Below are positions 1 through 64,000 of a stretch of 64,000 nucleotides of DNA, in pieces (positions within the stretch are counted from its first letter, which is position 1; each line of letters starts with the position of its first letter). The notes below the pieces were generated by a model. That model did not search any database. It had not been told where the DNA came from and worked only from the letters and a program-made list of their open reading frames with translations. The stretch spans positions 24,265 to 88,264 of the forward strand of contig JALFVN010000073.1 of NCBI GenBank assembly GCA_022787565.1, read 5' to 3'. Origin of the DNA: Clostridiales bacterium. GTDB lineage: Bacteria; Bacillota; Clostridia; Oscillospirales; Oscillospiraceae. The translations under genes and the position numbers were made by a program.

Positions 1-174
1 TTGCTGCAATGGATCGGCGCAAATCTTGGGACCATTCTCATCTGCCTTGTTTTACTTGCCATAGTTACCTTCATCATCCTCTACCTCGTCCGGCAGAAAA
101 AGCAGGGCAAGTCCTCCTGCGGCTGCAACTGTGCCCACTGCGCCATGCACGGTTCATGCCATAACATAAAATAA
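1..174 (+). CDS. FeoB-associated Cys-rich membrane protein (small; possibly 5'-partial at window edge)
   Basis: The in-frame read from nt 1 to TAA at 172-174 gives LLQWIGANLGTILICLVLLAIVTFIILYLVRQKKQGKSSCGCNCAHCAMHGSCHNIK. This is one TM helix plus a C-terminal Cys cluster, typical of the small FeoB-associated family. Confidence 0.7.
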   Translation: MLQWIGANLGTILICLVLLAIVTFIILYLVRQKKQGKSSCGCNCAHCAMHGSCHNIK

Positions 175-329
175 GGAAAAGGGAGAGATGCGAAAATGCC
201 GCGTCTCTCTGTTCAGAAAATAATTGGGCCGAAGATAGTCGGGACTGTCAAAACTTTGGGTTTGGCAGTCTCGACTATTTTATCAAGACGTGATATAATA
301 CACAAACTACTGCGAAAGAAGGAAAGAAG

Positions 330-2930
330 ATGAACGGTTCAGCGGATAGTCCGCCGAAAAAGCAGTTTTGCCTGGGCCTGATCGCCCATGTGGACGCGGG
401 GAAGACTACCTTGTCCGAGGCTATGCTGTACCTCTCCGGTAAGATCAAAAAGCTGGGCCGGGTGGACCACCGGGACAGCTTTCTGGACACCCACCGGCTG
501 GAACGGGAACGGGGAATCACCATCTTTTCAAAACAGGCCGTCATGCCTCTGGAAAACAGCACGGTATATTTGCTGGATACCCCCGGCCACGCGGACTTTT
601 CCGCCGAGGCGGAACGGACTTTGCAGATTTTGGACTACGCGGTGCTGGTCATCAGCGGGACCGATGGCGTTCAGGCCCATACGGAGACCCTGTGGCTTCT
701 GCTGGAGCGCTACCATGTGCCCTGCTTTCTTTTCGTGACAAAGATGGATCTGCCCGGTGCGGATGAAAAAAAGCTGATGGAACAGCTTCGCCGGGAGCTG
801 AGTGAGGGCTGTGTGGACTTCACCAACAGGGGAGAGGACTTCTTTGAAAAGCTGGCCCTCTGTGATGAGGCGGCCATGGAAAAATATCTTGATTCCGGCC
901 TCGGGGAGGACGATATCCCGGCCCTGATCCGCCAGCGGGCCCTGTTTCCCTGCTTTTTCGGCTCCGGGCTGAAAACGGAGGGGGTGGAGGAGCTTCTTGG
1001 CGCCATTGACCGCTATTGCCTCCCCGTGGAGGACAGCGGCGAATTTTCCGCCCGGGTGTTCAAGATTGCCAGGGACGCCCAGGGCAGCCGCATGACCTGG
1101 CTGAAGATCTGCGGCGGGGAACTGAAGGTCAGAACGCCCCTGCGCTATACCGACCAGAGCGGCGAGGAGCTGGAGGAAAAAATCAACCAGATCCGCCTGT
1201 ATTCCGGCAGCAAATTCGAGACTGCCGACACCGTACAGGCGGGGCAGGTCTGCGCTGTGCTGGGGCTCAGCGCCACGACTCCCGGCCAGGGTCTGGGCGC
1301 AGCGGATAAGGCGGAGGAGCCGGTGTTGGAGCCGGTTCTGAGCTACCGGATGATCCTCCCGGCCGGTACCGACCCGGCGGCTCTGCTGCCCAGACTGATG
1401 CAGCTGCAGGAGGAGGATCCCCAGCTCCATATCATGTGGAACGAGCGGACGCGGGATATCTCCGTGCAGCTCATGGGCAAGGTACAGACGGAGATTCTGA
1501 AAAGGCTCATTCAGGAGCGCTTCGACCTGGATGTAAGCTTTGACACGGGGCATATCATGTACCGGGAGACCATTGCGGACACAGTGGAGGGCGTGGGCCA
1601 TTTTGAGCCGCTGCGCCACTACGCCGAGGTGCATCTGCTGCTGGAACCCCTGCCCCGGGGCAGCGGACTGGTGCTGGAGAGCAGCTGCAGCGAGGATCAG
1701 CTGGACCGGAACTGGCAGCGGCTGATCCTGACCCATCTGGCGGAAAAAAAGCATCTGGGTGTGCTCACCGGCTCGCCGCTGACCGACGTGAAGATCACCC
1801 TGGCCGCGGGCAAAGCCCACCTTAAACACACCGAGGGGGGCGACTTCCGCCAGGCCACCTACCGGGCGGTGCGCCAGGGGCTGATGCAGGCGGAGAGCGT
1901 TCTGCTGGAGCCATACTACGCCTTTACCCTTACGGTGCCGCCGGAGCAGATCGGCAGGGCCATCAACGATCTTCGGGCCATGGACGCGGAGTTTTCCTCC
2001 CCGGAGGATGCAGGCGGCATGAGCCGGATCGAGGGCAGCGCCCCGGTTCGCAGCCTTGCCGGTTATATGAACGAGCTTGCGGCCTATTCCCACGGCCGTG
2101 GCCGCCTTTTCCTCCGCCCTGACGGGTACAGGCCCTGCAAAAACAGCGATAGCGTGATCAGAGAATACGGCTACGATGCGGAGAGCGACGCGGATAACCC
2201 GGCCGACTCGGTGTTCTGCGCCCACGGCGCGGGCTTCAATGTGAAGTGGAACCAGGTGGCTGACTACATGCACCTGGAAAGCTGTCTGAAAAGGGAAGCT
2301 GCCCCGGAGCCTGCCGCCCCGGTATTCCGCCGCAGTCTGGACATCGACGAGCGGGAGCTGGAGGCCATCATGGAGCGGGAGTTCGGCCCCATCCGGCGCC
2401 GGGAATACCGGGCCCCGGAGAGAAACGAGGCCCCGGCACCGCCGCCTGCGGAAACCAAAAAGGAATATATTCTTGTGGACGGATACAATGTGATCTTTGC
2501 CTGGGACTCTCTGAAGGCCCTGGCAAAGGAACGGCTGGACCTGGCCCGGGGACGACTGATGGACATGCTCTCCAACTACTGCGGATTTACCCGCGCAGAG
2601 CTGGTGCTGGTGTTCGACGGCTACCGCAGCCCGGGAAACCCCGGCTCCAGAACCGAGTATCACAATATCCATGTGGCCTATACCAAAGACGGGGAGACGG
2701 CTGACGCCTATATCGAGCGGCTGGCCAACGACATCGGCAAAAACTATTCCGTGCGGGTCATCACCAGCGACAATCTGATCCGCCTGTCCGCCCTGCGCTC
2801 CGGCGTGCTGCGCACCTCCTCCAAGGAGTTTGCGGGCGAGGTGGACTGGGTGCTGGAGCAGATCGAGGCAGTGCTGCGCCGGAGCAATCCGGACCCGCAC
2901 AAGACGAGGCTGAAGGATGGAAAACAATGA
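330..2930 (+). CDS. Translation-factor GTPase (EF-G/TetM-like) fused to a C-terminal YacP/Rae1-type NYN domain
   Basis: 866-aa ORF with a GAAGGAAAG RBS. GTPase motifs present: G1 AHVDAGKT, G2 RGITI, G3 DTPGH, G4 TKMD. The EF-G-like body is ~640 aa, followed by a Pro/Ala/Glu-rich linker. The last ~170 aa carry NYN signatures ILVDGYNVIFAW, LVFDGY and VITSDN. Confidence 0.8.
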   Translation: MNGSADSPPKKQFCLGLIAHVDAGKTTLSEAMLYLSGKIKKLGRVDHRDSFLDTHRLERERGITIFSKQAVMPLENSTVYLLDTPGHADFSAEAERTLQILDYAVLVISGTDGVQAHTETLWLLLERYHVPCFLFVTKMDLPGADEKKLMEQLRRELSEGCVDFTNRGEDFFEKLALCDEAAMEKYLDSGLGEDDIPALIRQRALFPCFFGSGLKTEGVEELLGAIDRYCLPVEDSGEFSARVFKIARDAQGSRMTWLKICGGELKVRTPLRYTDQSGEELEEKINQIRLYSGSKFETADTVQAGQVCAVLGLSATTPGQGLGAADKAEEPVLEPVLSYRMILPAGTDPAALLPRLMQLQEEDPQLHIMWNERTRDISVQLMGKVQTEILKRLIQERFDLDVSFDTGHIMYRETIADTVEGVGHFEPLRHYAEVHLLLEPLPRGSGLVLESSCSEDQLDRNWQRLILTHLAEKKHLGVLTGSPLTDVKITLAAGKAHLKHTEGGDFRQATYRAVRQGLMQAESVLLEPYYAFTLTVPPEQIGRAINDLRAMDAEFSSPEDAGGMSRIEGSAPVRSLAGYMNELAAYSHGRGRLFLRPDGYRPCKNSDSVIREYGYDAESDADNPADSVFCAHGAGFNVKWNQVADYMHLESCLKREAAPEPAAPVFRRSLDIDERELEAIMEREFGPIRRREYRAPERNEAPAPPPAETKKEYILVDGYNVIFAWDSLKALAKERLDLARGRLMDMLSNYCGFTRAELVLVFDGYRSPGNPGSRTEYHNIHVAYTKDGETADAYIERLANDIGKNYSVRVITSDNLIRLSALRSGVLRTSSKEFAGEVDWVLEQIEAVLRRSNPDPHKTRLKDGKQ

Positions 2931-3663
2931 ACTTCTGAAACGGGCGGAGGACCTCTGCACCCGCTGCGAGCGGACGGCCAGTCTGACCTCCACCGGCTTT
3001 CTCACCCCGGCGGAGCGTTACAGCCTGGAAAACTGGGCAAAGCGCCGGGCTGACTGCAATCTGGTGTTCAGCGGCGGTCGGGAGGAGTGCGAGCGCACAG
3101 TGGCCTTCTTCCTGCCCTACTATATGGAGAAGGAGTACTTCTCCCCGGAGGAATACATCCGGGCCATTGAACTGAAAGCCTTTTTCGGCGTCCCGGGCCA
3201 CCGGGACTATATGGGCGCCCTGCTGGGCATGGGCATCGGCCGGGAGTGGCTGGGGGATATCTGGGTCATGGAGGATAAAGCCTGTATCTTCTGCCTGCCC
3301 AGCGTCCTGCGTCACCTGCTCAGCATCGAGAAGGTGGGCAGGTACACGGTGAAAGCCAGGGAAATCACCCTGAATGAGGTACCGGCCCCGGAGCGAAAGG
3401 TGAAGCAAGTGAGCTTTTCCGTCATGAGTATGCGGCTGGACGCGGTGGCGGCGGGGATGTTCAACCTGTCCCGCACCGAGGCCGCAAAGCAGATAACTGC
3501 CGGGAACCTGAGCCTGAACTACAGCGTCACGGACAGGACCGACGCCCCGATCCGCGAGGGGGATATTCTCTCCCTTCGGGGCGCAGGCAAGGGCACCGTC
3601 ACCGGCACCGGCGGCACCTCCCGCAAAGGGCGGCTTTTTGTGTATGCGGAGATATACAAATGA
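2917..3663 (+). CDS. ylmH: YlmH-like RNA-binding protein with C-terminal S4 domain
   Basis: 248-aa ORF whose ATG overlaps the upstream gene by 14 nt. It has an S4-like C-terminal segment (RLDAVAAGMFNLSRTEAAKQITAGNLSLNY...GDILSLRGAGKG) and an N-terminal YlmH-like layout. Confidence 0.65.
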   Translation: MENNELLKRAEDLCTRCERTASLTSTGFLTPAERYSLENWAKRRADCNLVFSGGREECERTVAFFLPYYMEKEYFSPEEYIRAIELKAFFGVPGHRDYMGALLGMGIGREWLGDIWVMEDKACIFCLPSVLRHLLSIEKVGRYTVKAREITLNEVPAPERKVKQVSFSVMSMRLDAVAAGMFNLSRTEAAKQITAGNLSLNYSVTDRTDAPIREGDILSLRGAGKGTVTGTGGTSRKGRLFVYAEIYK

Positions 3664-3697
3664 ACTGACCATATCGTTCACGACATTTGCAAAAAGC

Positions 3698-3790
3698 TTG
3701 TCATTCTGAGGAACGCAGCGACGAAAAATCCCGTAATTAGAACATTCAGCGTTACCCCACGGGATGCTTCGCCTGCGCTCAGGATGACAG
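3698..3790. repeat. Family-A MITE-like repeat (TGTCATyCTGAG ... CTCAGGATGACA inverted ends)
   Basis: ~93-bp element with inverted termini tgtcattctgagg / ctcaggatgaca. Related copies lie at 52731-52824 and 62315-62418, with a split copy at 55861/56044. Confidence 0.8.
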
Positions 3791-3811
3791 ATGATATAAG
3801 GAGGAAAAAAT

Positions 3812-5029
3812 ATGAAAGCATACGAAAGATTTTTAAATTACGTCAGGGTACACACCGCCAGCGCCGAGGACACGGAGCAGACGCCCACCACCGCCTGCCA
3901 GTTTGAGCTGACCCACCTGCTGGCAAAGGAGATGGGCGAGCTGGGTATGGAGGGCGTGTACGAGGACGAGAACGCCTATGTCTACGGCTTCATCCCCGCC
4001 AGCGAGGGGCTGGAGGACAAGCCCTGTGTGGGCTTTATCGCCCATCTGGACACCATCCCCGATTTTTGCGGTGAGAACGTGCAGCCCCGGCTCATTGAAA
4101 ACTATGACGGCGGCGACGTGGTGCTGGGCGACAGCGGCCGGGTCCTGTCTGCGGAGAAATTCCCCCATCTGGCCTCCCTCAAAGGCCAGACCCTGATCGT
4201 CACCGACGGCACCACCGTTCTGGGGGCCGACGACAAGGCGGGAATCGCCGCCGTCATGGCCGCCTGTGAGCGTATCCTGAAAGAGAACATCCCCCACGGC
4301 AGAATTGCCGTCTGCTTCACCCCGGACGAGGAGGTGGGCCACGGCGCGGCCCTGCTGGATCTTCAGCGCCTGGGGGCGGACTTTGCCTACACCATAGACG
4401 GCGGAGAGCTGAACGTGATCAACTACGAGACCTTCAACGCCGCCGCCGCCAAGTGGGATATCGAGGGCTTCAACATCCACCCCGGCGACGCCAAGGGCAA
4501 GATGATCAACGCCTGTCTGGTGGCTATGGAGATCAACGCCATGCTCCCCTCCGGCGAGATCCCCGGAAAGACCGAGGACCACGAGGGCTTCTTCCACCTG
4601 ACGGATATGGGCGGCAGCGTGGAGAAGGCCTTCCTCAGCTACATCATCCGGGATCACGACGCGGGCTGCTTTGAGGCGAGAAAAAAGACCATGCGCCTCA
4701 TCGAAAAGCTCATCAACGAAAAGTATGGTGAGGGTACCGCCAAACTCAGCATTCGTGAGCAGTACCGCAACATGGCGGAAAAGCTGGCAGACCGCATGGA
4801 GATCGTGGACATGGCAAAGCGGGCCATCGCCCGGGAAGGACTGGAGCCTGCCGCCGCGCCCATCCGGGGCGGCACCGACGGGGCGCAGCTCTCCTTCCGT
4901 GGGCTTTTGTGCCCCAATATCGGCACCGGCGGCTACTGCTTCCACGGCCCTTATGAGCACATCACGGCGGAGCATCTGGACACGGCTGCAAATATTGTAC
5001 TGAATATCATCGACGAAATTATAAAGTAA
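3812..5029 (+). CDS. pepT: Peptidase T (tripeptide aminopeptidase, M20B)
   Basis: 405-aa ORF with AAGGAGGA RBS. Begins MKAYERFLNYVRVHT and contains HLDT and GADDKAG motifs typical of PepT. Confidence 0.9.
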   Translation: MKAYERFLNYVRVHTASAEDTEQTPTTACQFELTHLLAKEMGELGMEGVYEDENAYVYGFIPASEGLEDKPCVGFIAHLDTIPDFCGENVQPRLIENYDGGDVVLGDSGRVLSAEKFPHLASLKGQTLIVTDGTTVLGADDKAGIAAVMAACERILKENIPHGRIAVCFTPDEEVGHGAALLDLQRLGADFAYTIDGGELNVINYETFNAAAAKWDIEGFNIHPGDAKGKMINACLVAMEINAMLPSGEIPGKTEDHEGFFHLTDMGGSVEKAFLSYIIRDHDAGCFEARKKTMRLIEKLINEKYGEGTAKLSIREQYRNMAEKLADRMEIVDMAKRAIAREGLEPAAAPIRGGTDGAQLSFRGLLCPNIGTGGYCFHGPYEHITAEHLDTAANIVLNIIDEIIK

Positions 5030-5042
5030 GGGAGGATGCGGC

Positions 5043-6335
5043 ATGGAGGCAAGGCTTGGCGCAAGGAAATGGGCGGCGCTTATTCTCATCGGCCTGTTCG
5101 GCCAGTTTGCGTGGACCATTGAGAACATGTATTTCAATGTTTTTTTGTATAATACCATCTCCACAGACCCGGGCTATATCGCCTCCATGGTGGGCTGGTC
5201 TGCCGCCGCCGCCACGGTGACGACCCTGCTGATGGGCGCGCTGTCCGACCGGGTGGGAAAGCGGAAGGTATTTATCTCCGCAGGCTACCTTCTGTGGGGC
5301 CTGTCCACGGCGGCCTTCGGTTTCATCACCCCGGAAAACGCCGCACGGCTCTTTCCGGGGGCCAACGCTGCCGCTGCCGCCGCCACCATGGTGGTCATTC
5401 TGGACTGCGTGATGACCTTTTTCGGCAGCACCGCCAACGACGGGGCCTTCAACGCCTATGTCACCGACGTCACCAACGAGAAGAACCGGGGGCGTGCAGA
5501 GAGCGTTCTCGCCATTCTGCCTTTGATCTCCATGCTGATCATCTTCGGGTTGTTTGACGGACTGACCCAACAGGGCAGATGGAGGGAGTTTTTCGGCATC
5601 TTCGGCGTCTCCGTTTCGGCGGTGGGCCTGATCTCCGCCTTTCTGGTGAGGGATGAGCCGGGGCTGAAGCCCCGCCGGGACAGCTATTTCAAAAACCTGC
5701 TCTACGGACTGCGCCCCGCCGTTGCCCGGAAAAACCCGGAGCTCTACCTGTCCTTTGCCGCCTTCTGCCTGTTTTCCGTGGCGGTGCAGGTGTTCTTCCC
5801 CTATCTGATCATCTACATTCAAAACTATCTGGGCATAACGGACTACGCCATCATTCTGGGCGTGGTGCTCATTGCCGCCTCCGTGGTCAGCGTGGTCTCC
5901 GGACGATTTATCGACAGAATGGGCAAGCTCCGCTTCACCCTCCCCGCTGCCCTTGTCATGCTTGCGGGGCTGGTAGGGATGTACTTTGTGCGAAAGGGCG
6001 CGGGCGTCATGCTCGCCGGCTCCGTAATGATGAGCGGCTATATGATGATGACCGCCGCCCTCAGCGCCAATATCCGGGACTGGACGCCGGAAGGGAAGGT
6101 GGGCCACTTCCAGGGCATCCGCATGATCTTCGCGGTGCTGCTCCCCATGATCATTGGCCCCTCCATCGGCGCCGCCGTCATCCGGGGCAGCAACAGCACC
6201 TATATTGAGCTGGGCCAGGTCAAATCTGTGCCCACCCCCGGCATCTATCTGGCAGCGGCAGCGGTGCTGCTGCTGACGGCGCTGCCCGTTCTTCTTCTGC
6301 GCCGCCGAGAGAGGAGAAACAAAAATGAGAGCTGA
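5043..6335 (+). CDS. MFS transporter
   Basis: 430-aa polytopic membrane ORF with MFS motif-A-like GALSDRVGKRK and an AGGGAGGA RBS. Confidence 0.8.
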   Translation: MEARLGARKWAALILIGLFGQFAWTIENMYFNVFLYNTISTDPGYIASMVGWSAAAATVTTLLMGALSDRVGKRKVFISAGYLLWGLSTAAFGFITPENAARLFPGANAAAAAATMVVILDCVMTFFGSTANDGAFNAYVTDVTNEKNRGRAESVLAILPLISMLIIFGLFDGLTQQGRWREFFGIFGVSVSAVGLISAFLVRDEPGLKPRRDSYFKNLLYGLRPAVARKNPELYLSFAAFCLFSVAVQVFFPYLIIYIQNYLGITDYAIILGVVLIAASVVSVVSGRFIDRMGKLRFTLPAALVMLAGLVGMYFVRKGAGVMLAGSVMMSGYMMMTAALSANIRDWTPEGKVGHFQGIRMIFAVLLPMIIGPSIGAAVIRGSNSTYIELGQVKSVPTPGIYLAAAAVLLLTALPVLLLRRRERRNKNES

Positions 6336-6927
6336 AATGCCCATCGTCAAAAGCCGGGAGGAACTGGACAAGGCCCCGATGATCTCCATTGAAAACTACC
6401 TGTGGCTGGAGGGCTATGCGCCGGAGGTCACGGTCCGGGGCGTGTATGTGGAAAAACAAGGATTTCTGATCGAGATGAAATGTCTTGAAAAATCTCCCAA
6501 GGCGGTGTATACTGTGCAGGATTCGCCTGTCTGCCGGGACAGCTGCATGGAGTTTTTTGTGAACTTCTCGCCGGAGACAGATGACCGATACATCAATTTT
6601 GAGGCCAACGCCAAGGGCGCGCTCCACTGCAAGATCGGTCCCGGGCGGGGAAACAGGATCCCCCTGGCCTCCCTCCCCATCCCCCAGCCGGAGCTCTCTG
6701 CTTTTGTGGAGGAGGACAGCTGGCGCACGGTGCTTTTTGTGCCTCTGGGCTGCATCCAGGCGCTCTACGGGCGGGGCGAATATCATAGCGGCGACCGGTT
6801 CCGCGCCAATTTCTACAAATGCGGCGACGAGACGGAGACGCCCCATTACGGCGCGTGGAGTTATATCGACCTGCCCAGCCCCGATTTCCACAGGCCGGAA
6901 TTTTTCGGAGAGATAGAATTAACATGA
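6325..6927 (+). CDS. Carbohydrate-binding family 9-like (DOMON-like) cytoplasmic protein
   Basis: 200-aa ORF overlapping the MFS stop. Segments YLWLEGYAPE...CLEKSPKAVYT...DSCMEFFVNFSPE...YINFEANAKGAL resemble the ~200-aa CBM9-like family. Confidence 0.55.
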   Translation: MRAEMPIVKSREELDKAPMISIENYLWLEGYAPEVTVRGVYVEKQGFLIEMKCLEKSPKAVYTVQDSPVCRDSCMEFFVNFSPETDDRYINFEANAKGALHCKIGPGRGNRIPLASLPIPQPELSAFVEEDSWRTVLFVPLGCIQALYGRGEYHSGDRFRANFYKCGDETETPHYGAWSYIDLPSPDFHRPEFFGEIELT

Positions 6928-7988
6928 AAGAAGCGATCTACCACTTTCCCGTTGAGGGAAGCCCGCTGAGCTGCGAGCAGATCAAAAGCGGACACATCAA
7001 CGAGACTTATCTGATCACCACCGACACAGGAGCCCGGTATATCCTCCAGTGGATCAACCGCTATGTATTCCCCAACGTGGAAGCCATCATGAACAATATG
7101 TCCGCCATCAGCCAGTTCCTGCGGAAAAAAGAGCATGGCAGAATGTGCATGATCAGCTACATAGACACCCTTGACGGACACAGTTATTATGACGACGGAA
7201 AAGGCGGCTGCTGGCGCATCTACCGCTTTGTGGACAACAGCATCTGCCTGCAGAGAGCTGAGAGGCCCGAGGATTTTTATGAGAGTGCCGTAGCCTTCGG
7301 CCGTTTTCAGAACGCCCTGAACGATTTTCCGGCGGAAAAGCTGGAGGAGACCATTGCCCATTTTCACGACACCGTTGACCGCTACCGCCAGCTGCGGGAG
7401 GCCATTGCCGCCGATGCCTGCGGCCGCCTGAGCGAGGTACAGCCCGAGGTGGATTTCCTGATGGAGCGGGAGGAAAAGGGCTGCCGGCTCCACCATATGC
7501 GGGAGAGCGGTCAGCTCCCCACAAGAGTGACCCATAACGACACCAAGATCAATAACGTCCTTCTGGACGCGGACAGCCGCAAGGCGCTGTGCGTGATCGA
7601 CCTGGATACCGTTATGCCCGGCCTGTCTGTGTTTGATTTCGGCGACGCCATCCGTTTCGGCGCCTCCACTGCGGCGGAGGATGAGCCGGATTTGCGCAAG
7701 GTCTCTCTGGATCTGGAGCTGTTCCGGGTCTTTACCCGGGGCTTTGCGGAAGCCTGCCCCGCGCTGACGGCGGAGGAGATCAACGCTTTGCAGCTGGGGG
7801 CCTATACCATGACCCTGGAATGCGGCTTGCGCTTTCTCACCGACTATTTAAACGGTGATAAATACTTCTCCATCGACCGGGAAAAGCACAACCTGGACCG
7901 GGCCCGGACCCAGTTCAAACTGGTACAGGACATGGAACAAAAATGGGACGAAATGGCCCGCATCGTCGAAGAAGAAACAAAAAAGTGA
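6924..7988 (+). CDS. Aminoglycoside-phosphotransferase-fold sugar kinase, N-acetylhexosamine 1-kinase-like
   Basis: ATGA overlap with the upstream stop; the ORF-track start at 6819 is rejected as an extension. It has the kinase catalytic loop THNDTKINNVLLD and the IDLDT metal-binding motif. Size is ~355 aa. Confidence 0.6.
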   Translation: MKEAIYHFPVEGSPLSCEQIKSGHINETYLITTDTGARYILQWINRYVFPNVEAIMNNMSAISQFLRKKEHGRMCMISYIDTLDGHSYYDDGKGGCWRIYRFVDNSICLQRAERPEDFYESAVAFGRFQNALNDFPAEKLEETIAHFHDTVDRYRQLREAIAADACGRLSEVQPEVDFLMEREEKGCRLHHMRESGQLPTRVTHNDTKINNVLLDADSRKALCVIDLDTVMPGLSVFDFGDAIRFGASTAAEDEPDLRKVSLDLELFRVFTRGFAEACPALTAEEINALQLGAYTMTLECGLRFLTDYLNGDKYFSIDREKHNLDRARTQFKLVQDMEQKWDEMARIVEEETKK

Positions 7989-7999
7989 AGAAAAGTATT

Positions 8000-8034
8000 C
8001 GCCCGTGGCAATTTAATTGCCACGGGCATTTTTT
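8000..8034 (+). terminator. Rho-independent terminator after the kinase gene
   Basis: gcccgtggcaatt-taa-attgccacgggc followed by a T-run. Confidence 0.75.
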
Positions 8035-8049
8035 CTGTTCTCACGCTTC

Positions 8050-9072
8050 TTATTTTCCCAGCCACACCTTGTCTGCGGTAATGTCCTTCAGACTGGCGGC
8101 GCCGCACATGGTCATGGTGGACTTCAGCTCGCCCACGATCTTGTCCATGTACACCTTGAAGCCCTCTTCTCCGCCGCCGTAGATCATGTTCAGGATGGGG
8201 CGGCCGATGAGCACCGCGTCAGCGCCCAGAGCCAGCGCGCGGAACACGTCCACGCCGGAACGGATGCCGCCGTCCACCAGAATGACGGTCTTGCCCTTGA
8301 CGGCCTTGACGATGGCGGGGAGCACTTCCGCAGTGGAGGGAGTGCTGCCCTGGACCCGGCCGCCGTGGTTGGAGACCACAATGGCGTCTGCGCCGGCCTC
8401 AACAGCCTTCAGGGCTCCTGCCGGAGTCATGATGCCTTTGACAATGAAGGGCATTTTGGCGTAATTGATAATCTCTTTCATTTCCTCCACGGACTTGCTG
8501 CCCGCGTTGGGGTTCATGGCCTTCAGGAAAGGCAGGCCGGCGCCGTCCACGTCCATGGCCGCGGCGAAAATGTTATTCTCATTCAGAATATCCAGCTTCT
8601 CAAACACAAACTCCTTGTTCCAGGGCTTGATGGTGGGGCAGCCGATGCCCTCGTATTTGACCATGTCCGCCGCGGCGCTTTTCATGATGTCCGGGTCCAC
8701 ACCGTCGCCGGTGAGGGCCATAACGCCGTATTCATAGGCGGCCTTGATGAGAACGGCGTTATACTGCTGGTCCTTGTATTTGGGGCCGTAGTGCATATCC
8801 ACCGCGCCCAGCGGGGCGGCGAAGATAGGGGCGCTGAACTTCCTGCCGAACATCTCGAAGGAGACGTCGGGATCGGCATTGGGACAGAGGGTATCCATGT
8901 TGACACAGATCTCCTGCCACTTGTCAAAGTTCCTTGCCGCCACGTTGCCGGGGTATTTGCAGCCGGGACCGGGCATGGCGTTTCCGCAGGCGCGTCCGTT
9001 GCAGACAGGGCAGGCCTTGCAGTAAGGGCCGATGCACTCTCTGGCTGCGGCGAGTATCTCATTGTAATTCAT
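8050..9072 (-). CDS. FMN-dependent alpha-hydroxy-acid-oxidizing/dehydrogenase family protein with N-terminal Cys cluster
   Basis: 340 aa with a TIM-barrel FMN signature (VSNHGGR, VDGGIRSG, GADAVLIGRP). The N-terminus has CIGPYCKACPVCNGRAC (CX4CX2CX2CX4C). Confidence 0.75.
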   Translation of the reverse strand: MNYNEILAAARECIGPYCKACPVCNGRACGNAMPGPGCKYPGNVAARNFDKWQEICVNMDTLCPNADPDVSFEMFGRKFSAPIFAAPLGAVDMHYGPKYKDQQYNAVLIKAAYEYGVMALTGDGVDPDIMKSAAADMVKYEGIGCPTIKPWNKEFVFEKLDILNENNIFAAAMDVDGAGLPFLKAMNPNAGSKSVEEMKEIINYAKMPFIVKGIMTPAGALKAVEAGADAIVVSNHGGRVQGSTPSTAEVLPAIVKAVKGKTVILVDGGIRSGVDVFRALALGADAVLIGRPILNMIYGGGEEGFKVYMDKIVGELKSTMTMCGAASLKDITADKVWLGK

Positions 9073-9150
9073 AGTCTATTCTCCTTTATGTGTTTATAAT
9101 AATGCCATTGGCTTCATTATCAACCAAAAGCCGACGCTTGTCAACCCAAA

Positions 9151-10077
9151 TCAAAGCCCCGTCAGGTCAAAGTCCGGGATCATCTCGCCGGTGGCGGCCT
9201 CCGGCTCCTGCCAGTAGCCGTATTCCAGGCCCACCTTCTGCATATAGGCGCAGAGACGATCATTCATCTCCGGGCTGACCCGCTCACTCAGCTCCGGGAA
9301 GCGCTCCAGACCGGGCATGGGGGTATACTGGCACATGAGGGAGAAGAGCACGCTGCCTTTGGGAAATTCCTCCGCCGCGAAATCGATGGCGTCCATGGCG
9401 TTTAAGTCCTGGCCGGGCAAGATCAGGTGGCGGATCAGTACCCCGGAGCGCAGCAGCCCCTCCTCATCCACCACAAAGGGCCCGGTCTGGCGGTACATCT
9501 CTTTGATGGCGGCACGGGCGATTTCCGGGTAGTCCTCCGCGGCGGAATAGCGCCTGGCCGGGTCTCGCTTGGCATATTTGAAGTCCGGCATGTAGATCTG
9601 CACCAGACCCTCCAGCATTTTCAGGCTCTCCACGCTCTCATAGCCGGAGCTGTTCCACACCACCGGAATACCCAGATCAAGTCCGCCGAGAGCCTCCGCA
9701 ATGGGCCGGATAAAGTGGCTGGGGGTCACAAGGTTGATGTTGTGCACGCCCTGATCCCGCAGCCGCAGCAGGATATCCCGCAGCTCCGGCACGGTGACGG
9801 CTTTGCCGCCCCGGCCCCGGCTGATCTCCCGGTTCTGGCAGAACACGCATTTCAGATTGCAGCCGGTGAAAAACACTGTGCCCGAGCCCCGGATGCCGCT
9901 GATGCAGGGCTCCTCGCCGTAGTGGGGCGCGGCCCGGGCCACCACCGGAAGGGCCGGGCTCATACACACGCCGCCCCCCTTGTTTTCGCCCCTTTTCGCG
10001 CCGCAGCGGCGGGGACAATCTCTGCAAATATACTCCATGACCCAATCCTCATACTGATAAAAGTTTGACATATGCAA
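9151..10077 (-). CDS. Radical SAM protein, PflX-like (activase-like)
   Basis: 308 aa with the CNLKCVFCQN (CX3CX2C) radical SAM motif and an N-terminal extra Cys motif CRDCPRRC, typical of the PflX/COG1313-type family. Confidence 0.75.
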   Translation of the reverse strand: MHMSNFYQYEDWVMEYICRDCPRRCGAKRGENKGGGVCMSPALPVVARAAPHYGEEPCISGIRGSGTVFFTGCNLKCVFCQNREISRGRGGKAVTVPELRDILLRLRDQGVHNINLVTPSHFIRPIAEALGGLDLGIPVVWNSSGYESVESLKMLEGLVQIYMPDFKYAKRDPARRYSAAEDYPEIARAAIKEMYRQTGPFVVDEEGLLRSGVLIRHLILPGQDLNAMDAIDFAAEEFPKGSVLFSLMCQYTPMPGLERFPELSERVSPEMNDRLCAYMQKVGLEYGYWQEPEAATGEMIPDFDLTGL

Positions 10078-10257
10078 AATGACAAGAAAAGCCGTTCCTG
10101 CATGTGCAATTATAGCCCTGTTTTGTTAAATATGCAAGAATTCGCAAAAATCGAAAAAAAGTACATGATTTTTCTGATTTTTGTGCTAAAATGTTTTCGA
10201 ACCTGAGAAAGTAATTACAAAACAGAGCCTTGAACGAAAGATCCGGGAGGGAAGGAA

Positions 10258-10746
10258 ATGCTTGATATTGTTCTGGTAGAGCCTGAGATACCCCACAACA
10301 CCGGAGCCATTGCCCGCACCTGCGCGGTGACGGGAGCAAGGCTGCATCTGATAAAGCCCCTGGGTTTTGACATCTCCGATAAAGCTGTCAAACGCTGCGG
10401 GCTTGATTACTGGTATCTGGTGGATATCACCGTTTATGAAAACCTGGATGAGTACTTTGCAAAAAATGGTGATAATAATTTATATCTCGCCACCACCAAG
10501 GCGCCGAGAGCCTACCATCAGGCGGACATGAGCGGCGATGTGACGCTGATGTTCGGCAAGGAGACGGCGGGCCTGCCCCAGTGGCTGCGGGAGAAATACA
10601 GGGAGCGGTGCATCCGCATCCCCATGATCAGTGAGGCCCGGAGCTTGAACCTTTCAAACTCCGTTGCCGTGTTGGCATACGAGGCGCTGCGTCAGCAGGG
10701 CTTTCCGGGACTTCTGGAAACCGGAAGTATGTCAATGGATAGATAA
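10258..10746 (+). CDS. trmL: tRNA (cytidine/uridine-2'-O)-methyltransferase TrmL (SpoU family)
   Basis: 162 aa beginning MLDIVLVEPEIPHNTGAIARTC, with a SPOUT C-terminal knot SLNLSNSVAV. GGGAGGGAAGGA RBS. Confidence 0.85.
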   Translation: MLDIVLVEPEIPHNTGAIARTCAVTGARLHLIKPLGFDISDKAVKRCGLDYWYLVDITVYENLDEYFAKNGDNNLYLATTKAPRAYHQADMSGDVTLMFGKETAGLPQWLREKYRERCIRIPMISEARSLNLSNSVAVLAYEALRQQGFPGLLETGSMSMDR

Positions 10747-10766
10747 TAAATTGAGGAGGATAAACC

Positions 10767-11957
10767 ATGAACTACAACAAGAAAACCGTTTACGATGTGG
10801 ACGTAAAGGGCAAGAAGGTTCTGCTCCGCTGCGACTTTAACGTTCCCCAGAACAAAGAGACCGGCGAGATCACCAGCGACAAGCGTATCGTTGCCGCCAT
10901 CCCCACCATCAAATATCTGCTGGATAACGGCGCTGCCGTTATCGCCTGCTCCCACCTGGGCAAGCCCAAGGGCGAGTGGAAGACCAAGCTGACTCTGGCT
11001 CCTGTGGCAGAGAGACTGGCCCAGCTGCTGGGCCAGGATGTGATCTTCGCCAAGGACATCATCGGCGAGGACGCCCAGGCCAAGGCCGCCGCACTCCAGC
11101 CCGGCCAGATCCTTCTTCTGGAGAACCTGCGCTTCGACATCCGCGAGGAGAAGAACGGCGCCGACTTTGCCAAGGCCCTGGCCGACATGGCCGAGATCTT
11201 CGTGTCCGACGCTTTCGGCACCGTGCACAGAGCCCACGCCTCCACTGCCGGTGTGGCAGCTTACCTGCCCGCATACTCCGGCCTGCTGGTAGATAAAGAG
11301 CTGTCCATCATGGGCAAGGCGCTGGACGATCCCAAGCGCCCCTTCGTGGCCGTTCTGGGCGGCGCAAAGGTCTCCGACAAGATCAACGTGATCAACAACC
11401 TGCTGGAGAAGGCCGACACCATCATCATCGGCGGCGGCATGGCCTACACCTTCAAGAAGGCCCAGGGCTATGAGATCGGCACCTCCCTGCTGGAAGCCGA
11501 CCGCATCGACTACGCCAACGACATGATCGCCAAGGCCGCTGCCAAGGGCGTAAAATTCCTCCTGCCTGTTGACAACTACTGCGCAGCCGAATTCTCTGCC
11601 GACGCGGAGCCCGTTCTGGTTGAGGGCAATATCCCCGAGAACCTGATGGGCATGGACATCGGCCCCAAGACCGTGGCGCTCTTCACCGAGGCCGTCAAGG
11701 GCGCAGGCACCATCGTCTGGAACGGACCCATGGGCGTTTTCGAGTTTGACAAGTTTGCCGGCGGCACCAAGGCCATGGCCAAGGCACTGGCCGAGTCCGG
11801 CGCTGTGACCATCGTGGGCGGCGGTGACTCTGCGGCTGCTGTTGAAAAGCTGGGCTTTGCCGACAAGATCACCCACATTTCCACCGGCGGCGGCGCATCC
11901 CTGGAGTTCCTTGAGGGCAAGGAGCTGCCCGGCGTGGCCTGCCTGCAGGATAAGTAA
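10767..11957 (+). CDS. pgk: Phosphoglycerate kinase
   Basis: 396 aa with the canonical [15 protein letters not shown] and GGGDSAAA motifs. Confidence 0.97.
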
Positions 11958-11980
11958 GTCAGAAAGAGGAGAATACCGCA

Positions 11981-12754
11981 ATGAACAGAAAATACCGCAA
12001 GACTGTTATAGCCGGCAACTGGAAGATGAATATGCTGGCCTCCGAGATCAAGCCCTTTATCGAGCAGCTCAAGGAGAACATGCCCAAGACCCGCGCCTGC
12101 GACGTGGTCCTGTGCACCCCCGCTGTGATGATCCCCGCCATGATCAAGGCTGGCAAGGAGTGCAAGGTTGCTGCCGGCGGCCAGGATGTGTCCAAGTTTG
12201 AAAAGGGCGCCTACACCGGCGAGGTCTCCGCAAGCCAGCTGGCCGATATCGGTGCAAAATACTGCATCGTCGGTCACTCCGAGCGCCGCCAGTACCACGG
12301 CGAGGACGATATGCTGGTCAACGCCAAGGCCAAAGCGTTGCTGGCCAAGGGCATTAACCCCATCATCTGCGTGGGCGAGAGCCTGGAGCAGCGTGAGATG
12401 GACCTGACCATGGAGTATGTGGCCTACCAGGTCAAGGCCGCCCTTAACGGCATCGACGCCACCCAGCTTCGCCGCTGCATCATCGCTTACGAGCCCATCT
12501 GGGCCATCGGCACCGGCAAGACCGCCACGGCCGAGCAGGCACAGGAGGTCTGCGAGGGAATCCGTGCCGTGGTCCGCAAGATCTACGGCGCCCGTCCCGC
12601 CCGCGCCGTCAGCATCCTCTACGGCGGCAGCATGAACGCCAAGAACGCCTATGAGCTTCTGGCCCAGCCTGATATCGACGGCGGACTGATCGGCGGCGCT
12701 TCCCTGAAGCCTGCGGACTTTGCCACCATTATCGCCGCCACCAATCAGGAGTAA
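11981..12754 (+). CDS. tpiA: Triosephosphate isomerase
   Basis: 257 aa with AGNWKMN, VGHSERR, YEPIWAIGTG and GGASL motifs. Confidence 0.97.
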   Translation: MNRKYRKTVIAGNWKMNMLASEIKPFIEQLKENMPKTRACDVVLCTPAVMIPAMIKAGKECKVAAGGQDVSKFEKGAYTGEVSASQLADIGAKYCIVGHSERRQYHGEDDMLVNAKAKALLAKGINPIICVGESLEQREMDLTMEYVAYQVKAALNGIDATQLRRCIIAYEPIWAIGTGKTATAEQAQEVCEGIRAVVRKIYGARPARAVSILYGGSMNAKNAYELLAQPDIDGGLIGGASLKPADFATIIAATNQE

Positions 12755-12779
12755 TCCTGAGAACGGAGAACAAGATTCA

Positions 12780-14297
12780 ATGAGCAAAAAAGCTGTTCTT
12801 ATCATTCTGGACGGCTACGGCCTGGCGGCTCCCACCGCCGGAAACGCCATAGCACAGGCCAAAAAACCCAATCTGGACCGGCTCTTCTCCCAGAACCCCT
12901 TCACCACCCTGTCCGCCTCCGGGCTGGATGTGGGTCTGCCTGAGGGGCAGATGGGCAACTCTGAGGTGGGACACACCAACATCGGCGCAGGCCGCGTGGT
13001 GTTCCAGATCCTGCCCAAAATGAGCCAGGAGATCGCAAACGGCAAATTCTTTGAAAATCCCGTCTATATCAAGGCCATGGAAGACGCCAAAGCTGGCGGC
13101 AAGGCCCTGCATATCATGGGTCTGCTGTCCACCGGCGGCGTTCACAGCCACCTGAGCCATATTTTTGCCATTCTGGACATGGCAAAGCAGCGGGACGTGG
13201 AAAAAGTCTATGTCCACTGCTTCCTGGACGGCCGCGACGTGGCCCCCAAGAGCGGCGCGGGCTTTGTCCGCCAGCTGCAGGACAAGTGCGATGCGCTGGG
13301 CAACGTGAAGATCGCTACGGTTCAGGGCCGCTTCTACGGTATGGACCGCGACAAGCGCTGGGATCGTGTGGAGGCGGGCTACAACGCCATCGTCTGCGGC
13401 GAGGGCCACCTTGACCCCGACGCCGTCCACGCCGTTGAAGCAAGCTACGCCGAGGATGTGACCGACGAGTTTGTCAAGCCCACCGTGGTCTGCCCCGAGG
13501 GCGTCATCAACCAGGGCGACAGCGTGATCTTCATGAACTTCCGCCCCGACCGGGCAAGAGAGATGACCTGGGCGCTGAACCTGCCCGATTTTGACGGCTT
13601 TACCCGGAAAAAGACCGTGTATCCGCTGTCCTATGTCTGCACTGCCCAGTACGACGAGGCGCTGCCCCTGCCCATCGCTTATCCGCCTGAGGAGATCGAA
13701 AACACCCTGGGCGACTATATCAGCGCAAAGGGACTGAAGCAGTTCCGCGTGGCGGAGACCGAGAAGTATGCCCATGTTACCTTCTTCTTCAACGGCGGCG
13801 TGGAAAAACAGACCGAGGGCGAGGAGCGCTGCCTGGTGCCCTCTCCCAAGGAGTATCCCACCTACGACCTGGTTCCCCGGATGAGCGCGGAGAAGGTGGC
13901 AGACAAATGCGTGGAGGCCATCGCTTCCGACGAGTACGCTCTGGTGGTCTGTAACTTTGCCAACTGCGACATGGTGGGCCACACCGGCGTTATGGACGCG
14001 GCTGTCACCGCCGTGGAGACTGTGGACGCCTGCATGGGCCGCATCATGGCCGAGGTGGCAAAGCACCCGGACACCGTGCTGCTGGTCACCGCCGACCACG
14101 GCAACGCCGACTGCATGTTCGACGAAAGCGGCAAGGTCAACACCGCCCATACCACCAACCCCGTGCCCTTCACCGTGTGCGAACAGGGCATCAGCCTGGC
14201 AGAGGGCGGCCGGCTTGCCGACATTGCGCCCACGATTCTGGCGGTTATGGGCCTTGAACAGCCCAAAGAAATGACCGGCCGGTCACTCATTCAGTAA
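12780..14297 (+). CDS. gpmI: 2,3-bisphosphoglycerate-independent phosphoglycerate mutase
   Basis: Internal ATG at 12780 (MSKKAVLIILDGYG); the track start at 12720 overlaps the tpiA end and is rejected. Motifs: GNSEVGHTNIGAGR, GGVHSH, ADHGNAD. Confidence 0.95.
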   Translation: MSKKAVLIILDGYGLAAPTAGNAIAQAKKPNLDRLFSQNPFTTLSASGLDVGLPEGQMGNSEVGHTNIGAGRVVFQILPKMSQEIANGKFFENPVYIKAMEDAKAGGKALHIMGLLSTGGVHSHLSHIFAILDMAKQRDVEKVYVHCFLDGRDVAPKSGAGFVRQLQDKCDALGNVKIATVQGRFYGMDRDKRWDRVEAGYNAIVCGEGHLDPDAVHAVEASYAEDVTDEFVKPTVVCPEGVINQGDSVIFMNFRPDRAREMTWALNLPDFDGFTRKKTVYPLSYVCTAQYDEALPLPIAYPPEEIENTLGDYISAKGLKQFRVAETEKYAHVTFFFNGGVEKQTEGEERCLVPSPKEYPTYDLVPRMSAEKVADKCVEAIASDEYALVVCNFANCDMVGHTGVMDAAVTAVETVDACMGRIMAEVAKHPDTVLLVTADHGNADCMFDESGKVNTAHTTNPVPFTVCEQGISLAEGGRLADIAPTILAVMGLEQPKEMTGRSLIQ

Positions 14298-14310
14298 CAA
14301 GTTCCTCTAA

Positions 14311-14570
14311 GCCTCCCCTGAAAGGGGAGGTGTCCCGGAGGGACGGAGGGGTTAAACACGCAGTGAAAACCGGCATAAGTTCTACGGTATCGCGGCGGTA
14401 ACTTCGCCGGACCCCTCAGTCTGCCTGCGGCAGCCAGCTCCCTCAAAATACCAAATCGAAGCCCAACGAAGTGGGTTCGATTTGGAGAGGAAGAAGGAAC
14501 AGACGGATATGGAGCTTTCGCGAACAGCGGAAGCGGAATGAAGTCTGTTTCTTCTGACGACAGGGGAGCC
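14311..14570. repeat. Family-B double-hairpin inverted-repeat element (gene-less), right arm interrupted by extra hairpins
   Basis: Left arm is gcctcccctgaaaggggaggtgtcccggagggacggagggg. The right arm cccctcagtctgcctgcggcagccagctccctc is separated from its closing aggggagcc (14562-14570) by ~115 bp, which carries ccaaatcgaa...ttcgatttgg and an imperfect (8/9) ggaacagac...gtctgtttc hairpin. Confidence 0.6.
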
Positions 14571-14613
14571 TATAAGGTAGTTATTCCAAATTATAAATAG
14601 AAGGGAAATTGCT

Positions 14614-15306
14614 ATGATTTACACCACAGAAGTTCAGCATATGTGCCCTGTCGCCAAGGGCGCATACCATGGCCCCGCTCCCATCCCCGAAGAGGGCAAA
14701 TGGGTCCAGGCCAAGGAAATCTCCGACATTTCCGGCTTTACCCACGGCATCGGCTGGTGCGCACCCCAGCAGGGCGCCTGCAAACTGACGCTGAATATCA
14801 AAAACGGCGTCATCGAGGAAGCACTGGTGGAGACCATCGGCTGCTCCGGCATGACTCACTCTGCCGCAATGGCTTCCGAGATCCTTATCGGCAAGACCAT
14901 TCTTGAGGCCCTGAACACCGACCTGGTCTGCGACGCCATCAACACCGCCATGCGCGAGCTGTTCCTTCAGATCGTCTACGGCCGCTCCCAGTCCGCCTTC
15001 TCCGAGGACGGGCTGGCCGTCGGCGCCTCCCTTGAAGACCTGGGCAAGGGCCTGCGTTCCCAGGTGGGCACCATGTTTGCCACCAAGGAGAAGGGCCCCC
15101 GTTACCTGGAACTGACCGAAGGCTACGTTACCCGCATTGCCCTCAACGCCGACAGCGAGATCGTCGGCTACGAGTTTGTGAGCCTGGGCAAGATGATGGA
15201 CTTCATCAAGAAGGGCGACGATGCCAACGAGGCGATGAAGAAGGCCACCGGCCACTACGGCCAGTGGGACACTGCCGCCAAATACATAGATCCCCGTCAG
15301 GAATAA
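14614..15306 (+). CDS. NifU-N-like (iron-sulfur scaffold-like) protein, partner of the GGGtGRT protein
   Basis: 230 aa. Contains GWCAPQQGACKLTLNIKNGVIEEALVETIGCSGMTHSAAMASE, which resembles an IscU/NifU N-terminal fold with conserved Cys. Confidence 0.55.
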   Translation: MIYTTEVQHMCPVAKGAYHGPAPIPEEGKWVQAKEISDISGFTHGIGWCAPQQGACKLTLNIKNGVIEEALVETIGCSGMTHSAAMASEILIGKTILEALNTDLVCDAINTAMRELFLQIVYGRSQSAFSEDGLAVGASLEDLGKGLRSQVGTMFATKEKGPRYLELTEGYVTRIALNADSEIVGYEFVSLGKMMDFIKKGDDANEAMKKATGHYGQWDTAAKYIDPRQE

Positions 15307-15324
15307 GAAAAGGAGGACGAGAAA

Positions 15325-16326
15325 ATGGCTCTGTTTGAAAACTACGACAGAAGAATCGCAAAGATAAACGCCGTCCTCTCCCAGTACGGCATCGGCTCCG
15401 TGGAGGAGTGCAGAGAGATCTGCAAGGAAAAGGGCTTCGACCCCTACGAGATCGCCAAGAGCATCCAGCCCATCTGCTTTGAGAACGTGTGCTGGGCCTA
15501 CTGCGTAGGCGCCGCCATCGCCATCAAGTCCGGCGCAAAGAACGCTGCCGAGGCCGCAAAGCTCATCGGCGTGGGTCTGCAGAGCTTCTGTCTGGACGGC
15601 TCCGTGGCAGAGGACCGCAAGGTCGGTCTGGGCCACGGCAACCTGGGCGCCATGCTGCTCAGCGACGAGACCAAGTGCTTCGCCTTCCTGGCCGGCCACG
15701 AGTCCTTCGCCGCTGCCGAGGGCGCTATCGGCATCGTGAAAAATGCCAACAAGGCCCGCAAGCAGCCCCTGCGCGTTATCCTCAACGGCCTGGGCAAGGA
15801 CGCCGCTCAGATCATCTCCCGTATCAACGGCTTCACCTATGTGCAGACCCAGTTTGACTACTTCACCGGCGAGCTGAAGGTCGTCCGCGAGATCCGCTAC
15901 TCCGAGACCGAGCGTGCCGACGTCCGCTGCTACGGCTGCGACGACGTGCGCGAGGGTGTTGCCATCATGCACGCTGAGGGCGTTGACGTGTCTATCACCG
16001 GCAACTCCACCAACCCCACCCGCTTCCAGCACCCTGTTGCCGGCACCTACAAGAAGGAATGCATCGAGCAGGGCAAGAAGTACTTCTCCGTGGCCTCCGG
16101 CGGCGGCACCGGCCGTACCCTGCACCCGGACAACATGGCAGCCGGCCCTGCTTCCTACGGCATGACCGACACCATGGGCCGTATGCACTCTGACGCCCAG
16201 TTTGCCGGCTCCTCCTCCGTGCCTGCCCACGTGGAGATGATGGGCTTTTTGGGCATGGGCAACAACCCCATGGTCGGCGCTACCGTCGCTGTGGCAGTTG
16301 CCGTGAACGAAGCACTGAACAAGTAA
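15325..16326 (+). CDS. GGGtGRT family protein (function unknown)
   Basis: 333 aa containing the eponymous SGGGTGRTLHPDNMAAGPASYGMTDTMGRMH motif. AAGGAGGA RBS. Confidence 0.8.
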   Translation: MALFENYDRRIAKINAVLSQYGIGSVEECREICKEKGFDPYEIAKSIQPICFENVCWAYCVGAAIAIKSGAKNAAEAAKLIGVGLQSFCLDGSVAEDRKVGLGHGNLGAMLLSDETKCFAFLAGHESFAAAEGAIGIVKNANKARKQPLRVILNGLGKDAAQIISRINGFTYVQTQFDYFTGELKVVREIRYSETERADVRCYGCDDVREGVAIMHAEGVDVSITGNSTNPTRFQHPVAGTYKKECIEQGKKYFSVASGGGTGRTLHPDNMAAGPASYGMTDTMGRMHSDAQFAGSSSVPAHVEMMGFLGMGNNPMVGATVAVAVAVNEALNK

Positions 16327-16343
16327 TTTCCCCATACGAATTC

Positions 16344-16379
16344 AAAATGAGGTCCCACCTTGACGGGACCTCATTTTTT
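16344..16379 (+). terminator. Rho-independent terminator
   Basis: aaaatgaggtccc-accttgac-gggacctcatttttt. Confidence 0.85.
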
Positions 16380-16494
16380 CGTGGACAAAGGTACTAAATT
16401 TTGAAATATATTTTTCAAGCCTTATTGCGTTTCCTTCCTGCTTGTAATAGAATGAGAGACGAGATTTCGGAAGGGAGATAAGGGAGGAACTACC

Positions 16495-17385
16495 ATGAGC
16501 GAAAAGAAGAAAAGGCGCTGGGGAGACCGGCGGGACGGACGGTGGGTGAGGGAGGCCCCCGGCCTGCAGACGGTTATGGCCCACCTGATGCCCAACCGCA
16601 CGGACTGCGAGGTCTACATTAACGACACGATTGACGCCACCGAGCTGATCAAATATCTGGAAAAGAAAAACGCGGAGCATCCCGAGTACAAGACCACCCT
16701 GTTCCACTGCTTCATTCTGGGCATTGCCCGCATGGTGAAGGAGCGACCGCTGATGAACCGCTTTATTCAGGGCAGGCGCATTTATGAGCGGGACGAGATC
16801 AGCCTGAGCTTTGTCTGCAAGCGCCGTTTTTCCGACAACGGGGAGGAAGCGCTGATGGTGCTGGTGCCCAAGGACACGGACACCATTGACGAGGTAAGCC
16901 GGAAGATCGTGGGCGATATAAACGAGACCCGCAAGAGCGAGCACTCCACCGGCGGCGTGGACGCGCTGCTGGACGCCTTTGCCAAGATCCCCCGCCCGCT
17001 GCTGATGCTGCTGATCCGCGTCATACGCTGGCTGGACTTCTGGGGACTGGAGCCGGATTTTATCACGGAGGGCGACCCCAATTACACAACCGTGCTGTGC
17101 AGCAATCTGGGCAGCATCAAGTGCAGCTCCGTCTACCATCATCTGAACAATTACGGCACCAACAGCATCATGGTCACCATCGGCACCCTGCATAAGGAGG
17201 AGCGCATCCTGCCTGACGGCAGCCGGGAACTGCGGGATGTGGTGGATATCGGCGCCACAGTGGATGAGCGCATCGCCGACGGCTTCTATTTTGCCCGCAG
17301 CCTCAAGCTGATCAAGCACATTTTCGCAAACCCCGAACTGCTGGACAAACCCCTCTGCGAGCCCAGCGGCTTTGACTATCAATAA
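16495..17385 (+). CDS. 2-oxoacid dehydrogenase acyltransferase catalytic-domain family protein (CAT-like fold)
   Basis: 296 aa with a C-terminal DERIADGFYFARSL motif (the DHRxxDG-like active-site region of E2/CAT-like acyltransferases). AAGGGAGGA RBS. Confidence 0.6.
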   Translation: MSEKKKRRWGDRRDGRWVREAPGLQTVMAHLMPNRTDCEVYINDTIDATELIKYLEKKNAEHPEYKTTLFHCFILGIARMVKERPLMNRFIQGRRIYERDEISLSFVCKRRFSDNGEEALMVLVPKDTDTIDEVSRKIVGDINETRKSEHSTGGVDALLDAFAKIPRPLLMLLIRVIRWLDFWGLEPDFITEGDPNYTTVLCSNLGSIKCSSVYHHLNNYGTNSIMVTIGTLHKEERILPDGSRELRDVVDIGATVDERIADGFYFARSLKLIKHIFANPELLDKPLCEPSGFDYQ

Positions 17386-17433
17386 GCGCCCGGAAAAAGG
17401 CTTCCCTTTTAGAGGGGTGCTCGTAATACAGTT

Positions 17434-17704
17434 AACGGAGCGTATCGGTGCGGATGCGCTCCGTTCAGCTTGTCAAAAAAGTCCTGATCGGACTTTTTTG
17501 ACCGCTTCAGCCGCCGAGCGTTTTGAGGAATTCAAAACGCTGCTTCGCCCAAAAGCCTGAAAGATCAGGCTTTTTTTCGGCGGGTTATTGGATTGCGAGG
17601 CGGGTCTTGCCCCCTCGCGCTCCCCCGCGGCTCTGTTGTCGGCATCAAAAGCACAGTTTTTTGACATGCTCGACGGAGCGCATCGGTACAGATACGCTCC
17701 GTTT
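17434..17704 (+). mobile_element. Family-C element copy 1: ~194-bp TIR-bearing structured core flanked by a duplicated local hairpin
   Basis: The core at 17472-17665 starts GTCAAAAAAGT and ends AGTTTTTTGAC. The flanks aacggagcgtatcggtgcggatgcgctccgtt (17434-17465) and gacggagcgcatcggtacagatacgctccgtt (17672-17703) are direct repeats with 5 mismatches. Confidence 0.7.
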
Positions 17705-17741
17705 CTTATGCCATTGTGACCTAGCTGCAGACAGCCTCCTT

Positions 17742-18193
17742 GGCTCTCCCTCTGGGAGAGCTGTCACCGAAGGTGACTGAGAGGGCCTTGCAGGCGCTTT
17801 TGAATGGTAATATCAATTTGTGTGCACACGCCGCGAAAATCCCTGTCGACATCTCGGTTGGAAAAACGCAGAACCTCCAATCCAAGCGCTGTCAAAAATG
17901 CGGAACGCTCAGAATCATAGGCCATCCCCTGAGGCTCATAGTGTTGAGAACCGTCCAATTCAATCACTAACCTAGCAGAAGTACAATAAAAGTCTACGAT
18001 AAATCTCCCGATGATTCGCTGTTTATAAATCTTCACCGGATATTTGCGGAGGAAAAGATATCAGAGCTTTCGTTCGTGGGGTGTCATCTCCCTGCGTAAC
18101 CGCCGGACGTTTTCCAGTTGGCTGTTGTCCTTTGGTATGGTCATGTTTTTCCCTCTCTGTCGGCTGCGCCGACAGCTCTCCCAAAGGGAGAGC
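17742..18193 (-). mobile_element. DUF559 gene bounded by ~44-bp family-B double-hairpin inverted repeats (candidate autonomous or ancestral unit of family B)
   Basis: IR-L at 17742-17785 is GGCTCTCCCTCTGGGAGAGCTGTCACCGAAGGTGACTGAGAGGG. The reverse complement of IR-R (18151-18193) is GGCTCTCCCTTTGGGAGAGCTGTCGGCGCAGCCGACAGAGAGGG. The second hairpin differs by compensatory changes. Confidence 0.6.
17764..18144 (-). pseudogene. DUF559 (Vsr-like endonuclease fold) gene interrupted by an in-frame TGA
   Basis: The read from ATG at 18144 gives MTIPKDNSQLENVRRLRREMTPHERKL-TGA(18063-18061)-YLFLRKYPVKIYKQRIIGRFIVDFYC...ELDGSQH. The stop sits where the family has a conserved Trp (ERKLW), which fits a TGG-to-TGA change. 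Confidence 0.7.
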
Positions 18194-18266
18194 CAAGTTC
18201 CGCGCGTAACGCACTACACCGAACGGTGTATAGAAGTGCGCTCTTATCTGTTTGGCAAATCGGAAT

Positions 18267-18641
18267 TTATTGAATTGGTGTGCCAATGTGCTTATCCAGT
18301 CTCCACTGTGGAGGCTTTCCGTCATCAGCCCAGTATTCATCCATCGATACGATTTTATCATTCGCTGTTCTTATGAATGACACCACATGGAAATATGCGC
18401 TTCTATCTTGGGGATAAACTTTCGTTGCAGTGATGAATAAATTGCCTACCACTTCAACTCGTTCAACTGTTCCATCCCAATCACCTGGATATTCACAGTT
18501 TGCGATAATGAACTCCTCGACCGTAAAGTGCTCGTTGGAACAATGCCAATTCACATACGCATCTTTGTGAAAGTAGTTTCTGATTGTGTTCTCATCTTGA
18601 GCCAACACAGCCTTAATAAACTGGCAAACATCCATAATCAT
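18267..18641 (-). CDS. Nuclear transport factor 2 (SnoaL-like) family protein
   Basis: 124-aa ORF in a visibly AT-richer patch, with a cone-fold-like sequence (NYFHKDAYVNWHCSNEHFT...VVSFIRTANDKIVSMDEYWADD). Confidence 0.55.
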   Translation of the reverse strand: MIMDVCQFIKAVLAQDENTIRNYFHKDAYVNWHCSNEHFTVEEFIIANCEYPGDWDGTVERVEVVGNLFITATKVYPQDRSAYFHVVSFIRTANDKIVSMDEYWADDGKPPQWRLDKHIGTPIQ

Positions 18642-18804
18642 TTACCTCGTCAGATTTCGATTTGAAGGGCTGTTTGCTTCCACATTATCACATAACGGGA
18701 TAAAATACAAGAACAACCACAGCACTGTTAACTGTCTTATGAACACCGCACTTTCAGGGGAGCCATTTTGCGTGACCAACCGTGCCCCTCCCGCCGTGGA
18801 GGCG

Positions 18805-18868
18805 GATTTCATCACGAAGTGATTTCATCCCTGCAGGGATTTCATCCGTCCATAGGGCGGATATCATT
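18805..18868 (+). repeat. Direct 9-mer repeats GATTTCATC x3 plus degenerate GATATCATT
   Basis: Copies lie at 18805, 18821 and 18838 (exact) and 18860 (2 mismatches), with spacings of 16, 17 and 22 nt. The array sits just outside the capA terminator. Confidence 0.6.
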
Positions 18869-18869
18869 G

Positions 18870-18896
18870 AAAAAAGCACCCTTTCGGGTGCTTTTT
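18870..18896 (-). terminator. Rho-independent (bidirectional-looking) terminator after capA-1
   Basis: aaaaaagcaccc-tttc-gggtgctttttt. Confidence 0.8.
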
Positions 18897-20033
18897 TCAG
18901 GAGTGCTCATTGTGCCAGGCGGAGTAGTCCGCGTTGCCGTTGGGGCCGTCAAAGCTGCCGTCCAGCTTGCTGATCACCCGGTCGTACTCCTCTGTGCCCT
19001 CCTCATAGGGGGTGGGCCGGTAGTCGTTGGAATCCCGGGCCTCGCTGACACAGCAGGGGATTACAGTGATCCCGTCACCGGTGACGCTGCCGTCCGGATC
19101 CCGCTTCAGCGTGACCTGAACAATAGCGGTGTCCCAGTCAGAGGGGTTGGTGTTGCCGCCGAAGCTCCAGTTGCCCATGCTGTAGAGAATGATGCCGCCG
19201 TTATACTCCTCAATGGGCTGGAGACAATGGGGATGGCTGCCGAAGATCATATCTGCGCCGGCGTCGATGCAGGCATGGGCCAGATCGATCTGGTACTGCT
19301 CAGGCCGGACGTGGAGCTCAACACCCCAGTGAAAAGCGCAGATGATGTAATCCGCGCCCTCGTCTTTCAGCTGCCCGATGGCAGCGACGCATTTTTCCGT
19401 ATCGGGCATGTATCCGTTGAAGGCGCAGTAAATGCCCAGCTTCAGACCGTTGGGCGTGGTGACGATCTGGGCCTGGTTTTCCGTACCGTAGGGGATGTTC
19501 ACGGCTTCCAGGGCTGCGTAGGTATCCTCTGTGCCCACGGTGCCGAAGTCCATGCTGTGGTTATTGGCAGTGGTCACAAAGTCCACACCGCCCTGAACCA
19601 GAATATTGGCCCATTCGGCAGGGGCACGGAAAAAGAAAGTCTGCTCCGACCACAGATTCTTGTCGGAGAAGCTGCATTCCAGATTTCCGATGGTGTATTC
19701 GTCATTTTCAAAATACTGTACGGTGTTGGAGAAGGGATAGGAATAATCCCCGTTCATTTTTGCCGAATAATCGCTGGTGTACTGATGGGAGGCCAGGGTG
19801 CAGTCACCGATAAAAGAGAGGGTGAAATACTCCGGCTCCGGTGTGGGCGTGGGTGTCGGTGCAGGCGTGGGCGTAGGCGTCGGCACGGGCGTTGGCTCCG
19901 CGCTCTCCGCGGGCTTGGGCGCAGGCTCGGCGGGAGGACTGTAATTTCCCAGGGAAAGGCGCAGCATGACGACATAGCCCATGGCGCAGAAGGTGATGAA
20001 CAGACAGATGACACTGACAATATATTTCTTCAT
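18897..20033 (-). CDS. CapA family (PGA_cap metallophosphatase-like) membrane-anchored protein
   Basis: 378 aa: an N-terminal TM helix, a Pro/Thr/Ala-rich linker, then FIGDCTL, VTTANNHSMDFG, CAFHWGVE, GSHPHCLQPIE and GNWSFGG motifs. Confidence 0.8.
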   Translation of the reverse strand: MKKYIVSVICLFITFCAMGYVVMLRLSLGNYSPPAEPAPKPAESAEPTPVPTPTPTPAPTPTPTPEPEYFTLSFIGDCTLASHQYTSDYSAKMNGDYSYPFSNTVQYFENDEYTIGNLECSFSDKNLWSEQTFFFRAPAEWANILVQGGVDFVTTANNHSMDFGTVGTEDTYAALEAVNIPYGTENQAQIVTTPNGLKLGIYCAFNGYMPDTEKCVAAIGQLKDEGADYIICAFHWGVELHVRPEQYQIDLAHACIDAGADMIFGSHPHCLQPIEEYNGGIILYSMGNWSFGGNTNPSDWDTAIVQVTLKRDPDGSVTGDGITVIPCCVSEARDSNDYRPTPYEEGTEEYDRVISKLDGSFDGPNGNADYSAWHNEHS

Positions 20034-20251
20034 TGATCAAACCTCAACATTATCAGACAGTGTTCCACATTATAAAGAAGTTTTATCCATAAAGCAAGAG
20101 CAATCTTCCAAATAACGGAAAATTATGATTTTTTAAGAAATGCCTGGATTTATTATTTTACAGCTTTTATAAAATCATGCCCGTCAACAGAACAAAAAAT
20201 GAGCGCAAAAAACCACATCCACAGATCGAAACCGGGATGTGGCCTTTTTTC

Positions 20252-21424
20252 TTATCCGCGCTGATACCAGGAGCTGTAGTCTACGTCAATGTCGCCGCCC
20301 TCGTAGGTACCGTTGAGCTTGGAGATGACCCGCTCGTATTCGGCGCTGCCCTCCTCGTAGGGGGTGGGCTTATAGTCGTTATAGGCGTATTTCTTGACGT
20401 TATCCGGGTCCGGCTCCCTGCTGCTGACCCGGCAGGGGATAACGGTGATCCCGTCGTTGGAAACGCTGCCGTCGGCATCCCGGCGGAGATTGAGCTGGAC
20501 AATGGCAGTGTCCGGGTCCGTGGGCATGTCGCTGCCGCCGAAGCTCCAGTTGCCCATGCCGTAGAGGATCACACTGTCCTTATATTCCTCAATGGGCTGG
20601 AGACAGTGGGCATGGCTGCCGTAGACCAGGTCTGCTCCCGCGTCCGCACAGGCATGGGCCAGATCGATCTGTTCCTGCTTGGGACTGTAGACCAGCTCGT
20701 CCCTGCCCCAGTGGAACATGCAGATAATGTAATCCGCCCCCTGGTTTTTCAGCTGGGCCACGGCCTGGACGGCCTTGTTCGTGTCCGGCTCAAAATTGTT
20801 GTAGGCAGTGTAGACGCCAAATTTGATGCCGTTTTTGCTCTCTACAATCTGGGCCTGATCCTCGATGCCGTAGGGCAGGCCCACGGCCTCAAGAGCGGCG
20901 CAGGTGTCGTCCACACCGGCCTGATAGAAGTCGTAGCTGTGGTTGTTGGCGGTGGTCACAAAGTCCACGCCGCCCTGGGTCAGGATGTTGGCATAATCGC
21001 TGCCGGCGATAAAATAGAACATGGCCACGGTGTAATCGTAGGGCAGGTCCCGGTCGGAGAAGGTACACTCCAGGTTGGCGATGGTGAATTCATCGCTTTC
21101 AAAATACTGCACGGTGTTGGCGAAAGGATAGGAAAAATCTCCGTTCACCTTGTTGACAAAGTCGGCGGAGTTGGGGCGGGGGCCCAGAGTGCAGTCGCCA
21201 ATGGCGGAAAGGGTGAAATACTCCGGTTCCGGCTCCGGTTGGGCAACAGGCTCCGGCGTGGCCTCCGGTTCAGGCGTAGTCTGGGGCTGCTGGGTCTCCT
21301 GCTGGGCAGCCTGGTTCGCGGCGTTTACCGCGTCCACATTCAGGGATATCCGCTGAAGTACGATATAAAACATGGTGCAGAACAAAAACAGCACGCAGAG
21401 AACGCTTAAAAGATATTTTTTCAT
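20252..21424 (-). CDS. CapA family protein, tandem paralog
   Basis: 390 aa with the same architecture and motifs as its neighbour (AIGDCTL, VTTANNHSYDF, CMFHWG, GSHAHCLQPIE, GNWSFGG). Confidence 0.8.
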   Translation of the reverse strand: MKKYLLSVLCVLFLFCTMFYIVLQRISLNVDAVNAANQAAQQETQQPQTTPEPEATPEPVAQPEPEPEYFTLSAIGDCTLGPRPNSADFVNKVNGDFSYPFANTVQYFESDEFTIANLECTFSDRDLPYDYTVAMFYFIAGSDYANILTQGGVDFVTTANNHSYDFYQAGVDDTCAALEAVGLPYGIEDQAQIVESKNGIKFGVYTAYNNFEPDTNKAVQAVAQLKNQGADYIICMFHWGRDELVYSPKQEQIDLAHACADAGADLVYGSHAHCLQPIEEYKDSVILYGMGNWSFGGSDMPTDPDTAIVQLNLRRDADGSVSNDGITVIPCRVSSREPDPDNVKKYAYNDYKPTPYEEGSAEYERVISKLNGTYEGGDIDVDYSSWYQRG

Positions 21425-21511
21425 TTACCGAACCTCGTTGAAAAATCATACGCAGTTATTCTATTGATTTCCCGGCAATATTGCAATAGTCAATATGTTA
21501 AATTTTTCAGC

Positions 21512-21548
21512 AAAAAAAGCCAAAACCCCGGAAAACCGGGGCTTTGGC
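21512..21548 (-). terminator. Rho-independent terminator after hppA
   Basis: gccaaaaccccgg-aaaa-ccggggctttggc with a T-run on the minus strand (aaaaaaa at 21512-21518). Confidence 0.8.
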
Positions 21549-21582
21549 AAAATTTTAAGAAAGTTAAGAATTGAAAATCGCC

Positions 21583-23580
<1,998 letters not shown>

Positions 23581-24146
23581 AGAATTAGTCTCCCTTAAGT
23601 TTATTTGCTCTGTGTTTGTAGATTTTAGACTATAAACAGCATTTTATCAAGGCGGAAAAAACGAGTTTTAGGGCATAATGCCCAAGTTCGTATGTTTCAC
23701 TGAAATGCATGAGCGGAGAGCCATGTTCTCCGGCAAATTACACAAAAAATATCCCAATAAATGTCAGAATCTAAACGAATACATGACAGTCTGCGGGTAA
23801 ATGTATTGACATTGTTTGGAGAAAATAACTAAAATCAGAACTTTTTAACCCCAATTAAAAGAATAAAATCTATCAAACACACAAAGAAAACCGTGAAAAG
23901 AAAAACTTACAGATCTGCTGCTGATCCGACGAAGACTGGGAAAATACACAAAAATATCCCATTCTTTTCGGACGACAGGGTGGAATTCACTATACAGCCG
24001 AAAAATGTTTCACTTGAAAGAGAAGATTAGCCTGGTCAGAGGCATAATACATTTGAACAGATGCTTTGTTGACACGACTTTGCTCCCGTGATAAACTTCA
24101 AAAAAGAAATCATGCGGAAAACATTGGAGTAAAGGGAGGACAAGCG

Positions 24147-25025
24147 GTGAAAGGGATCATTCTTGCAGGAGGCAGCGGCAAGCGGCTGTATCCACTGACA
24201 AAGGTCACATCCAAGCAGCTTCTTCCCGTCTATGACAAGCCCATGATTTTTTACCCGCTTTCTACCCTGATGCTGGCGGGCATCCGGGATATTCTCATTA
24301 TCTCCACACCCGCCGATCTGCCCAATTTTGAGCGTCTGCTGGGTGACGGCAGCCAGTACGGCATCCGGCTGAGCTACAAGGTGCAGCCCTCTCCCGACGG
24401 GCTGGCCCAGGCCTTTATCCTGGGCGAGGAGTTCATCGGTGACGACCGGGCCGCTATGATCCTGGGCGATAATATTTTCTACGGCGCCGGTCTGGGCGAG
24501 CATCTGCGCCGGGCGGCAAAGCAGGAAGAGGGCGCCACGGTGTTCGGCTACTATGTGGAGGATCCGGAGCGCTTCGGCGTGGTGGAGTTCGACAAAAACG
24601 GCAAGGCCGTTTCTATCGAGGAAAAACCCAAAAAGCCCAAGTCCAATTACGCCGTTACCGGCCTGTATTTTTATGACAAAAAAGTCTGCAAACGGGCCAA
24701 ATCCCTGAAACCCTCCGCCAGAGGAGAGCTGGAAATCACAGACCTGAACCGGCTCTATCTGGAAGAGGACAGGCTGAACGTGATCACTCTGGGCCGGGGC
24801 TATGCCTGGCTGGACACCGGCACCATGGACTCTCTGGCTCAGGCCACGGAGTTCGTGCGGGTGGTGGAGTCACGGGAGGGCATTCAGATCGCCGCGCTGG
24901 AGGAGATCGCTTACCACAGCGGCTGGATCAGCCGGGCGGAGCTTCTCCAAGCAGCGGAGAATTACGGTCAGTCCCCCTATGGAAAGCACCTGCTGAACGT
25001 GGCCGCGGGGAAATACATGTATTGA
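24147..25025 (+). CDS. rfbA: Glucose-1-phosphate thymidylyltransferase
   Basis: GTG start after an AAGGGAGGA RBS. Begins [18 protein letters not shown]; also [11 protein letters not shown]. Confidence 0.93.
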
Positions 25026-25037
25026 GGGAGAGACAAG

Positions 25038-25583
25038 ATGAAGCTGATCCGAACCGCCCTCGCGGGTGTTTTTATCCTGGAGCCGGAGGTGCATGGGGAC
25101 AGCCGGGGCTTCTTCATGGAGAGCTGGTCAAAGCGCAGCTTTGAAGAGGCCGGATTGTTTTACGATTTTGTCCAGGACAACCACTCCTCCTCCACCGTGA
25201 AGGGCACCCTGCGGGGCATCCATTTCCAGCGGGGGGAGTGGTCCCAGGCCAAGCTGCTGCGCTGCGTCCGGGGCGCTGTGCTGGATGTGGCTGTGGATCT
25301 CAGACCGGAGAGCCCCACCTATAAAAAATGGGTGGCGGTGGAGCTGTCGGCAGAAAACAAAAAGCAGCTGCTTATCCCCCGGCGCATGGGCCATGGCTTT
25401 GTTACCCTGACCGACGATGTGGAATTTCTCTATAAGGCGGACAATTTCTATGCCCCTGAGGCCGACGGCGGCATCCGCTGGAACGACCCGGAGCTGAACA
25501 TCGACTGGGGCGTGGAAGAGCCGATGCTCTCGACAAAGGATCGGAATGCCCCCTTCCTGAAAGACGCGATAACGGATTTTTAG
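25038..25583 (+). CDS. rfbC: dTDP-4-dehydrorhamnose 3,5-epimerase
   Basis: 181 aa with GDSRGFF, TLRGIHFQ and a cupin fold. Confidence 0.93.
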   Translation: MKLIRTALAGVFILEPEVHGDSRGFFMESWSKRSFEEAGLFYDFVQDNHSSSTVKGTLRGIHFQRGEWSQAKLLRCVRGAVLDVAVDLRPESPTYKKWVAVELSAENKKQLLIPRRMGHGFVTLTDDVEFLYKADNFYAPEADGGIRWNDPELNIDWGVEEPMLSTKDRNAPFLKDAITDF

Positions 25584-25602
25584 CCGAAAAAGGAGAAAAA
25601 AT

Positions 25603-26619
25603 ATGAAGCTGTTCATTACCGGCGGAGCCGGATTTATCGGAAGCAACTTCATTTTTTATATGCGCAGGACCCACCCGGACGATGACCTGGTGTGTCTGGA
25701 CAAGCTGACCTATGCGGGCAATCTGGAAACCCTGGCTCCCGTGATGAACGATCCAAAGTTCAAGTTCGTCCGCGTTGACATTGCCGACCGGAAGGCGGTC
25801 TGCGATCTCTTTGAGGCGGAGAAGCCCGACGTGGTGGTGAATTTCGCGGCGGAGAGTCATGTGGACCGCTCCATCGAGAACCCCGCTGTTTTTCTGGAGA
25901 CCAACGTGATGGGCACCCAGGTGCTGCTGGACGCCTGCCGCATATACGGTATACGTCGTTTTCACCAGGTCTCTACCGACGAGGTGTACGGCGACCTGCC
26001 TCTAAACCGGCCGGAGCTGATGTTCACCGAGCAGAGCCTGCTTCACCCATCCAGTCCCTATTCCGCCTCCAAGGCATCAGCGGACCTGCTGTGCCTGGCC
26101 TATCACCGCACCTACGGCATGCCCATCACCATCAGCCGCTGCTCCAACAACTACGGGCCCTATCAGTTCCCGGAAAAGCTCATCCCCCTGATGATCGCAA
26201 ACTGCACCGCGGGTAAGCCGCTGCCGGTCTACGGTCAGGGCCTGAACGTGCGGGACTGGCTGTATGTGGAGGATCACTGCTCCGCCATCGACCTGATCTT
26301 GCAGGGCGGCAAGGAGGGCCAGGTGTACAATATCGGCGGCCACAACGAGATGCGCAATATCGACATTGTTAAGCTCATTGTCCACACTCTGGGCAGGAGC
26401 GAGGAGCTGATCACCTATGTGACCGACCGGAAGGGCCATGACATGCGCTATGCCATCGACCCCAGCTTTATCCATAAGGAGCTGGGCTGGCTGCCGCAGA
26501 CCAGATTTGAAAACGGCATCGTCAAGACCATCCAGTGGTACATGGATAACCGGAGCTGGTGGGAAAACATTCTCAGCGGAGAATATATAAACTGTTATGA
26601 CAGACTGTACGGCAGGTGA
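25603..26619 (+). CDS. rfbB: dTDP-glucose 4,6-dehydratase
   Basis: 338 aa with GGAGFIGSNF, STDEVYG and YSASKASAD. Confidence 0.95.
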   Translation: MKLFITGGAGFIGSNFIFYMRRTHPDDDLVCLDKLTYAGNLETLAPVMNDPKFKFVRVDIADRKAVCDLFEAEKPDVVVNFAAESHVDRSIENPAVFLETNVMGTQVLLDACRIYGIRRFHQVSTDEVYGDLPLNRPELMFTEQSLLHPSSPYSASKASADLLCLAYHRTYGMPITISRCSNNYGPYQFPEKLIPLMIANCTAGKPLPVYGQGLNVRDWLYVEDHCSAIDLILQGGKEGQVYNIGGHNEMRNIDIVKLIVHTLGRSEELITYVTDRKGHDMRYAIDPSFIHKELGWLPQTRFENGIVKTIQWYMDNRSWWENILSGEYINCYDRLYGR

Positions 26620-26623
26620 GAAG

Positions 26624-27472
26624 ATGAAGGTTTTGGTCACCGGAGAGAGCGGCCAGTTGGGCCATGACGTCTGCCTCACCCTTGAGCGGCGGGGAATAGC
26701 GCATAAGGGCCTTTCCTCAAAAGATCTGGATATCCGGGACGGTACCGCGGTGCAACGCGTGCTGGAGGAGTACCGCCCGGACGCAGTGATTCACTGCGCC
26801 GCCTATACCGGGGTGGACAGAGCGGAGGAGGAGCCGGAAGCGTGCTTTGCCGTGAATGCCCAGGGCACCCGGAATATTGCCCGGGCCTGCGCCCTGACCG
26901 GGGCAAAGCTGCTGTATATCTCTACGGACTATGTGTTTCCCGGCAAGGGGGAACGCTATTATGCACCGGAGGACGAAACCGGACCTCTCAGCGTCTACGG
27001 CAAAAGCAAGCTGGAGGGGGAAAGAGCGGTGAAGGAGCTGCTGGACAGGTTTTTCATTATCCGGACCTCCTGGGTCTTCGGAATAAACGGCAGCAATTTT
27101 ATCAGGACTATGCTCCGCCTTTCCGAAACAAATGATACTGTACGCGTGGTGGCGGACCAGGTGGGAAGCCCTACCTATACGGCGGATCTGGCCCCCCTGC
27201 TCTGCAACATGATCCAGACAGAGAAATACGGCATATATCACGTCACCAACGAAGGGCTCTGCTCCTGGGCAGAGCTTGCGGAGGCGGTTTTTGCCGCCGC
27301 TGGAAGAGAGACAAAGGTGCAGCGCATCACCACGGAGGAATACGGCGCGAAAGCGCCGAGACCGAAAAATTCCCGTCTGTCCAAGGCAAAACTGACAGAA
27401 CAGGGTTTTTCGCGCCTGCCGCTCTGGCAGGACGCGGTAAAACGCTTTCTGTTGGAATTGAACATCGGATAA
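26624..27472 (+). CDS. rfbD: dTDP-4-dehydrorhamnose reductase
   Basis: Internal ATG at 26624 (MKVLVTGESGQLG); also YGKSKLEGE. Confidence 0.9.
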   Translation: MKVLVTGESGQLGHDVCLTLERRGIAHKGLSSKDLDIRDGTAVQRVLEEYRPDAVIHCAAYTGVDRAEEEPEACFAVNAQGTRNIARACALTGAKLLYISTDYVFPGKGERYYAPEDETGPLSVYGKSKLEGERAVKELLDRFFIIRTSWVFGINGSNFIRTMLRLSETNDTVRVVADQVGSPTYTADLAPLLCNMIQTEKYGIYHVTNEGLCSWAELAEAVFAAAGRETKVQRITTEEYGAKAPRPKNSRLSKAKLTEQGFSRLPLWQDAVKRFLLELNIG

Positions 27473-27475
27473 AAT

Positions 27476-27508
27476 GAACATCCCTGCGCTGCCGCAGGGA
27501 TGTTTTTC
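27476..27508. terminator. Bidirectional terminator between rfbD and the convergent glycosyltransferase
   Basis: gaacatccctgcg-ctgc-cgcagggatgttttt. Confidence 0.8.
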
Positions 27509-27513
27509 GCTGT

Positions 27514-29268
27514 TTATTGTTTTCCGGGCCGTTTTGACAGAAGGAATCTCAGCTTTGCGGGGAGATAAAGCAGTATGCTTCCCAGCCTGTACCGGCGAGA
27601 GGCAAGGGTCTGGTCCAGCATGGTACGCAGGCGTTCATTTTCGCAGGCAAGCTCGCGGGAGCGAAGATCGGACTGCTCCAGCAGTGCTTCCAGGCGGGCG
27701 CTTTCTTCACGCAGTTCACAGCAGCGCTGCTCAGATTGCTCCAGAGCAGCTTTCAGACGGCTGTTTTCCCGGGCCTGTTCACGATTTTTTTCCTCTGCCT
27801 GTGAAAGTGCGCTTTCACAGTCGGCCCTGGCCTGCCAGAATTTACTGTGCATCTGCCGGAAAGCAATTCCGGCTGTTTCCGAAAAAACGGAAAATTCCTC
27901 CCAGCTGATGGATAAGGCGCTTTCCTCAGCGACATCAGAGGAGAGAACGGCGTGAAAAATGTCTGTCCAGCATTTCTCCAAGTCGATCTGCGCCAAAAAA
28001 GCCGCCTCTTGTCGGGCCGCACTGCCCATACGGCAGCGAAGCCGGTCCTGGTTGAGCACGTCCGCAAGAGCGTCTGCCGCGGCATCAAAATTTTTCCAGG
28101 GCACCTGAATAACGGCTTCAGACTGCCTGAGCACGGTGGCATAGGGCATCTCATAGCAGACAACAGGCACACCGAAGGCAAGACTTTCGCCGAGAACCAT
28201 GGAATAGCCCTCAAAGTTTGAAGTCTGTAAAAGAACATCGGCCTGATAAAAGAGCCGGCTGACCTCGCTGCTGTATCCGGGAAAGGAGATGTGGCCGGAA
28301 AGTCCCAGTTCATCTGCGCGGGCTTTGAAGCGGGATATAAGCTCGGCCGGAGCGTCGCCGGCCATGGTCAGCTGCACATCGGGGACTTTTGGCAGCAGGC
28401 GGTAGAGAATATCCAGAACGTCCGCCGGGTTCTTCTGGGAAGAATCGAAACGGCCCAGCCACAAAACCCGGTGACCATCCAGCGGCGGTGCGGCACAGTC
28501 TGAAACGGAGAAGGTCGGCGGATTATGAACAGAAAAGACCCGCTTGTTGACCAGTGACCAGTAGAGCCTGTCCGTTTCGGAAAGGGTGACAATGGCGTCA
28601 GCCTGCCGGTAAATGCTGTGACTTTTCCAGACCGCGTCGGACATGCAGACGGTCTGGGCAATGAAAACATTGTGGCTGTGGGCGATAAAAGCCGCACCTG
28701 TGCTTTTTATTGCGCACATATCCCAAAAACTCTGGTAAAACAGCCATCCATGATAAATGACGGCATCGATATCATAGCTTTCCATTATGCGGCAGAATTG
28801 GGAAAAGCGCTCCCTGCTGCCGGAGCCGTCTATGGGAGCGGAGCCGCTGAGAACCGCTCTGATCACCTCGCGCTCAAGATAATAGTCTTCCTGCCGGGGA
28901 GCTTCATCGGTGATCAGGACCACGCGATAACCTGCTTTGCACAAAATATTGCTCAGCAGGCATACGACCCTTTCCGCGCCGCCGTTGTATGCCCTGGTGT
29001 AATACATGCCGACTGTGCGCACAGCCTTTTTTGTGCAGGGGAAAAGCCCGGCAATATCCAGCACGCCGGCAATATCGTAAGGATCGGTCCAGTATTTTTC
29101 TGCCAGCGGCGGGATAATATCGCGCAGAGAACAGCGCTGCAGAATAAGCCGGCTTCCGTGACGCCGGAAGTCTTCCGGCAGAGTGAGAAGAAAAGCAAAG
29201 GCTGAGACCGGATCCTCTTCAGCCTTTTTCAAAAGCAGTTGGTCGTATTCGAGATAAGAAGGGCTCAT
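27514..29268 (-). CDS. Glycosyltransferase family 4-like protein with C-terminal coiled-coil extension
   Basis: 584 aa. The GT-B core has GGAERVV and ...SNFEGYSMVLGESLAFGVPVV. The last ~120 aa are heptad-like (LSQAEEKNREQARENSRLKAALEQSEQRCCELREESARLEALLEQSDLRSRELACENERLRTML). Confidence 0.65.
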   Translation of the reverse strand: MSPSYLEYDQLLLKKAEEDPVSAFAFLLTLPEDFRRHGSRLILQRCSLRDIIPPLAEKYWTDPYDIAGVLDIAGLFPCTKKAVRTVGMYYTRAYNGGAERVVCLLSNILCKAGYRVVLITDEAPRQEDYYLEREVIRAVLSGSAPIDGSGSRERFSQFCRIMESYDIDAVIYHGWLFYQSFWDMCAIKSTGAAFIAHSHNVFIAQTVCMSDAVWKSHSIYRQADAIVTLSETDRLYWSLVNKRVFSVHNPPTFSVSDCAAPPLDGHRVLWLGRFDSSQKNPADVLDILYRLLPKVPDVQLTMAGDAPAELISRFKARADELGLSGHISFPGYSSEVSRLFYQADVLLQTSNFEGYSMVLGESLAFGVPVVCYEMPYATVLRQSEAVIQVPWKNFDAAADALADVLNQDRLRCRMGSAARQEAAFLAQIDLEKCWTDIFHAVLSSDVAEESALSISWEEFSVFSETAGIAFRQMHSKFWQARADCESALSQAEEKNREQARENSRLKAALEQSEQRCCELREESARLEALLEQSDLRSRELACENERLRTMLDQTLASRRYRLGSILLYLPAKLRFLLSKRPGKQ

Positions 29269-29393
29269 TTTTATTTTCCTTTCTTACACTACATCCTTCT
29301 TTGCTTAAAATTATGACATTACTATAAACCCTTGTCAAGGAAATACAGACCGAATGCGTCTGCGGAGAAGGAAATACCGGGCTTAATTGAATG

Positions 29394-29422
29394 TTGCAAA
29401 CATAAGGAAATAAAGGTATAAT
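29394..29422 (+). promoter_or_regulatory. Sigma-A-type promoter candidate for the Dlt-like cassette
   Basis: TTGCAA, then 17 nt, then TATAAT. It lies ~180 nt upstream of the ATG at 29601. Confidence 0.45.
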
Positions 29423-29600
29423 AAAAACATTAAGAATCTTAATTTTGGAAATATTTTGCTTTTTGGGACTGCTTTGTTTTTTGCCCGGCCGTTTCGTCCG
29501 GCAAAGGAGAGGCGGCTTTCCGCACGGGGCAAAGGGAACAGGGGAGAAAACTGCCGGTCCGCCGGGGCTGCGCAGAATGATTTGAAGCTGAGGGGAAAAG

Positions 29601-31229
29601 ATGGTCAGGCGCATTGTAAAAATTGTTGCTTTTTTTGTGATCGGGATCATGCTGCTTTTTGCTGTACAGGGTATTTTTGCTCCTAAATGGTATAGTGATG
29701 GAGCAACAAACCGGGTTTTGTCCGGTTTTTTTGCATTGGAAAACGATACGGCAGAAGTGCTTTTCCTCGGAACAAGTCATATGGGAAGAGGTGTATCCCC
29801 AATGAAAATATATGAGGATACAGGGATTGTTTCGTATAATCTCGCCACATCCGGACAGCCGTTGGAATGCAGCTACTTCCTCTTAAAAGAAGCCTTTAAA
29901 ACCCAGAGTCCAAAGGTTGTTTTCCTTGACGCAGGCAGAATCCTGAACGGAGAGGGAAATAACAATAATTCATATTGGCGGTATATTATTGATAATTTCC
30001 CGCGGGACGAGGTGTTTTGGGAGCTTGTTGAGGCATACAGTGAACTTCCGGACAGCGACGGCTCTTTGGCCGCATGGTTTCCTCTGATAAAATATCACTC
30101 AAGATGGGATCAACTGACGGAGGAATCCTTTGAATCAAGGTTTACAGGAGGGTACTACTCCGCCGGACAATATATCATGTCATATAGTTCTCCCTGTGCA
30201 CCTTCACAGCAAGTATTCGATGAGAAAGTGGCTCAGATTTCAGAAGAGTCAGTGATAACGATCCGTGCCGCAGAAGAAGGCGTACTGTCGGCTAAGGCAG
30301 TGAAAAAGGATGGCTACGCCCCTGAATTGACAGGGCATTGTATGGAATATGTTCTGAAAATAAAAAGCCTTTGCGAGGAAAATGGTGCGGAGCTTGTCAT
30401 CGTAAAGATCCCTTCTTATACATATTCCGGGTTAATTATGTCCGATAGCAACGCTGGAGACTACTCCTGGAACATCCTGAAATCCGATTTGCTGAGAGCC
30501 TTCACTGATGAGAACGATATACGTTTTATCGATATGATGTACGATGTCAATATCGTGGATAGCCTTTTCGATACGCATGACAGCGGGCACCTTAATGTGA
30601 ATGGAGCGGAAAAAGTTTCTGCTTTTATTGAAAAAATTCTCAGACAATATCATATTTCGCCGAATACAAACGGGAAATATGATGAAAATTTAGAGAAATA
30701 TCGTTTGGTTAGCACGGTTGCAAAACTGCAAAGCGAGAGAGATTTTCATCAGTATTTGGAAACACTGTCAGAAAACGCCGCAAATTGGCTGATTCTTATT
30801 TCCGCCTGTGACGAGTATACATACAGCCTCGATTCTCAGGATTTTGATAGTATGGAAAAGCTCGGACTTCACCTGGTACAGGAAGGGAATTTCAGAGATG
30901 CGTATGTCGCGGTGATCAATTCGGGAAACGTATTATATGAGGCAGTCTCTGAAGGACCGATAAGTTATGAAACGGTTTTGTGCAATCAGAAAATAAAGCT
31001 TTACAGTGGCGGAGGAAATAATTTTTCTACCTGCAACATTCTGCTTGAGGGCAAAGACTATTCCAACGGATGCAGAGGGCTGAATTTTGTGGTAATTGAT
31101 AAGGAGACCAATTTAGTCATTGACGCGGCTTCTTTTGACACGTTTTTGGAAGGTAAAACATTTACCAGAGCGGTAAATGAAACAAATACCCGTCTCAGAG
31201 CTTATGAGAGCGCAATCTGCTTCCAATAG
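29601..31229 (+). CDS. Membrane-anchored SGNH/DltD-like protein with extra C-terminal domain
   Basis: 542 aa: an N-terminal TM helix, an SGNH block-I-like LFLGTSHMGRG and a block-V-like DSGHLNVNGAEK. The gene is visibly AT-richer than its flanks. Confidence 0.55.
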   Translation: MVRRIVKIVAFFVIGIMLLFAVQGIFAPKWYSDGATNRVLSGFFALENDTAEVLFLGTSHMGRGVSPMKIYEDTGIVSYNLATSGQPLECSYFLLKEAFKTQSPKVVFLDAGRILNGEGNNNNSYWRYIIDNFPRDEVFWELVEAYSELPDSDGSLAAWFPLIKYHSRWDQLTEESFESRFTGGYYSAGQYIMSYSSPCAPSQQVFDEKVAQISEESVITIRAAEEGVLSAKAVKKDGYAPELTGHCMEYVLKIKSLCEENGAELVIVKIPSYTYSGLIMSDSNAGDYSWNILKSDLLRAFTDENDIRFIDMMYDVNIVDSLFDTHDSGHLNVNGAEKVSAFIEKILRQYHISPNTNGKYDENLEKYRLVSTVAKLQSERDFHQYLETLSENAANWLILISACDEYTYSLDSQDFDSMEKLGLHLVQEGNFRDAYVAVINSGNVLYEAVSEGPISYETVLCNQKIKLYSGGGNNFSTCNILLEGKDYSNGCRGLNFVVIDKETNLVIDAASFDTFLEGKTFTRAVNETNTRLRAYESAICFQ

Positions 31230-31288
31230 AGAGCGTCAGATTTTATCACGGAATTTACCTATTATTGTTTCGCTGGGGAAATTAGAAT

Positions 31289-32872
31289 ATGAGTTATCAA
31301 TCATTTGAATTTCTGCTTTTTTCAGCGGGAATTCTGCTGCTGTATTATATCGTCGGCAGAAAAGGACAGAAATGGGTCCTGCTGCTGGCAAACCTGGTTT
31401 TTTACGCGCTGGCGGGAACAGAGTATCTGCCTTTCCTTCTGGTCACGCTGCTGGCAAGCTACGGCGCGGGAAGATGGATGGGGAAGATCTACGAAGAGGC
31501 CGACGCGGAGCTTGCCTCCTGCCAGACGCCTGCGGAAAAGAAGCAGATCAAAGCCAACGCCAAGGCCCGGGCGAAAAAGGTCATGCTGCTGGCGCTGCTG
31601 ATCTCGGTGGGTCTCCTGGCCGTGTGCAAATATACCGGCTTCATCCTTCAGAATGTGAACATCCTGCTGGCCTGGCTGGGATTTGAGCAGATCGGCCTGT
31701 TCAAAATGATCCTGCCTCTGGGCATTTCCTATTATACCTTCATGGCCGTGGGCTATGTTCTGGACATATACTGGAAGCGCTACGGGGCGGAGAAGAATTT
31801 TGTCCTTTACGCGGTGTTTCTGTCTTATTTCCCACACATTGTCCAGGGCCCCATCGACAGATACAATAAGTTCAAACCCCAGATGGCAGAAGGTGTAAAG
31901 CTCAGCTATAAAAACATCACCTTCGGCGCACAGCTGGCGCTCTGGGGCTTTTTCAAAAAGATGGTCATCGCGGACCGGCTGGCGCCCTTTGTCAGTAATA
32001 TCTTTTCCCAGTATGATAACTACACTGGCATAATTTTTGTGATCGCCGTGGTGTTTTATGCCTTTCAGCTCTATGCAGATTTCTCCGGCTGTGTGGACAT
32101 TGTGTCCGGCATCTCCCAGATGTTCGGTATAAAGCTGGCGCAGAACTTCAATCACCCCTTCTTTGCCAAAAATATTCCGGATTTCTGGCGCAGATGGCAC
32201 ATGTCTCTGATGGAGTGGTTCAAGGATTACATCTTCTATCCGGTATCCACCTCAAACCTGGTAAAAAAAGTGAGAAAGCGTTTCCGGGACAAGGAGCAGA
32301 AGAAGCGGGAAGAGCTTTTTGCCTCCTGCTTCCCGGCGCTTATCGTGTGGATCATCACCGGGATCTGGCACGGCGCGGCCTGGAAGTATGTGGCCTGGGG
32401 CCTGTATAACGCGCTGCTGATCATTCTGGGCAACATTTTCGCGGACTTCAACAAAAACGCTGTGCAGAAGCTGAAAATCGATGAGGAGAACTTCAGCTGG
32501 CGGCTGTGGCAGATGCTGAGGACCTTTGCCCTGTGCTGCGTCGGGCGCATTTTTTCCCGTGCCGACGACCTGGCGGCCGCATTCGGCATTTTCAAAAACA
32601 TGTTCAGCGGTCTGGGCATGAAATACGTGGCAGGCGGGCAGCTCTATCGCTACGGTATGGGAAAGATGGATTTTCTTGTTGCGCTCACCGCCATGGGAAT
32701 ACTGTGGGCGGTGGACATGCTTCAGGAGAAAATGCCCCTTCGGGAGACCATTGCAAAGCAGAATCTGGTCTTCCGCTGGGTGCTGATCTACGGCTGCTTG
32801 TTCGCGGTAATCATTTTCGGCGTATACGGACCGGGATATGATGCGAGCAGCTTTATCTACGGACAATTTTAA
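31289..32872 (+). CDS. MBOAT family O-acyltransferase (DltB/AlgI-like)
   Basis: 527-aa polytopic ORF with FWRRWHMSLMEWFKDYIFYP and the conserved His in ITGIWHGAAW. Confidence 0.85.
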   Translation: MSYQSFEFLLFSAGILLLYYIVGRKGQKWVLLLANLVFYALAGTEYLPFLLVTLLASYGAGRWMGKIYEEADAELASCQTPAEKKQIKANAKARAKKVMLLALLISVGLLAVCKYTGFILQNVNILLAWLGFEQIGLFKMILPLGISYYTFMAVGYVLDIYWKRYGAEKNFVLYAVFLSYFPHIVQGPIDRYNKFKPQMAEGVKLSYKNITFGAQLALWGFFKKMVIADRLAPFVSNIFSQYDNYTGIIFVIAVVFYAFQLYADFSGCVDIVSGISQMFGIKLAQNFNHPFFAKNIPDFWRRWHMSLMEWFKDYIFYPVSTSNLVKKVRKRFRDKEQKKREELFASCFPALIVWIITGIWHGAAWKYVAWGLYNALLIILGNIFADFNKNAVQKLKIDEENFSWRLWQMLRTFALCCVGRIFSRADDLAAAFGIFKNMFSGLGMKYVAGGQLYRYGMGKMDFLVALTAMGILWAVDMLQEKMPLRETIAKQNLVFRWVLIYGCLFAVIIFGVYGPGYDASSFIYGQF

Positions 32873-32887
32873 GAAAGAAGGATAAAA

Positions 32888-33109
32888 ATGGAACAACTGA
32901 GAGAGATTATGACCAGCAAATTCCCCAGCATTGATTTTGAAAAGGAAAAGAACCTGATCGACGACGGCCTGATCACATCCATTGACGTTGTCGGCATCAT
33001 TACCGAGCTGGAAGATGCTTTCGGGATATCTGTCACCATGGAGTATATCCAGCCCATGTATTTTCAGTCACTGGAGAGCATGTGGGAAATGATCGAAGAA
33101 CTGGCGTGA
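32888..33109 (+). CDS. Acyl/D-alanyl carrier protein-like (phosphopantetheine attachment)
   Basis: 73 aa, acidic, with candidate attachment Ser in DDGLITSIDVVGIITELED. It sits directly after the MBOAT gene, as dltC does. Confidence 0.7.
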   Translation: MEQLREIMTSKFPSIDFEKEKNLIDDGLITSIDVVGIITELEDAFGISVTMEYIQPMYFQSLESMWEMIEELA

Positions 33110-33139
33110 TCGCGCTGCCTCCGCCGTCAGCGGAGGCGG

Positions 33140-34570
33140 TTGACTAAAACAGGCGGGGGGGCGGAAAAAAGCTTGATACAAGTCGTCATTGTAAGTATAT
33201 ACATATTGTTGACCATAGGAATAGGGATTTTTTCCAAATCTAAAGTCAAATCCTCCAGGAATTTTGACGGAAGCGGTTTGGGATTGCTTATGTGCGTGGT
33301 TGCAAGCGCGGGAGAATGGCTGGGCGGGACCTCTACCACAGGGGTCGCGGAATATGGTTATGAATTTGGCATTGCCGGCGCATGGTACACCATCGCAAAC
33401 GGCGTGGGCGTGCTTGTGCTGGCGATTTTCTTTGCCCGAAAGTTCAGAAGCATGAATCAGACCACAGTCCCGGGCATGGTGGGGCAGAGCCTGGGGAACC
33501 GCTCAAGGATCGTATCCAGCGCCCTGCTGCTGTTTGCCATGGTGGCAGTGGGCATATCCCAGATGGTTGCCATTGCCACTTTGGGCGAGACCCTGTTCGG
33601 ACTGCGCCCGACCCTGTCAATTCTGGTCATGGGCCTGGCTGTGCTGCTTTATACGGTGTTCGGCGGGATGCTGGCCGTAGGCTATACCAACATCATGCAT
33701 GTGGTCATCCTGTATGTGGGGAGCGTCCTTGCGGTCCTGGCCTGCGTGAACAATATCGGTGGTCTAAGTACCCTCCATGCGAGCCTGCCCGAGAGCTATT
33801 TCCATATGGACAGCATCGGCATACCCAAGGTCTCCTCCTGGCTCTTTGCCTCGGTATTCGGCGCCTGCGTCGCCCAAGCGGGCTTACAGCCTATTCTGGG
33901 CGCCAGGGATGAGAAGACCGCGGAAAAGGCCTCTTATCTGATCGCCCTGCTGGTGGCTCCCTTCGGCCTGCTGACCGCGCTGCTGGGCATGTACGCCCGG
34001 GTGCAGTTTCCCGGTCTGGAGAGCTCCAAGTTGGCCCTGACGACCCTGATCATGTCCCTGAATCCGGCTGCGGGCGGGCTGATCATGGCGGCTCTGCTGG
34101 CTGCCGTACTGTCTACTGCCTCGCCGATCTTCCTGGCCTGCGGGACGCTGTTTACCAGGGATATCTACGTCAGACTCCGCTCCGGCGCTGAATATGGTGA
34201 AGACGCGCGCACGCTGCGGATAACCAGAGCGGCGACATTTGCCTTCGGGCTGCTGTGCATCGGCGGCGCGCTGCTTTTCCATGATTCGCAGAGACTGCTG
34301 GATATCGTATACTTTGCCTACAGCATACGGGGAAGCCTGTTTATTATTCTTCTGCTGGGCATGTACTGGAGAAAAACCTCGCCCAGGGCGGCAAACCTTG
34401 CCATGCTGGCCACATCGCTTGTGGGGCTATTCTGGGTGGTGTACAAGAGCGCTGCCGGACATTATCCCATCCACCCGGCCTTCAGCGAAACCTATGCGGC
34501 CATGATCACGGCCCTTGTGTTTACGGTGCTGGGAAGCTTTGTGTGGAAAAAAGAAAAAATCAGCGCATAA
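33140..34570 (+). CDS. Sodium:solute symporter (SSS) family transporter
   Basis: 476-aa polytopic ORF. The start is ambiguous: TTG at 33140 or TTG at 33173 (LIQVVIVSIYILL...). It has typical SSS TM organisation. A stable hairpin, gcctccgc-cgtca-gcggaggc, precedes it. Confidence 0.75.
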   Translation: MTKTGGGAEKSLIQVVIVSIYILLTIGIGIFSKSKVKSSRNFDGSGLGLLMCVVASAGEWLGGTSTTGVAEYGYEFGIAGAWYTIANGVGVLVLAIFFARKFRSMNQTTVPGMVGQSLGNRSRIVSSALLLFAMVAVGISQMVAIATLGETLFGLRPTLSILVMGLAVLLYTVFGGMLAVGYTNIMHVVILYVGSVLAVLACVNNIGGLSTLHASLPESYFHMDSIGIPKVSSWLFASVFGACVAQAGLQPILGARDEKTAEKASYLIALLVAPFGLLTALLGMYARVQFPGLESSKLALTTLIMSLNPAAGGLIMAALLAAVLSTASPIFLACGTLFTRDIYVRLRSGAEYGEDARTLRITRAATFAFGLLCIGGALLFHDSQRLLDIVYFAYSIRGSLFIILLLGMYWRKTSPRAANLAMLATSLVGLFWVVYKSAAGHYPIHPAFSETYAAMITALVFTVLGSFVWKKEKISA

Positions 34571-34582
34571 TAGGGAGAAAAA

Positions 34583-36070
34583 ATGAGAAAAACTATTGTA
34601 GAGTGTGTTTATGAGCATGCGAAAGCCACACCGGACAAAACGGCGGTCATTGCCGGCGGCGTGGAGACTTCATACAGCCGTCTGTTTGCCCTTTCCAACG
34701 CCTACGGAAGCTTTTTGACGGCGCAGGGGCTGAAAAAAGGCGGCGTGGTAGTGACAAGAGCTGCCCAGACCCTGGAATACGTCGTGCTGTATCTGGGCGT
34801 ACATATGGCGGGCGGAGTGATCTCCTCCCTGGAAAAGAGCGTGCCGGATCAGGTCATGGGGCAGGTGGCAGACACGGTGAAGGCCCAAATGATCATCAGC
34901 ACGGAGCTTTCCGCCTTCGAAGGAGAGGGAAGAACCCTGGTCAAACGGGATGTGCTGGCCGATGCGGAGCGCTTTATCGAAAGCCCTGTCCGCCCGTTTC
35001 CGCAGCTTGAGGATTCGGCGGATATTCTGTTCACTACGGGGACTACGGGAAAATCAAAAGGCGTGGAGCTGTCCCACAAGGCTCTTGCGGCGACTGCGGA
35101 AAACCTGATTTACGGCTGCGGCTACAAGCAGGATACCGTCATCATCGTACCCGGCCCGCTGAATCACGCAAACCCCATCAGAAAGCTTTTTACGACCCTG
35201 GTGAACGGAAGCACCATTGTGATTCTGGACGGGATGATCGACATCCGGGCCTTTTTCAAGGCCCTTGACACCCCAGGCTCCATTGCCTGCTGCCTGCCTC
35301 CCTCGGCCGTGCGCATGATTTTTACGCTGACAAAAGACAAGATCGGCGAATATGCGGACAGGATCGATTTTATCGAGTCGGCCACGGCGCCGCTGCCGGA
35401 AACGGATCGGGAGCATCTCTGCCGTTTGCTGCCCAACACAAGGCTGCTGAACAATTACGGCTCATCCGAGTCGGCCTCTGTCTGCATGTATGACTACAAT
35501 AAATACCCCGGGCGTGTGGGCTGCGTGGGAAAGGCCATGCCCAACTCCCAAATTGTGGTGGTCAATGACGATAGAGAGATCATCCATTCTTCAAAGGACA
35601 ATATGGGTCTTCTGGCCTGCATCGGTGATGTGAATATGAAGGGCTATATCAACGAGCCCGAGCTGACAAGAGAGGTCCTTGAGGATGGGGTGGTATATAC
35701 CAGCGATGTGGGCTATATCGATGATGAGGGCTTTGTGTACATATCCGGCCGCAAAGGCGATGTGATTAACGTAGGCGGACTGAAGGTGGCTCCCACAGAG
35801 GTGGAAGCGGCAGCCCTGGCGCTGGATGGTGTGGTCGACTGCATCTGTGTGCCCGTGGACAATGCCATTACGGGAAAAGCCTTAAAGCTCATTGTGGTGC
35901 TGCGGGAGGACCTGCCTTTTGAAGTGAAGACCATAAGGAGCTTCCTCAGTACAAGGCTGGAGGCATTCAAGGTGCCCACGGTCTACGAGCAGGCGGACCA
36001 TGTGGCAAGGACCTACAACGGAAAGCTTGACCGGAAAGCATACGCAAACGGCGAGCTCTGCATGGTGTAA
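34583..36070 (+). CDS. Class I adenylate-forming enzyme (DltA/acyl-CoA-synthetase-like)
   Basis: 495 aa with FTTGTTGKSKGV, YGSSE, YTSDVGYIDDEGFVYISGRKGDVINVGGLKV and NGKLDRKA motifs. Confidence 0.85.
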   Translation: MRKTIVECVYEHAKATPDKTAVIAGGVETSYSRLFALSNAYGSFLTAQGLKKGGVVVTRAAQTLEYVVLYLGVHMAGGVISSLEKSVPDQVMGQVADTVKAQMIISTELSAFEGEGRTLVKRDVLADAERFIESPVRPFPQLEDSADILFTTGTTGKSKGVELSHKALAATAENLIYGCGYKQDTVIIVPGPLNHANPIRKLFTTLVNGSTIVILDGMIDIRAFFKALDTPGSIACCLPPSAVRMIFTLTKDKIGEYADRIDFIESATAPLPETDREHLCRLLPNTRLLNNYGSSESASVCMYDYNKYPGRVGCVGKAMPNSQIVVVNDDREIIHSSKDNMGLLACIGDVNMKGYINEPELTREVLEDGVVYTSDVGYIDDEGFVYISGRKGDVINVGGLKVAPTEVEAAALALDGVVDCICVPVDNAITGKALKLIVVLREDLPFEVKTIRSFLSTRLEAFKVPTVYEQADHVARTYNGKLDRKAYANGELCMV

Positions 36071-36087
36071 AAAGAGAAGAAAAATAT

Positions 36088-36123
36088 TGATGGCGGTCAT
36101 TCGGGAAAGAATGACCGCCATCA
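36088..36123. terminator. Bidirectional terminator hairpin between convergent genes
   Basis: tgatggcggtcattc-gggaaa-gaatgaccgccatca. Confidence 0.75.
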
Positions 36124-36125
36124 GC

Positions 36126-37382
36126 TTATGAGATCATATCCGTTATTGCTTTTGCCTTCATGCTCCAGTCGTTTTCCCTTGCTTCCTTATCCAGAAGGGC
36201 GATGTAGTCCGGATCCTCCCGGAGGGTCATGGCCTTGTCCAGCAGGGCGATAAACTCCTCATGGTCGTGGCCGATGAGGACGGAGGCATATTTCCGGCAC
36301 TCGTTCATGTCGGTGGTGACGATGGGCTTGTGCAGCGCCATGTACTCGAAAATCTTCACCGGGCTTGTGGAGCGGGTGATGTCGTTGATCAAAAAGGGGA
36401 TGGTCAGCACGTCGGCTCTGGCGGCGTAGTATTTCAGCACCTTATAGTCCCGGGGACCCATAAAGTAGATGTTTTCCTCGCCGGACAGGTTCTCATCGAA
36501 GGATTCATCGTACTTGATGCCGAAGAGAACCACACTGTATTTTCCGGTCTCAGCGATCTTTTTTACCAGATCATAGTCAAACCACTTGGCCAGGGCTCCG
36601 TAATAGCAGACGATGGGCTTGCCCTTGTCCAGCACGGCCTGAAACTCCGGCTCAAAAACATAGTCCCCGTCCATGTGCTGAAAAAATTCATAGTCCACGC
36701 CATTGGAGGAGAAGACCAGATTCTCCGTTCCCCGGTGGGCAATCACATCCTGCTTCAACAGCTCTGCTGTGACTACCACATATACATTTTTGTGGCTCAT
36801 CACATAGTCATATTTGTCGGAAATATTTTTGGGCAGAGTTTTGGTGCCGGCCAGCTCCGGGCTGATGTGATCGATGTATTCATAGATAAAGCCGAAGCCG
36901 GAATGGATGTAGTTTTCGATGTTCTCCACCGACAGCTTCCAGTCCGTGGAGTAGAGCTGGACGAACTTGGGCTTGTCCACCGCCGACAGCTCCTGCATTA
37001 AAATACGGTTTAAAAGGATATTATTGAAGTTGAAGAGCCACAGCCCGTCTGCCTTTTTTTTCAGGGTCTTTACCCGGTCGGTCATGGTGGTGACCTCGTA
37101 GATTACCAGAGAGCCGTTTTTGACCAGATTTCCCGCGATATGCTGGGGCCGCTGGAAGAGGGGAACATTGTAGCCAAAGCTGCTGCGCCAGAGAACCACG
37201 CGCTGCGCGTCCTCCGCCAGCATCTCCCGCACCAGACAGCGGTATTTTCCCGGCTGAAACAAGACGGCAAAGCTGATCCTGTCCAGATAATTGGCTACCA
37301 CATAGGCGTAGAGCTTTTTGCAGAAGCCGATGAAGCCGTATTTTTTATAGACGTTTACCAGCTTGGAAATCTTCTCTCTCAT
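36126..37382 (-). CDS. Glycosyltransferase (GT-B, TuaH-like C-terminal half)
   Basis: 418 aa. The C-terminal half, PIVCYYGALAKWFDYDL...SPVKIFEYMALHKPIVTT, is typical of GT4/TuaH-like enzymes. Confidence 0.55.
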   Translation of the reverse strand: MREKISKLVNVYKKYGFIGFCKKLYAYVVANYLDRISFAVLFQPGKYRCLVREMLAEDAQRVVLWRSSFGYNVPLFQRPQHIAGNLVKNGSLVIYEVTTMTDRVKTLKKKADGLWLFNFNNILLNRILMQELSAVDKPKFVQLYSTDWKLSVENIENYIHSGFGFIYEYIDHISPELAGTKTLPKNISDKYDYVMSHKNVYVVVTAELLKQDVIAHRGTENLVFSSNGVDYEFFQHMDGDYVFEPEFQAVLDKGKPIVCYYGALAKWFDYDLVKKIAETGKYSVVLFGIKYDESFDENLSGEENIYFMGPRDYKVLKYYAARADVLTIPFLINDITRSTSPVKIFEYMALHKPIVTTDMNECRKYASVLIGHDHEEFIALLDKAMTLREDPDYIALLDKEARENDWSMKAKAITDMIS

Positions 37383-37384
37383 GC

Positions 37385-38497
37385 TTATATCCTGTCTTTG
37401 AATTTCCCGATGATGGCCTCGGCAATACGTTCGCTGGCGTGGCCGTCGCCGTAGGGGTTGGAGGCCCGGCTCATGCGCCGGTACTCCTCTTCGTCTGTCA
37501 GCAGGCGGCAGGTCTCCCGGTAGATAGCTTCCTCGTCGGTGCCCACCAGCTTCAGCGTGCCGGCATCGATGCCCTCGGGCCGTTCGGTGGTGTCCCGCAG
37601 GACCAGAACGGGCTTGCCCAGAGAGGGGGCCTCCTCCTGAATGCCGCCGCTGTCCGTCAGAATAAGGTGCGCACGGTTTTCAAAATTGTGGCAGTCAAAA
37701 ACCTCCAGCGGCTCGATCAGCCGGATGCGCTCACAGCCGTCAAAGATCTCGTGGGCAACCTGCCGCACGGCGGGGTTCCGGTGGATGGGGTAGAGCACCT
37801 TTACGTCAGGGAATTCCTCCACAACGCGGCGCACGCCCCGGAAAATGTTCCGCATAGGCTGGCCCAGATTCTCCCGCCGATGGGCGGTGAGCAGGATGAG
37901 CCGCTCGTTTTCGCCGATCCAGTTAAGCTCCGGGTGGGTATAATCCTCCCGGACGGTGGTTGCCATGGCGTCGATGACGGTGTTGCCGGTGACATAGATC
38001 TTCTCCGGGCCCACGTTCTCCCGCAGCAGGTTCTCCCGGCTCAATGCAGTGGGGGCGAAGAACATGTCCGTCAGCCGGTCCACCATCTGCCGGTTCATCT
38101 CTTCCGGGTAGGGGCTGTACTTATTGTCGGTGCGAAGGCCGGCCTCCACATGGCCGATGGCCACCTGCTGGTAAAAGGCGGCCAGAGCCCCGGCAAAGGT
38201 GGTGGTAGTATCCCCATGGACGAGGATGAGATCGGGCCTTGCCTCTTTGATCACGGCCTCCAGCCCCAGCAGGGCGGCGGTAGTGATGTCGGACAGGGTC
38301 TGGCCCTGCTTCATGATGTTCAGGTCGTAGTCCGGCCGGATGGCAAAGGTGTCCAGCACCTGGTCCAGCATCTCCCGGTGCTGGGCGGTGACGCAGACGA
38401 TGGACTGTATCTCCTCCCGGCGCTCCAGCTCCTTTACCAGAGGAGCCATTTTGATGGCCTCCGGCCGGGTGCCGAAAATGCTCATTACTTTGATCAT
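37385..38497 (-). CDS. wecB: UDP-N-acetylglucosamine 2-epimerase (non-hydrolysing)
   Basis: Internal ATG at 38497 (MIKVMSIFGTRPEAIKMAPL); the 37-aa track extension is rejected. Motifs: HGDTTT, LTDSGGIQEEAPSLGKPVLVLR. Confidence 0.92.
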   Translation of the reverse strand: MIKVMSIFGTRPEAIKMAPLVKELERREEIQSIVCVTAQHREMLDQVLDTFAIRPDYDLNIMKQGQTLSDITTAALLGLEAVIKEARPDLILVHGDTTTTFAGALAAFYQQVAIGHVEAGLRTDNKYSPYPEEMNRQMVDRLTDMFFAPTALSRENLLRENVGPEKIYVTGNTVIDAMATTVREDYTHPELNWIGENERLILLTAHRRENLGQPMRNIFRGVRRVVEEFPDVKVLYPIHRNPAVRQVAHEIFDGCERIRLIEPLEVFDCHNFENRAHLILTDSGGIQEEAPSLGKPVLVLRDTTERPEGIDAGTLKLVGTDEEAIYRETCRLLTDEEEYRRMSRASNPYGDGHASERIAEAIIGKFKDRI

Positions 38498-38498
38498 T

Positions 38499-39779
38499 TT
38501 AATTTTCCTCTCCTTGTATGGCTTCGCAGAGCTGTTTTGCCTCCAGCATGCAGTCCTCCATGGAACAGTAGGTCCAGCCGCCGTAACGGCCGATGGTATA
38601 GATCCCATAACCGGAAAGCTCCTGCTTAAGTTGCTTTATGCTGCGGTCAACATCGGTGCTGATATGTACATAGGCGGGATCCATAATGATGGCCGCATAG
38701 GCTTCAAGGCAGTTGTCTGCCTCCAGAATACCGTGCCTGCGCAGGTTCTGCAAAGTGAACTCCAGCTGGGCGTCCACATCGATCAGGGCATCCCTGGGGT
38801 AGCCGATCTCAATGTACATGCTCAGCTTGTCGGCGTCCAGAATGTTGTCATAGAAGCCTATACGGTAATAGTTGGCGTCCTTTTCGGGGATGTAGATCCA
38901 GTGCTCGTCCTTCATGGGGGACTTTTTGCTGAAGCCCAGGTTGAATACCAGAACCTTGTTGTACGAAAGTCTGTTTTTCAGCGCGTCATAGCGGCTGTTG
39001 GAAAACAGAGGGAGGAAGCTGTTCAGCGGAGAACTGTTGATCAGATAATCAAAGTGGTAGCGCTGGCCCATGTTGTCCACTGCCGTCCTGCTCTCCGGAT
39101 CAACAGACACCAGCTCCCGGCCGCAGAGTACCCTGCTGCTGTCGAGCCGGCGGTACAGGATGTCGATAAAGGAGCCTGCGCCGTTTTTGGGGTACATGAA
39201 GCTGCTGTTGTAAGAATTGTCCTTCTCACGCTTCATGTTCGCAATGATCTGGGGAATATCGGCGTAGGGGAAGAAACGGCCCATAGCATCCTTGTCCAGC
39301 GTCCGCAGATCGCAGGCATAAAGCTTTTCGTTGTAGGGCTTGAGGAATTTCTCCACAATGGATTTTCCGAACTTGCCATACAGCATGTCCAGAAAGCTGT
39401 CGTACTCCGGCTTTTCCTCCTTGTTGAACAGGTCGTAAAGGCAGTCGATAAATTCATCCTTTTCCAGCTGGTGGATATTGGTCTGGAAGGGATAGTCGAT
39501 CAGTGCGCCTTTGTAAAGGATCTTGGTGCATTTGTCCTTGCGGATAATGTCCTGGGGGGCCACGTTGTCCGTGAAGAGCTTTTTAAACTCCTCGGTTTTA
39601 AAGTGGAAGAAATGACCGGCATAGTCCCAGATATAGTCGCCCTGGCGGATGGTGCGGCAGTATCCGCCCACCTCGTCACATTTTTCAAGGATGAGATAAT
39701 CGTCCTTCAGGGTATTTGCCGCCGTGAGCCCGGAGATCCCGGCACCCACGATCAGATATTTTACATGTTTATCGCCCAT
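38499..39779 (-). CDS. FAD-dependent oxidoreductase, UDP-galactopyranose mutase-like
   Basis: 426 aa with the dinucleotide-binding IVGAGISGLTAA and GGYCRT...WDYAGHFFH. The glycan-locus context fits this call. Confidence 0.5.
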   Translation of the reverse strand: MGDKHVKYLIVGAGISGLTAANTLKDDYLILEKCDEVGGYCRTIRQGDYIWDYAGHFFHFKTEEFKKLFTDNVAPQDIIRKDKCTKILYKGALIDYPFQTNIHQLEKDEFIDCLYDLFNKEEKPEYDSFLDMLYGKFGKSIVEKFLKPYNEKLYACDLRTLDKDAMGRFFPYADIPQIIANMKREKDNSYNSSFMYPKNGAGSFIDILYRRLDSSRVLCGRELVSVDPESRTAVDNMGQRYHFDYLINSSPLNSFLPLFSNSRYDALKNRLSYNKVLVFNLGFSKKSPMKDEHWIYIPEKDANYYRIGFYDNILDADKLSMYIEIGYPRDALIDVDAQLEFTLQNLRRHGILEADNCLEAYAAIIMDPAYVHISTDVDRSIKQLKQELSGYGIYTIGRYGGWTYCSMEDCMLEAKQLCEAIQGEEN

Positions 39780-41049
39780 ACAGCTCTCCGATCACTTTTT
39801 CGTCAAAGGCTTTTGCAACGTTTTTCGACTCGAATGTACGGATGTATTCCCTGTCGGGATGGACCTCATAGCCCTGATAGATGATCAGGTACAGATACTG
39901 CTTGATCTCATTTGCGCTGAAGGACAGCACTAACTCGCCCGCTTTTCGGAGAACTTCGTTCACATCGCCCTTCTGCATGGAGATGGACATGATGCTTCTG
40001 CCTGCGCCGAAATAATCGGCAATTTTTCCGGCGAAGAAGATGTTTTCGTCGGTCACAAGACCGATATTGCCGTCAATGTTGATGAGCCAGTCTGCGTCCA
40101 CCATTGCCTGAAGGCTTTCCAGGTAAGAAATGGGCTTTTCCACCCTGACCACATCCAACAGGCTGTTGCGCATGATATACACCAGATCCCCGTCAGACAT
40201 ATCGCCGTAGAAAACAAATTCTGCCCGCTGGGGAAGATCGTCCATACTCTCTTTCAGCTCTTTGATCGCAGAGAGCAGAGGGTAGGCAGTACGGATGCAG
40301 TTGAGCTGGCCGATGAACACGAAACGCAGCTTCCTGTCTCCGTCCGGCCTGCCGGCGGACTTCAGGTTATCATACATGCTCTCGTCGTAGCTGTGACGGA
40401 TAATGACCGATTTGTCCAGTACAGACTGGCTGGGGGACATGTATTTCTGCTGGGACTCGTTGTTGAAAATGATCTTGTCTGCCAGAGCCATGGTCGTGTC
40501 TTCAATTTCGGCAAGCTGCTTGCGGAATTTGAGGCTGAAACGGTGGCGGAGATCCCAGTATATCGTTTTGAGAATACGTTTCGGGGACAGCTTAAAGGAA
40601 AGACCCTTATCATGATTGATTTTGTTCTTCAGGGAGAAGTAGCAGAAAAGAGAGCAATCGATATGCTGGTAGGGATTGTTCTTAACCGGATCGCCGAAAG
40701 AGGCGATCCATTTCACTTCGGGGAATTCTTTCTTGATGCGTATTCCCACCTCGTGGGACTCCTGGGGCATGGAGCGGGTCATGACGCAGTCATACTGATC
40801 CCGATTTTCTCTGAAATACTGGAAGGCCTCCTCTTTCCAGATGCTGATATCCTTGCTTTTGGCAAAAACAGAGCGGACATTGGCCTGGTTTTTAAACTCC
40901 ATGTTGTCGCCATAGGACCAGGATGTGACATTTTTCTGGGTAAAGACGTCGTATTCAAACTGAGAATTGTTGAGCAGTTTGAATGTAACAAGCCCCTCGG
41001 AGGAATTGATGGGGGGATAAAACCAGCTTATCACCAAAATTTTCTTCAT
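39769..41049 (-). CDS. Putative glycosyltransferase (GT-B-like)
   Basis: 426-aa ORF with a GAGGTG RBS. Begins MKKILVISWFYPPINSSEG, which is GT4-like. AT-richer than the window average. Confidence 0.5.
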   Translation of the reverse strand: MKKILVISWFYPPINSSEGLVTFKLLNNSQFEYDVFTQKNVTSWSYGDNMEFKNQANVRSVFAKSKDISIWKEEAFQYFRENRDQYDCVMTRSMPQESHEVGIRIKKEFPEVKWIASFGDPVKNNPYQHIDCSLFCYFSLKNKINHDKGLSFKLSPKRILKTIYWDLRHRFSLKFRKQLAEIEDTTMALADKIIFNNESQQKYMSPSQSVLDKSVIIRHSYDESMYDNLKSAGRPDGDRKLRFVFIGQLNCIRTAYPLLSAIKELKESMDDLPQRAEFVFYGDMSDGDLVYIMRNSLLDVVRVEKPISYLESLQAMVDADWLINIDGNIGLVTDENIFFAGKIADYFGAGRSIMSISMQKGDVNEVLRKAGELVLSFSANEIKQYLYLIIYQGYEVHPDREYIRTFESKNVAKAFDEKVIGELYGR

Positions 41050-41058
41050 ATCTGCACC

Positions 41059-42093
41059 TCAACTTCTCTTCAGCTTGCCGCGAACTTTGCGCGCAAAAAC
41101 AAGCAGCTTCGTGAAAAAGGTATTGAAAAACCGCACGTTGATGTACCTGAGCCGCCGGGAAAAATGTATGTAGGGGAAAACATCCACCATCTGGTAAAGG
41201 TCGGGGGCGGTGTTTTTCAGATAGGTGTCAAAGTCTTTGATCGTCCTGTAAGCAAGCCGGCGGTCCTTCAGCTTGTTGCACACCAGATCCATGTGGGTGT
41301 AGAACATGAAATAGATGAGCAGCGACATGTACTCTTTTACGTTTTTGCTGACCTTCTCCCTGAATGACACATAATATTCAATAAGGAAGCTGAGTACATT
41401 CTGGTGATTGGGGAGGTTGCGCAGAAGATTTTCCTGGCTCATACTCTGATTCGGCCTGCCCATAAAGTAGCGGTAGACATGATAATCCAGGAAATGCACG
41501 GTTTTCAGATAAGGGATAGGGTAAATGTTATACTGCATATCCACATAAAAGCTTTTTTCAAAAAGCTTCAGGCCGGATTTATGCAGGATCTCCAGCTTGT
41601 ATGTTGAGGAGGCCATAGTGTAGTAAGTCTTGGACTCGTCAAACACAAGCTCGTCCACAGAATAGACTTGATCGTGGGTAAAGAATTCGTAATTATAGGG
41701 GACTACCGTGCCGTTGTATACATATTCCTGCGTATACGGGGTTACGATCAGGTCCTCGTCACATGCGGAAAGCGCTTTCAGATATTTAATAAATTCCGGC
41801 GTGTCGAACCAGTCGTCGCTATCCAGAACACGAAAATATTTTCCTGTGGCTGCCTTCAGCGCGGCATTGATGGTAGAGCCGTGTCCGCCGTTTTCCTTGT
41901 CGATAAAAACAATGTTTTCCGGGAAGCGGGCCTGATATTCCCTGATGATCTCAGGCGAGCTGTCCTTACTGCCGTCATTGACGATGATAAGCTCGATATA
42001 AGGCAGTGCTTCCTGCACAAGGACAGAATCAAGACATCGTCTGATATAATCCTCCGTGTTATACACCGGAATGGCAATAGAAAGTGTTTTCAT
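41059..42093 (-). CDS. Glycosyltransferase family 2
   Basis: 344 aa with LSIAIPVYNTEDYIRRCLDSV, IVNDGSKD and the LDSDDW (DXD) motif. Confidence 0.85.
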   Translation of the reverse strand: MKTLSIAIPVYNTEDYIRRCLDSVLVQEALPYIELIIVNDGSKDSSPEIIREYQARFPENIVFIDKENGGHGSTINAALKAATGKYFRVLDSDDWFDTPEFIKYLKALSACDEDLIVTPYTQEYVYNGTVVPYNYEFFTHDQVYSVDELVFDESKTYYTMASSTYKLEILHKSGLKLFEKSFYVDMQYNIYPIPYLKTVHFLDYHVYRYFMGRPNQSMSQENLLRNLPNHQNVLSFLIEYYVSFREKVSKNVKEYMSLLIYFMFYTHMDLVCNKLKDRRLAYRTIKDFDTYLKNTAPDLYQMVDVFPYIHFSRRLRYINVRFFNTFFTKLLVFARKVRGKLKRS

Positions 42094-42130
42094 TTTCTCT
42101 TTTCCTTTCAGGCTCAGATCTGTTTTATAG

Positions 42131-42892
42131 TCAGGATTGTTTCAATAAATGATTCACGTAATTATTGCAGATTTCCTCCGCGTTTCCACAGGCAAGGACA
42201 TGCCCGTGATCCAGCCAGATCACCCGGTCAGAGAGCTTTTTGATGGACTCGACAGAGTGGGACACATAGAGAACGGTGGTGCCGCCCTTGATCATGCTGA
42301 GCATTTTTTCTTCGCTCTTGGCCTGAAAAGCAAGGTCGCCCACCGAAAGGATCTCGTCCACGATCAGGATCTCCGGGTCGACGATAGTGGCTACGGAAAA
42401 AGCCAACCTGGCCACCATACCGGAGGAGAAATTCCGTACCGGTACTTCCAGAAAATCGTGCAGCTCGGAAAAGTCCACGATCTCGTCAAACTTGCTCTCG
42501 ATAAAGGCCCTGGAATAGCCCATGACGGCGCCGTTGAGAAAAATGTTCTCCCGGGCAGTCAGGTCCATGTCAAAGCCCGCGCCCAGTTCAATCATGGGAC
42601 AGATGTTGCCGTAAGAAGAGATGCCGCCCTTTGTAGGCTTGAGCACCCCCGCCACGATCTTCAGCAAGGTGGATTTTCCCGCGCCGTTGGAGCCGATCAG
42701 GCCGACTACCTCGCCGCGCTTTACTTCAAAGCTCACGTCCGTCAGGGCCCAGAACTCGTTGAGGGCCTTTTTCTGCTGCCGCTTTTCCGGGTTGAACAGA
42801 TCCACAAAACCCTGTTTGAGAGAGAAACCCTTGTCAATGCCCAGGTTGAAGCGCATGGACACGTTTTCTGCTTTTACCATGATATCTTCCAT
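42131..42892 (-). CDS. Polysaccharide/teichoic-acid export ABC transporter ATP-binding protein (TagH/Wzt-like)
   Basis: Internal ATG at 42892 (MEDIMVKAENVSMRF). Walker A GSNGAGKST, signature FSSGMVARL and Walker B ILIVDE are present. The 77-aa track extension is rejected. Confidence 0.85.
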   Translation of the reverse strand: MEDIMVKAENVSMRFNLGIDKGFSLKQGFVDLFNPEKRQQKKALNEFWALTDVSFEVKRGEVVGLIGSNGAGKSTLLKIVAGVLKPTKGGISSYGNICPMIELGAGFDMDLTARENIFLNGAVMGYSRAFIESKFDEIVDFSELHDFLEVPVRNFSSGMVARLAFSVATIVDPEILIVDEILSVGDLAFQAKSEEKMLSMIKGGTTVLYVSHSVESIKKLSDRVIWLDHGHVLACGNAEEICNNYVNHLLKQS

Positions 42893-42908
42893 TGCCGATG
42901 CTCCTGTG

Positions 42909-43703
42909 TCAAATATAGTAGATGAACTTGTCCTGATTTTTCTTGAAAACAACGGTGCCGACGAGCAAAACCACCAATGCGGAGAGACCGCAGACGATGA
43001 ACTGAAAGCCCGTGGGCGTATTGTGGTAAAGAATGATCGTCCTGGCAAAGTTGATATAATGATACATGGGATTGAGCTTGAGACAAAACTGCAGAATGGG
43101 GTTAGTGATGATGCTGATGTCATACATTATGGGGGTCAGGTAGGTCCAGAGCGTCAGCACGATGCCGTAAATATAGAACATATCCCGCAGAAATACCGCC
43201 ACCGTCGCCAGGAAAAAGCCCATCCCCAGCGTAAACATGAACAGACAGATAAAGGAATAGGGCAGGAAAACATGCTGCCAGCATAAGCCGGTGCCGGTAA
43301 GAAGAATTACCGCATAGAGCGGGATCAAGGTCAACAGAAAATTGATCCCCACAAACAGGCATTTGGTCAGAGGAAAAATATATTTTGGGATATACACCTT
43401 GTTGATCAGACTGAAATTGGCTACGACGGTGCTCATAGACAGGTTTGATGCTTCACTGAAATAGTTGAAATAGGTCAGACCGGTCAGCAGATAGGCAAGG
43501 TAACTGACACCGGGGGTGGTGAATTTAAAAACATTGGAAAAGATGACCGCCATGACCGCCATGGTCAGGACAGGATAGAGCAGGCTCCAGGCGACGCCCA
43601 GAACACTGCGTTTATATTTTACTTTGAAATCCCGGCTCACCAGCTGCTGCATGAGAAAACCGTATTTTTTCAGAGAATAGTTAAGGCTGTTGATGAATTT
43701 CAT
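42909..43703 (-). CDS. ABC-2 type export permease (TagG/Wzm-like)
   Basis: Internal ATG at 43703 (MKFINSLNYSLKKYGFLMQQLVSRDFKVKYKRSVLG), an ABC-2 N-terminal signature, with 6 predicted TM segments. Confidence 0.85.
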   Translation of the reverse strand: MKFINSLNYSLKKYGFLMQQLVSRDFKVKYKRSVLGVAWSLLYPVLTMAVMAVIFSNVFKFTTPGVSYLAYLLTGLTYFNYFSEASNLSMSTVVANFSLINKVYIPKYIFPLTKCLFVGINFLLTLIPLYAVILLTGTGLCWQHVFLPYSFICLFMFTLGMGFFLATVAVFLRDMFYIYGIVLTLWTYLTPIMYDISIITNPILQFCLKLNPMYHYINFARTIILYHNTPTGFQFIVCGLSALVVLLVGTVVFKKNQDKFIYYI

Positions 43704-43871
43704 TTTTTCCTCCAAGAGAGAAACTGACAACAAAAAATTGGCTTTTAACAGTATATCACAATACAATGCTGATTTCTACACTTATTTTACCCTTTCAGGC
43801 TCCGGGGCAAACAGACAGCTTGACCTCTCACCGGCTTTGGGGTATATTACAGAGTGGATTGGAGAAAGCAA

Positions 43872-44843
43872 ATGAAGAAAAGCCTGATTATTTTTGTGAT
43901 ATTGTGCCTTTTGCTCTCCCTCTGCGCCTGCGGCGAAACGCCGGCGGAGAGCGGGGGAGATGGGCTGGATATTGTCTGCACCCTGTTCCCAGCCTACGAT
44001 TTTGCCCGGGAAATTGCCGGGGAAAAGGCCAATGTGACGCTGCTGGTGCCTCCCGGCTCCGAGGCCCACAGCTTTGAACCCACGCCCCAGGACATTATCC
44101 GCATAGAAAACTGCGACCTGCTGATCTGCAACGGCGGAGAGAGCGAGGCCTGGCTGGAGGAGATCCTGGCGGGCCGGGAAAAGGATATTCCCAGCCTTGT
44201 CATGATGGACTGCGTGGACGCCCTGGAAGAGGAGACCAAAGAGGGAATGCAGGGCGTTTCCCATGACCATGAGCATGAGGAGCACGAGGAACACGAAGAG
44301 CACGGGCATGAGGAGGAGTATGACGAGCATGTCTGGACCTCCCCGGTGAACGCTTCGCTGATCGTCTCCGCCCTGTGCGAAAGGCTCTGCGCCATCGACC
44401 CGGAGAACGGCGGCTTTTACCGGGAAAACACCGGCCGCTATCAGGCGGAGCTGCAAAAACTGGACGCCGCCTTCCGAGAGACAGTGAAAAACGGGAAATT
44501 TGACACCCTGATCTTTGCCGACCGCTTCCCCGTGCGCTACTTTGTGGAGGAATACGGTCTGGATTACTACGCCGCCTTTCCCGGCTGCGCCGACGATACG
44601 GAGCCTTCCGCCAGAACGGTGGCCTTTCTTATTGACAAGGTGAGGGATGAGGACATCCCGGCGGTGCTGTTTATTGAATTTTCCAATGAGAAGATGGCCG
44701 ATGTGATCTGCGAGGACACCGGCTGCGAAAAGCTCCTGTTCCATTCCTGCCACAATGTCAGCGCGGACCAGCTGAACGCGGGGACAAGCTATCTGGAGCT
44801 GATGCGGGGAAACCTGGAAAGTCTGAAGGAGGCCCTGGGCTGA
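43872..44843 (+). CDS. znuA: Metal (zinc-type) ABC transporter substrate-binding lipoprotein with His-rich loop
   Basis: Lipobox LLSLCAC, a cluster-A SBP sequence, and an acidic/His-rich insert HDHEHEEHEEHEEHGHEEEYDEH typical of Zn-specific SBPs. Confidence 0.8.
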   Translation: MKKSLIIFVILCLLLSLCACGETPAESGGDGLDIVCTLFPAYDFAREIAGEKANVTLLVPPGSEAHSFEPTPQDIIRIENCDLLICNGGESEAWLEEILAGREKDIPSLVMMDCVDALEEETKEGMQGVSHDHEHEEHEEHEEHGHEEEYDEHVWTSPVNASLIVSALCERLCAIDPENGGFYRENTGRYQAELQKLDAAFRETVKNGKFDTLIFADRFPVRYFVEEYGLDYYAAFPGCADDTEPSARTVAFLIDKVRDEDIPAVLFIEFSNEKMADVICEDTGCEKLLFHSCHNVSADQLNAGTSYLELMRGNLESLKEALG

Positions 44844-45550
44844 TGGCAATATTAAGCTGTGAAAACCTGTCCTTTGCCTATGACGGCAGGACCGTGCTGG
44901 AGGACGTGAACTTCAGCCTGAACGCGGGGGACTACCTCTGCGTGGTGGGGGAGAACGGCTCCGGCAAATCCACCCTCATCAAGGGCCTTCTGGGCCTGAA
45001 AGCGCCCCGGAGCGGCAGCATCACTTTCGGGGAGGACCTGAAAAGCACGGAGATCGGCTATCTGCCCCAGCAGACCCAGCTCCAGCGGGATTTTCCCGCC
45101 AGCGTCTGGGAAGTGGTGCTCTCCGGCTGTCTCAACGGCCTGGACCGCCGGTTGATGTACAATAAGGCGGACAAGGAGCGGGCCAGAATGAACATGGAGC
45201 GCATGGGCATTGAGGACATCCGGGACAAGAGCTATCAGGAGCTGTCCGGCGGCCAGCAGCAGCGTGTGCTTCTGGCCCGGGCTCTCTGCGCCACCAAAAA
45301 GCTCCTGCTGCTGGACGAGCCGGTCACGGGCCTGGACCCCATCGCCACCGGGGAGATGTATAACCTCATCAAGCTGGTGAACCTCTGCGACAACATCACC
45401 GTCATCATGGTCTCTCACGACATCCACGAGGCTGTGCGCTACGCCACCCGGATCCTCCACCTGGGCCACCGGCAGCTGTTTTACGGCAGCTCCGCGGAGT
45501 ATAAGGAGAGCGACCTGGCCCGCCGCTTTTTGGGAGGGAACCGGATATGA
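44843..45550 (+). CDS. znuC: Metal ABC transporter ATP-binding protein
   Basis: 235 aa with Walker A GENGSGKST, LSGGQQQR and LLLLDEP. Confidence 0.85.
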   Translation: MAILSCENLSFAYDGRTVLEDVNFSLNAGDYLCVVGENGSGKSTLIKGLLGLKAPRSGSITFGEDLKSTEIGYLPQQTQLQRDFPASVWEVVLSGCLNGLDRRLMYNKADKERARMNMERMGIEDIRDKSYQELSGGQQQRVLLARALCATKKLLLLDEPVTGLDPIATGEMYNLIKLVNLCDNITVIMVSHDIHEAVRYATRILHLGHRQLFYGSSAEYKESDLARRFLGGNRI

Positions 45551-46356
45551 GCGAATTTCTGAATATGTTTTCCTACCATTTCATGCAGCGGGCCCTGGCG
45601 GTGGGGGTGCTGGTCAGCCTCTGCGCCGCCCTTCTGGGGGTGCCTCTGGTGCTGAAACGCTATTCCATGATCGGCGACGGCCTTTCTCATGTGGGCTTCG
45701 GCGCCCTGGCCATCGCCTCCGCCTTCAATCTGGCGCCCCTGGCCGTGGCGGTGCCGGTGGTGGTCGTGGCGGCAGTGCTGCTTTTGCGTCTCAGCCGCAG
45801 CAGCAGGCTCAACGGCGACGCGGCCATCGCCATGATCTCCAGCAGCGCCCTGGCCATCGGCGTGATCACCGTGTCTCTCACCAGCGGCATGAACACCGAG
45901 GTGTCCAGCTACATGTTCGGCAGCGTCCTGTCCTTAAGCCGCAGCGACGCGGTGCTCAGCGTGATTTTGTCCGTTGCGGTGCTGGCCCTGTTCATCCTGT
46001 TTTATCCCCGAATCTTCGCCGTCACCTTTGACGAGACCTTCAGCCGGGCCACCGGCACGAAAACCGAGCTTTACAACATGCTTCTCGCTGTGCTCACCGC
46101 CGTCACCGTGGTGCTGGGCATGCGGATGATGGGGGCGCTGCTGATCTCTAGCCTGATCATCTTCCCGGCCCTCTCCGCCATGCGGGTGTGCAAAAGCTTT
46201 AAAGGGGTGGTGCTCTGCGCGGCTGCCGTTTCCGTGGTCTGCTTTCTGGCAGGCGTCACCGCATCCTACTTTCTGGAGACCCCCACCGGGGCCAGCGTTG
46301 TGGTGACGGACCTGATCGCCTACGGCCTGTTCTCCCTTCCGGGAACAAAAAAATAA
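45547..46356 (+). CDS. znuB: Metal ABC transporter permease
   Basis: 269-aa polytopic ORF in the ABC-3 family, overlapping the znuC stop. Confidence 0.85.
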   Translation: MSEFLNMFSYHFMQRALAVGVLVSLCAALLGVPLVLKRYSMIGDGLSHVGFGALAIASAFNLAPLAVAVPVVVVAAVLLLRLSRSSRLNGDAAIAMISSSALAIGVITVSLTSGMNTEVSSYMFGSVLSLSRSDAVLSVILSVAVLALFILFYPRIFAVTFDETFSRATGTKTELYNMLLAVLTAVTVVLGMRMMGALLISSLIIFPALSAMRVCKSFKGVVLCAAAVSVVCFLAGVTASYFLETPTGASVVVTDLIAYGLFSLPGTKK

Positions 46357-46380
46357 AGAGTCCTTCACTGAATGAAAACC

Positions 46381-46650
46381 AACGGGCGGTCCTGCGTGGC
46401 CGCCCGTTTCCGCTTGTCAAAAAAAGTCCTTTCAGGGCTTTTTTGACCGCTTCAACCGCCGAGCGTTTTGAAAAATTCAAAACGCTGCTTCGCCCAAAAA
46501 ACTTGAAAAATCAAGTTTTTTGGCGGCGGGTTATTGTAATGCGAGGTGGGTCTTAACCCCCTCGCGCTCCCCCGTGGCTCTGTTATCGACGAAAAAGCAT
46601 AGTTTTTTGACAGTCTCCAACGGGCGGCCCTGCGTGGCCGCCCGTTTTTT
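46381..46650 (+). mobile_element. Family-C element copy 2, flanked by duplicated hairpin aacgggcgg(t/c)cctgcgtggccgcccgtt
   Basis: The core at 46416-46611 runs GTCAAAAAAAGT...AGTTTTTTGAC. The left flank is 46381-46408 and the right flank is 46619-46646. Only the right copy keeps the T-run (46647-46650). Confidence 0.75.
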
Positions 46651-46656
46651 TCGGGC

Positions 46657-46701
46657 TTCCGACCGCGTCCAACACGGGCCATCGGGGACGTCGGCCCCTA
46701 C
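46657..46701. repeat. Family-D GC-rich palindromic repeat unit (reverse orientation)
   Basis: cttccgaccgcgtccaacacgggccatcggggacgtcggcccctac is the reverse complement, with a few mismatches (roughly 90 percent identity by eye), of 53243-53287. Confidence 0.75.
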
Positions 46702-46900
46702 AAGGCGCTCCCCGCAACCCACTCGTAGGGGAGATTAACGAATCGGCTTTTTCTTTCGATCCTCCCCCGTGTGGGGCGGAAAAACGGGGGCTATTCCGCG
46801 GATAATTCAACGAATATTCATAAATTCCCTGAATAATCCTCTTGAAAATGAATACTATGCAAAGAAAACCGAAAAATTCGAATATTTTTTCAAAAACCTA

Positions 46901-46929
46901 TTGACAAGGGGCTTGCATAGTGCTATTAT
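46901..46929 (+). promoter_or_regulatory. Sigma-A-type promoter candidate for the amino-acid ABC operon
   Basis: TTGACA, then 17 nt, then TATTAT, with TGc as an extended -10. It shares the 10-mer CATAGTGCTA with the promoter at 58898. Confidence 0.5.
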
Positions 46930-46983
46930 CACAATCGTTCCAAGCAATAATTGGTGAAAATGCTTAATTGAGAGGGATTTACA

Positions 46984-47856
46984 ATGAAAAAGATGAAAAA
47001 ACTTGTTTGCATGCTTCTTGCAGTACTTACCGTTTTTGCTCTCTGCGCTTGCGGCAGCAGCAGCAGCGATAAAAGCGCTCTTCAGGAGATCAAGGACAGC
47101 GGCGTTCTGACGGTTGCTCTGTCCCCGGACTTCTCCCCGATGGAGTTTGTTGACTCCTCCAAGTCCGGCCAGGAGCAGTACGTGGGCTTCGACGTGATGC
47201 TGGCACAGTTCATTGCCGATGAGCTGGGCGTAAAGCTGGAGATCCAGGCCATGAGCTTCGACGCCTGCCAGACTGCCGTCTCCACCGCCTCCGTCCCCAT
47301 GTCCATCTCCGGCTTCTCTTGGACCGAGGAACGTGCCGAGAACTTTGAGCTCTCCGACTACTACTACGCCGGCGAAAACGAGACCGAGCAGGTCCTGCTG
47401 ATCCGCAAGGACGACGCCGACAAGTACAAGAGCGCTGAGGACTTCGACGGCGTTGACGTGGGCGCCCAGAACGCCTCCCTGCAGATGATGATGGTCACCG
47501 AGCAGCTCCCCAATGCCAAGCCGTACACCATCGGCGACATCGGTGTGGGCGTGCTGGAGCTCCAGAGCGGCAACATCGAGGCACTGGCTGTGGCCGCCGG
47601 CAACGCGGAGATGATCGTCGACTCCAACCCCGACCTGATGGTCTGCGAGTGGGAGTTTGATGTAAAGACCGAGTATGAGGCAAACGTGGTTCTGATTACC
47701 AAGGGCGAGACCGAACTGCTGGAGGCCGTGAACGCGGCTCTGCAGAAAGCCTATGACGCGGGCTACTACGGCGAGTGGTATGAGGAAGCCGTGGAGCTGG
47801 CCAAGAGTGAGACCGCGATGGACCTGACCATTGAGGACGATGCGTCCAACGGCTAA
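46984..47856 (+). CDS. Amino acid ABC transporter substrate-binding lipoprotein (SBP family 3)
   Basis: 290 aa with the lipobox FALCACG and a PBP2-type sequence (LTVALSPDFSPMEF...). Confidence 0.8.
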   Translation: MKKMKKLVCMLLAVLTVFALCACGSSSSDKSALQEIKDSGVLTVALSPDFSPMEFVDSSKSGQEQYVGFDVMLAQFIADELGVKLEIQAMSFDACQTAVSTASVPMSISGFSWTEERAENFELSDYYYAGENETEQVLLIRKDDADKYKSAEDFDGVDVGAQNASLQMMMVTEQLPNAKPYTIGDIGVGVLELQSGNIEALAVAAGNAEMIVDSNPDLMVCEWEFDVKTEYEANVVLITKGETELLEAVNAALQKAYDAGYYGEWYEEAVELAKSETAMDLTIEDDASNG

Positions 47857-47929
47857 ACAAGCACAGAAATGATTCAGACGGGGCGCTCTGAAAAGAGCGC
47901 CCCGCGTCTGACGCCGGGAGAGAGTTTGA

Positions 47930-48619
47930 ATGAATTTTATTACCATATGTGAAAACGTTGTAAAGCTGATGGTCAAGTATTGGGACAAGTTCCTGCTTAC
48001 CGGCATGGGCTACACCCTGTCGCTGGCGGCCATCACCGTGTTTTTCGGCGCCATCCTGGGTTCTCTGATCGCGCTGCTGCGCATGTCCAAGCTGGCCCCC
48101 TTCCGCTGGATCGCCGCCGCCTATACCGAGATTATCCGCGGCACGCCTATGCTGCTGCAACTGTATCTGTTCTACTTCGGACTGCCCATGCTGATCCCCC
48201 TGCTCAACAAGCAGCAGTATGCCTGCGTGGCCATCGCCCTGGTGTGCAACAGCGCGGCCTATGTGTCTGAGATCATTCGCTCCGGCATCCAGGCAGTGGA
48301 CCAGGGCCAGACGGAGGCATCCCGCAGTCTGGGCCTGTCCCAGAAGCAGACCATGCTCAGCGTGGTGCTGCCCCAGGCCGTCAAGAACATCCTGCCCGCC
48401 CTGGGCAATGAGTTTATCATGATCACCAAGGACACCTCTCTGGCATCCACCTTCTTTATCGGCGATCTGATGACCCAGTGCCTGCTCATTAAGGGCGCTA
48501 CATACCTGACCATTGAACCGCTGCTGATCATCGGCATCATCTACTTTGTGGTGACCTTTGTCCTCAGCAAGGTGGTTTCCGCTTATGAAAGGAGGCTGCG
48601 TCGTGGCGACATACGATAA
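47930..48619 (+). CDS. Amino acid ABC transporter permease
   Basis: 229 aa with His/Glu/Gln/Arg-type permease motifs ([11 protein letters not shown]; EASRSLGLS). Confidence 0.85.
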
Positions 48620-49367
48620 GCTGATCCAGGTGAAAAACCTGAAAAAATACTACAACGGCGACAAGATCAAGGCCCTGGACGGCGTCAGTGTGGATATCAA
48701 CAAGGGCGACGTAATGGTCATCATCGGCCCCTCCGGCGGCGGTAAGTCCACCTTTCTCCGCTCCCTGAACCTGCTGGAGAAGCCCACTGCGGGCAGCATC
48801 ATCTTCGAGGGCGTGGATATCACCAAAAAGAAGGACGAAAACGGCAAAAAGCTGGATATCGACCTGCACCGGCAGAAAATGGGCATGGTGTTCCAGCACT
48901 TCAACCTCTTTCCCCATATGACCATCCTCCAGAACATGACCCTGGCCCCCATGAAGGTGAAGGGCATGTCCCAGCAGGAGGCCGAGGCCAAGGCTCTGGA
49001 GCTTCTGGACCGTGTGGGTCTGAAGGACCGGGCCGACGCCTATCCCATTCAGCTTTCCGGCGGCCAGAAGCAGCGCGTGGCCATTGTCCGCGCTCTGGCC
49101 ATGGAGCCGGACGTGATGCTCTTTGACGAGCCCACCTCCGCCCTTGACCCGGAGATGGTGGGCGAGGTACTGGACGTCATGAAAAAGCTGGCCAAAGACG
49201 GCATGACCATGGTGGTGGTCACCCACGAAATGGGCTTTGCCCGTGAGGTGGGCAGCCACATTCTCTTTATGGCCGAGGGACAGTTGGTGGAAGAGGGCAG
49301 CCCCGATCAGATCTTCAACCACCCCCAGAGCCCCCGTCTGCAGGACTTCCTTTCCAAGGTGCTGTAA
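48603..49367 (+). CDS. Amino acid ABC transporter ATP-binding protein
   Basis: GTG start at 48603, 7 nt after AGGAGG; the track start at 48558 is rejected. Motifs: [30 protein letters not shown]. Confidence 0.85.
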
Positions 49368-49368
49368 T

Positions 49369-50808
49369 ATGGATGAACAGAAAAAAGCCGCCCTTAAGGC
49401 GGTGGAAGAACAGGCCGGGCTGTTTACCGCCCTGGCGGATAAAATCTGGGATAATCCCGAATTGTCCCTGAAAGAGTTCAAGGCCACGGAGCTCTACTGC
49501 AAGGCCCTCCGTGAACTGGGCTTTCAGGTGACAGAAAAGCTTTGCAATATCGACACCGCCTTCTGCGGCAGCTACGGCGATGGGAAGCCTGTCATCGGCA
49601 TCCTGGCCGAGTACGACGCCCTCTCCGGACTGAGCCAGAAAGCGGGGGAGAGCTGCCCTGATCCTCTGATCCCCGGCGGCAGCGGCCACGGCTGCGGCCA
49701 CAACCTGCTGGGCGCAGGCTCTCTGGCGGCGGCAGCGGCGGTGAAGCGCTACCTGGAAGAGACGGGAAAGCCCGGCACGGTGGTCTTCTACGGCTGCCCC
49801 GGCGAGGAGGGCGGCAGCGGCAAAGCCTACATGGCCCGGGAGGGGCTGTGGAAGGAGCTGGACGCGGCGCTGTGCTGGCACCCTGGCGAATCTAACCAGG
49901 TCACTACCGGCACCAACAACTCCTGCATCCAGGTGCTGTACAAATTCTCCGGCGTGGCGGCCCACGCGGCGGGCGACCCCTATAACGGCCGCAGCGCCCT
50001 GGACGCGGTGGAGCTGATGAACATAGGCGTGCAGTTCCTCCGGGAGCATATGACCGAGGACTGCCGCATCCACTACGCCATCACCGACGCCGGGGGCGTG
50101 TCCCCCAACGTGGTGCAGGCCAGGGCTGACGTGCTGTACATGGTGCGGGCCAACAAGGTCGCAGACTCGGTAAAGCTCCAGGCCCGGGTGGACGACATCG
50201 CCAAGGGTGCTGCCCTGATGACCGGCACCAGCTTTGAGCGGGTCTTTATCGACGGCACTGCCGAGCTGCTGCCCAACTTCACCCTGGAAAAAGCGCTGCA
50301 CCAGAATTTCAGTGAAGTGGGCGTGCCTCAGTATACGGAGGAGGAGCTTCAATTTGCCGCCTCCCTGAAAGCCACCTACCCCAAGGCCAGACATCTCCCC
50401 GGCACCGGCGCGAAATTTGACCCGGAGATCGCAAAACAGGTCAGGACGCTGACGGAGAACGGGGAAAAGCCCATGAACGATTTCCTCATGCCCCTCTACT
50501 CCGGCACCGGCTTTATGCCAGGCAGCACGGACGTGGGGGACGTGAGCTGGCTGACCCCCACCGCCCAGATCGAGGTGGCCGCCTGGCCCTCCGGTGTGCC
50601 CGGCCACTCCTGGCAGATCGTCTCCTGCGGCAAGAGCAGCATGGCCCACAAGGCAATTCTCTGCGCCGGAAAGGTGCTGGCCGCCACGGCCATCGACCTG
50701 CTGGAAAAGCCGGAGCTGCTGGAAGCGGCCAAGGCCGAGTTTGCCGAGAAGTCCGCCGAGGGCTACACCTGCCCCATCGAACCCGGCGCGGTGCCTGTTG
50801 CCTTATAA
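49369..50808 (+). CDS. M20 family amidohydrolase (AbgB-like)
   Basis: Internal ATG at 49369 (MDEQKKAALKAVEE), 2 nt after the upstream stop. Motifs: GHGCGHNLLG, YGCPGEEGGSGK. Confidence 0.8.
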   Translation: MDEQKKAALKAVEEQAGLFTALADKIWDNPELSLKEFKATELYCKALRELGFQVTEKLCNIDTAFCGSYGDGKPVIGILAEYDALSGLSQKAGESCPDPLIPGGSGHGCGHNLLGAGSLAAAAAVKRYLEETGKPGTVVFYGCPGEEGGSGKAYMAREGLWKELDAALCWHPGESNQVTTGTNNSCIQVLYKFSGVAAHAAGDPYNGRSALDAVELMNIGVQFLREHMTEDCRIHYAITDAGGVSPNVVQARADVLYMVRANKVADSVKLQARVDDIAKGAALMTGTSFERVFIDGTAELLPNFTLEKALHQNFSEVGVPQYTEEELQFAASLKATYPKARHLPGTGAKFDPEIAKQVRTLTENGEKPMNDFLMPLYSGTGFMPGSTDVGDVSWLTPTAQIEVAAWPSGVPGHSWQIVSCGKSSMAHKAILCAGKVLAATAIDLLEKPELLEAAKAEFAEKSAEGYTCPIEPGAVPVAL

Positions 50809-50813
50809 AGAAA

Positions 50814-50859
50814 ATGTCATCCTTCGCCCCGTGACGGCAGAGGATGACATTCTCTTTTT
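50814..50859 (+). terminator. Rho-independent terminator
   Basis: aatgtcatcct-17 nt-aggatgacatt followed by ctcttttt. Confidence 0.7.
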
Positions 50860-50867
50860 CAACAAAT

Positions 50868-50894
50868 TTAGCACTCAAATCATGAGAGTGCTAA
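50868..50894 (+). promoter_or_regulatory. CIRCE operator (HrcA binding site)
   Basis: TTAGCACTC-aaatcatga-GAGTGCTAA is a perfect match to the TTAGCACTC-N9-GAGTGCTAA consensus. It lies 134 nt upstream of the hsp20 ATG. Confidence 0.85.
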
Positions 50895-51027
50895 TCTTAA
50901 CAGTCTGTTCATAATATAATGTATATTTCTTAACTTTTGTGCGGTATTTTATATACACGATGAAACGAAAGAAATGAAAGCTTCATCGAGAATAAAATTG
51001 GTAATAAAAATTTTGGAGGTATATATT

Positions 51028-51468
51028 ATGTTTGAGATCATTCCTATTGAACGCCGTAATCACCATGTTGCCAACTTCGACCCCTTCCGCGAGATGGAGG
51101 AGTTTGAGCGCAGATTCTGGGGCAGCAACCCCGTGACCACCGCTTTCCGCACCGATGTGGAAGACACCGGCGACGCCTTCAAGCTTGAGGCCGAGCTGCC
51201 CGGCTTTGACAAGGAGGATATCCAGCTGGATCTGGACAACGACACCCTGACCATCACCGCCGAGCACAGCAGCGACAAGAAGGAAGAGGATAAGAAGAGA
51301 AACTTCGTCAAGCGCGAGCGTTACTTCGGTTCCTTCACCCGCAGCTTTGATGTCACCGGCATTGATGTGGACCGGATCGAGGCCGAGTACAATAACGGCG
51401 TCCTGACCCTGACCCTGCCCAAGAAGCAGGAGAACATCCCCGTCAGCCGCCGTCTTGAGATCAAGTAA
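51028..51468 (+). CDS. Hsp20/alpha-crystallin family small heat-shock protein
   Basis: Internal ATG at 51028 after a GGAGG RBS. It has an alpha-crystallin domain (FKLEAELPGFDKEDIQLDLDNDTLTITAEH...GVLTLTLPK). Confidence 0.9.
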   Translation: MFEIIPIERRNHHVANFDPFREMEEFERRFWGSNPVTTAFRTDVEDTGDAFKLEAELPGFDKEDIQLDLDNDTLTITAEHSSDKKEEDKKRNFVKRERYFGSFTRSFDVTGIDVDRIEAEYNNGVLTLTLPKKQENIPVSRRLEIK

Positions 51469-51480
51469 ATTCACACATGG

Positions 51481-51514
51481 AAAACGCTCCGGGAAAAATC
51501 CCGGAGCGTTTTTC
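51481..51514 (+). terminator. Rho-independent terminator after hsp20
   Basis: aaaacgctccggg-aaaaa-tcccggagcgttttt. Confidence 0.85.
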
Positions 51515-51521
51515 CGTAAAA

Positions 51522-51701
51522 GCCTCCCCCTCATGGGGAGGTGCCGAACGCGGTGAGGCGGAAGGGGGCCGACGGCAGCAGCGAAGGATTACGCCGGCAT
51601 CGGGTGAACGCACCGGGCCTTTTGTTCCGGCAACGGAAGCTTTCAGTGCGGTGGTACCCCCTTCAGCCGCCTCCGGCGGCAGCTCCCCCCAAGGGGGAGC
51701 C
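51522..51701. repeat. Family-B double-hairpin inverted-repeat element, gene-less (~180 bp)
   Basis: Left arm is gcctccccctcatggggaggtgccgaacgcggtgaggcggaaggggg. Right arm is cccccttcagccgcctccggcggcagctccccccaagggggagc. Confidence 0.7.
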
Positions 51702-51832
51702 TTTTTGCTTCTCACCGTGCTCCCGGCGGCCCATGCCCCGGAGAGAGAAAAAATAGGTTGCTCCAGGTTGATCTTCCTGCTGTACAAAACCTGTACCTCC
51801 TGATAAAATAGAAGAAAAAGGGGGGCAGCAGT

Positions 51833-52666
51833 ATGCCGGCACGAAATAAGGAATTTTTCATCCATGTCAGTCAAACAGAAAAGCGCCTGTTTATTTCCCG
51901 GCCGGAGAGCATCAAGGGGGATGCGCTCTCGCCCTGCTGCATGACGCCTGACGATGTGGATTATGAAATGGCAGCGGGTAAGGACCCGGAGATGCTGGAA
52001 ATCTGCGGGATGAACCAGCAGAGCCTGGAATACTTTGTGCAGCACTATGCAAAGACTTACCGATACCTGTCTTTCTTTAAGTGTCAGCTGATCCAGGATT
52101 TTTCCCCCCTTGAGGATCTGCCTGCCCTTGAAGAGGTTGATTTATATTGGAATATCCGCGCTGACAAGCTGTGGAATTTTGAAAAGAATGAATCTTTGCG
52201 CACAATCAGTATCAGTTCCGCCAAGCGCATGACCCTGAAACCGGATTTACTGAAAACATCAAAGGTAATGGAGAATGTGTTTATCTGCGGAGATATTTTC
52301 AACAATTATCCCATGGAATCCCTGGATTGTTTTGCCGGGATGCCGGCGCTGAAGCATCTTTCCGTGAATTTCATCCGGCTGAAGGACAAAAGCCTGGAGG
52401 CGCTGAAAACGCTGCCCGCACTGAAGCGGTTCGATTTTGACGCCGGTATGTTTACCACGGAAGAGATTGCATGGATAGTTGCCAAATATCCTGAACTGTC
52501 TGGAAGTTGTCTGTGCGCATATAACACGGAAGACGCCGTGATGAACGATGTGCGTGTCTGCGGCTTCCGTAAGCCCGGGCTGGACCTGCCGGAACAGCAA
52601 AAAAGATTGGACAAATATGTCGCGCAGTTCAATGCGCTGGTAGAGAAGTTCCGAAACGAGCCATAA
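51833..52666 (+). CDS. Hypothetical protein with leucine-rich-repeat-like segments
   Basis: 277-aa ORF, AT-richer than its surroundings. It shows an LxxLxL-type periodicity (LEDLPALEEVDLYWN, LKHLSVNFIRLKDKSLEALKTLPALKRFDF). Confidence 0.4.
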   Translation: MPARNKEFFIHVSQTEKRLFISRPESIKGDALSPCCMTPDDVDYEMAAGKDPEMLEICGMNQQSLEYFVQHYAKTYRYLSFFKCQLIQDFSPLEDLPALEEVDLYWNIRADKLWNFEKNESLRTISISSAKRMTLKPDLLKTSKVMENVFICGDIFNNYPMESLDCFAGMPALKHLSVNFIRLKDKSLEALKTLPALKRFDFDAGMFTTEEIAWIVAKYPELSGSCLCAYNTEDAVMNDVRVCGFRKPGLDLPEQQKRLDKYVAQFNALVEKFRNEP

Positions 52667-52730
52667 CAAAAAATGAATAACGAATAACGAGGGACGCATT
52701 GTGATGCGCCCCTAAGGCACCCAAACCCTA

Positions 52731-52824
52731 CTGTCATCCTGAGCGCAAGCGAAGGATCCCGTATGGTTACGCTTTTTGCTCTTTTCATGGGATTCTTCAC
52801 CGCTATTTCGGCACAGAATGACAG
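52731..52824. repeat. Family-A MITE-like repeat
   Basis: ctgtcatcctgagcgcaagcgaaggatccc ... gggattcttcaccgctatttcggcacagaatgacag. Confidence 0.8.
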
Positions 52825-52919
52825 AATAATGGAACGGACGGCCGCAAGGGTCGCCCCTACGAATGGGTTTTGGGCTGCACCGGTGTGAAATAGAAGAGCG
52901 CAGCTGAAATCAAGGCAAA

Positions 52920-53199
52920 GGCTCCCCTGTGTAAGGGGAGCTGCCGAGCGAAGCGAGGCTGAAGGGTTGCTTGCGCACTTGGATTTTGCTTAAGTCCTGA
53001 ATCAAACGGCACGGCCCAGAACTTCGCGCCTCGTCTATGCCGGAACTGCCGGTGAAGAGCGCTGCTTTTGGTACGGCGGACATTTGAGGAACGGATACGG
53101 GACACCGGCAGCATTGGTTGAACATTGGCTTAAACCGCAGCTGCGGCGGCAACCCTTCAGTCACGCTACGCGTGCCAGCTCCCCTTACACAGGGGAGCC
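52920..53199. repeat. Family-B double-hairpin inverted-repeat element, gene-less (~280 bp)
   Basis: Left arm is ggctcccctgtgtaaggggagctgccgagcgaagcgaggctgaagggttg. The reverse complement of the right arm is ggctcccctgtgtaaggggagctggcacgcgtagcgtgactgaagggttg. Hairpin 2 covaries between the two arms. Confidence 0.75.
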
Positions 53200-53242
53200 T
53201 TTGCGCTTCCCAAAAGTGCGTCAGTGTTCGGGGCCGCATCCG

Positions 53243-53287
53243 TAGGGGCCGGCGTCCCCGACGGCCCTTGTTGGACGCGGTCGGAAG
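53243..53287. repeat. Family-D GC-rich repeat unit
   Basis: gtaggggccggcgtccccgacggcccttgttggacgcggtcggaag. Related copies lie at 46657-46701 (reverse complement), 55877 and 57394-57419. Confidence 0.75.
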
Positions 53288-53339
53288 ACGAAACCGCGGC
53301 AGGCGGGCGGGGAAACCCGCCCCTTGTTCACTGATGGTA

Positions 53340-54032
53340 TTAAAGAAAGTTGGCAAACACCACCGCGCCTGCCACGGTCAGCAGGCCGGAGACCACAATG
53401 GACAGGCTGCTCATGGCTCCTTCCACCGGCCCCAGCTCCATGGCCTTTGCGGTGCCAAGTGCGTGGGAGGCGCTGCCGATGGCCACGCCCCGGGCGATAG
53501 GCTCCGTGATGCGGAAAAGCCGGCAGGCGGTCTCGGCAAACATGTTGCCCAGAATGCCGGTCAGAATGATGACCGCCACGGTGATGGACACATAGCCCCC
53601 CAGCTCCTCGCTGACGCCCATACCGATGGCCGTGGTGATGGATTTGGGCAGGAAGGTCACATAGGAGGCGTGATCCAGCCGGAACAGCAGCGACAGCACC
53701 AGCACACTGCATAGGCTGGCCAGCACCCCGGAGCCGATCCCTGCCAGCACAGCCCGCAGGTTCTTTTTCAGCAGCTCAAACTGCTCGTAAAGGGGGATGG
53801 CCAGACAGACCGTGGCCGGCGTGAGGAAATAGCTTAAATACCTGGCGCTGCGCTGGTAGCTCTCGTAGTCCAGGTCAAAGACCAGCAGAAACAGGATCAC
53901 CAGTACGATGGCGATCAGCAGGGGATTGCAGAGCGGGTGTTTTATGCGCTTTTGCAGCGCCCGGCCCAGAAGAAAGGCGCCGACGCTCAGCACTACGCCA
54001 AAGCAGGCGGAGTTGACGATCAATTCATTCAT
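53340..54032 (-). CDS. lrgB: LrgB/CidB family protein
   Basis: 230-aa polytopic ORF with LrgB-like sequence (LGNMFAETACRLFRI...ARGVAIGSASHALGTAKA). Confidence 0.88.
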   Translation of the reverse strand: MNELIVNSACFGVVLSVGAFLLGRALQKRIKHPLCNPLLIAIVLVILFLLVFDLDYESYQRSARYLSYFLTPATVCLAIPLYEQFELLKKNLRAVLAGIGSGVLASLCSVLVLSLLFRLDHASYVTFLPKSITTAIGMGVSEELGGYVSITVAVIILTGILGNMFAETACRLFRITEPIARGVAIGSASHALGTAKAMELGPVEGAMSSLSIVVSGLLTVAGAVVFANFL

Positions 54033-54393
54033 GACGGCCCTCCTTTGCCTTTACACGGCGGATCACGGCCTGGGTCACCCGGCCGGAGATGAACAGTACC
54101 GCAAAGGTGGAGATCAGCGTGATGAGAATATAGGCCGGCCAGTTGGGGCGGATCACATCCCAGGCCTCCAGCAGCCCCACCGCCGCCGGGATGAACATCA
54201 GCTGCATGATGCTCACCAGAAAATCGCCCGTCTCCTTCACGGCCTTCAGTGGGAGGATCTTGAATTCCAGCAGGCAGAACAGCAGGATAATGCCGTAAAT
54301 GCTGGCCGGAATGGGCAGGGGGAGCAGGGTATTCAGCAGCTCTCCCGCAAAGGAGATCAGCAGAATGATGAAGAGCTGTCCAATGATTTTCAA
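54025..54393 (-). CDS. lrgA: CidA/LrgA family holin-like protein
   Basis: TTG start at 54393, 7 nt after GGAGG. Begins (L)KIIGQLFIILLISFAGELL and has 4 TM segments. It overlaps the lrgB start. The track start at 54450 is rejected. Confidence 0.8.
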   Translation of the reverse strand: MKIIGQLFIILLISFAGELLNTLLPLPIPASIYGIILLFCLLEFKILPLKAVKETGDFLVSIMQLMFIPAAVGLLEAWDVIRPNWPAYILITLISTFAVLFISGRVTQAVIRRVKAKEGRHE

Positions 54394-54596
54394 ACCATTC
54401 CCTCCAATCCGAATGTCAGACCCAATATACCACAGTCCGGGCCTGGGCACAAGGCAAAAGGCGCGCTTTTTCGTCCAAATCCGACAAAAGAAGCGCTTTA
54501 AATTTAGCGAGAATCACAATTGTCATTTGACTTGCCGCCGTGTTACCATACACTAAATCTGAGGATAAAGCCCTGCGGGGCGGAAAGGAAAATAAA

Positions 54597-55115
54597 ATGA
54601 TGACTGCACAGGAAAAGAATGTTGAGAGAGAAGAAATAAAGCAGCAGTTGTACCGCTACTGCCACGCCGTGGACCGCATCGACTACGAGCTGGGCCGCTC
54701 CGTCTTTGCCGAGGGCGCGGTGGTGGACTACGGCCCCACCTACCAGGGCGACGGCAAGGGCTATATCGACACCATGCTGAAAACCCAGCACAAAATGATG
54801 ATCTCCACCCACCACATGGTGACCAACGTCCTGATCGAGTTCAACGAGGACGGCACCCGCGCCGCATCCGAGGCCTATGTCTCCGCCTCCTGCAAATACA
54901 GGACCAAGACCGGCAAGCCCAGCTTCACCGTGGAAGCCCACTGCCGCGACATCGACCAGTGGGAGAAGCGGGACGGCACCTGGCTCATCGTCAAGCGCGT
55001 TGTGGCCGGCGACAATACCTACATCGTCCGCCCCGAGTATCTGGAGGACTACAACAACAGCCGCGGCAAGAAGGCCGACCCTGCCGACCAGTTCTTCGCC
55101 AGCCTGAAAGACTGA
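54597..55115 (+). CDS. SnoaL-like / NTF2 superfamily protein
   Basis: 172 aa from the internal ATG at 54597, with the SnoaL_4-like pattern YRYCHAVDRIDYEL...STHHMVTNVLIEF...WEKRDGTWLIVKR. Confidence 0.7.
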   Translation: MMTAQEKNVEREEIKQQLYRYCHAVDRIDYELGRSVFAEGAVVDYGPTYQGDGKGYIDTMLKTQHKMMISTHHMVTNVLIEFNEDGTRAASEAYVSASCKYRTKTGKPSFTVEAHCRDIDQWEKRDGTWLIVKRVVAGDNTYIVRPEYLEDYNNSRGKKADPADQFFASLKD

Positions 55116-55289
55116 TGTTATGTAAACCTTCTTGACCGGAAGTCGGGAATGCGGTTAGTATTTTCGCCTTTTTTATACAAATCATTGCAGTGAATTTAGA
55201 CGTTATGTCCGTTGTGCCTAAGGAGACTAAGTGATAAAATTAACACAATCACAGCAGAAGCACTTGCAAATATGAAAGGAGAAAAAAAC

Positions 55290-55805
55290 ATGACCGACCT
55301 TGAAATCCTGATCGAGAAAGAAAAAATCAGAGACCAGATCTACACCTACTGCCGCGCGCTGGACCGCATCGACAACGAGCTGGGCTACACCGTGTTCGCA
55401 GAGGACGCCGAGGTTGACTACGGCCCCACCTACAAGGGAACCGGCAGAGGCTTCATCGACATGATGCTCAAGCAGCACCGCGCCATGGTGTCCACCCACC
55501 ACATGATGACCAACATCCTCATCAAGTTCAACGAGGACGGCACCAAGGCTGCCAGCGAGACCTACATGTATGCCGGCTGCAAGTACAAGGACAGAAAGAC
55601 CAAAAAGGCCACCTTCACCGTTGAGGCCCGCTGCCGCGACATCGACAAGTGGGAGAAGCGGGACGGCAAATGGGTCATCGTCAAGCGCGTTGTCGCCGGC
55701 GATAACACCTTCCTTGTGATGAATCCCACCTACACCGACGACTACAACAACGGCCGCGACAAGGTGAGAGACGTCTCCTACGACTTCCTGGAGTCTGTTG
55801 ACTGA
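55290..55805 (+). CDS. SnoaL-like / NTF2 superfamily protein, tandem paralog
   Basis: 171 aa from the ATG at 55290 (AAAGGAG RBS), collinear with the upstream paralog over its whole length. Confidence 0.7.
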   Translation: MTDLEILIEKEKIRDQIYTYCRALDRIDNELGYTVFAEDAEVDYGPTYKGTGRGFIDMMLKQHRAMVSTHHMMTNILIKFNEDGTKAASETYMYAGCKYKDRKTKKATFTVEARCRDIDKWEKRDGKWVIVKRVVAGDNTFLVMNPTYTDDYNNGRDKVRDVSYDFLESVD

Positions 55806-55816
55806 AATTTACGCTG

Positions 55817-55856
55817 AAAACTGCCCTGCGGGACCTCCCGCAGGGCAGATTTTTTG
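55817..55856 (+). terminator. Rho-independent terminator
   Basis: aaaactgccctgcggg-acct-cccgcagggcag followed by atttttt. Confidence 0.85.
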
Positions 55857-55860
55857 TTTT

Positions 55861-63865: not shown

Positions 63866-64000
63866 ATGTCCAGTAGAATTTTCCAAGGTGTGATCACGCA
63901 GATGAAGGATGCCGTCGACAGAACAATTGGTGTGGTGGACGATCAGGGCTACGTTGTGGCGAGCAGCGAGCTTGCTCTGATCGGCTCCCGGCTTGACGAC
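63866..64000 (+). CDS. CdaR/PucR-like regulator, N-terminal fragment (3'-truncated by window)
   Basis: AGGAGG lies 8 nt upstream. MSSRIFQGVITQMKDAVDRTIGVVDDQGYVVASSELALIGSRL resembles the N-terminal sugar-diacid-recognition domain. Only 45 codons are visible. Confidence 0.4.
   Translation, partial: MSSRIFQGVITQMKDAVDRTIGVVDDQGYVVASSELALIGSRLDD

Follow-up and report, generated by a model that had tools for sequence, protein, structure and literature searches.

The gene at 330..2930 (+) of the window, the whole 64,000-nucleotide stretch of DNA analysed here, was found by Pfam searches and translation to encode a two-enzyme protein, in which a translational GTPase is followed by a C-terminal mini-domain, a linker and a Rae1/YacP-type NYN nuclease. 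Its family, from gut Clostridia, is large and uncharacterised. As judged from residue conservation, which is at least 95% at the catalytic centres of both GTPase and NYN across 150 diverse representatives, both active sites are intact and under selection. We give an even chance to the proposal that this protein serves translation surveillance as a Rae1 nuclease that is tethered to the ribosome in a GTP-dependent way; its ribosome binding, its RNA substrate and its trigger we infer from homology.

The 866-residue fusion is encoded by a single uninterrupted open reading frame, as the earlier note had described for the GTPase and its C-terminal domain. One stop-to-stop frame spans both the GTPase and the NYN domain in 80 of 80 related genomic loci, which come from Oscillospiraceae and Lachnospiraceae. 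No stop or frameshift was found at the linker, and since the single frame is kept in all of these loci, an assembly artefact is excluded. Upstream of ATG 330 lies a purine-rich ribosome-binding site, GAAGGAAAG. By consensus match, a promoter-like site (TCGACT, a 17-nt spacer and TATAAT, with a TG extension) was recognised at 271..299 (+), 30 nt upstream of the start codon, with two such sites in 5.2 kb, where chance alone would give 1.5. The profile-HMM searches proposed in the earlier note gave scores above the curated Pfam cut-offs for all EF-G-type domains and for NYN_YacP. The AlphaFold2 model of the fusion (mean pLDDT 90.6) included an EF-G fold (Foldseek against EF-G, E 1e-53); the placement of NYN relative to the GTPase body was not reliable in the predicted models.

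The N-terminal 650 residues constitute a complete five-domain EF-G/EF-2-type translational GTPase, in which the motifs for GTP binding and catalysis are intact. All four motifs were located in the translation: AHVDAGKT (G1) at residues 19-26, RGITI (G2) at 61-65, DTPGH (G3) at 83-87 with the catalytic His87, and TKMD (G4) at 137-140. The G domain (aa 15-229; 372..1016, +) matched Pfam GTP_EFTU with 163.9 bits and carries a short, Tet(M)-like G' insert; among 150 diverse representatives, conservation is at least 97% for each of K25, T64, D83, H87, K138 and D140. Domains II and III (1041..1541, +) were identified by EF-G_D2 (residues 238-317, 29.3 bits) and EFG_III (residues 334-404, 31.0 bits), both above the Pfam cut-offs, followed by domain IV (aa 408-521; 1551..1892, +; EFG_IV, 66.7 bits) and domain V (aa 524-606; 1899..2147, +; EFG_C, 62.6 bits). 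Conservation along the protein is highest in domain IV, of which the tip carries two family-specific motifs, GHFEPLRHYAEVH at aa 423-435 and AHLKHTEGGDFRQAT at aa 496-510 (nt 1815-1859), with H424, E426, H430, H500 and D505 conserved at about 100%. Identity of the GTPase is about 30% to Tet(M) and about 30% to EF-G; it represents a subfamily of its own, equidistant from the two, whose hallmarks are the invariant His- and acid-rich domain IV tip and, at the C-terminal end, a folded mini-domain about 50 residues long.

This mini-domain (aa 602-650; 2133..2279, +) is specific to the subfamily, with the pattern PC(H/K)N...YD...D..N..SVFCxHGxG..V.W..V..YMH, and had no match in the Pfam models. It is predicted to form a helix (606-613), a beta-hairpin (627-638) and another helix (640-646) at pLDDT 90-95, and C603, C630, H632 and H648, which are 82-95% conserved, might be a metal site. 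The mini-domain is also present in unfused relatives, for instance a 644-aa protein of L. salivarius. The linker that follows (aa 651-712; 2280..2465, +) consists of Pro, Ala, Glu and Arg for 65% of its residues as counted from the translation. Its length varies between 50 and 165 aa among 75 full-length fused representatives; it is mostly predicted to be disordered, with pLDDT <50 at 664-673 and 691-703, and includes a single conserved helix, ERELEAIMEREF, at aa 674-685 (nt 2349-2384), which is fusion-specific.

The C-terminal nuclease domain (aa 714-858; 2469..2903, +) matched NYN_YacP with 138.0 bits (E 3.8e-40), and B. subtilis Rae1 (PDB 5MQ8, residues 3-143) was aligned over the whole nuclease core (E 2.7e-19). 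LVDGYN, VFDGY and ITSDN lie at residues 715-720, 761-765 and 811-815 of the translation. All four acidic residues are present, D717, D763, D792 and D814 being the equivalents of Rae1 D7, D53, D81 and D104, and are 96-100% conserved in the 150 diverse representatives. Activity of Rae1 needs D7 and D81, its catalytic mutant being D7N D81N (PMC10351889). The NYN domain was modelled by AlphaFold2 at pLDDT 88-96. These results altogether confirm what the earlier note had read from the sequence, namely a complete translation-factor GTPase, a Pro/Ala/Glu-rich join and a YacP/Rae1 NYN domain with its acidic catalytic residues.

Fusions of this kind occur commonly in gut Clostridia. The family comprises 533 clusters at 50% identity (E <= 1e-30), and the NYN domain was detected in 104 of the best 150 of these. 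A survey of fused and split forms, also suggested in the earlier note, gave a fused majority (104 of 133 classifiable representatives), although unfused members exist as well, at about 1 in 5. The fused architecture persists across sequences down to 40-50% identity, and the distribution across two large families looks vertical. The neighbours in the window are ordinary chromosomal housekeeping genes. No mobile-element features were found around the examined loci, and no conserved operon partner indicating a pathway was detected among the compared family neighbourhoods. A Monoglobus copy adjoins spore-coat genes, and one family copy adjoins a BrnT/CopG toxin-antitoxin pair. Since the domain IV tip and the C-terminal mini-domain are shared with unfused members, the GTPase has a function of its own, which may not be about stalled ribosomes.

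All EF-G-family factors are known to bind at the factor-binding site of the ribosome with domain IV directed into the A site, which in ribosome complexes of EF-G and Tet(M) is invariably filled by this domain. By the mechanism that we propose, the GTPase body in its GTP form would dock at the factor-binding site and its domain IV would enter a vacant or blocked A site. The nuclease would thereby come within tether range of RNA on the same or a neighbouring collided ribosome. It would then cut mRNA, as B. subtilis Rae1 does on stalled or collided ribosomes (PMC12407103; PMC13622287); the factor would be released via GTP hydrolysis, and the truncated message would be dealt with by tmRNA or ribosome quality control. 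According to a 2026 preprint, Rae1 acts on collided ribosomes and feeds tmRNA (PMC13622287). Because domain IV would occupy the A site and the linker is variable in length and mostly predicted to be disordered, the evidence favours a tether over rigid A-site delivery of NYN.

The target might instead be rRNA or tRNA, the nuclease inactivating, dismantling or maturing ribosomes, for example in starvation or sporulation, which we regard as unlikely. By analogy with the C-terminal extension of Tet(M), the C-terminus of the GTPase body, from which the tether starts, would be close to the decoding centre and to helix 44 of the 16S rRNA. NYN_YacP has been linked to rRNA/tRNA processing by the mrnC-rlmB operon (PMC5499597), and the spore-coat genes beside the Monoglobus copy fit such a role. 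However, all characterised Rae1 substrates are mRNA (PMC12407103, PMC10351889, PMC13622287), and no ribosome-biogenesis or sporulation neighbourhood was conserved among the compared loci.

The earlier note had proposed that the nuclease is delivered to the A site under GTPase control and that, with the YlmH-like partner, a surveillance module could be formed; on this reading, the GTPase would insert the nuclease to cut the A-site codon, and the two genes would make a dedicated module. The domain composition fits, and an older model of Rae1 docked in the A site is cited in PMC10351889, but the A-site cleavage model was withdrawn in 2025 by the discoverers of Rae1, who now place cleavage at the stalled-ribosome tail (PMC12407103). 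With domain IV itself filling the A site and a linker of variable length and predicted disorder, rigid delivery of NYN into the A site is not favoured. A ribosome-directed nuclease remains the most sensible reading, but the premise of A-site cutting had to be given up.

The partner itself was as described. YlmH of B. subtilis is an S4-domain factor of ribosome quality control. The downstream gene (2917..3663, +; 248 aa) was assigned by its YlmH_RBD match and its alignment to YlmH, and its product includes an N-terminal region, an RRM-like YlmH_RBD (33.6 bits against a Pfam cut-off of 23) and a C-terminal S4-type domain (17.4 bits, below the cut-off of 22.8). B. subtilis YlmH (PDB 8S1P) aligns with aa 23-242 (E 6.7e-23), and the gene is also present in independent gene calls of relatives. 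Its ATG 2917, with GAGG 8 nt upstream, lies inside the fusion frame, giving a 14-nt overlap (2917..2930, +) that ends with the fusion stop TGA 2928-2930. The YlmH-like gene adjoins the fusion in 24 of the 80 loci, all of the closest lineage; the 14-nt overlap is kept in 21 of these 24, and an 11-nt overlap was observed in 2 more. In the Limivicinus-like lineage of the window, the two genes are probably co-transcribed and translationally coupled, which fits a translation-rescue role. The adjacent loci, however, form one syntenic clade with the entire downstream block in common, and in other clades signal peptidase II, an S41 peptidase, an ABC-class ATPase or other unrelated genes lie downstream, some with overlapping junctions. 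Overlapping gene junctions are frequent elsewhere in the window, too. The YlmH pairing is confined to one small lineage and is not a family-wide property. Because the adjacency is limited to one clade, other neighbours are unrelated and overlaps are common, the dedicated two-gene module is weakly supported; together with A-site cutting, it seems quite improbable.

We assign a similarly small probability to antibiotic ribosomal protection against tetracycline or another decoding-site drug, with the nuclease as a second resistance mechanism, as suggested by Atkinson 2015 (PMC4342817). The best NCBIfam match is tet_protect NF012153, the length and short G' insert are Tet(M)-like, and some members are named TetM/TetW/TetO/TetS family by NCBI. 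The NF012153 score nevertheless reached no more than 404.5 bits, where the family cut-off is 775, and the identity of 30% to Tet(M) is equal to that with EF-G. Tetracycline is displaced chiefly by loop III of domain IV (PMC4750697). The corresponding loop is LYYSPVSTPADF in Tet(M) and SYHDVDSNEMAF in EF-G. LYYSPVSTPA of Tet(M) stands against KAHLKHTEGG in the fusion, and all the loop III positions of that study, Tet(M) L505 to V510, differ, as do the next four. In place of the C-terminal helix of Tet(M), the fusion has its different mini-domain. The distribution over two large families looks vertical, and, unlike tet(M), the examined loci are without leader peptide, transposon or conjugative context.

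It is very improbable that the fusion merely secures co-expression of independent halves, the nuclease not being targeted by the GTPase. Unfused GTPases of the subfamily exist and standalone B. subtilis Rae1 works without such a partner, but the fused state is the majority, is retained at 40-50% identity and includes a conserved helix specific to the fusion, and both halves are ribosome-associated proteins. A toxin or anti-phage abortive-infection effector halting translation is extremely improbable: NYN and PIN nucleases are frequent as toxin domains and one copy adjoins the BrnT/CopG pair, but no PADLOC defence-system model matched the fusion, the neighbours are housekeeping genes, no antitoxin-like partner was conserved among the compared loci and the distribution is broad and apparently vertical.

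The GTPase-NYN_YacP architecture is already known. "Tet" or "TetM-like"-NYN_YacP fusions of Clostridia were recorded by Atkinson 2015 (PMC4342817) and by Matelska et al. 2017 (PMC5499597); these papers go no further than the architecture ("ten species of clostridiales") and regard the GTPase as a Tet protein. The window protein, with the same architecture and from the same taxa, is a member of this group, for which no functional study was found in the literature. New here are a GTPase subfamily that is separate from Tet and has a domain IV tip and a C-terminal mini-domain peculiar to it; the large size of the family and its unfused members; the nuclease on a variable, mostly disordered tether; and the YlmH-like coupling in one lineage.

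Among known systems, Rae1/YacP of B. subtilis has the same NYN_YacP fold and sequence family as the fusion C-terminus (about 36% identity), with the equivalents of catalytic D7 and D81, and also of D53 and D104, conserved, and the fusion is likely to share its substrate, mRNA of stalled or collided ribosomes. Rae1 is, however, a standalone protein of about 170 aa encoded in the cysS-mrnC-rlmB-yacP operon, whereas the fusion domain forms the C-terminal end of an 866-aa GTPase whose gene context is unrelated. The GTP-dependent body of the fusion would supply ribosome recruitment, a feature missing from Rae1. Tet(M)/Tet(O) (PDB 3J9Y, 4V6V) are alike in the five-domain EF-G-like body, short G' insert, similar length, intact G motifs and an extension after domain V, but this extension differs, the nuclease is added, and the fusion is chromosomal, without leader peptide or mobile element at the examined loci. 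The fold and domain order of EF-G/EF-G2 are the same, and in the alignment H497 matches the His that is conserved at the EF-G tip; the fusion scored 275 bits on TIGR00484 (cut-off 659), has neither the SGGRGQY insert of EF-G loop I nor the full G' subdomain, and carries the extra mini-domain and nuclease. The downstream protein resembles B. subtilis YlmH in its YlmH_RBD and in its S4-type C-terminus with an RLD motif; its gene is located outside the ylm/dcw cluster, and the S4 domain scores less than the Pfam cut-off. By analogy, the proposed logic would be that of SmrB (E. coli) and Cue2/NONU-1 (eukaryotes), in which a nuclease is brought to the stalled or collided ribosome, and of Hbs1-Dom34 no-go decay, in which a translational GTPase recognises the stalled ribosome via the A site. 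The SmrB and Cue2/NONU-1 nucleases are of the SMR fold, unrelated to NYN, and recruitment domains and GTPase are separate proteins in those systems, unlike in the fusion.

The gene at 330..2930 (plus strand) encodes 866 aa in one unbroken frame, and six Pfam domains were detected on its product, every one above the curated cut-off. Five of them make up the GTPase, namely GTP_EFTU (aa 15-229), EF-G_D2 (aa 238-317), EFG_III (aa 334-404), EFG_IV (aa 408-521) and EFG_C (aa 524-606), while the sixth, NYN_YacP (PF05991; aa 714-858), matched positions 1-146 of the 166-position model with 138 bits (E 3.8e-40, cut-off 24.6). The fusion of a translation-factor GTPase with a YacP-type nuclease, which the earlier note had read from sequence motifs, was thus confirmed for both halves by profile; the motifs quoted there were all found in the translation, each where expected. 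With motifs G1-G4 in the G domain and domains II, III, IV and V arranged after it in this order, the protein belongs to the EF-G/EF-2 superfamily, and the presence in a Clostridia polypeptide of an N-terminal Tet-like GTPase and a C-terminal NYN_YacP domain places it in the TetM-like-NYN_YacP group. Its nearest relatives, with 91-92% identity, were from Candidatus Limivicinus and Clostridia MAGs, and Oscillospiraceae were found among the close relatives. As to the possibility that two genes had been merged by mis-assembly or by a frameshift in the linker, this was ruled out by the related loci recovered from species-representative genomes, in which GTPase and NYN domain were within one stop-to-stop frame in 80 of 80 cases.

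The active sites of both halves are intact. The NYN domain could be aligned with Bacillus subtilis Rae1/YacP (PDB 5MQ8, residues 3-143; E 2.7e-19), and in this alignment D7 and D81, the two residues replaced in the D7N D81N catalytic mutant of Rae1 (PMC10351889), correspond to D717 and D792 of the fusion. Conservation was then measured on 150 representatives of clusters at 50% identity. The acidic residues of the NYN domain were retained at 97% (D717), 100% (D763), 96% (D792) and 97% (D814). On the GTPase side, K25, T64, D83, H87, K138 and D140 were all at least 97% conserved, including the predicted catalytic His87 of the DTPGH motif at 99%. As the catalytic residues of each half are conserved, both halves are under purifying selection. 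The highest conservation in the whole protein was observed for domain IV, of which the tip is essentially invariant throughout the family, with H500 and D505 at about 100% in the same set.

Domain V is followed by a conserved segment of about 50 aa with the pattern PC(H/K)N...SVFCxHGxG...W..V..YMH (window 2133-2279; aa 602-650), for which no covering model was found in Pfam. An AlphaFold2 model built from a diverse alignment (mean pLDDT 90.6, pTM 0.72) showed this mini-domain as a confident helix, beta-hairpin and helix; it superseded an earlier model from a shallow alignment (pLDDT 71), which was poor for both the NYN domain and the mini-domain. The same segment closes an unfused 644-aa relative carried on Ligilactobacillus salivarius megaplasmids, 50% identical to the fusion GTPase, indicating that the mini-domain is a feature of the GTPase subfamily rather than a part of the linker. 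Within it, C603, C630, H632 and H648 were 82-95% conserved among the 150 representatives, and these four residues may, speculatively, form a CCHH metal-binding site. The linker proper, in which Pro, Ala, Glu and Arg abound, varies from 50 to 165 aa across the family. Most of it is predicted to be disordered, with pLDDT values under 50 at 664-673 and 691-703, and it carries a single conserved helix at 674-685 (ERELEAIMEREF), which was found in fused members only.

To determine the extent of the family, the subfamily-specific part (aa 405-655) was used as query against 1.84 billion representative proteins, and 533 clusters were obtained at E <= 1e-30. Among the best 150 of these 533, the NYN domain was present in 104, including 75 of full length (803-993 aa), and 29 ended directly after the mini-domain, including 20 of full length (636-708 aa); the remainder were fragments. 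The family, for which over 500 clusters at 50% identity were obtained, thus represents a large subfamily of translational GTPases that is abundant in human and animal gut. On a rough neighbour-joining tree, drawn without support values and taken as a hint only, one unfused block was located beside the outgroups and a few other unfused members were scattered within the fused radiation. This arrangement would fit a history in which the ancestor was unfused and the nuclease was gained in one main event. At the locus from L. salivarius UCC118 plasmid pMP118 (L081, 5399-7917), the unfused relative directly adjoins a divergent rpsN gene for ribosomal protein S14 and a gene for a small "putative metal homeostasis protein", which is a hint that the gene may be connected with metal limitation or with alternative ribosomal proteins.

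In all EF-G-family complexes the A site is filled by domain IV itself. The earlier note had proposed that the fusion delivers the nuclease to the A site, but with domain IV in that position, and with a linker that is flexible and variable in length, we favour a tether model over A-site delivery, and within this model we infer ribosome binding, substrate, trigger and the downstream rescue pathway. The premise of A-site cutting is weakened also on the side of Rae1, as its site of action is under revision; a 2026 preprint describes Rae1 as working on collided ribosomes and making tmRNA substrates (PMC13622287). According to the tether model, the GTP-bound body would dock at the factor-binding site of a ribosome with an empty or blocked A site, the nuclease would then work within reach of its tether, either on mRNA near the entry or the exit side or at a disome interface, and GTP hydrolysis would reset the factor.

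As a possible reading, we tentatively suggest that members of the family act in no-go decay in gut Clostridia, as GTP-gated enzymes contained in a single polypeptide. Stalled or collided ribosomes would be recognized via the unique domain IV tip and the C-terminal mini-domain, and the mRNA would then be cut by the tethered Rae1 nuclease. By Rosetta-stone logic, the unfused GTPases, such as that of Ligilactobacillus, would recruit standalone Rae1 in trans, and where YlmH is co-translated, in the Limivicinus lineage, cutting of the mRNA would be coupled to large-subunit clearance. If this reading is true, the unfused GTPase would be a missing ribosome-recruitment partner of Rae1. An alternative, in which the nuclease is directed at rRNA or tRNA instead of mRNA, appears rather unlikely. 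It is also unlikely that the two halves are independent of each other, because the fusion persists and the linker contains a fusion-specific helix.

The gene next to the fusion (2917..3663, plus strand; 248 aa) starts 14 nt ahead of the fusion stop codon. Its product scored 33.6 bits for YlmH_RBD (PF17774; cut-off 23), and aa 23-242 could be aligned with B. subtilis YlmH (PDB 8S1P; E 6.7e-23), in support of the YlmH-like identity given in the earlier note. The Pfam match to S4 was weak (17.4 bits against a cut-off of 22.8), but in the alignment this region pairs with the S4 domain of the B. subtilis protein as far as residue 242, and certain close relatives of the neighbour do match PF01479. 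When the 64-kb window was scanned for paralogues, no additional gene for a YlmH-like protein, an NYN domain or a related GTPase was detected.

A YlmH-like gene follows the fusion in 24 of the 80 loci, all belonging to the closest clade, where identity to the fusion of the window is about 61% or higher. The overlap between the two genes is 14 nt in 21 of these 24 loci and 11 nt in 2 more. In this clade the common downstream block consists of YlmH-like, PepT, MFS and APH kinase genes, while upstream genes vary. At one further locus (L064) an opposite-strand gene for 906 aa (8617-11337, minus strand), with a Pro/Thr/Ala-rich repeat region in its product, splits the fusion from the YlmH-like gene, the sole such case found. 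The pairing of fusion and YlmH-like gene is real in this lineage and thematically coherent, and the two genes are probably co-translated. Overlap of stop and start, as such, is a general habit of this genome, because within 5043-7988 of the window the MFS gene (5043-6335) overlaps the CBM9-like gene (6325-6927) by 11 nt, and the latter overlaps the APH-type kinase gene (ATG at 6924) by 4 nt.

Outside the closest clade the pairing was not observed. The YlmH-like gene was absent within 6 kb of the fusion in the other approximately 55 loci, and unbiased clustering of three flanking ORFs per side gave no family-wide operon partner outside the close clade. Same-strand downstream genes in other clades are of unrelated functions. 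Signal peptidase II follows with a 4-nt overlap (ATGA) in the Oscillibacter/Dysosmobacter clade (loci L038, L041, L042, L045, L052, L053 and L055; for instance, 8658-9086 of L041), and an S41 peptidase follows with the same overlap in locus L043; at other loci an ABC-class ATPase, DUF1643, a DtxR-type repressor, an aldose epimerase or a cysteine synthase is located downstream. The YlmH module put forward in the earlier note does not generalize: the pairing exists in its own lineage and is not shared by the family as a whole, and as evidence for a dedicated module it is weak. As a whole, that interpretation stood with respect to domain identities, active sites and the neighbour, and was not supported with respect to the A-site premise and a general YlmH module.

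The nature of the GTPase was examined by comparison with bona fide sequences, taken from annotated records, of Tet(M), Tet(O) and EF-G. The best NCBIfam match of the fusion was tet_protect (NF012153) with 404.5 bits against a cut-off of 775, and the models for Tet(M), Tet(M)/Tet(W) and Tet(Q) gave 222-260 bits against cut-offs of 1100-1425, which leaves the protein outside the tetracycline protection families. The EF-G equivalog (TIGR00484) also fell short, with 275.2 bits against 659.4. Identity of the GTPase body was 30% to Tet(M) and 30% to EF-G. Foldseek placed EF-G at the top of the matches to the model (E 1e-53), fold searches gave EF-G and EF-2 alone, and no solved structure was found nearer to the fusion GTPase than EF-G, EF-2 or Tet. 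Domain IV of EF-G carries the loop I sequence SGGRGQY and YHDVDS, whereas the fusion is without the loop I insert and differs in the tip loop. In Tet(M), the element of greatest functional importance is loop III of domain IV, by which tetracycline is displaced (PMC4750697). This loop reads L505-Y506-Y507-S508-P509-V510 in Tet(M) and K495-A496-H497-L498-K499-H500 in the fusion, equal in length with zero residues in common, and is followed in the fusion by TEGGDFRQAT. As judged from sequence, the GTPase is a specialized subfamily that is neither EF-G nor Tet.

The same comparisons bear on an antibiotic resistance function, that is, tetracycline ribosomal protection. In the NCBI annotation some members of the subfamily, both fused and unfused, are named TetM, TetW, TetO or TetS tetracycline resistance proteins, examples being those of Agathobacter rectalis (L083, 5983-8784) and L. 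salivarius (L081, 5983-7917) and the subfamily protein P0391. These members reach about half of the family cut-off, and their drug-displacing loop is wholly different. A resistance function is also in conflict with the genomic context, since a mobile element or leader peptide context, unlike for tet(M), was not seen at the loci examined, and we consider it very unlikely. Judged by these sequence features, gut genomes and metagenomes with such Tet annotations are likely to contain falsely called resistance genes, and because family cut-off and drug-displacing loop contradict the label, resistome surveys of gut metagenomes may miscount members of the subfamily.

In the annotated sample of the window, the fusion lies among ordinary chromosomal genes, including those for an MFS transporter, a CBM9-like protein, an APH-type kinase, a radical SAM enzyme, a SpoU methylase, triosephosphate isomerase, phosphoglycerate mutase and H+-pyrophosphatase. 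A toxin or defence effector is extremely improbable, as this reading is without support and PADLOC gave zero matches. No Rfam family was detected at gathering score on either strand of the whole 64 kb (1-64000), and hence no riboswitch or leader RNA match was obtained. Upstream of the fusion, positions 1-174 (plus strand) cover the last part of a small membrane ORF rich in Cys, which terminates in SSCGCNCAHCAMHGSCHNIK and a stop codon; in close relatives it is preceded by what we take to be a FeoB-like ORF. Between the Cys-rich ORF and the promoter-like site of the fusion, an 11-codon ORF (188-223, plus strand; MRKCRVSLFRK and stop) with a strong Shine-Dalgarno-like GGGAGAG was noticed, which may have arisen by chance. 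Elsewhere, G+C content falls to 46-50% at 28000-32000 and 40000-44000, against 55-60% in the rest of the window. These stretches are near genes for an RmlA-like nucleotidyltransferase (24057-25025) and a family-2 glycosyltransferase (41059-42141, minus strand), and the region probably represents a locus for surface polysaccharide that may have been gained by horizontal transfer.

The architecture itself has been reported twice (Atkinson 2015; Matelska 2017, PMC5499597), before or around the time when Rae1 was first described as cleaving mRNA in a ribosome-dependent manner, and that function is used in neither study. The present fusion is an added member of a known, uncharacterized architecture, and its existence is not a discovery. 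Among the papers that could be searched in full text, no later one was found that treats the fusion or connects it with YlmH. Likewise, no structure of Rae1 on the ribosome was found published in the literature examined, and its discoverers are revising the binding site. What the family offers is a widespread natural fusion that joins a Rae1 domain, catalytically intact by sequence, to a protein with a predictable docking site on the ribosome, so that the range of action of Rae1 is limited. It represents a natural experiment on how Rae1 reaches stalled or collided ribosomes, and a good experimental lead because this physical link to a predictable ribosome-binding factor is available while the Rae1 site is being revised.

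Both genes lie in surroundings other than those of the known systems. The YlmH family is located in the ylm/cell-division cluster and has a role in RqcH-dependent alanine tailing, whereas the neighbour here lies among unrelated genes, with no other member of that cluster among the annotated genes (the flanking genes and ten sampled further along the window). Rae1 is a standalone protein of about 170 aa encoded in the cysS-mrnC-rlmB-yacP neighbourhood, whereas in the fusion the NYN domain forms the C-terminal part of an 866-aa protein, of which the gene, unlike the Rae1 operon, is flanked by a Cys-rich membrane ORF upstream and by YlmH-like, PepT and MFS genes downstream.

Follow-up and report, generated by a model that had tools for sequence, protein, structure and literature searches.

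Organization of the locus

Within the analyzed window, a stretch of 64,000 nt from a gut Clostridiales bacterium, an ORF check located five co-directional genes on the + strand at positions 29601-36070, in agreement with the original prediction. By family, they encode an SGNH transferase (gene 1), an MBOAT (gene 2), a 73-aa carrier protein (gene 3), an SSS symporter (gene 4), and an adenylate-forming ligase (gene 5), in this order and with intergenic gaps of 59, 15, 63, and 12 nt. A terminator scan found no terminator-like site in any of the four gaps, and since the ligase gene starts 12 nt after the symporter gene, both are almost certainly co-transcribed. The anticipated sigma-70-type promoter candidate (TTGCAA-17-TATAAT) was found at 29394..29422 on the + strand, approximately 180 nt upstream of gene 1, where it matches 10 of 12 consensus positions and remains putative. 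A divergent candidate for the GT4 gene lies on the minus strand (29338-29310). The 5' UTR of the cassette had no Rfam match, and its structure was not unusual.

Two hairpins had been highlighted in the original prediction. The first, a G+C-rich structure with an 11-bp stem (33117..33139, +), located within the 63 nt that separate the carrier and symporter genes, does exist, but it is ordinary for its composition (z = -1.6 vs shuffles) and not terminator-like: a U-tract is missing, and the terminator scan passed over it. Relatives are without this hairpin, and their carrier and SSS genes lie 3-6 nt apart. The second (36088..36123), situated where gene 5 and the GT1 gene of the minus strand converge, is very stable on either strand (-28.8 kcal/mol, z = -8.2) and marks the end of the cassette. 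Its presumed bidirectionality held less well, since the T-tail and the terminator score were found on the minus strand only and serve the operon encoded there. Likewise, the cassette does not sit between two convergent glycosyltransferase genes: the downstream GT1 gene is convergent, whereas the upstream GT4 gene is divergent.

Upstream of the cassette, the genes of the putative acceptor pathway (24066..29268) are dTDP-rhamnose genes on the + strand (24066-27472; RmlD by Pfam) and the GT4 glycosyltransferase gene on the minus strand (27514-29268; Pfam). On a contig of the same species (L067), the gene calls were NTP_transferase, dTDP_sugar_isom, RmlB, and RmlD. The downstream context (36126..43766, minus strand; Pfam) comprises GT1, a UDP-GlcNAc 2-epimerase, an FAD/NAD oxidoreductase, an unknown 426-aa protein, GT2, and an ABC-2 exporter pair of the TagGH/Wzm-Wzt type.

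Predicted functions of the encoded proteins

Gene 1 (29601..31229, +) encodes a protein of 542 aa which, judged by fold and motifs, is a predicted extracytoplasmic acyltransferase of the SGNH/DltD fold with Ser59, Asp327, and His330. Its only hydrophobic segment (residues 8-26) corresponds to a single N-terminal membrane helix, and both G57-x-S59 and D327-x-G-H330 were invariant among 46 homologues. Neither an SGNH nor a DltD match was obtained in Pfam or NCBIfam. In a Foldseek search with the AlphaFold model (pLDDT 91), the top match was DltD (6pfx, E 2e-5, 13-15% identity), followed by SGNH acylhydrolases and PatB, which suggests a likeness to DltD at the fold level only. The extra C-terminal domain (approximately residues 395-520, model pLDDT 96) is weakly FAM3/ILEI-like (Pfam ILEI, 33.6 bits). 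Foldseek aligned 59-101 of its residues weakly with FAM3B, ILEI, and the stem of POMGnT1 (probability 0.6-0.9), and this beta domain is a putative glycan-binding module. The membrane anchor, the SGNH/DltD-like fold, and the additional domain claimed for gene 1 were all recovered. The family comprises 530 clusters at E<=1e-30, and all named members are labelled hypothetical.

Gene 2 (31289..32872, +) encodes an MBOAT of 527 aa (Pfam PF03062, E 3e-15). The predicted catalytic His361 lies in the expected WHG motif, which aligned to the WHG of DltB (structure 6bug, E 1.7e-28), with only residues 140-385 taking part in the alignment; against the DltB model TIGR04091, the protein reached 184.5 bits at a cut-off of 375. 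The C-terminus reads FIYGQF (residues 522-527, nt 32852-32869) and includes Tyr524. Such an FxYxxF-type end was present in 59 of the 60 complete MBOATs from related loci, and the remaining one carries the motif four residues from its end. The FxYxxF hexapeptide has been defined as an acyl-shuttle motif, and an acyl-Tyr shuttle was shown experimentally for DltX and PatA (PMC12148441). No DltX microprotein was found in the window, as had been noted before, and among its ORFs of at least 20 aa, only the MBOAT ends in an FxYxxF-type motif. The absence of dltX is explained by the fusion of the acyl-shuttle motif to the MBOAT C-terminus (PMC12148441 for the motif).

Gene 3 (32888..33109, +) is predicted to encode a phosphopantetheine-dependent carrier protein of 73 aa with its attachment site at Ser31 (codon 32978-32980). 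While HMM searches matched the MBOAT, SSF, AMP-binding, and AMP-binding_C families elsewhere in the cassette, the PP-binding match was marginal (19.8 bits, just under the cut-off of 20.8). The solved type II peptidyl carrier protein 2my5 aligned with E 3e-5 and placed Ser31 on its attachment Ser, the S-to-A variant 2my6 aligned at the same position, and Ser31 was invariant across 40 cassette carrier proteins, in line with the modifiable Ser proposed earlier. The best matches include PltL-type carriers. Solved DltC chains matched more weakly than other carrier proteins (E 0.09-0.4), and the DltC model NF003464 gave 22.6 bits at a cut-off of 68.

Gene 4 (33173..34570, +) encodes an SSS-family transporter of 465 aa, as assigned previously (Pfam SSF, E 5e-42; PF00474, 144.6 bits over residues 47-423, cut-off 22.8). 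Its start codon, formerly ambiguous, was settled at TTG 33173, which fits the family consensus MxQxxIV and the gene calls. TIGR00813 scored 146 bits, too low for its threshold of 184, and the protein reached none of the substrate-specific equivalogs in NCBIfam (PutP 92, ActP 81, and PanF 74 bits, far below the cut-offs). Solved relatives were uninformative on the substrate.

Gene 5 (34583..36070, +) encodes a stand-alone adenylate-forming enzyme of the ANL superfamily (495 aa), with an AMP-binding domain (PF00501, E 4e-49) followed by AMP-binding_C (PF13193, E 2e-9). The core motifs claimed in the original prediction were all located, namely TTGTTGKSKG (A3), NYGSSE (A5), YTSDVG (A7), GRKGDVINVGG (A8), and NGK481 with the A10 Lys. 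The A4 motif is of the carboxylic-acid type (PLNH195-A196-NPIR200) and is accompanied by Glu265 and Lys481. His195-Ala196 aligned to the Phe-Asp of LgrA and presumably also to that of PheA, whose sequence underlies the pocket numbering. With His-Ala in the place of Phe-Asp, the pair that binds the alpha-amino group, an alpha-amino acid such as D-alanine is an unlikely donor; of the acyl or aminoacyl donor envisaged before, the alpha-aminoacyl alternative is therefore unlikely. All SSS-linked ligases share conserved, polar pocket positions, and the motifs, too, are kept throughout the SSS-linked orthologues. A comparison with DltA gave only 131 bits for TIGR01734 (cut-off 560), 134 bits for NF003417 (cut-off 476), and E 1e-22 for the solved enzyme, and the pocket is not DltA-like. 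The closest solved relatives were the LgrA A domains, malonyl-CoA and oxalyl-CoA synthetases, and VinN, the latter being the top solved match across the pocket region. The best NCBIfam matches are acyl-CoA ligase models and the NCBI name is 'acyl--CoA ligase'; as so annotated, the enzyme could form a CoA thioester instead of loading a carrier.

Conservation of the cassette in relatives

A survey of 62 genome loci, anchored on gene 1 relatives, found an adjacent MBOAT in 48, a carrier protein as well in 30, and a ligase in addition in 29. Approximately half of the related SGNH loci therefore hold both carrier protein and ligase, with ligase types and accessory enzymes varying, and MBOAT/SGNH loci without a ligase were also without a carrier protein. 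A symporter was present in the cassette in none of these 62 loci.

The block MBOAT-carrier-SSS-ligase nevertheless recurs among unrelated Clostridia contigs. The order is kept in L068, L069, L071, L087, L153, and L154, as well as in L075 and L093, where SSS and ligase are fused; L070 follows it as far as the SSS gene, at which the contig ends, and in L146 the last two genes (SSS and ligase) are swapped. The in-frame SSS-ligase fusion forms a single uninterrupted ORF of 963-989 aa on three contigs (L075, L076, and L093). Every SSS-type cassette has a carrier gene. The cassette-linked SSS proteins, including gene 4, formed one clade apart from SSS homologues of other contexts (neighbor-joining tree, no support values), and wherever this clade occurs, the SSS gene adjoins the ligase gene. 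Of the best 120 SSS homologues, 25 lie on contigs equal in length to contigs of top ligase homologues, and these are putative cases of co-occurrence. Partial arrangements were found as well: ligase homologues (~59% identity) with a carrier protein and without SSS or MBOAT in L151 and L152, and a carrier-SSS-ligase trio beside an AT3 protein, without MBOAT, in Butyrivibrio. On the strength of these comparisons, we regard the symporter as part of the cassette system, with which it is conserved.

Proposed mechanism and alternative explanations

With moderate confidence, we propose that the operon O-acylates a cell-wall polysaccharide after its export, using an acyl group imported from outside. 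We infer the following route, including every chemical step, the direction of transport, and the identity of acid and acceptor. The SSS transporter, as the proposed importer of the acyl donor, would take up a small, probably polar, carboxylic acid by Na+-coupled transport. Gene 5, which is proposed to load the carrier protein, would adenylate this acid and then transfer it as a thioester to the phosphopantetheine arm on Ser31 of gene 3. By means of His361, gene 2 would pass the acyl group from the carrier to Tyr524 of its own FIYGQF at the outer face of the membrane, where gene 1 would take it on Ser59 and esterify a sugar hydroxyl, while its FAM3/ILEI-like C-terminal domain may hold the polymer.

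Judged solely by location, the probable acceptor is the polysaccharide of the surrounding genes, which contains rhamnose and is exported by an ABC system. The attachment to the locus polysaccharide suggested earlier is supported by this gene neighborhood, as orthologous cassettes are also found in polysaccharide loci: in the window, L069, L150, and L153, the module lies among glycosyltransferase and sugar-nucleotide genes. That another envelope molecule is modified instead, such as peptidoglycan, a lipoteichoic-acid-like polymer, or a glycolipid, appears unlikely, though it deserves consideration. The atypically low G+C content of gene 1 (42.8%, GC3 0.44) suggests a separate acquisition and would fit such an acceptor, as would the orthologous cassette of L154, which is located outside any polysaccharide locus. 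The recurring glycan setting and the extra lectin-like domain of gene 1 speak for the polysaccharide.

The source of the donor was considered next to its destination. If the relay ran as proposed on an endogenous donor, the SSS protein would be left for salvage, sensing, or another import needed by the pathway. Most cassettes of the family manage without any transporter, the substrate of the SSS protein is not readable from its sequence, and near SSS homologues also occur in unrelated contexts. Still, we consider an endogenous donor rather improbable in light of the in-frame SSS-ligase fusions on three contigs, the adjacency of SSS and ligase wherever the SSS clade occurs, and the one pocket signature common to all SSS-linked ligases, which together argue for import of the acid that the ligase activates.

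Little credence is given to a route in which the ligase makes an acyl-CoA that is used directly by the MBOAT (cf. PatA and AlgI with acetyl-CoA), the carrier being accessory or for another step. The carrier gene accompanies the ligase gene in 29 of the 62 genome loci and in every SSS-type cassette, it is missing from the ligase-free MBOAT/SGNH loci, and the Ser of its product is invariant; moreover, the LgrA adenylation domains and VinN, near solved relatives of gene 5, load carrier proteins or carrier domains. These points stand against the acyl-CoA ligase matches and name of gene 5, the PatA/AlgI-type architecture of the MBOAT with its fused shuttle motif, and the use of acyl-CoA by non-Dlt MBOAT/SGNH pathways (PMC12148441).

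Finally, ordinary teichoic-acid D-alanylation by a rearranged dlt operon, with the symporter as an unrelated or D-alanine-importing passenger, would share the four enzyme types of DltA-D, and among solved structures genes 2 and 1 match DltB and DltD best. It is nevertheless extremely improbable given the His-Ala in place of the A4 Asp (FDxS is retained in sister cassettes by the ligases linked to a decarboxylase), the low DltA, DltB, and DltC scores (131-134, 184, and 22.6 bits at cut-offs of 476-560, 375, and 68), the lack of a Pfam DltD match for gene 1, the shuttle motif on the MBOAT rather than on a DltX microprotein, and the setting in a rhamnose-glycan locus.

Comparison with known systems

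No paper describing such a cassette, with its proposed importer-fed, carrier-dependent glycan acylation, was found in the literature. With the Dlt system (DltA, DltB, DltC, DltD, and DltX), the proposed relay shares adenylation, a carrier thioester, an MBOAT, an acyl-Tyr shuttle, an SGNH transferase, and an extracellular polymer. In contrast to Dlt, the ligase pocket is without the amino-binding Asp, none of the four proteins comes near the Dlt equivalog cut-offs, where there is a match at all, the MBOAT has approximately 140 extra C-terminal residues with the fused shuttle motif instead of a DltX microprotein, and the SGNH protein is extended by a further domain at its C-terminus. Gene order, the built-in symporter, and the rhamnose-glycan locus differ as well.

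In AlmE/AlmF/AlmG of Vibrio cholerae, which add glycine to lipid A, a DltA-like ligase and a small carrier protein similarly feed an envelope modification other than D-alanylation. However, AlmG is a homologue of the LpxL/LpxM-type (lauroyl/myristoyl) lipid A acyltransferases rather than an MBOAT/SGNH pair, an amino acid serves as donor, and no transporter is known to take part. An AMP ligase beside a PLP decarboxylase in polysaccharide loci is also known from the exosortase-A-associated pair TIGR03098/TIGR03099 of Gram-negative exopolysaccharide loci, the function of which is unknown; this set probably also includes an acyl carrier protein. Gene 5 reached 168 bits to TIGR03098, and sister cassettes, L039 among them, match both models, but all scores are far under the cut-offs, the window cassette is without a decarboxylase, and descriptions of the TIGR03098/TIGR03099 loci are not known to mention MBOAT/SGNH or SSS genes. 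VinN/VinL and PltF/PltL are stand-alone carrier-loading adenylation systems of secondary metabolism, with VinN resembling gene 5 over the pocket region and PltL-type carriers resembling gene 3; in contrast to the proposed membrane acyl relay, they feed polyketide or non-ribosomal peptide assembly lines.

Among the acetyl-CoA-using MBOAT-SGNH pairs, which include PatA/PatB (peptidoglycan O-acetylation), AlgI/AlgJ/AlgX, and WssH/WssI, the PatA/PatB type has the C-terminal FxYxxF of the MBOAT on extra helices and a separate SGNH partner (PMC12148441). The cassette likewise has an MBOAT with the His, a terminal FxYxxF, and an adjoining SGNH protein with a Ser-Asp-His triad, and the DHHW/AlgX-type partner in the orthologous cassette of L154 recalls AlgX. 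The acetyl-CoA-using systems are explicitly described as having neither a carrier protein nor an adenylating enzyme (PMC12148441), whereas the cassette operon includes genes for both. Their conservation with the MBOAT in 29 of 62 loci implies a donor other than acetyl-CoA.

Altogether, the comparative evidence, including a ligase pocket unlike that of DltA and a symporter-ligase pair that is conserved and in some contigs fused, supports the original prediction of a non-canonical Dlt relative with a symporter-imported donor, and none of the outcomes named there as counting against it was observed. The cassette most likely works like teichoic-acid D-alanylation but differs from that system, and since most gene 1 relatives belong to symporter-free cassettes, import would not be general to the family.

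Operon structure

The five genes of the cassette follow one another on the plus strand with intergenic gaps of 59, 15, 63, and 12 nt, and encode an SGNH/DltD-fold transferase (gene 1, 29601-31229, 542 aa), an MBOAT (gene 2, 31289-32872, 527 aa), a carrier protein (gene 3, 32888-33109, 73 aa), an SSS-family symporter (gene 4, ending at 34570), and an adenylate-forming ligase (gene 5, 34583-36070, 495 aa). The start of gene 4, which the original prediction had called ambiguous, lies at 33140 or 33173 by ORF, and family consensus and gene calls settled on the TTG at 33173. The same five genes were found on several gut metagenome contigs with 97-99% identity. A promoter candidate (TTGCAA-17-TATAAT) lies at 29394-29422. 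No riboswitch was recognized 5' of the operon, as the whole window gave no gathering-level Rfam match and the 5' UTR only noise (fold z = -0.4).

The hairpin described earlier between genes 3 and 4 (33117-33139) does exist, with a stability unexceptional for the local G+C content (z = -1.6). Its reading as an internal terminator was rejected, since it has no U-tract, was unscored in the terminator scan, and is followed 3' by the essential ligase gene. The hairpin at 36088-36123, between the end of gene 5 and the end of the convergent minus-strand GT1 gene, is very stable (z = -8.2), as expected; its presumed bidirectionality holds in part, with a T-tail present on the minus-strand side only.

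The transferase, MBOAT, and ligase

For gene 1, HMM searches (Pfam, NCBIfam) returned no SGNH or DltD match, and the only match among PDB sequences was a marginal one to FAM3B. The fold was obtained from structure prediction: the AlphaFold model (pLDDT 91) matched DltD best, followed by SGNH acylhydrolases and PatB. The residues G57-x-S59 and D327-x-G329-H330 are invariant across 46 homologues, and the N-terminus contains one hydrophobic helix. The extra C-terminal domain (model pLDDT 96) weakly resembles FAM3B, ILEI, and the POMGnT1 stem domain. As the POMGnT1 stem is carbohydrate-binding, the domain can reasonably be regarded as a putative glycan holder. With regard to base composition, gene 1 has 42.8% G+C (GC3 0.44), compared with 46-57% (GC3 0.64-0.71) for genes 2-5 and a window mean of 55.9%. 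The difference points to separate acquisition or exchange of the gene for the outer transferase, and fits an exchangeable outer partner.

Gene 2 is recognized as an MBOAT by Pfam (E 3e-15), and its alignment to the DltB structure (E 1.7e-28) spans residues 140-385 and places His361 of the WHG motif on the catalytic His. Beyond the aligned part, the protein has about 140 extra residues and the C-terminal sequence FIYGQF. FxYxxF is an acyl-shuttle motif whose Tyr bears the acyl group (PMC12148441). A motif of this type forms the C-terminal end of 59 of the 60 complete MBOATs in related loci and lies four residues from the end in the remaining one. The window was also searched for a separate DltX-like ORF or microprotein and contains none, in agreement with the original prediction.

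Gene 5 encodes a complete ANL enzyme. In amino-acid adenylation domains, the Asp of the A4 motif (Phe-Asp, FDxS) contacts the substrate alpha-amino group, while carboxylic-acid ligases have PLxH at this position. HMMER alignments with both LgrA adenylation domains set His195-Ala196 of gene 5 against Phe-Asp, and the full motif reads PLNHANPIR, i.e., PLxH as in carboxylic-acid ligases. The ten pocket positions (A196, N197, R200, S241, E265, A267, N291, S299, V300, and K481) are provisional, being numbered by alignment to a PheA sequence. The polar pocket is conserved in all symporter-linked orthologues. Solved structures gave no substrate assignment for either the ligase or the symporter: the pocket region of the ligase matched VinN, luciferase, and TycA with E values between 1e-6 and 1e-8, and the SSS relatives vSGLT, SMVT, and CHT1 gave low scores for the symporter, which reaches no substrate-specific model. 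Genomic context was likewise uninformative, as the neighbors of non-cassette SSS homologues are a 456-aa protein, a 108-aa protein, a regulator-like 247-aa protein, or housekeeping genes.

Linkage of the symporter to the cassette

The symporters most similar to gene 4 (55-64% identity) sit in MBOAT-carrier-SSS-ligase cassettes at L068, L069, L071, and L087 (L numbers denote genome loci or metagenome contigs with homologues of cassette proteins), and at L075 and L093, where SSS and ligase are fused. Also among them are L070, with this order up to the contig end at the SSS gene, and L146, with the last two genes swapped. The same order was found in two named assemblies: in L153, an Oscillospiraceae MAG, inside a deoxyhexose/Glf polysaccharide locus; and in L154, where a DHHW/AlgX-type partner replaces the gene-1 type protein. 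The fusions are single uninterrupted ORFs of 963-989 aa (L075:837-3803, L076:242-3130, L093:1781-4684), which implies a cytoplasmic C-terminus for the transporter, and an architecture of this kind would couple uptake with activation. In a neighbor-joining tree, the cassette-linked symporters, including that of the window, form one clade apart from homologues in other contexts, and 25 of the 120 best SSS matches lie on contigs equal in size to those of the best ligase matches. Conservation of the symporter with the cassette in these relatives is supported by recurring gene order, fusions, and a single clade, and on this sequence evidence gene 4 is assigned to the system.

The cultured rumen strain Butyrivibrio sp. 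MB2005 (L150) has the carrier-SSS-ligase trio in a polysaccharide locus that encodes an AT3 protein but lacks an MBOAT, so the trio behaves as a portable donor-supply module, which may also feed an AT3-type route. In this locus (8346-14572), the trio is followed by a 48-aa ORF, in which no DltX-type shuttle motif was found, a 562-aa polytopic membrane protein with no Pfam match, and an Acyl_transf_3 protein.

Related loci and sister cassettes

A genome scan with one genome per species, anchored on gene-1 relatives (12-sequence alignment), found 62 loci, mostly in gut and rumen Clostridia but also in Collinsella, Enorma, and a few others. An MBOAT is adjacent in 48 of them, a carrier is present in addition in 30, and a ligase as well in 29, in several gene orders; a symporter lies within the cassette in none of the 62. 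The ligases fall into three classes, namely the gene-5 type (H-A), a nitroreductase-fused type (H-S), and a DltA-like amino-acid type (FDxS). With the last, a PLP-dependent decarboxylase always lies between the ligase and carrier genes, and elsewhere this slot is taken by a short-chain dehydrogenase or an uncharacterized 230-aa protein. From these counts and classes, carrier-dependent MBOAT relays are common and vary in the part that makes the donor.

The sister cassette ligase-PLP decarboxylase-carrier-MBOAT-SGNH (L018, L028, L034-L039, L041, L048, L059, L061; e.g., L039:5385-10972) occurs commonly among Lachnospiraceae, Oscillospiraceae, Collinsella, and Enorma. The FDxS ligase passes the TIGR01733 cut-off (322 vs. 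317 bits), and the PLP enzyme is similar to LysA and to TIGR03099, the exosortase-A-associated decarboxylase, suggesting that a carrier-bound amino acid is decarboxylated before transfer to a polymer. A C-terminal nitroreductase-family domain is fused to the adenylating enzyme in many cassettes (L003:6850-8889, L005:13348-15429, L009:13480-15573, L069:10799-12823), and in L068, L069, and L071 such a fusion follows the gene-5 type as a second ligase. In L151 and L152 (687-11470), the gene-5 ligase type is put to a different use: a ligase with 59% identity to gene 5 occurs with a 93-aa carrier and no SSS or MBOAT, together with two ABC exporter subunits, a carbamoyltransferase, a radical-SAM-like protein, a GT2, and a PmbA/TldD-like protein.

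Surroundings of the cassette in the window

A PGA_cap (CapA-type capsule synthesis) protein (18897-20033, minus strand, E 3e-54) lies upstream of the pyrophosphatase and rml genes. A FAD/NAD-binding oxidoreductase (NAD_binding_8 and Amino_oxidase), resembling PRK07208 'hypothetical protein' models and, weakly, UDP-galactopyranose mutase, is encoded near the cassette both here (38499-39779, minus strand) and in L069 (2699-3910). Pfam gave no match for four ORFs of 355-426 aa (39769-41049, 43782-44849, and 46855-48006, minus strand; 20177-21409, plus strand), of which at least 39769-41049 lies within the polysaccharide gene block. The minus-strand ORFs of the ABC ATPase (42131-43123) and the ABC-2 permease (42909-43766) overlap by about 215 nt, and the ABC domain starts only at residue 127 of the ATPase ORF; the listed ATPase start is therefore probably too far upstream.

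Proposed mechanism and alternatives

The best-supported reading comprises five steps. A small polar carboxylate would be imported, then adenylated and loaded on the carrier; the MBOAT would move the acyl group to its own C-terminal Tyr and hand it to Ser59 of the SGNH enzyme, which would esterify the rhamnose-type, ABC-exported polysaccharide of the surrounding locus. Import and activation are drawn from gene fusion, synteny, and motifs, and the transfers to the Tyr and to Ser59 from the mechanisms established by experiment for Dlt and PatAB (PMC12148441). In its way of working, the cassette resembles Dlt; in its build, it resembles the PatA/PatB pair.

The polysaccharide is the probable acceptor by its location, and a different acceptor is the rival at this last step. 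In the NCBI annotation of the source MAG, gene 5 is named 'acyl--CoA ligase' and gene 2 'MBOAT family protein'. An acyl-CoA donor would agree with the name of gene 5; against it stands the carrier protein, whose Ser31 is invariant. A symporter unconnected with donor supply would match the gene-1-anchored loci, and has the fused ORFs and the recurring gene order against it. As to ordinary D-alanylation, the cassette is outside the Dlt family in every tested respect except the fold of gene 1, for which DltD is the best match: the gene 5 pocket, checked as the original prediction had proposed, is not DltA-like (His-Ala for Phe-Asp; 131-134 bits on DltA models with cut-offs of 476-560), LgrA, VinN, and the synthetases of malonyl-CoA and oxalyl-CoA are all much better matches among solved structures than DltA, and gene 2 reaches 184.5 bits on the DltB equivalog model against a cut-off of 375.

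Significance

Acylation of wall polymers governs surface charge, phage adsorption, recognition by the immune system, and resistance to lysozyme and host antimicrobial peptides. To our knowledge, Dlt is the sole carrier-protein-dependent MBOAT relay so far described, and no account of carrier-dependent MBOAT-SGNH cassettes outside Dlt, or of their link to SSS transporters, came up in full-text searches of a limited collection. Non-Dlt MBOAT/SGNH pathways were stated to lack a carrier protein in a 2025 mechanistic paper (PMC12148441); this cassette and its many relatives suggest that the statement is incomplete.

We propose tentatively, with somewhat less than even confidence, that MBOAT-carrier-SSS-ligase cassettes are an undescribed class of envelope decoration, in which gut and rumen Clostridia scavenge a specific host, diet, or microbial metabolite, couple its uptake directly to activation, and display it as an ester on a surface polysaccharide. 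Together with the sister cassettes (amino-acid ligase and PLP decarboxylase, ligase-nitroreductase fusion, short-chain dehydrogenase), they would form a broad, chemically diverse family of carrier-dependent MBOAT relays, of which D-alanylation is one member only. Cultured Butyrivibrio sp. MB2005, which has the carrier-SSS-ligase trio, makes this idea open to direct test. Relatives of the cassette occur in Oscillospiraceae, Lachnospiraceae, Butyricicoccus, Gemmiger, and Coriobacteriia, and abundant gut commensals may decorate their glycans with several different acyl groups. The coupling of symporter and ligase suggests that surface decoration can depend on an environmental metabolite; if so, the gut metabolite pool would be linked to bacterial surface chemistry.
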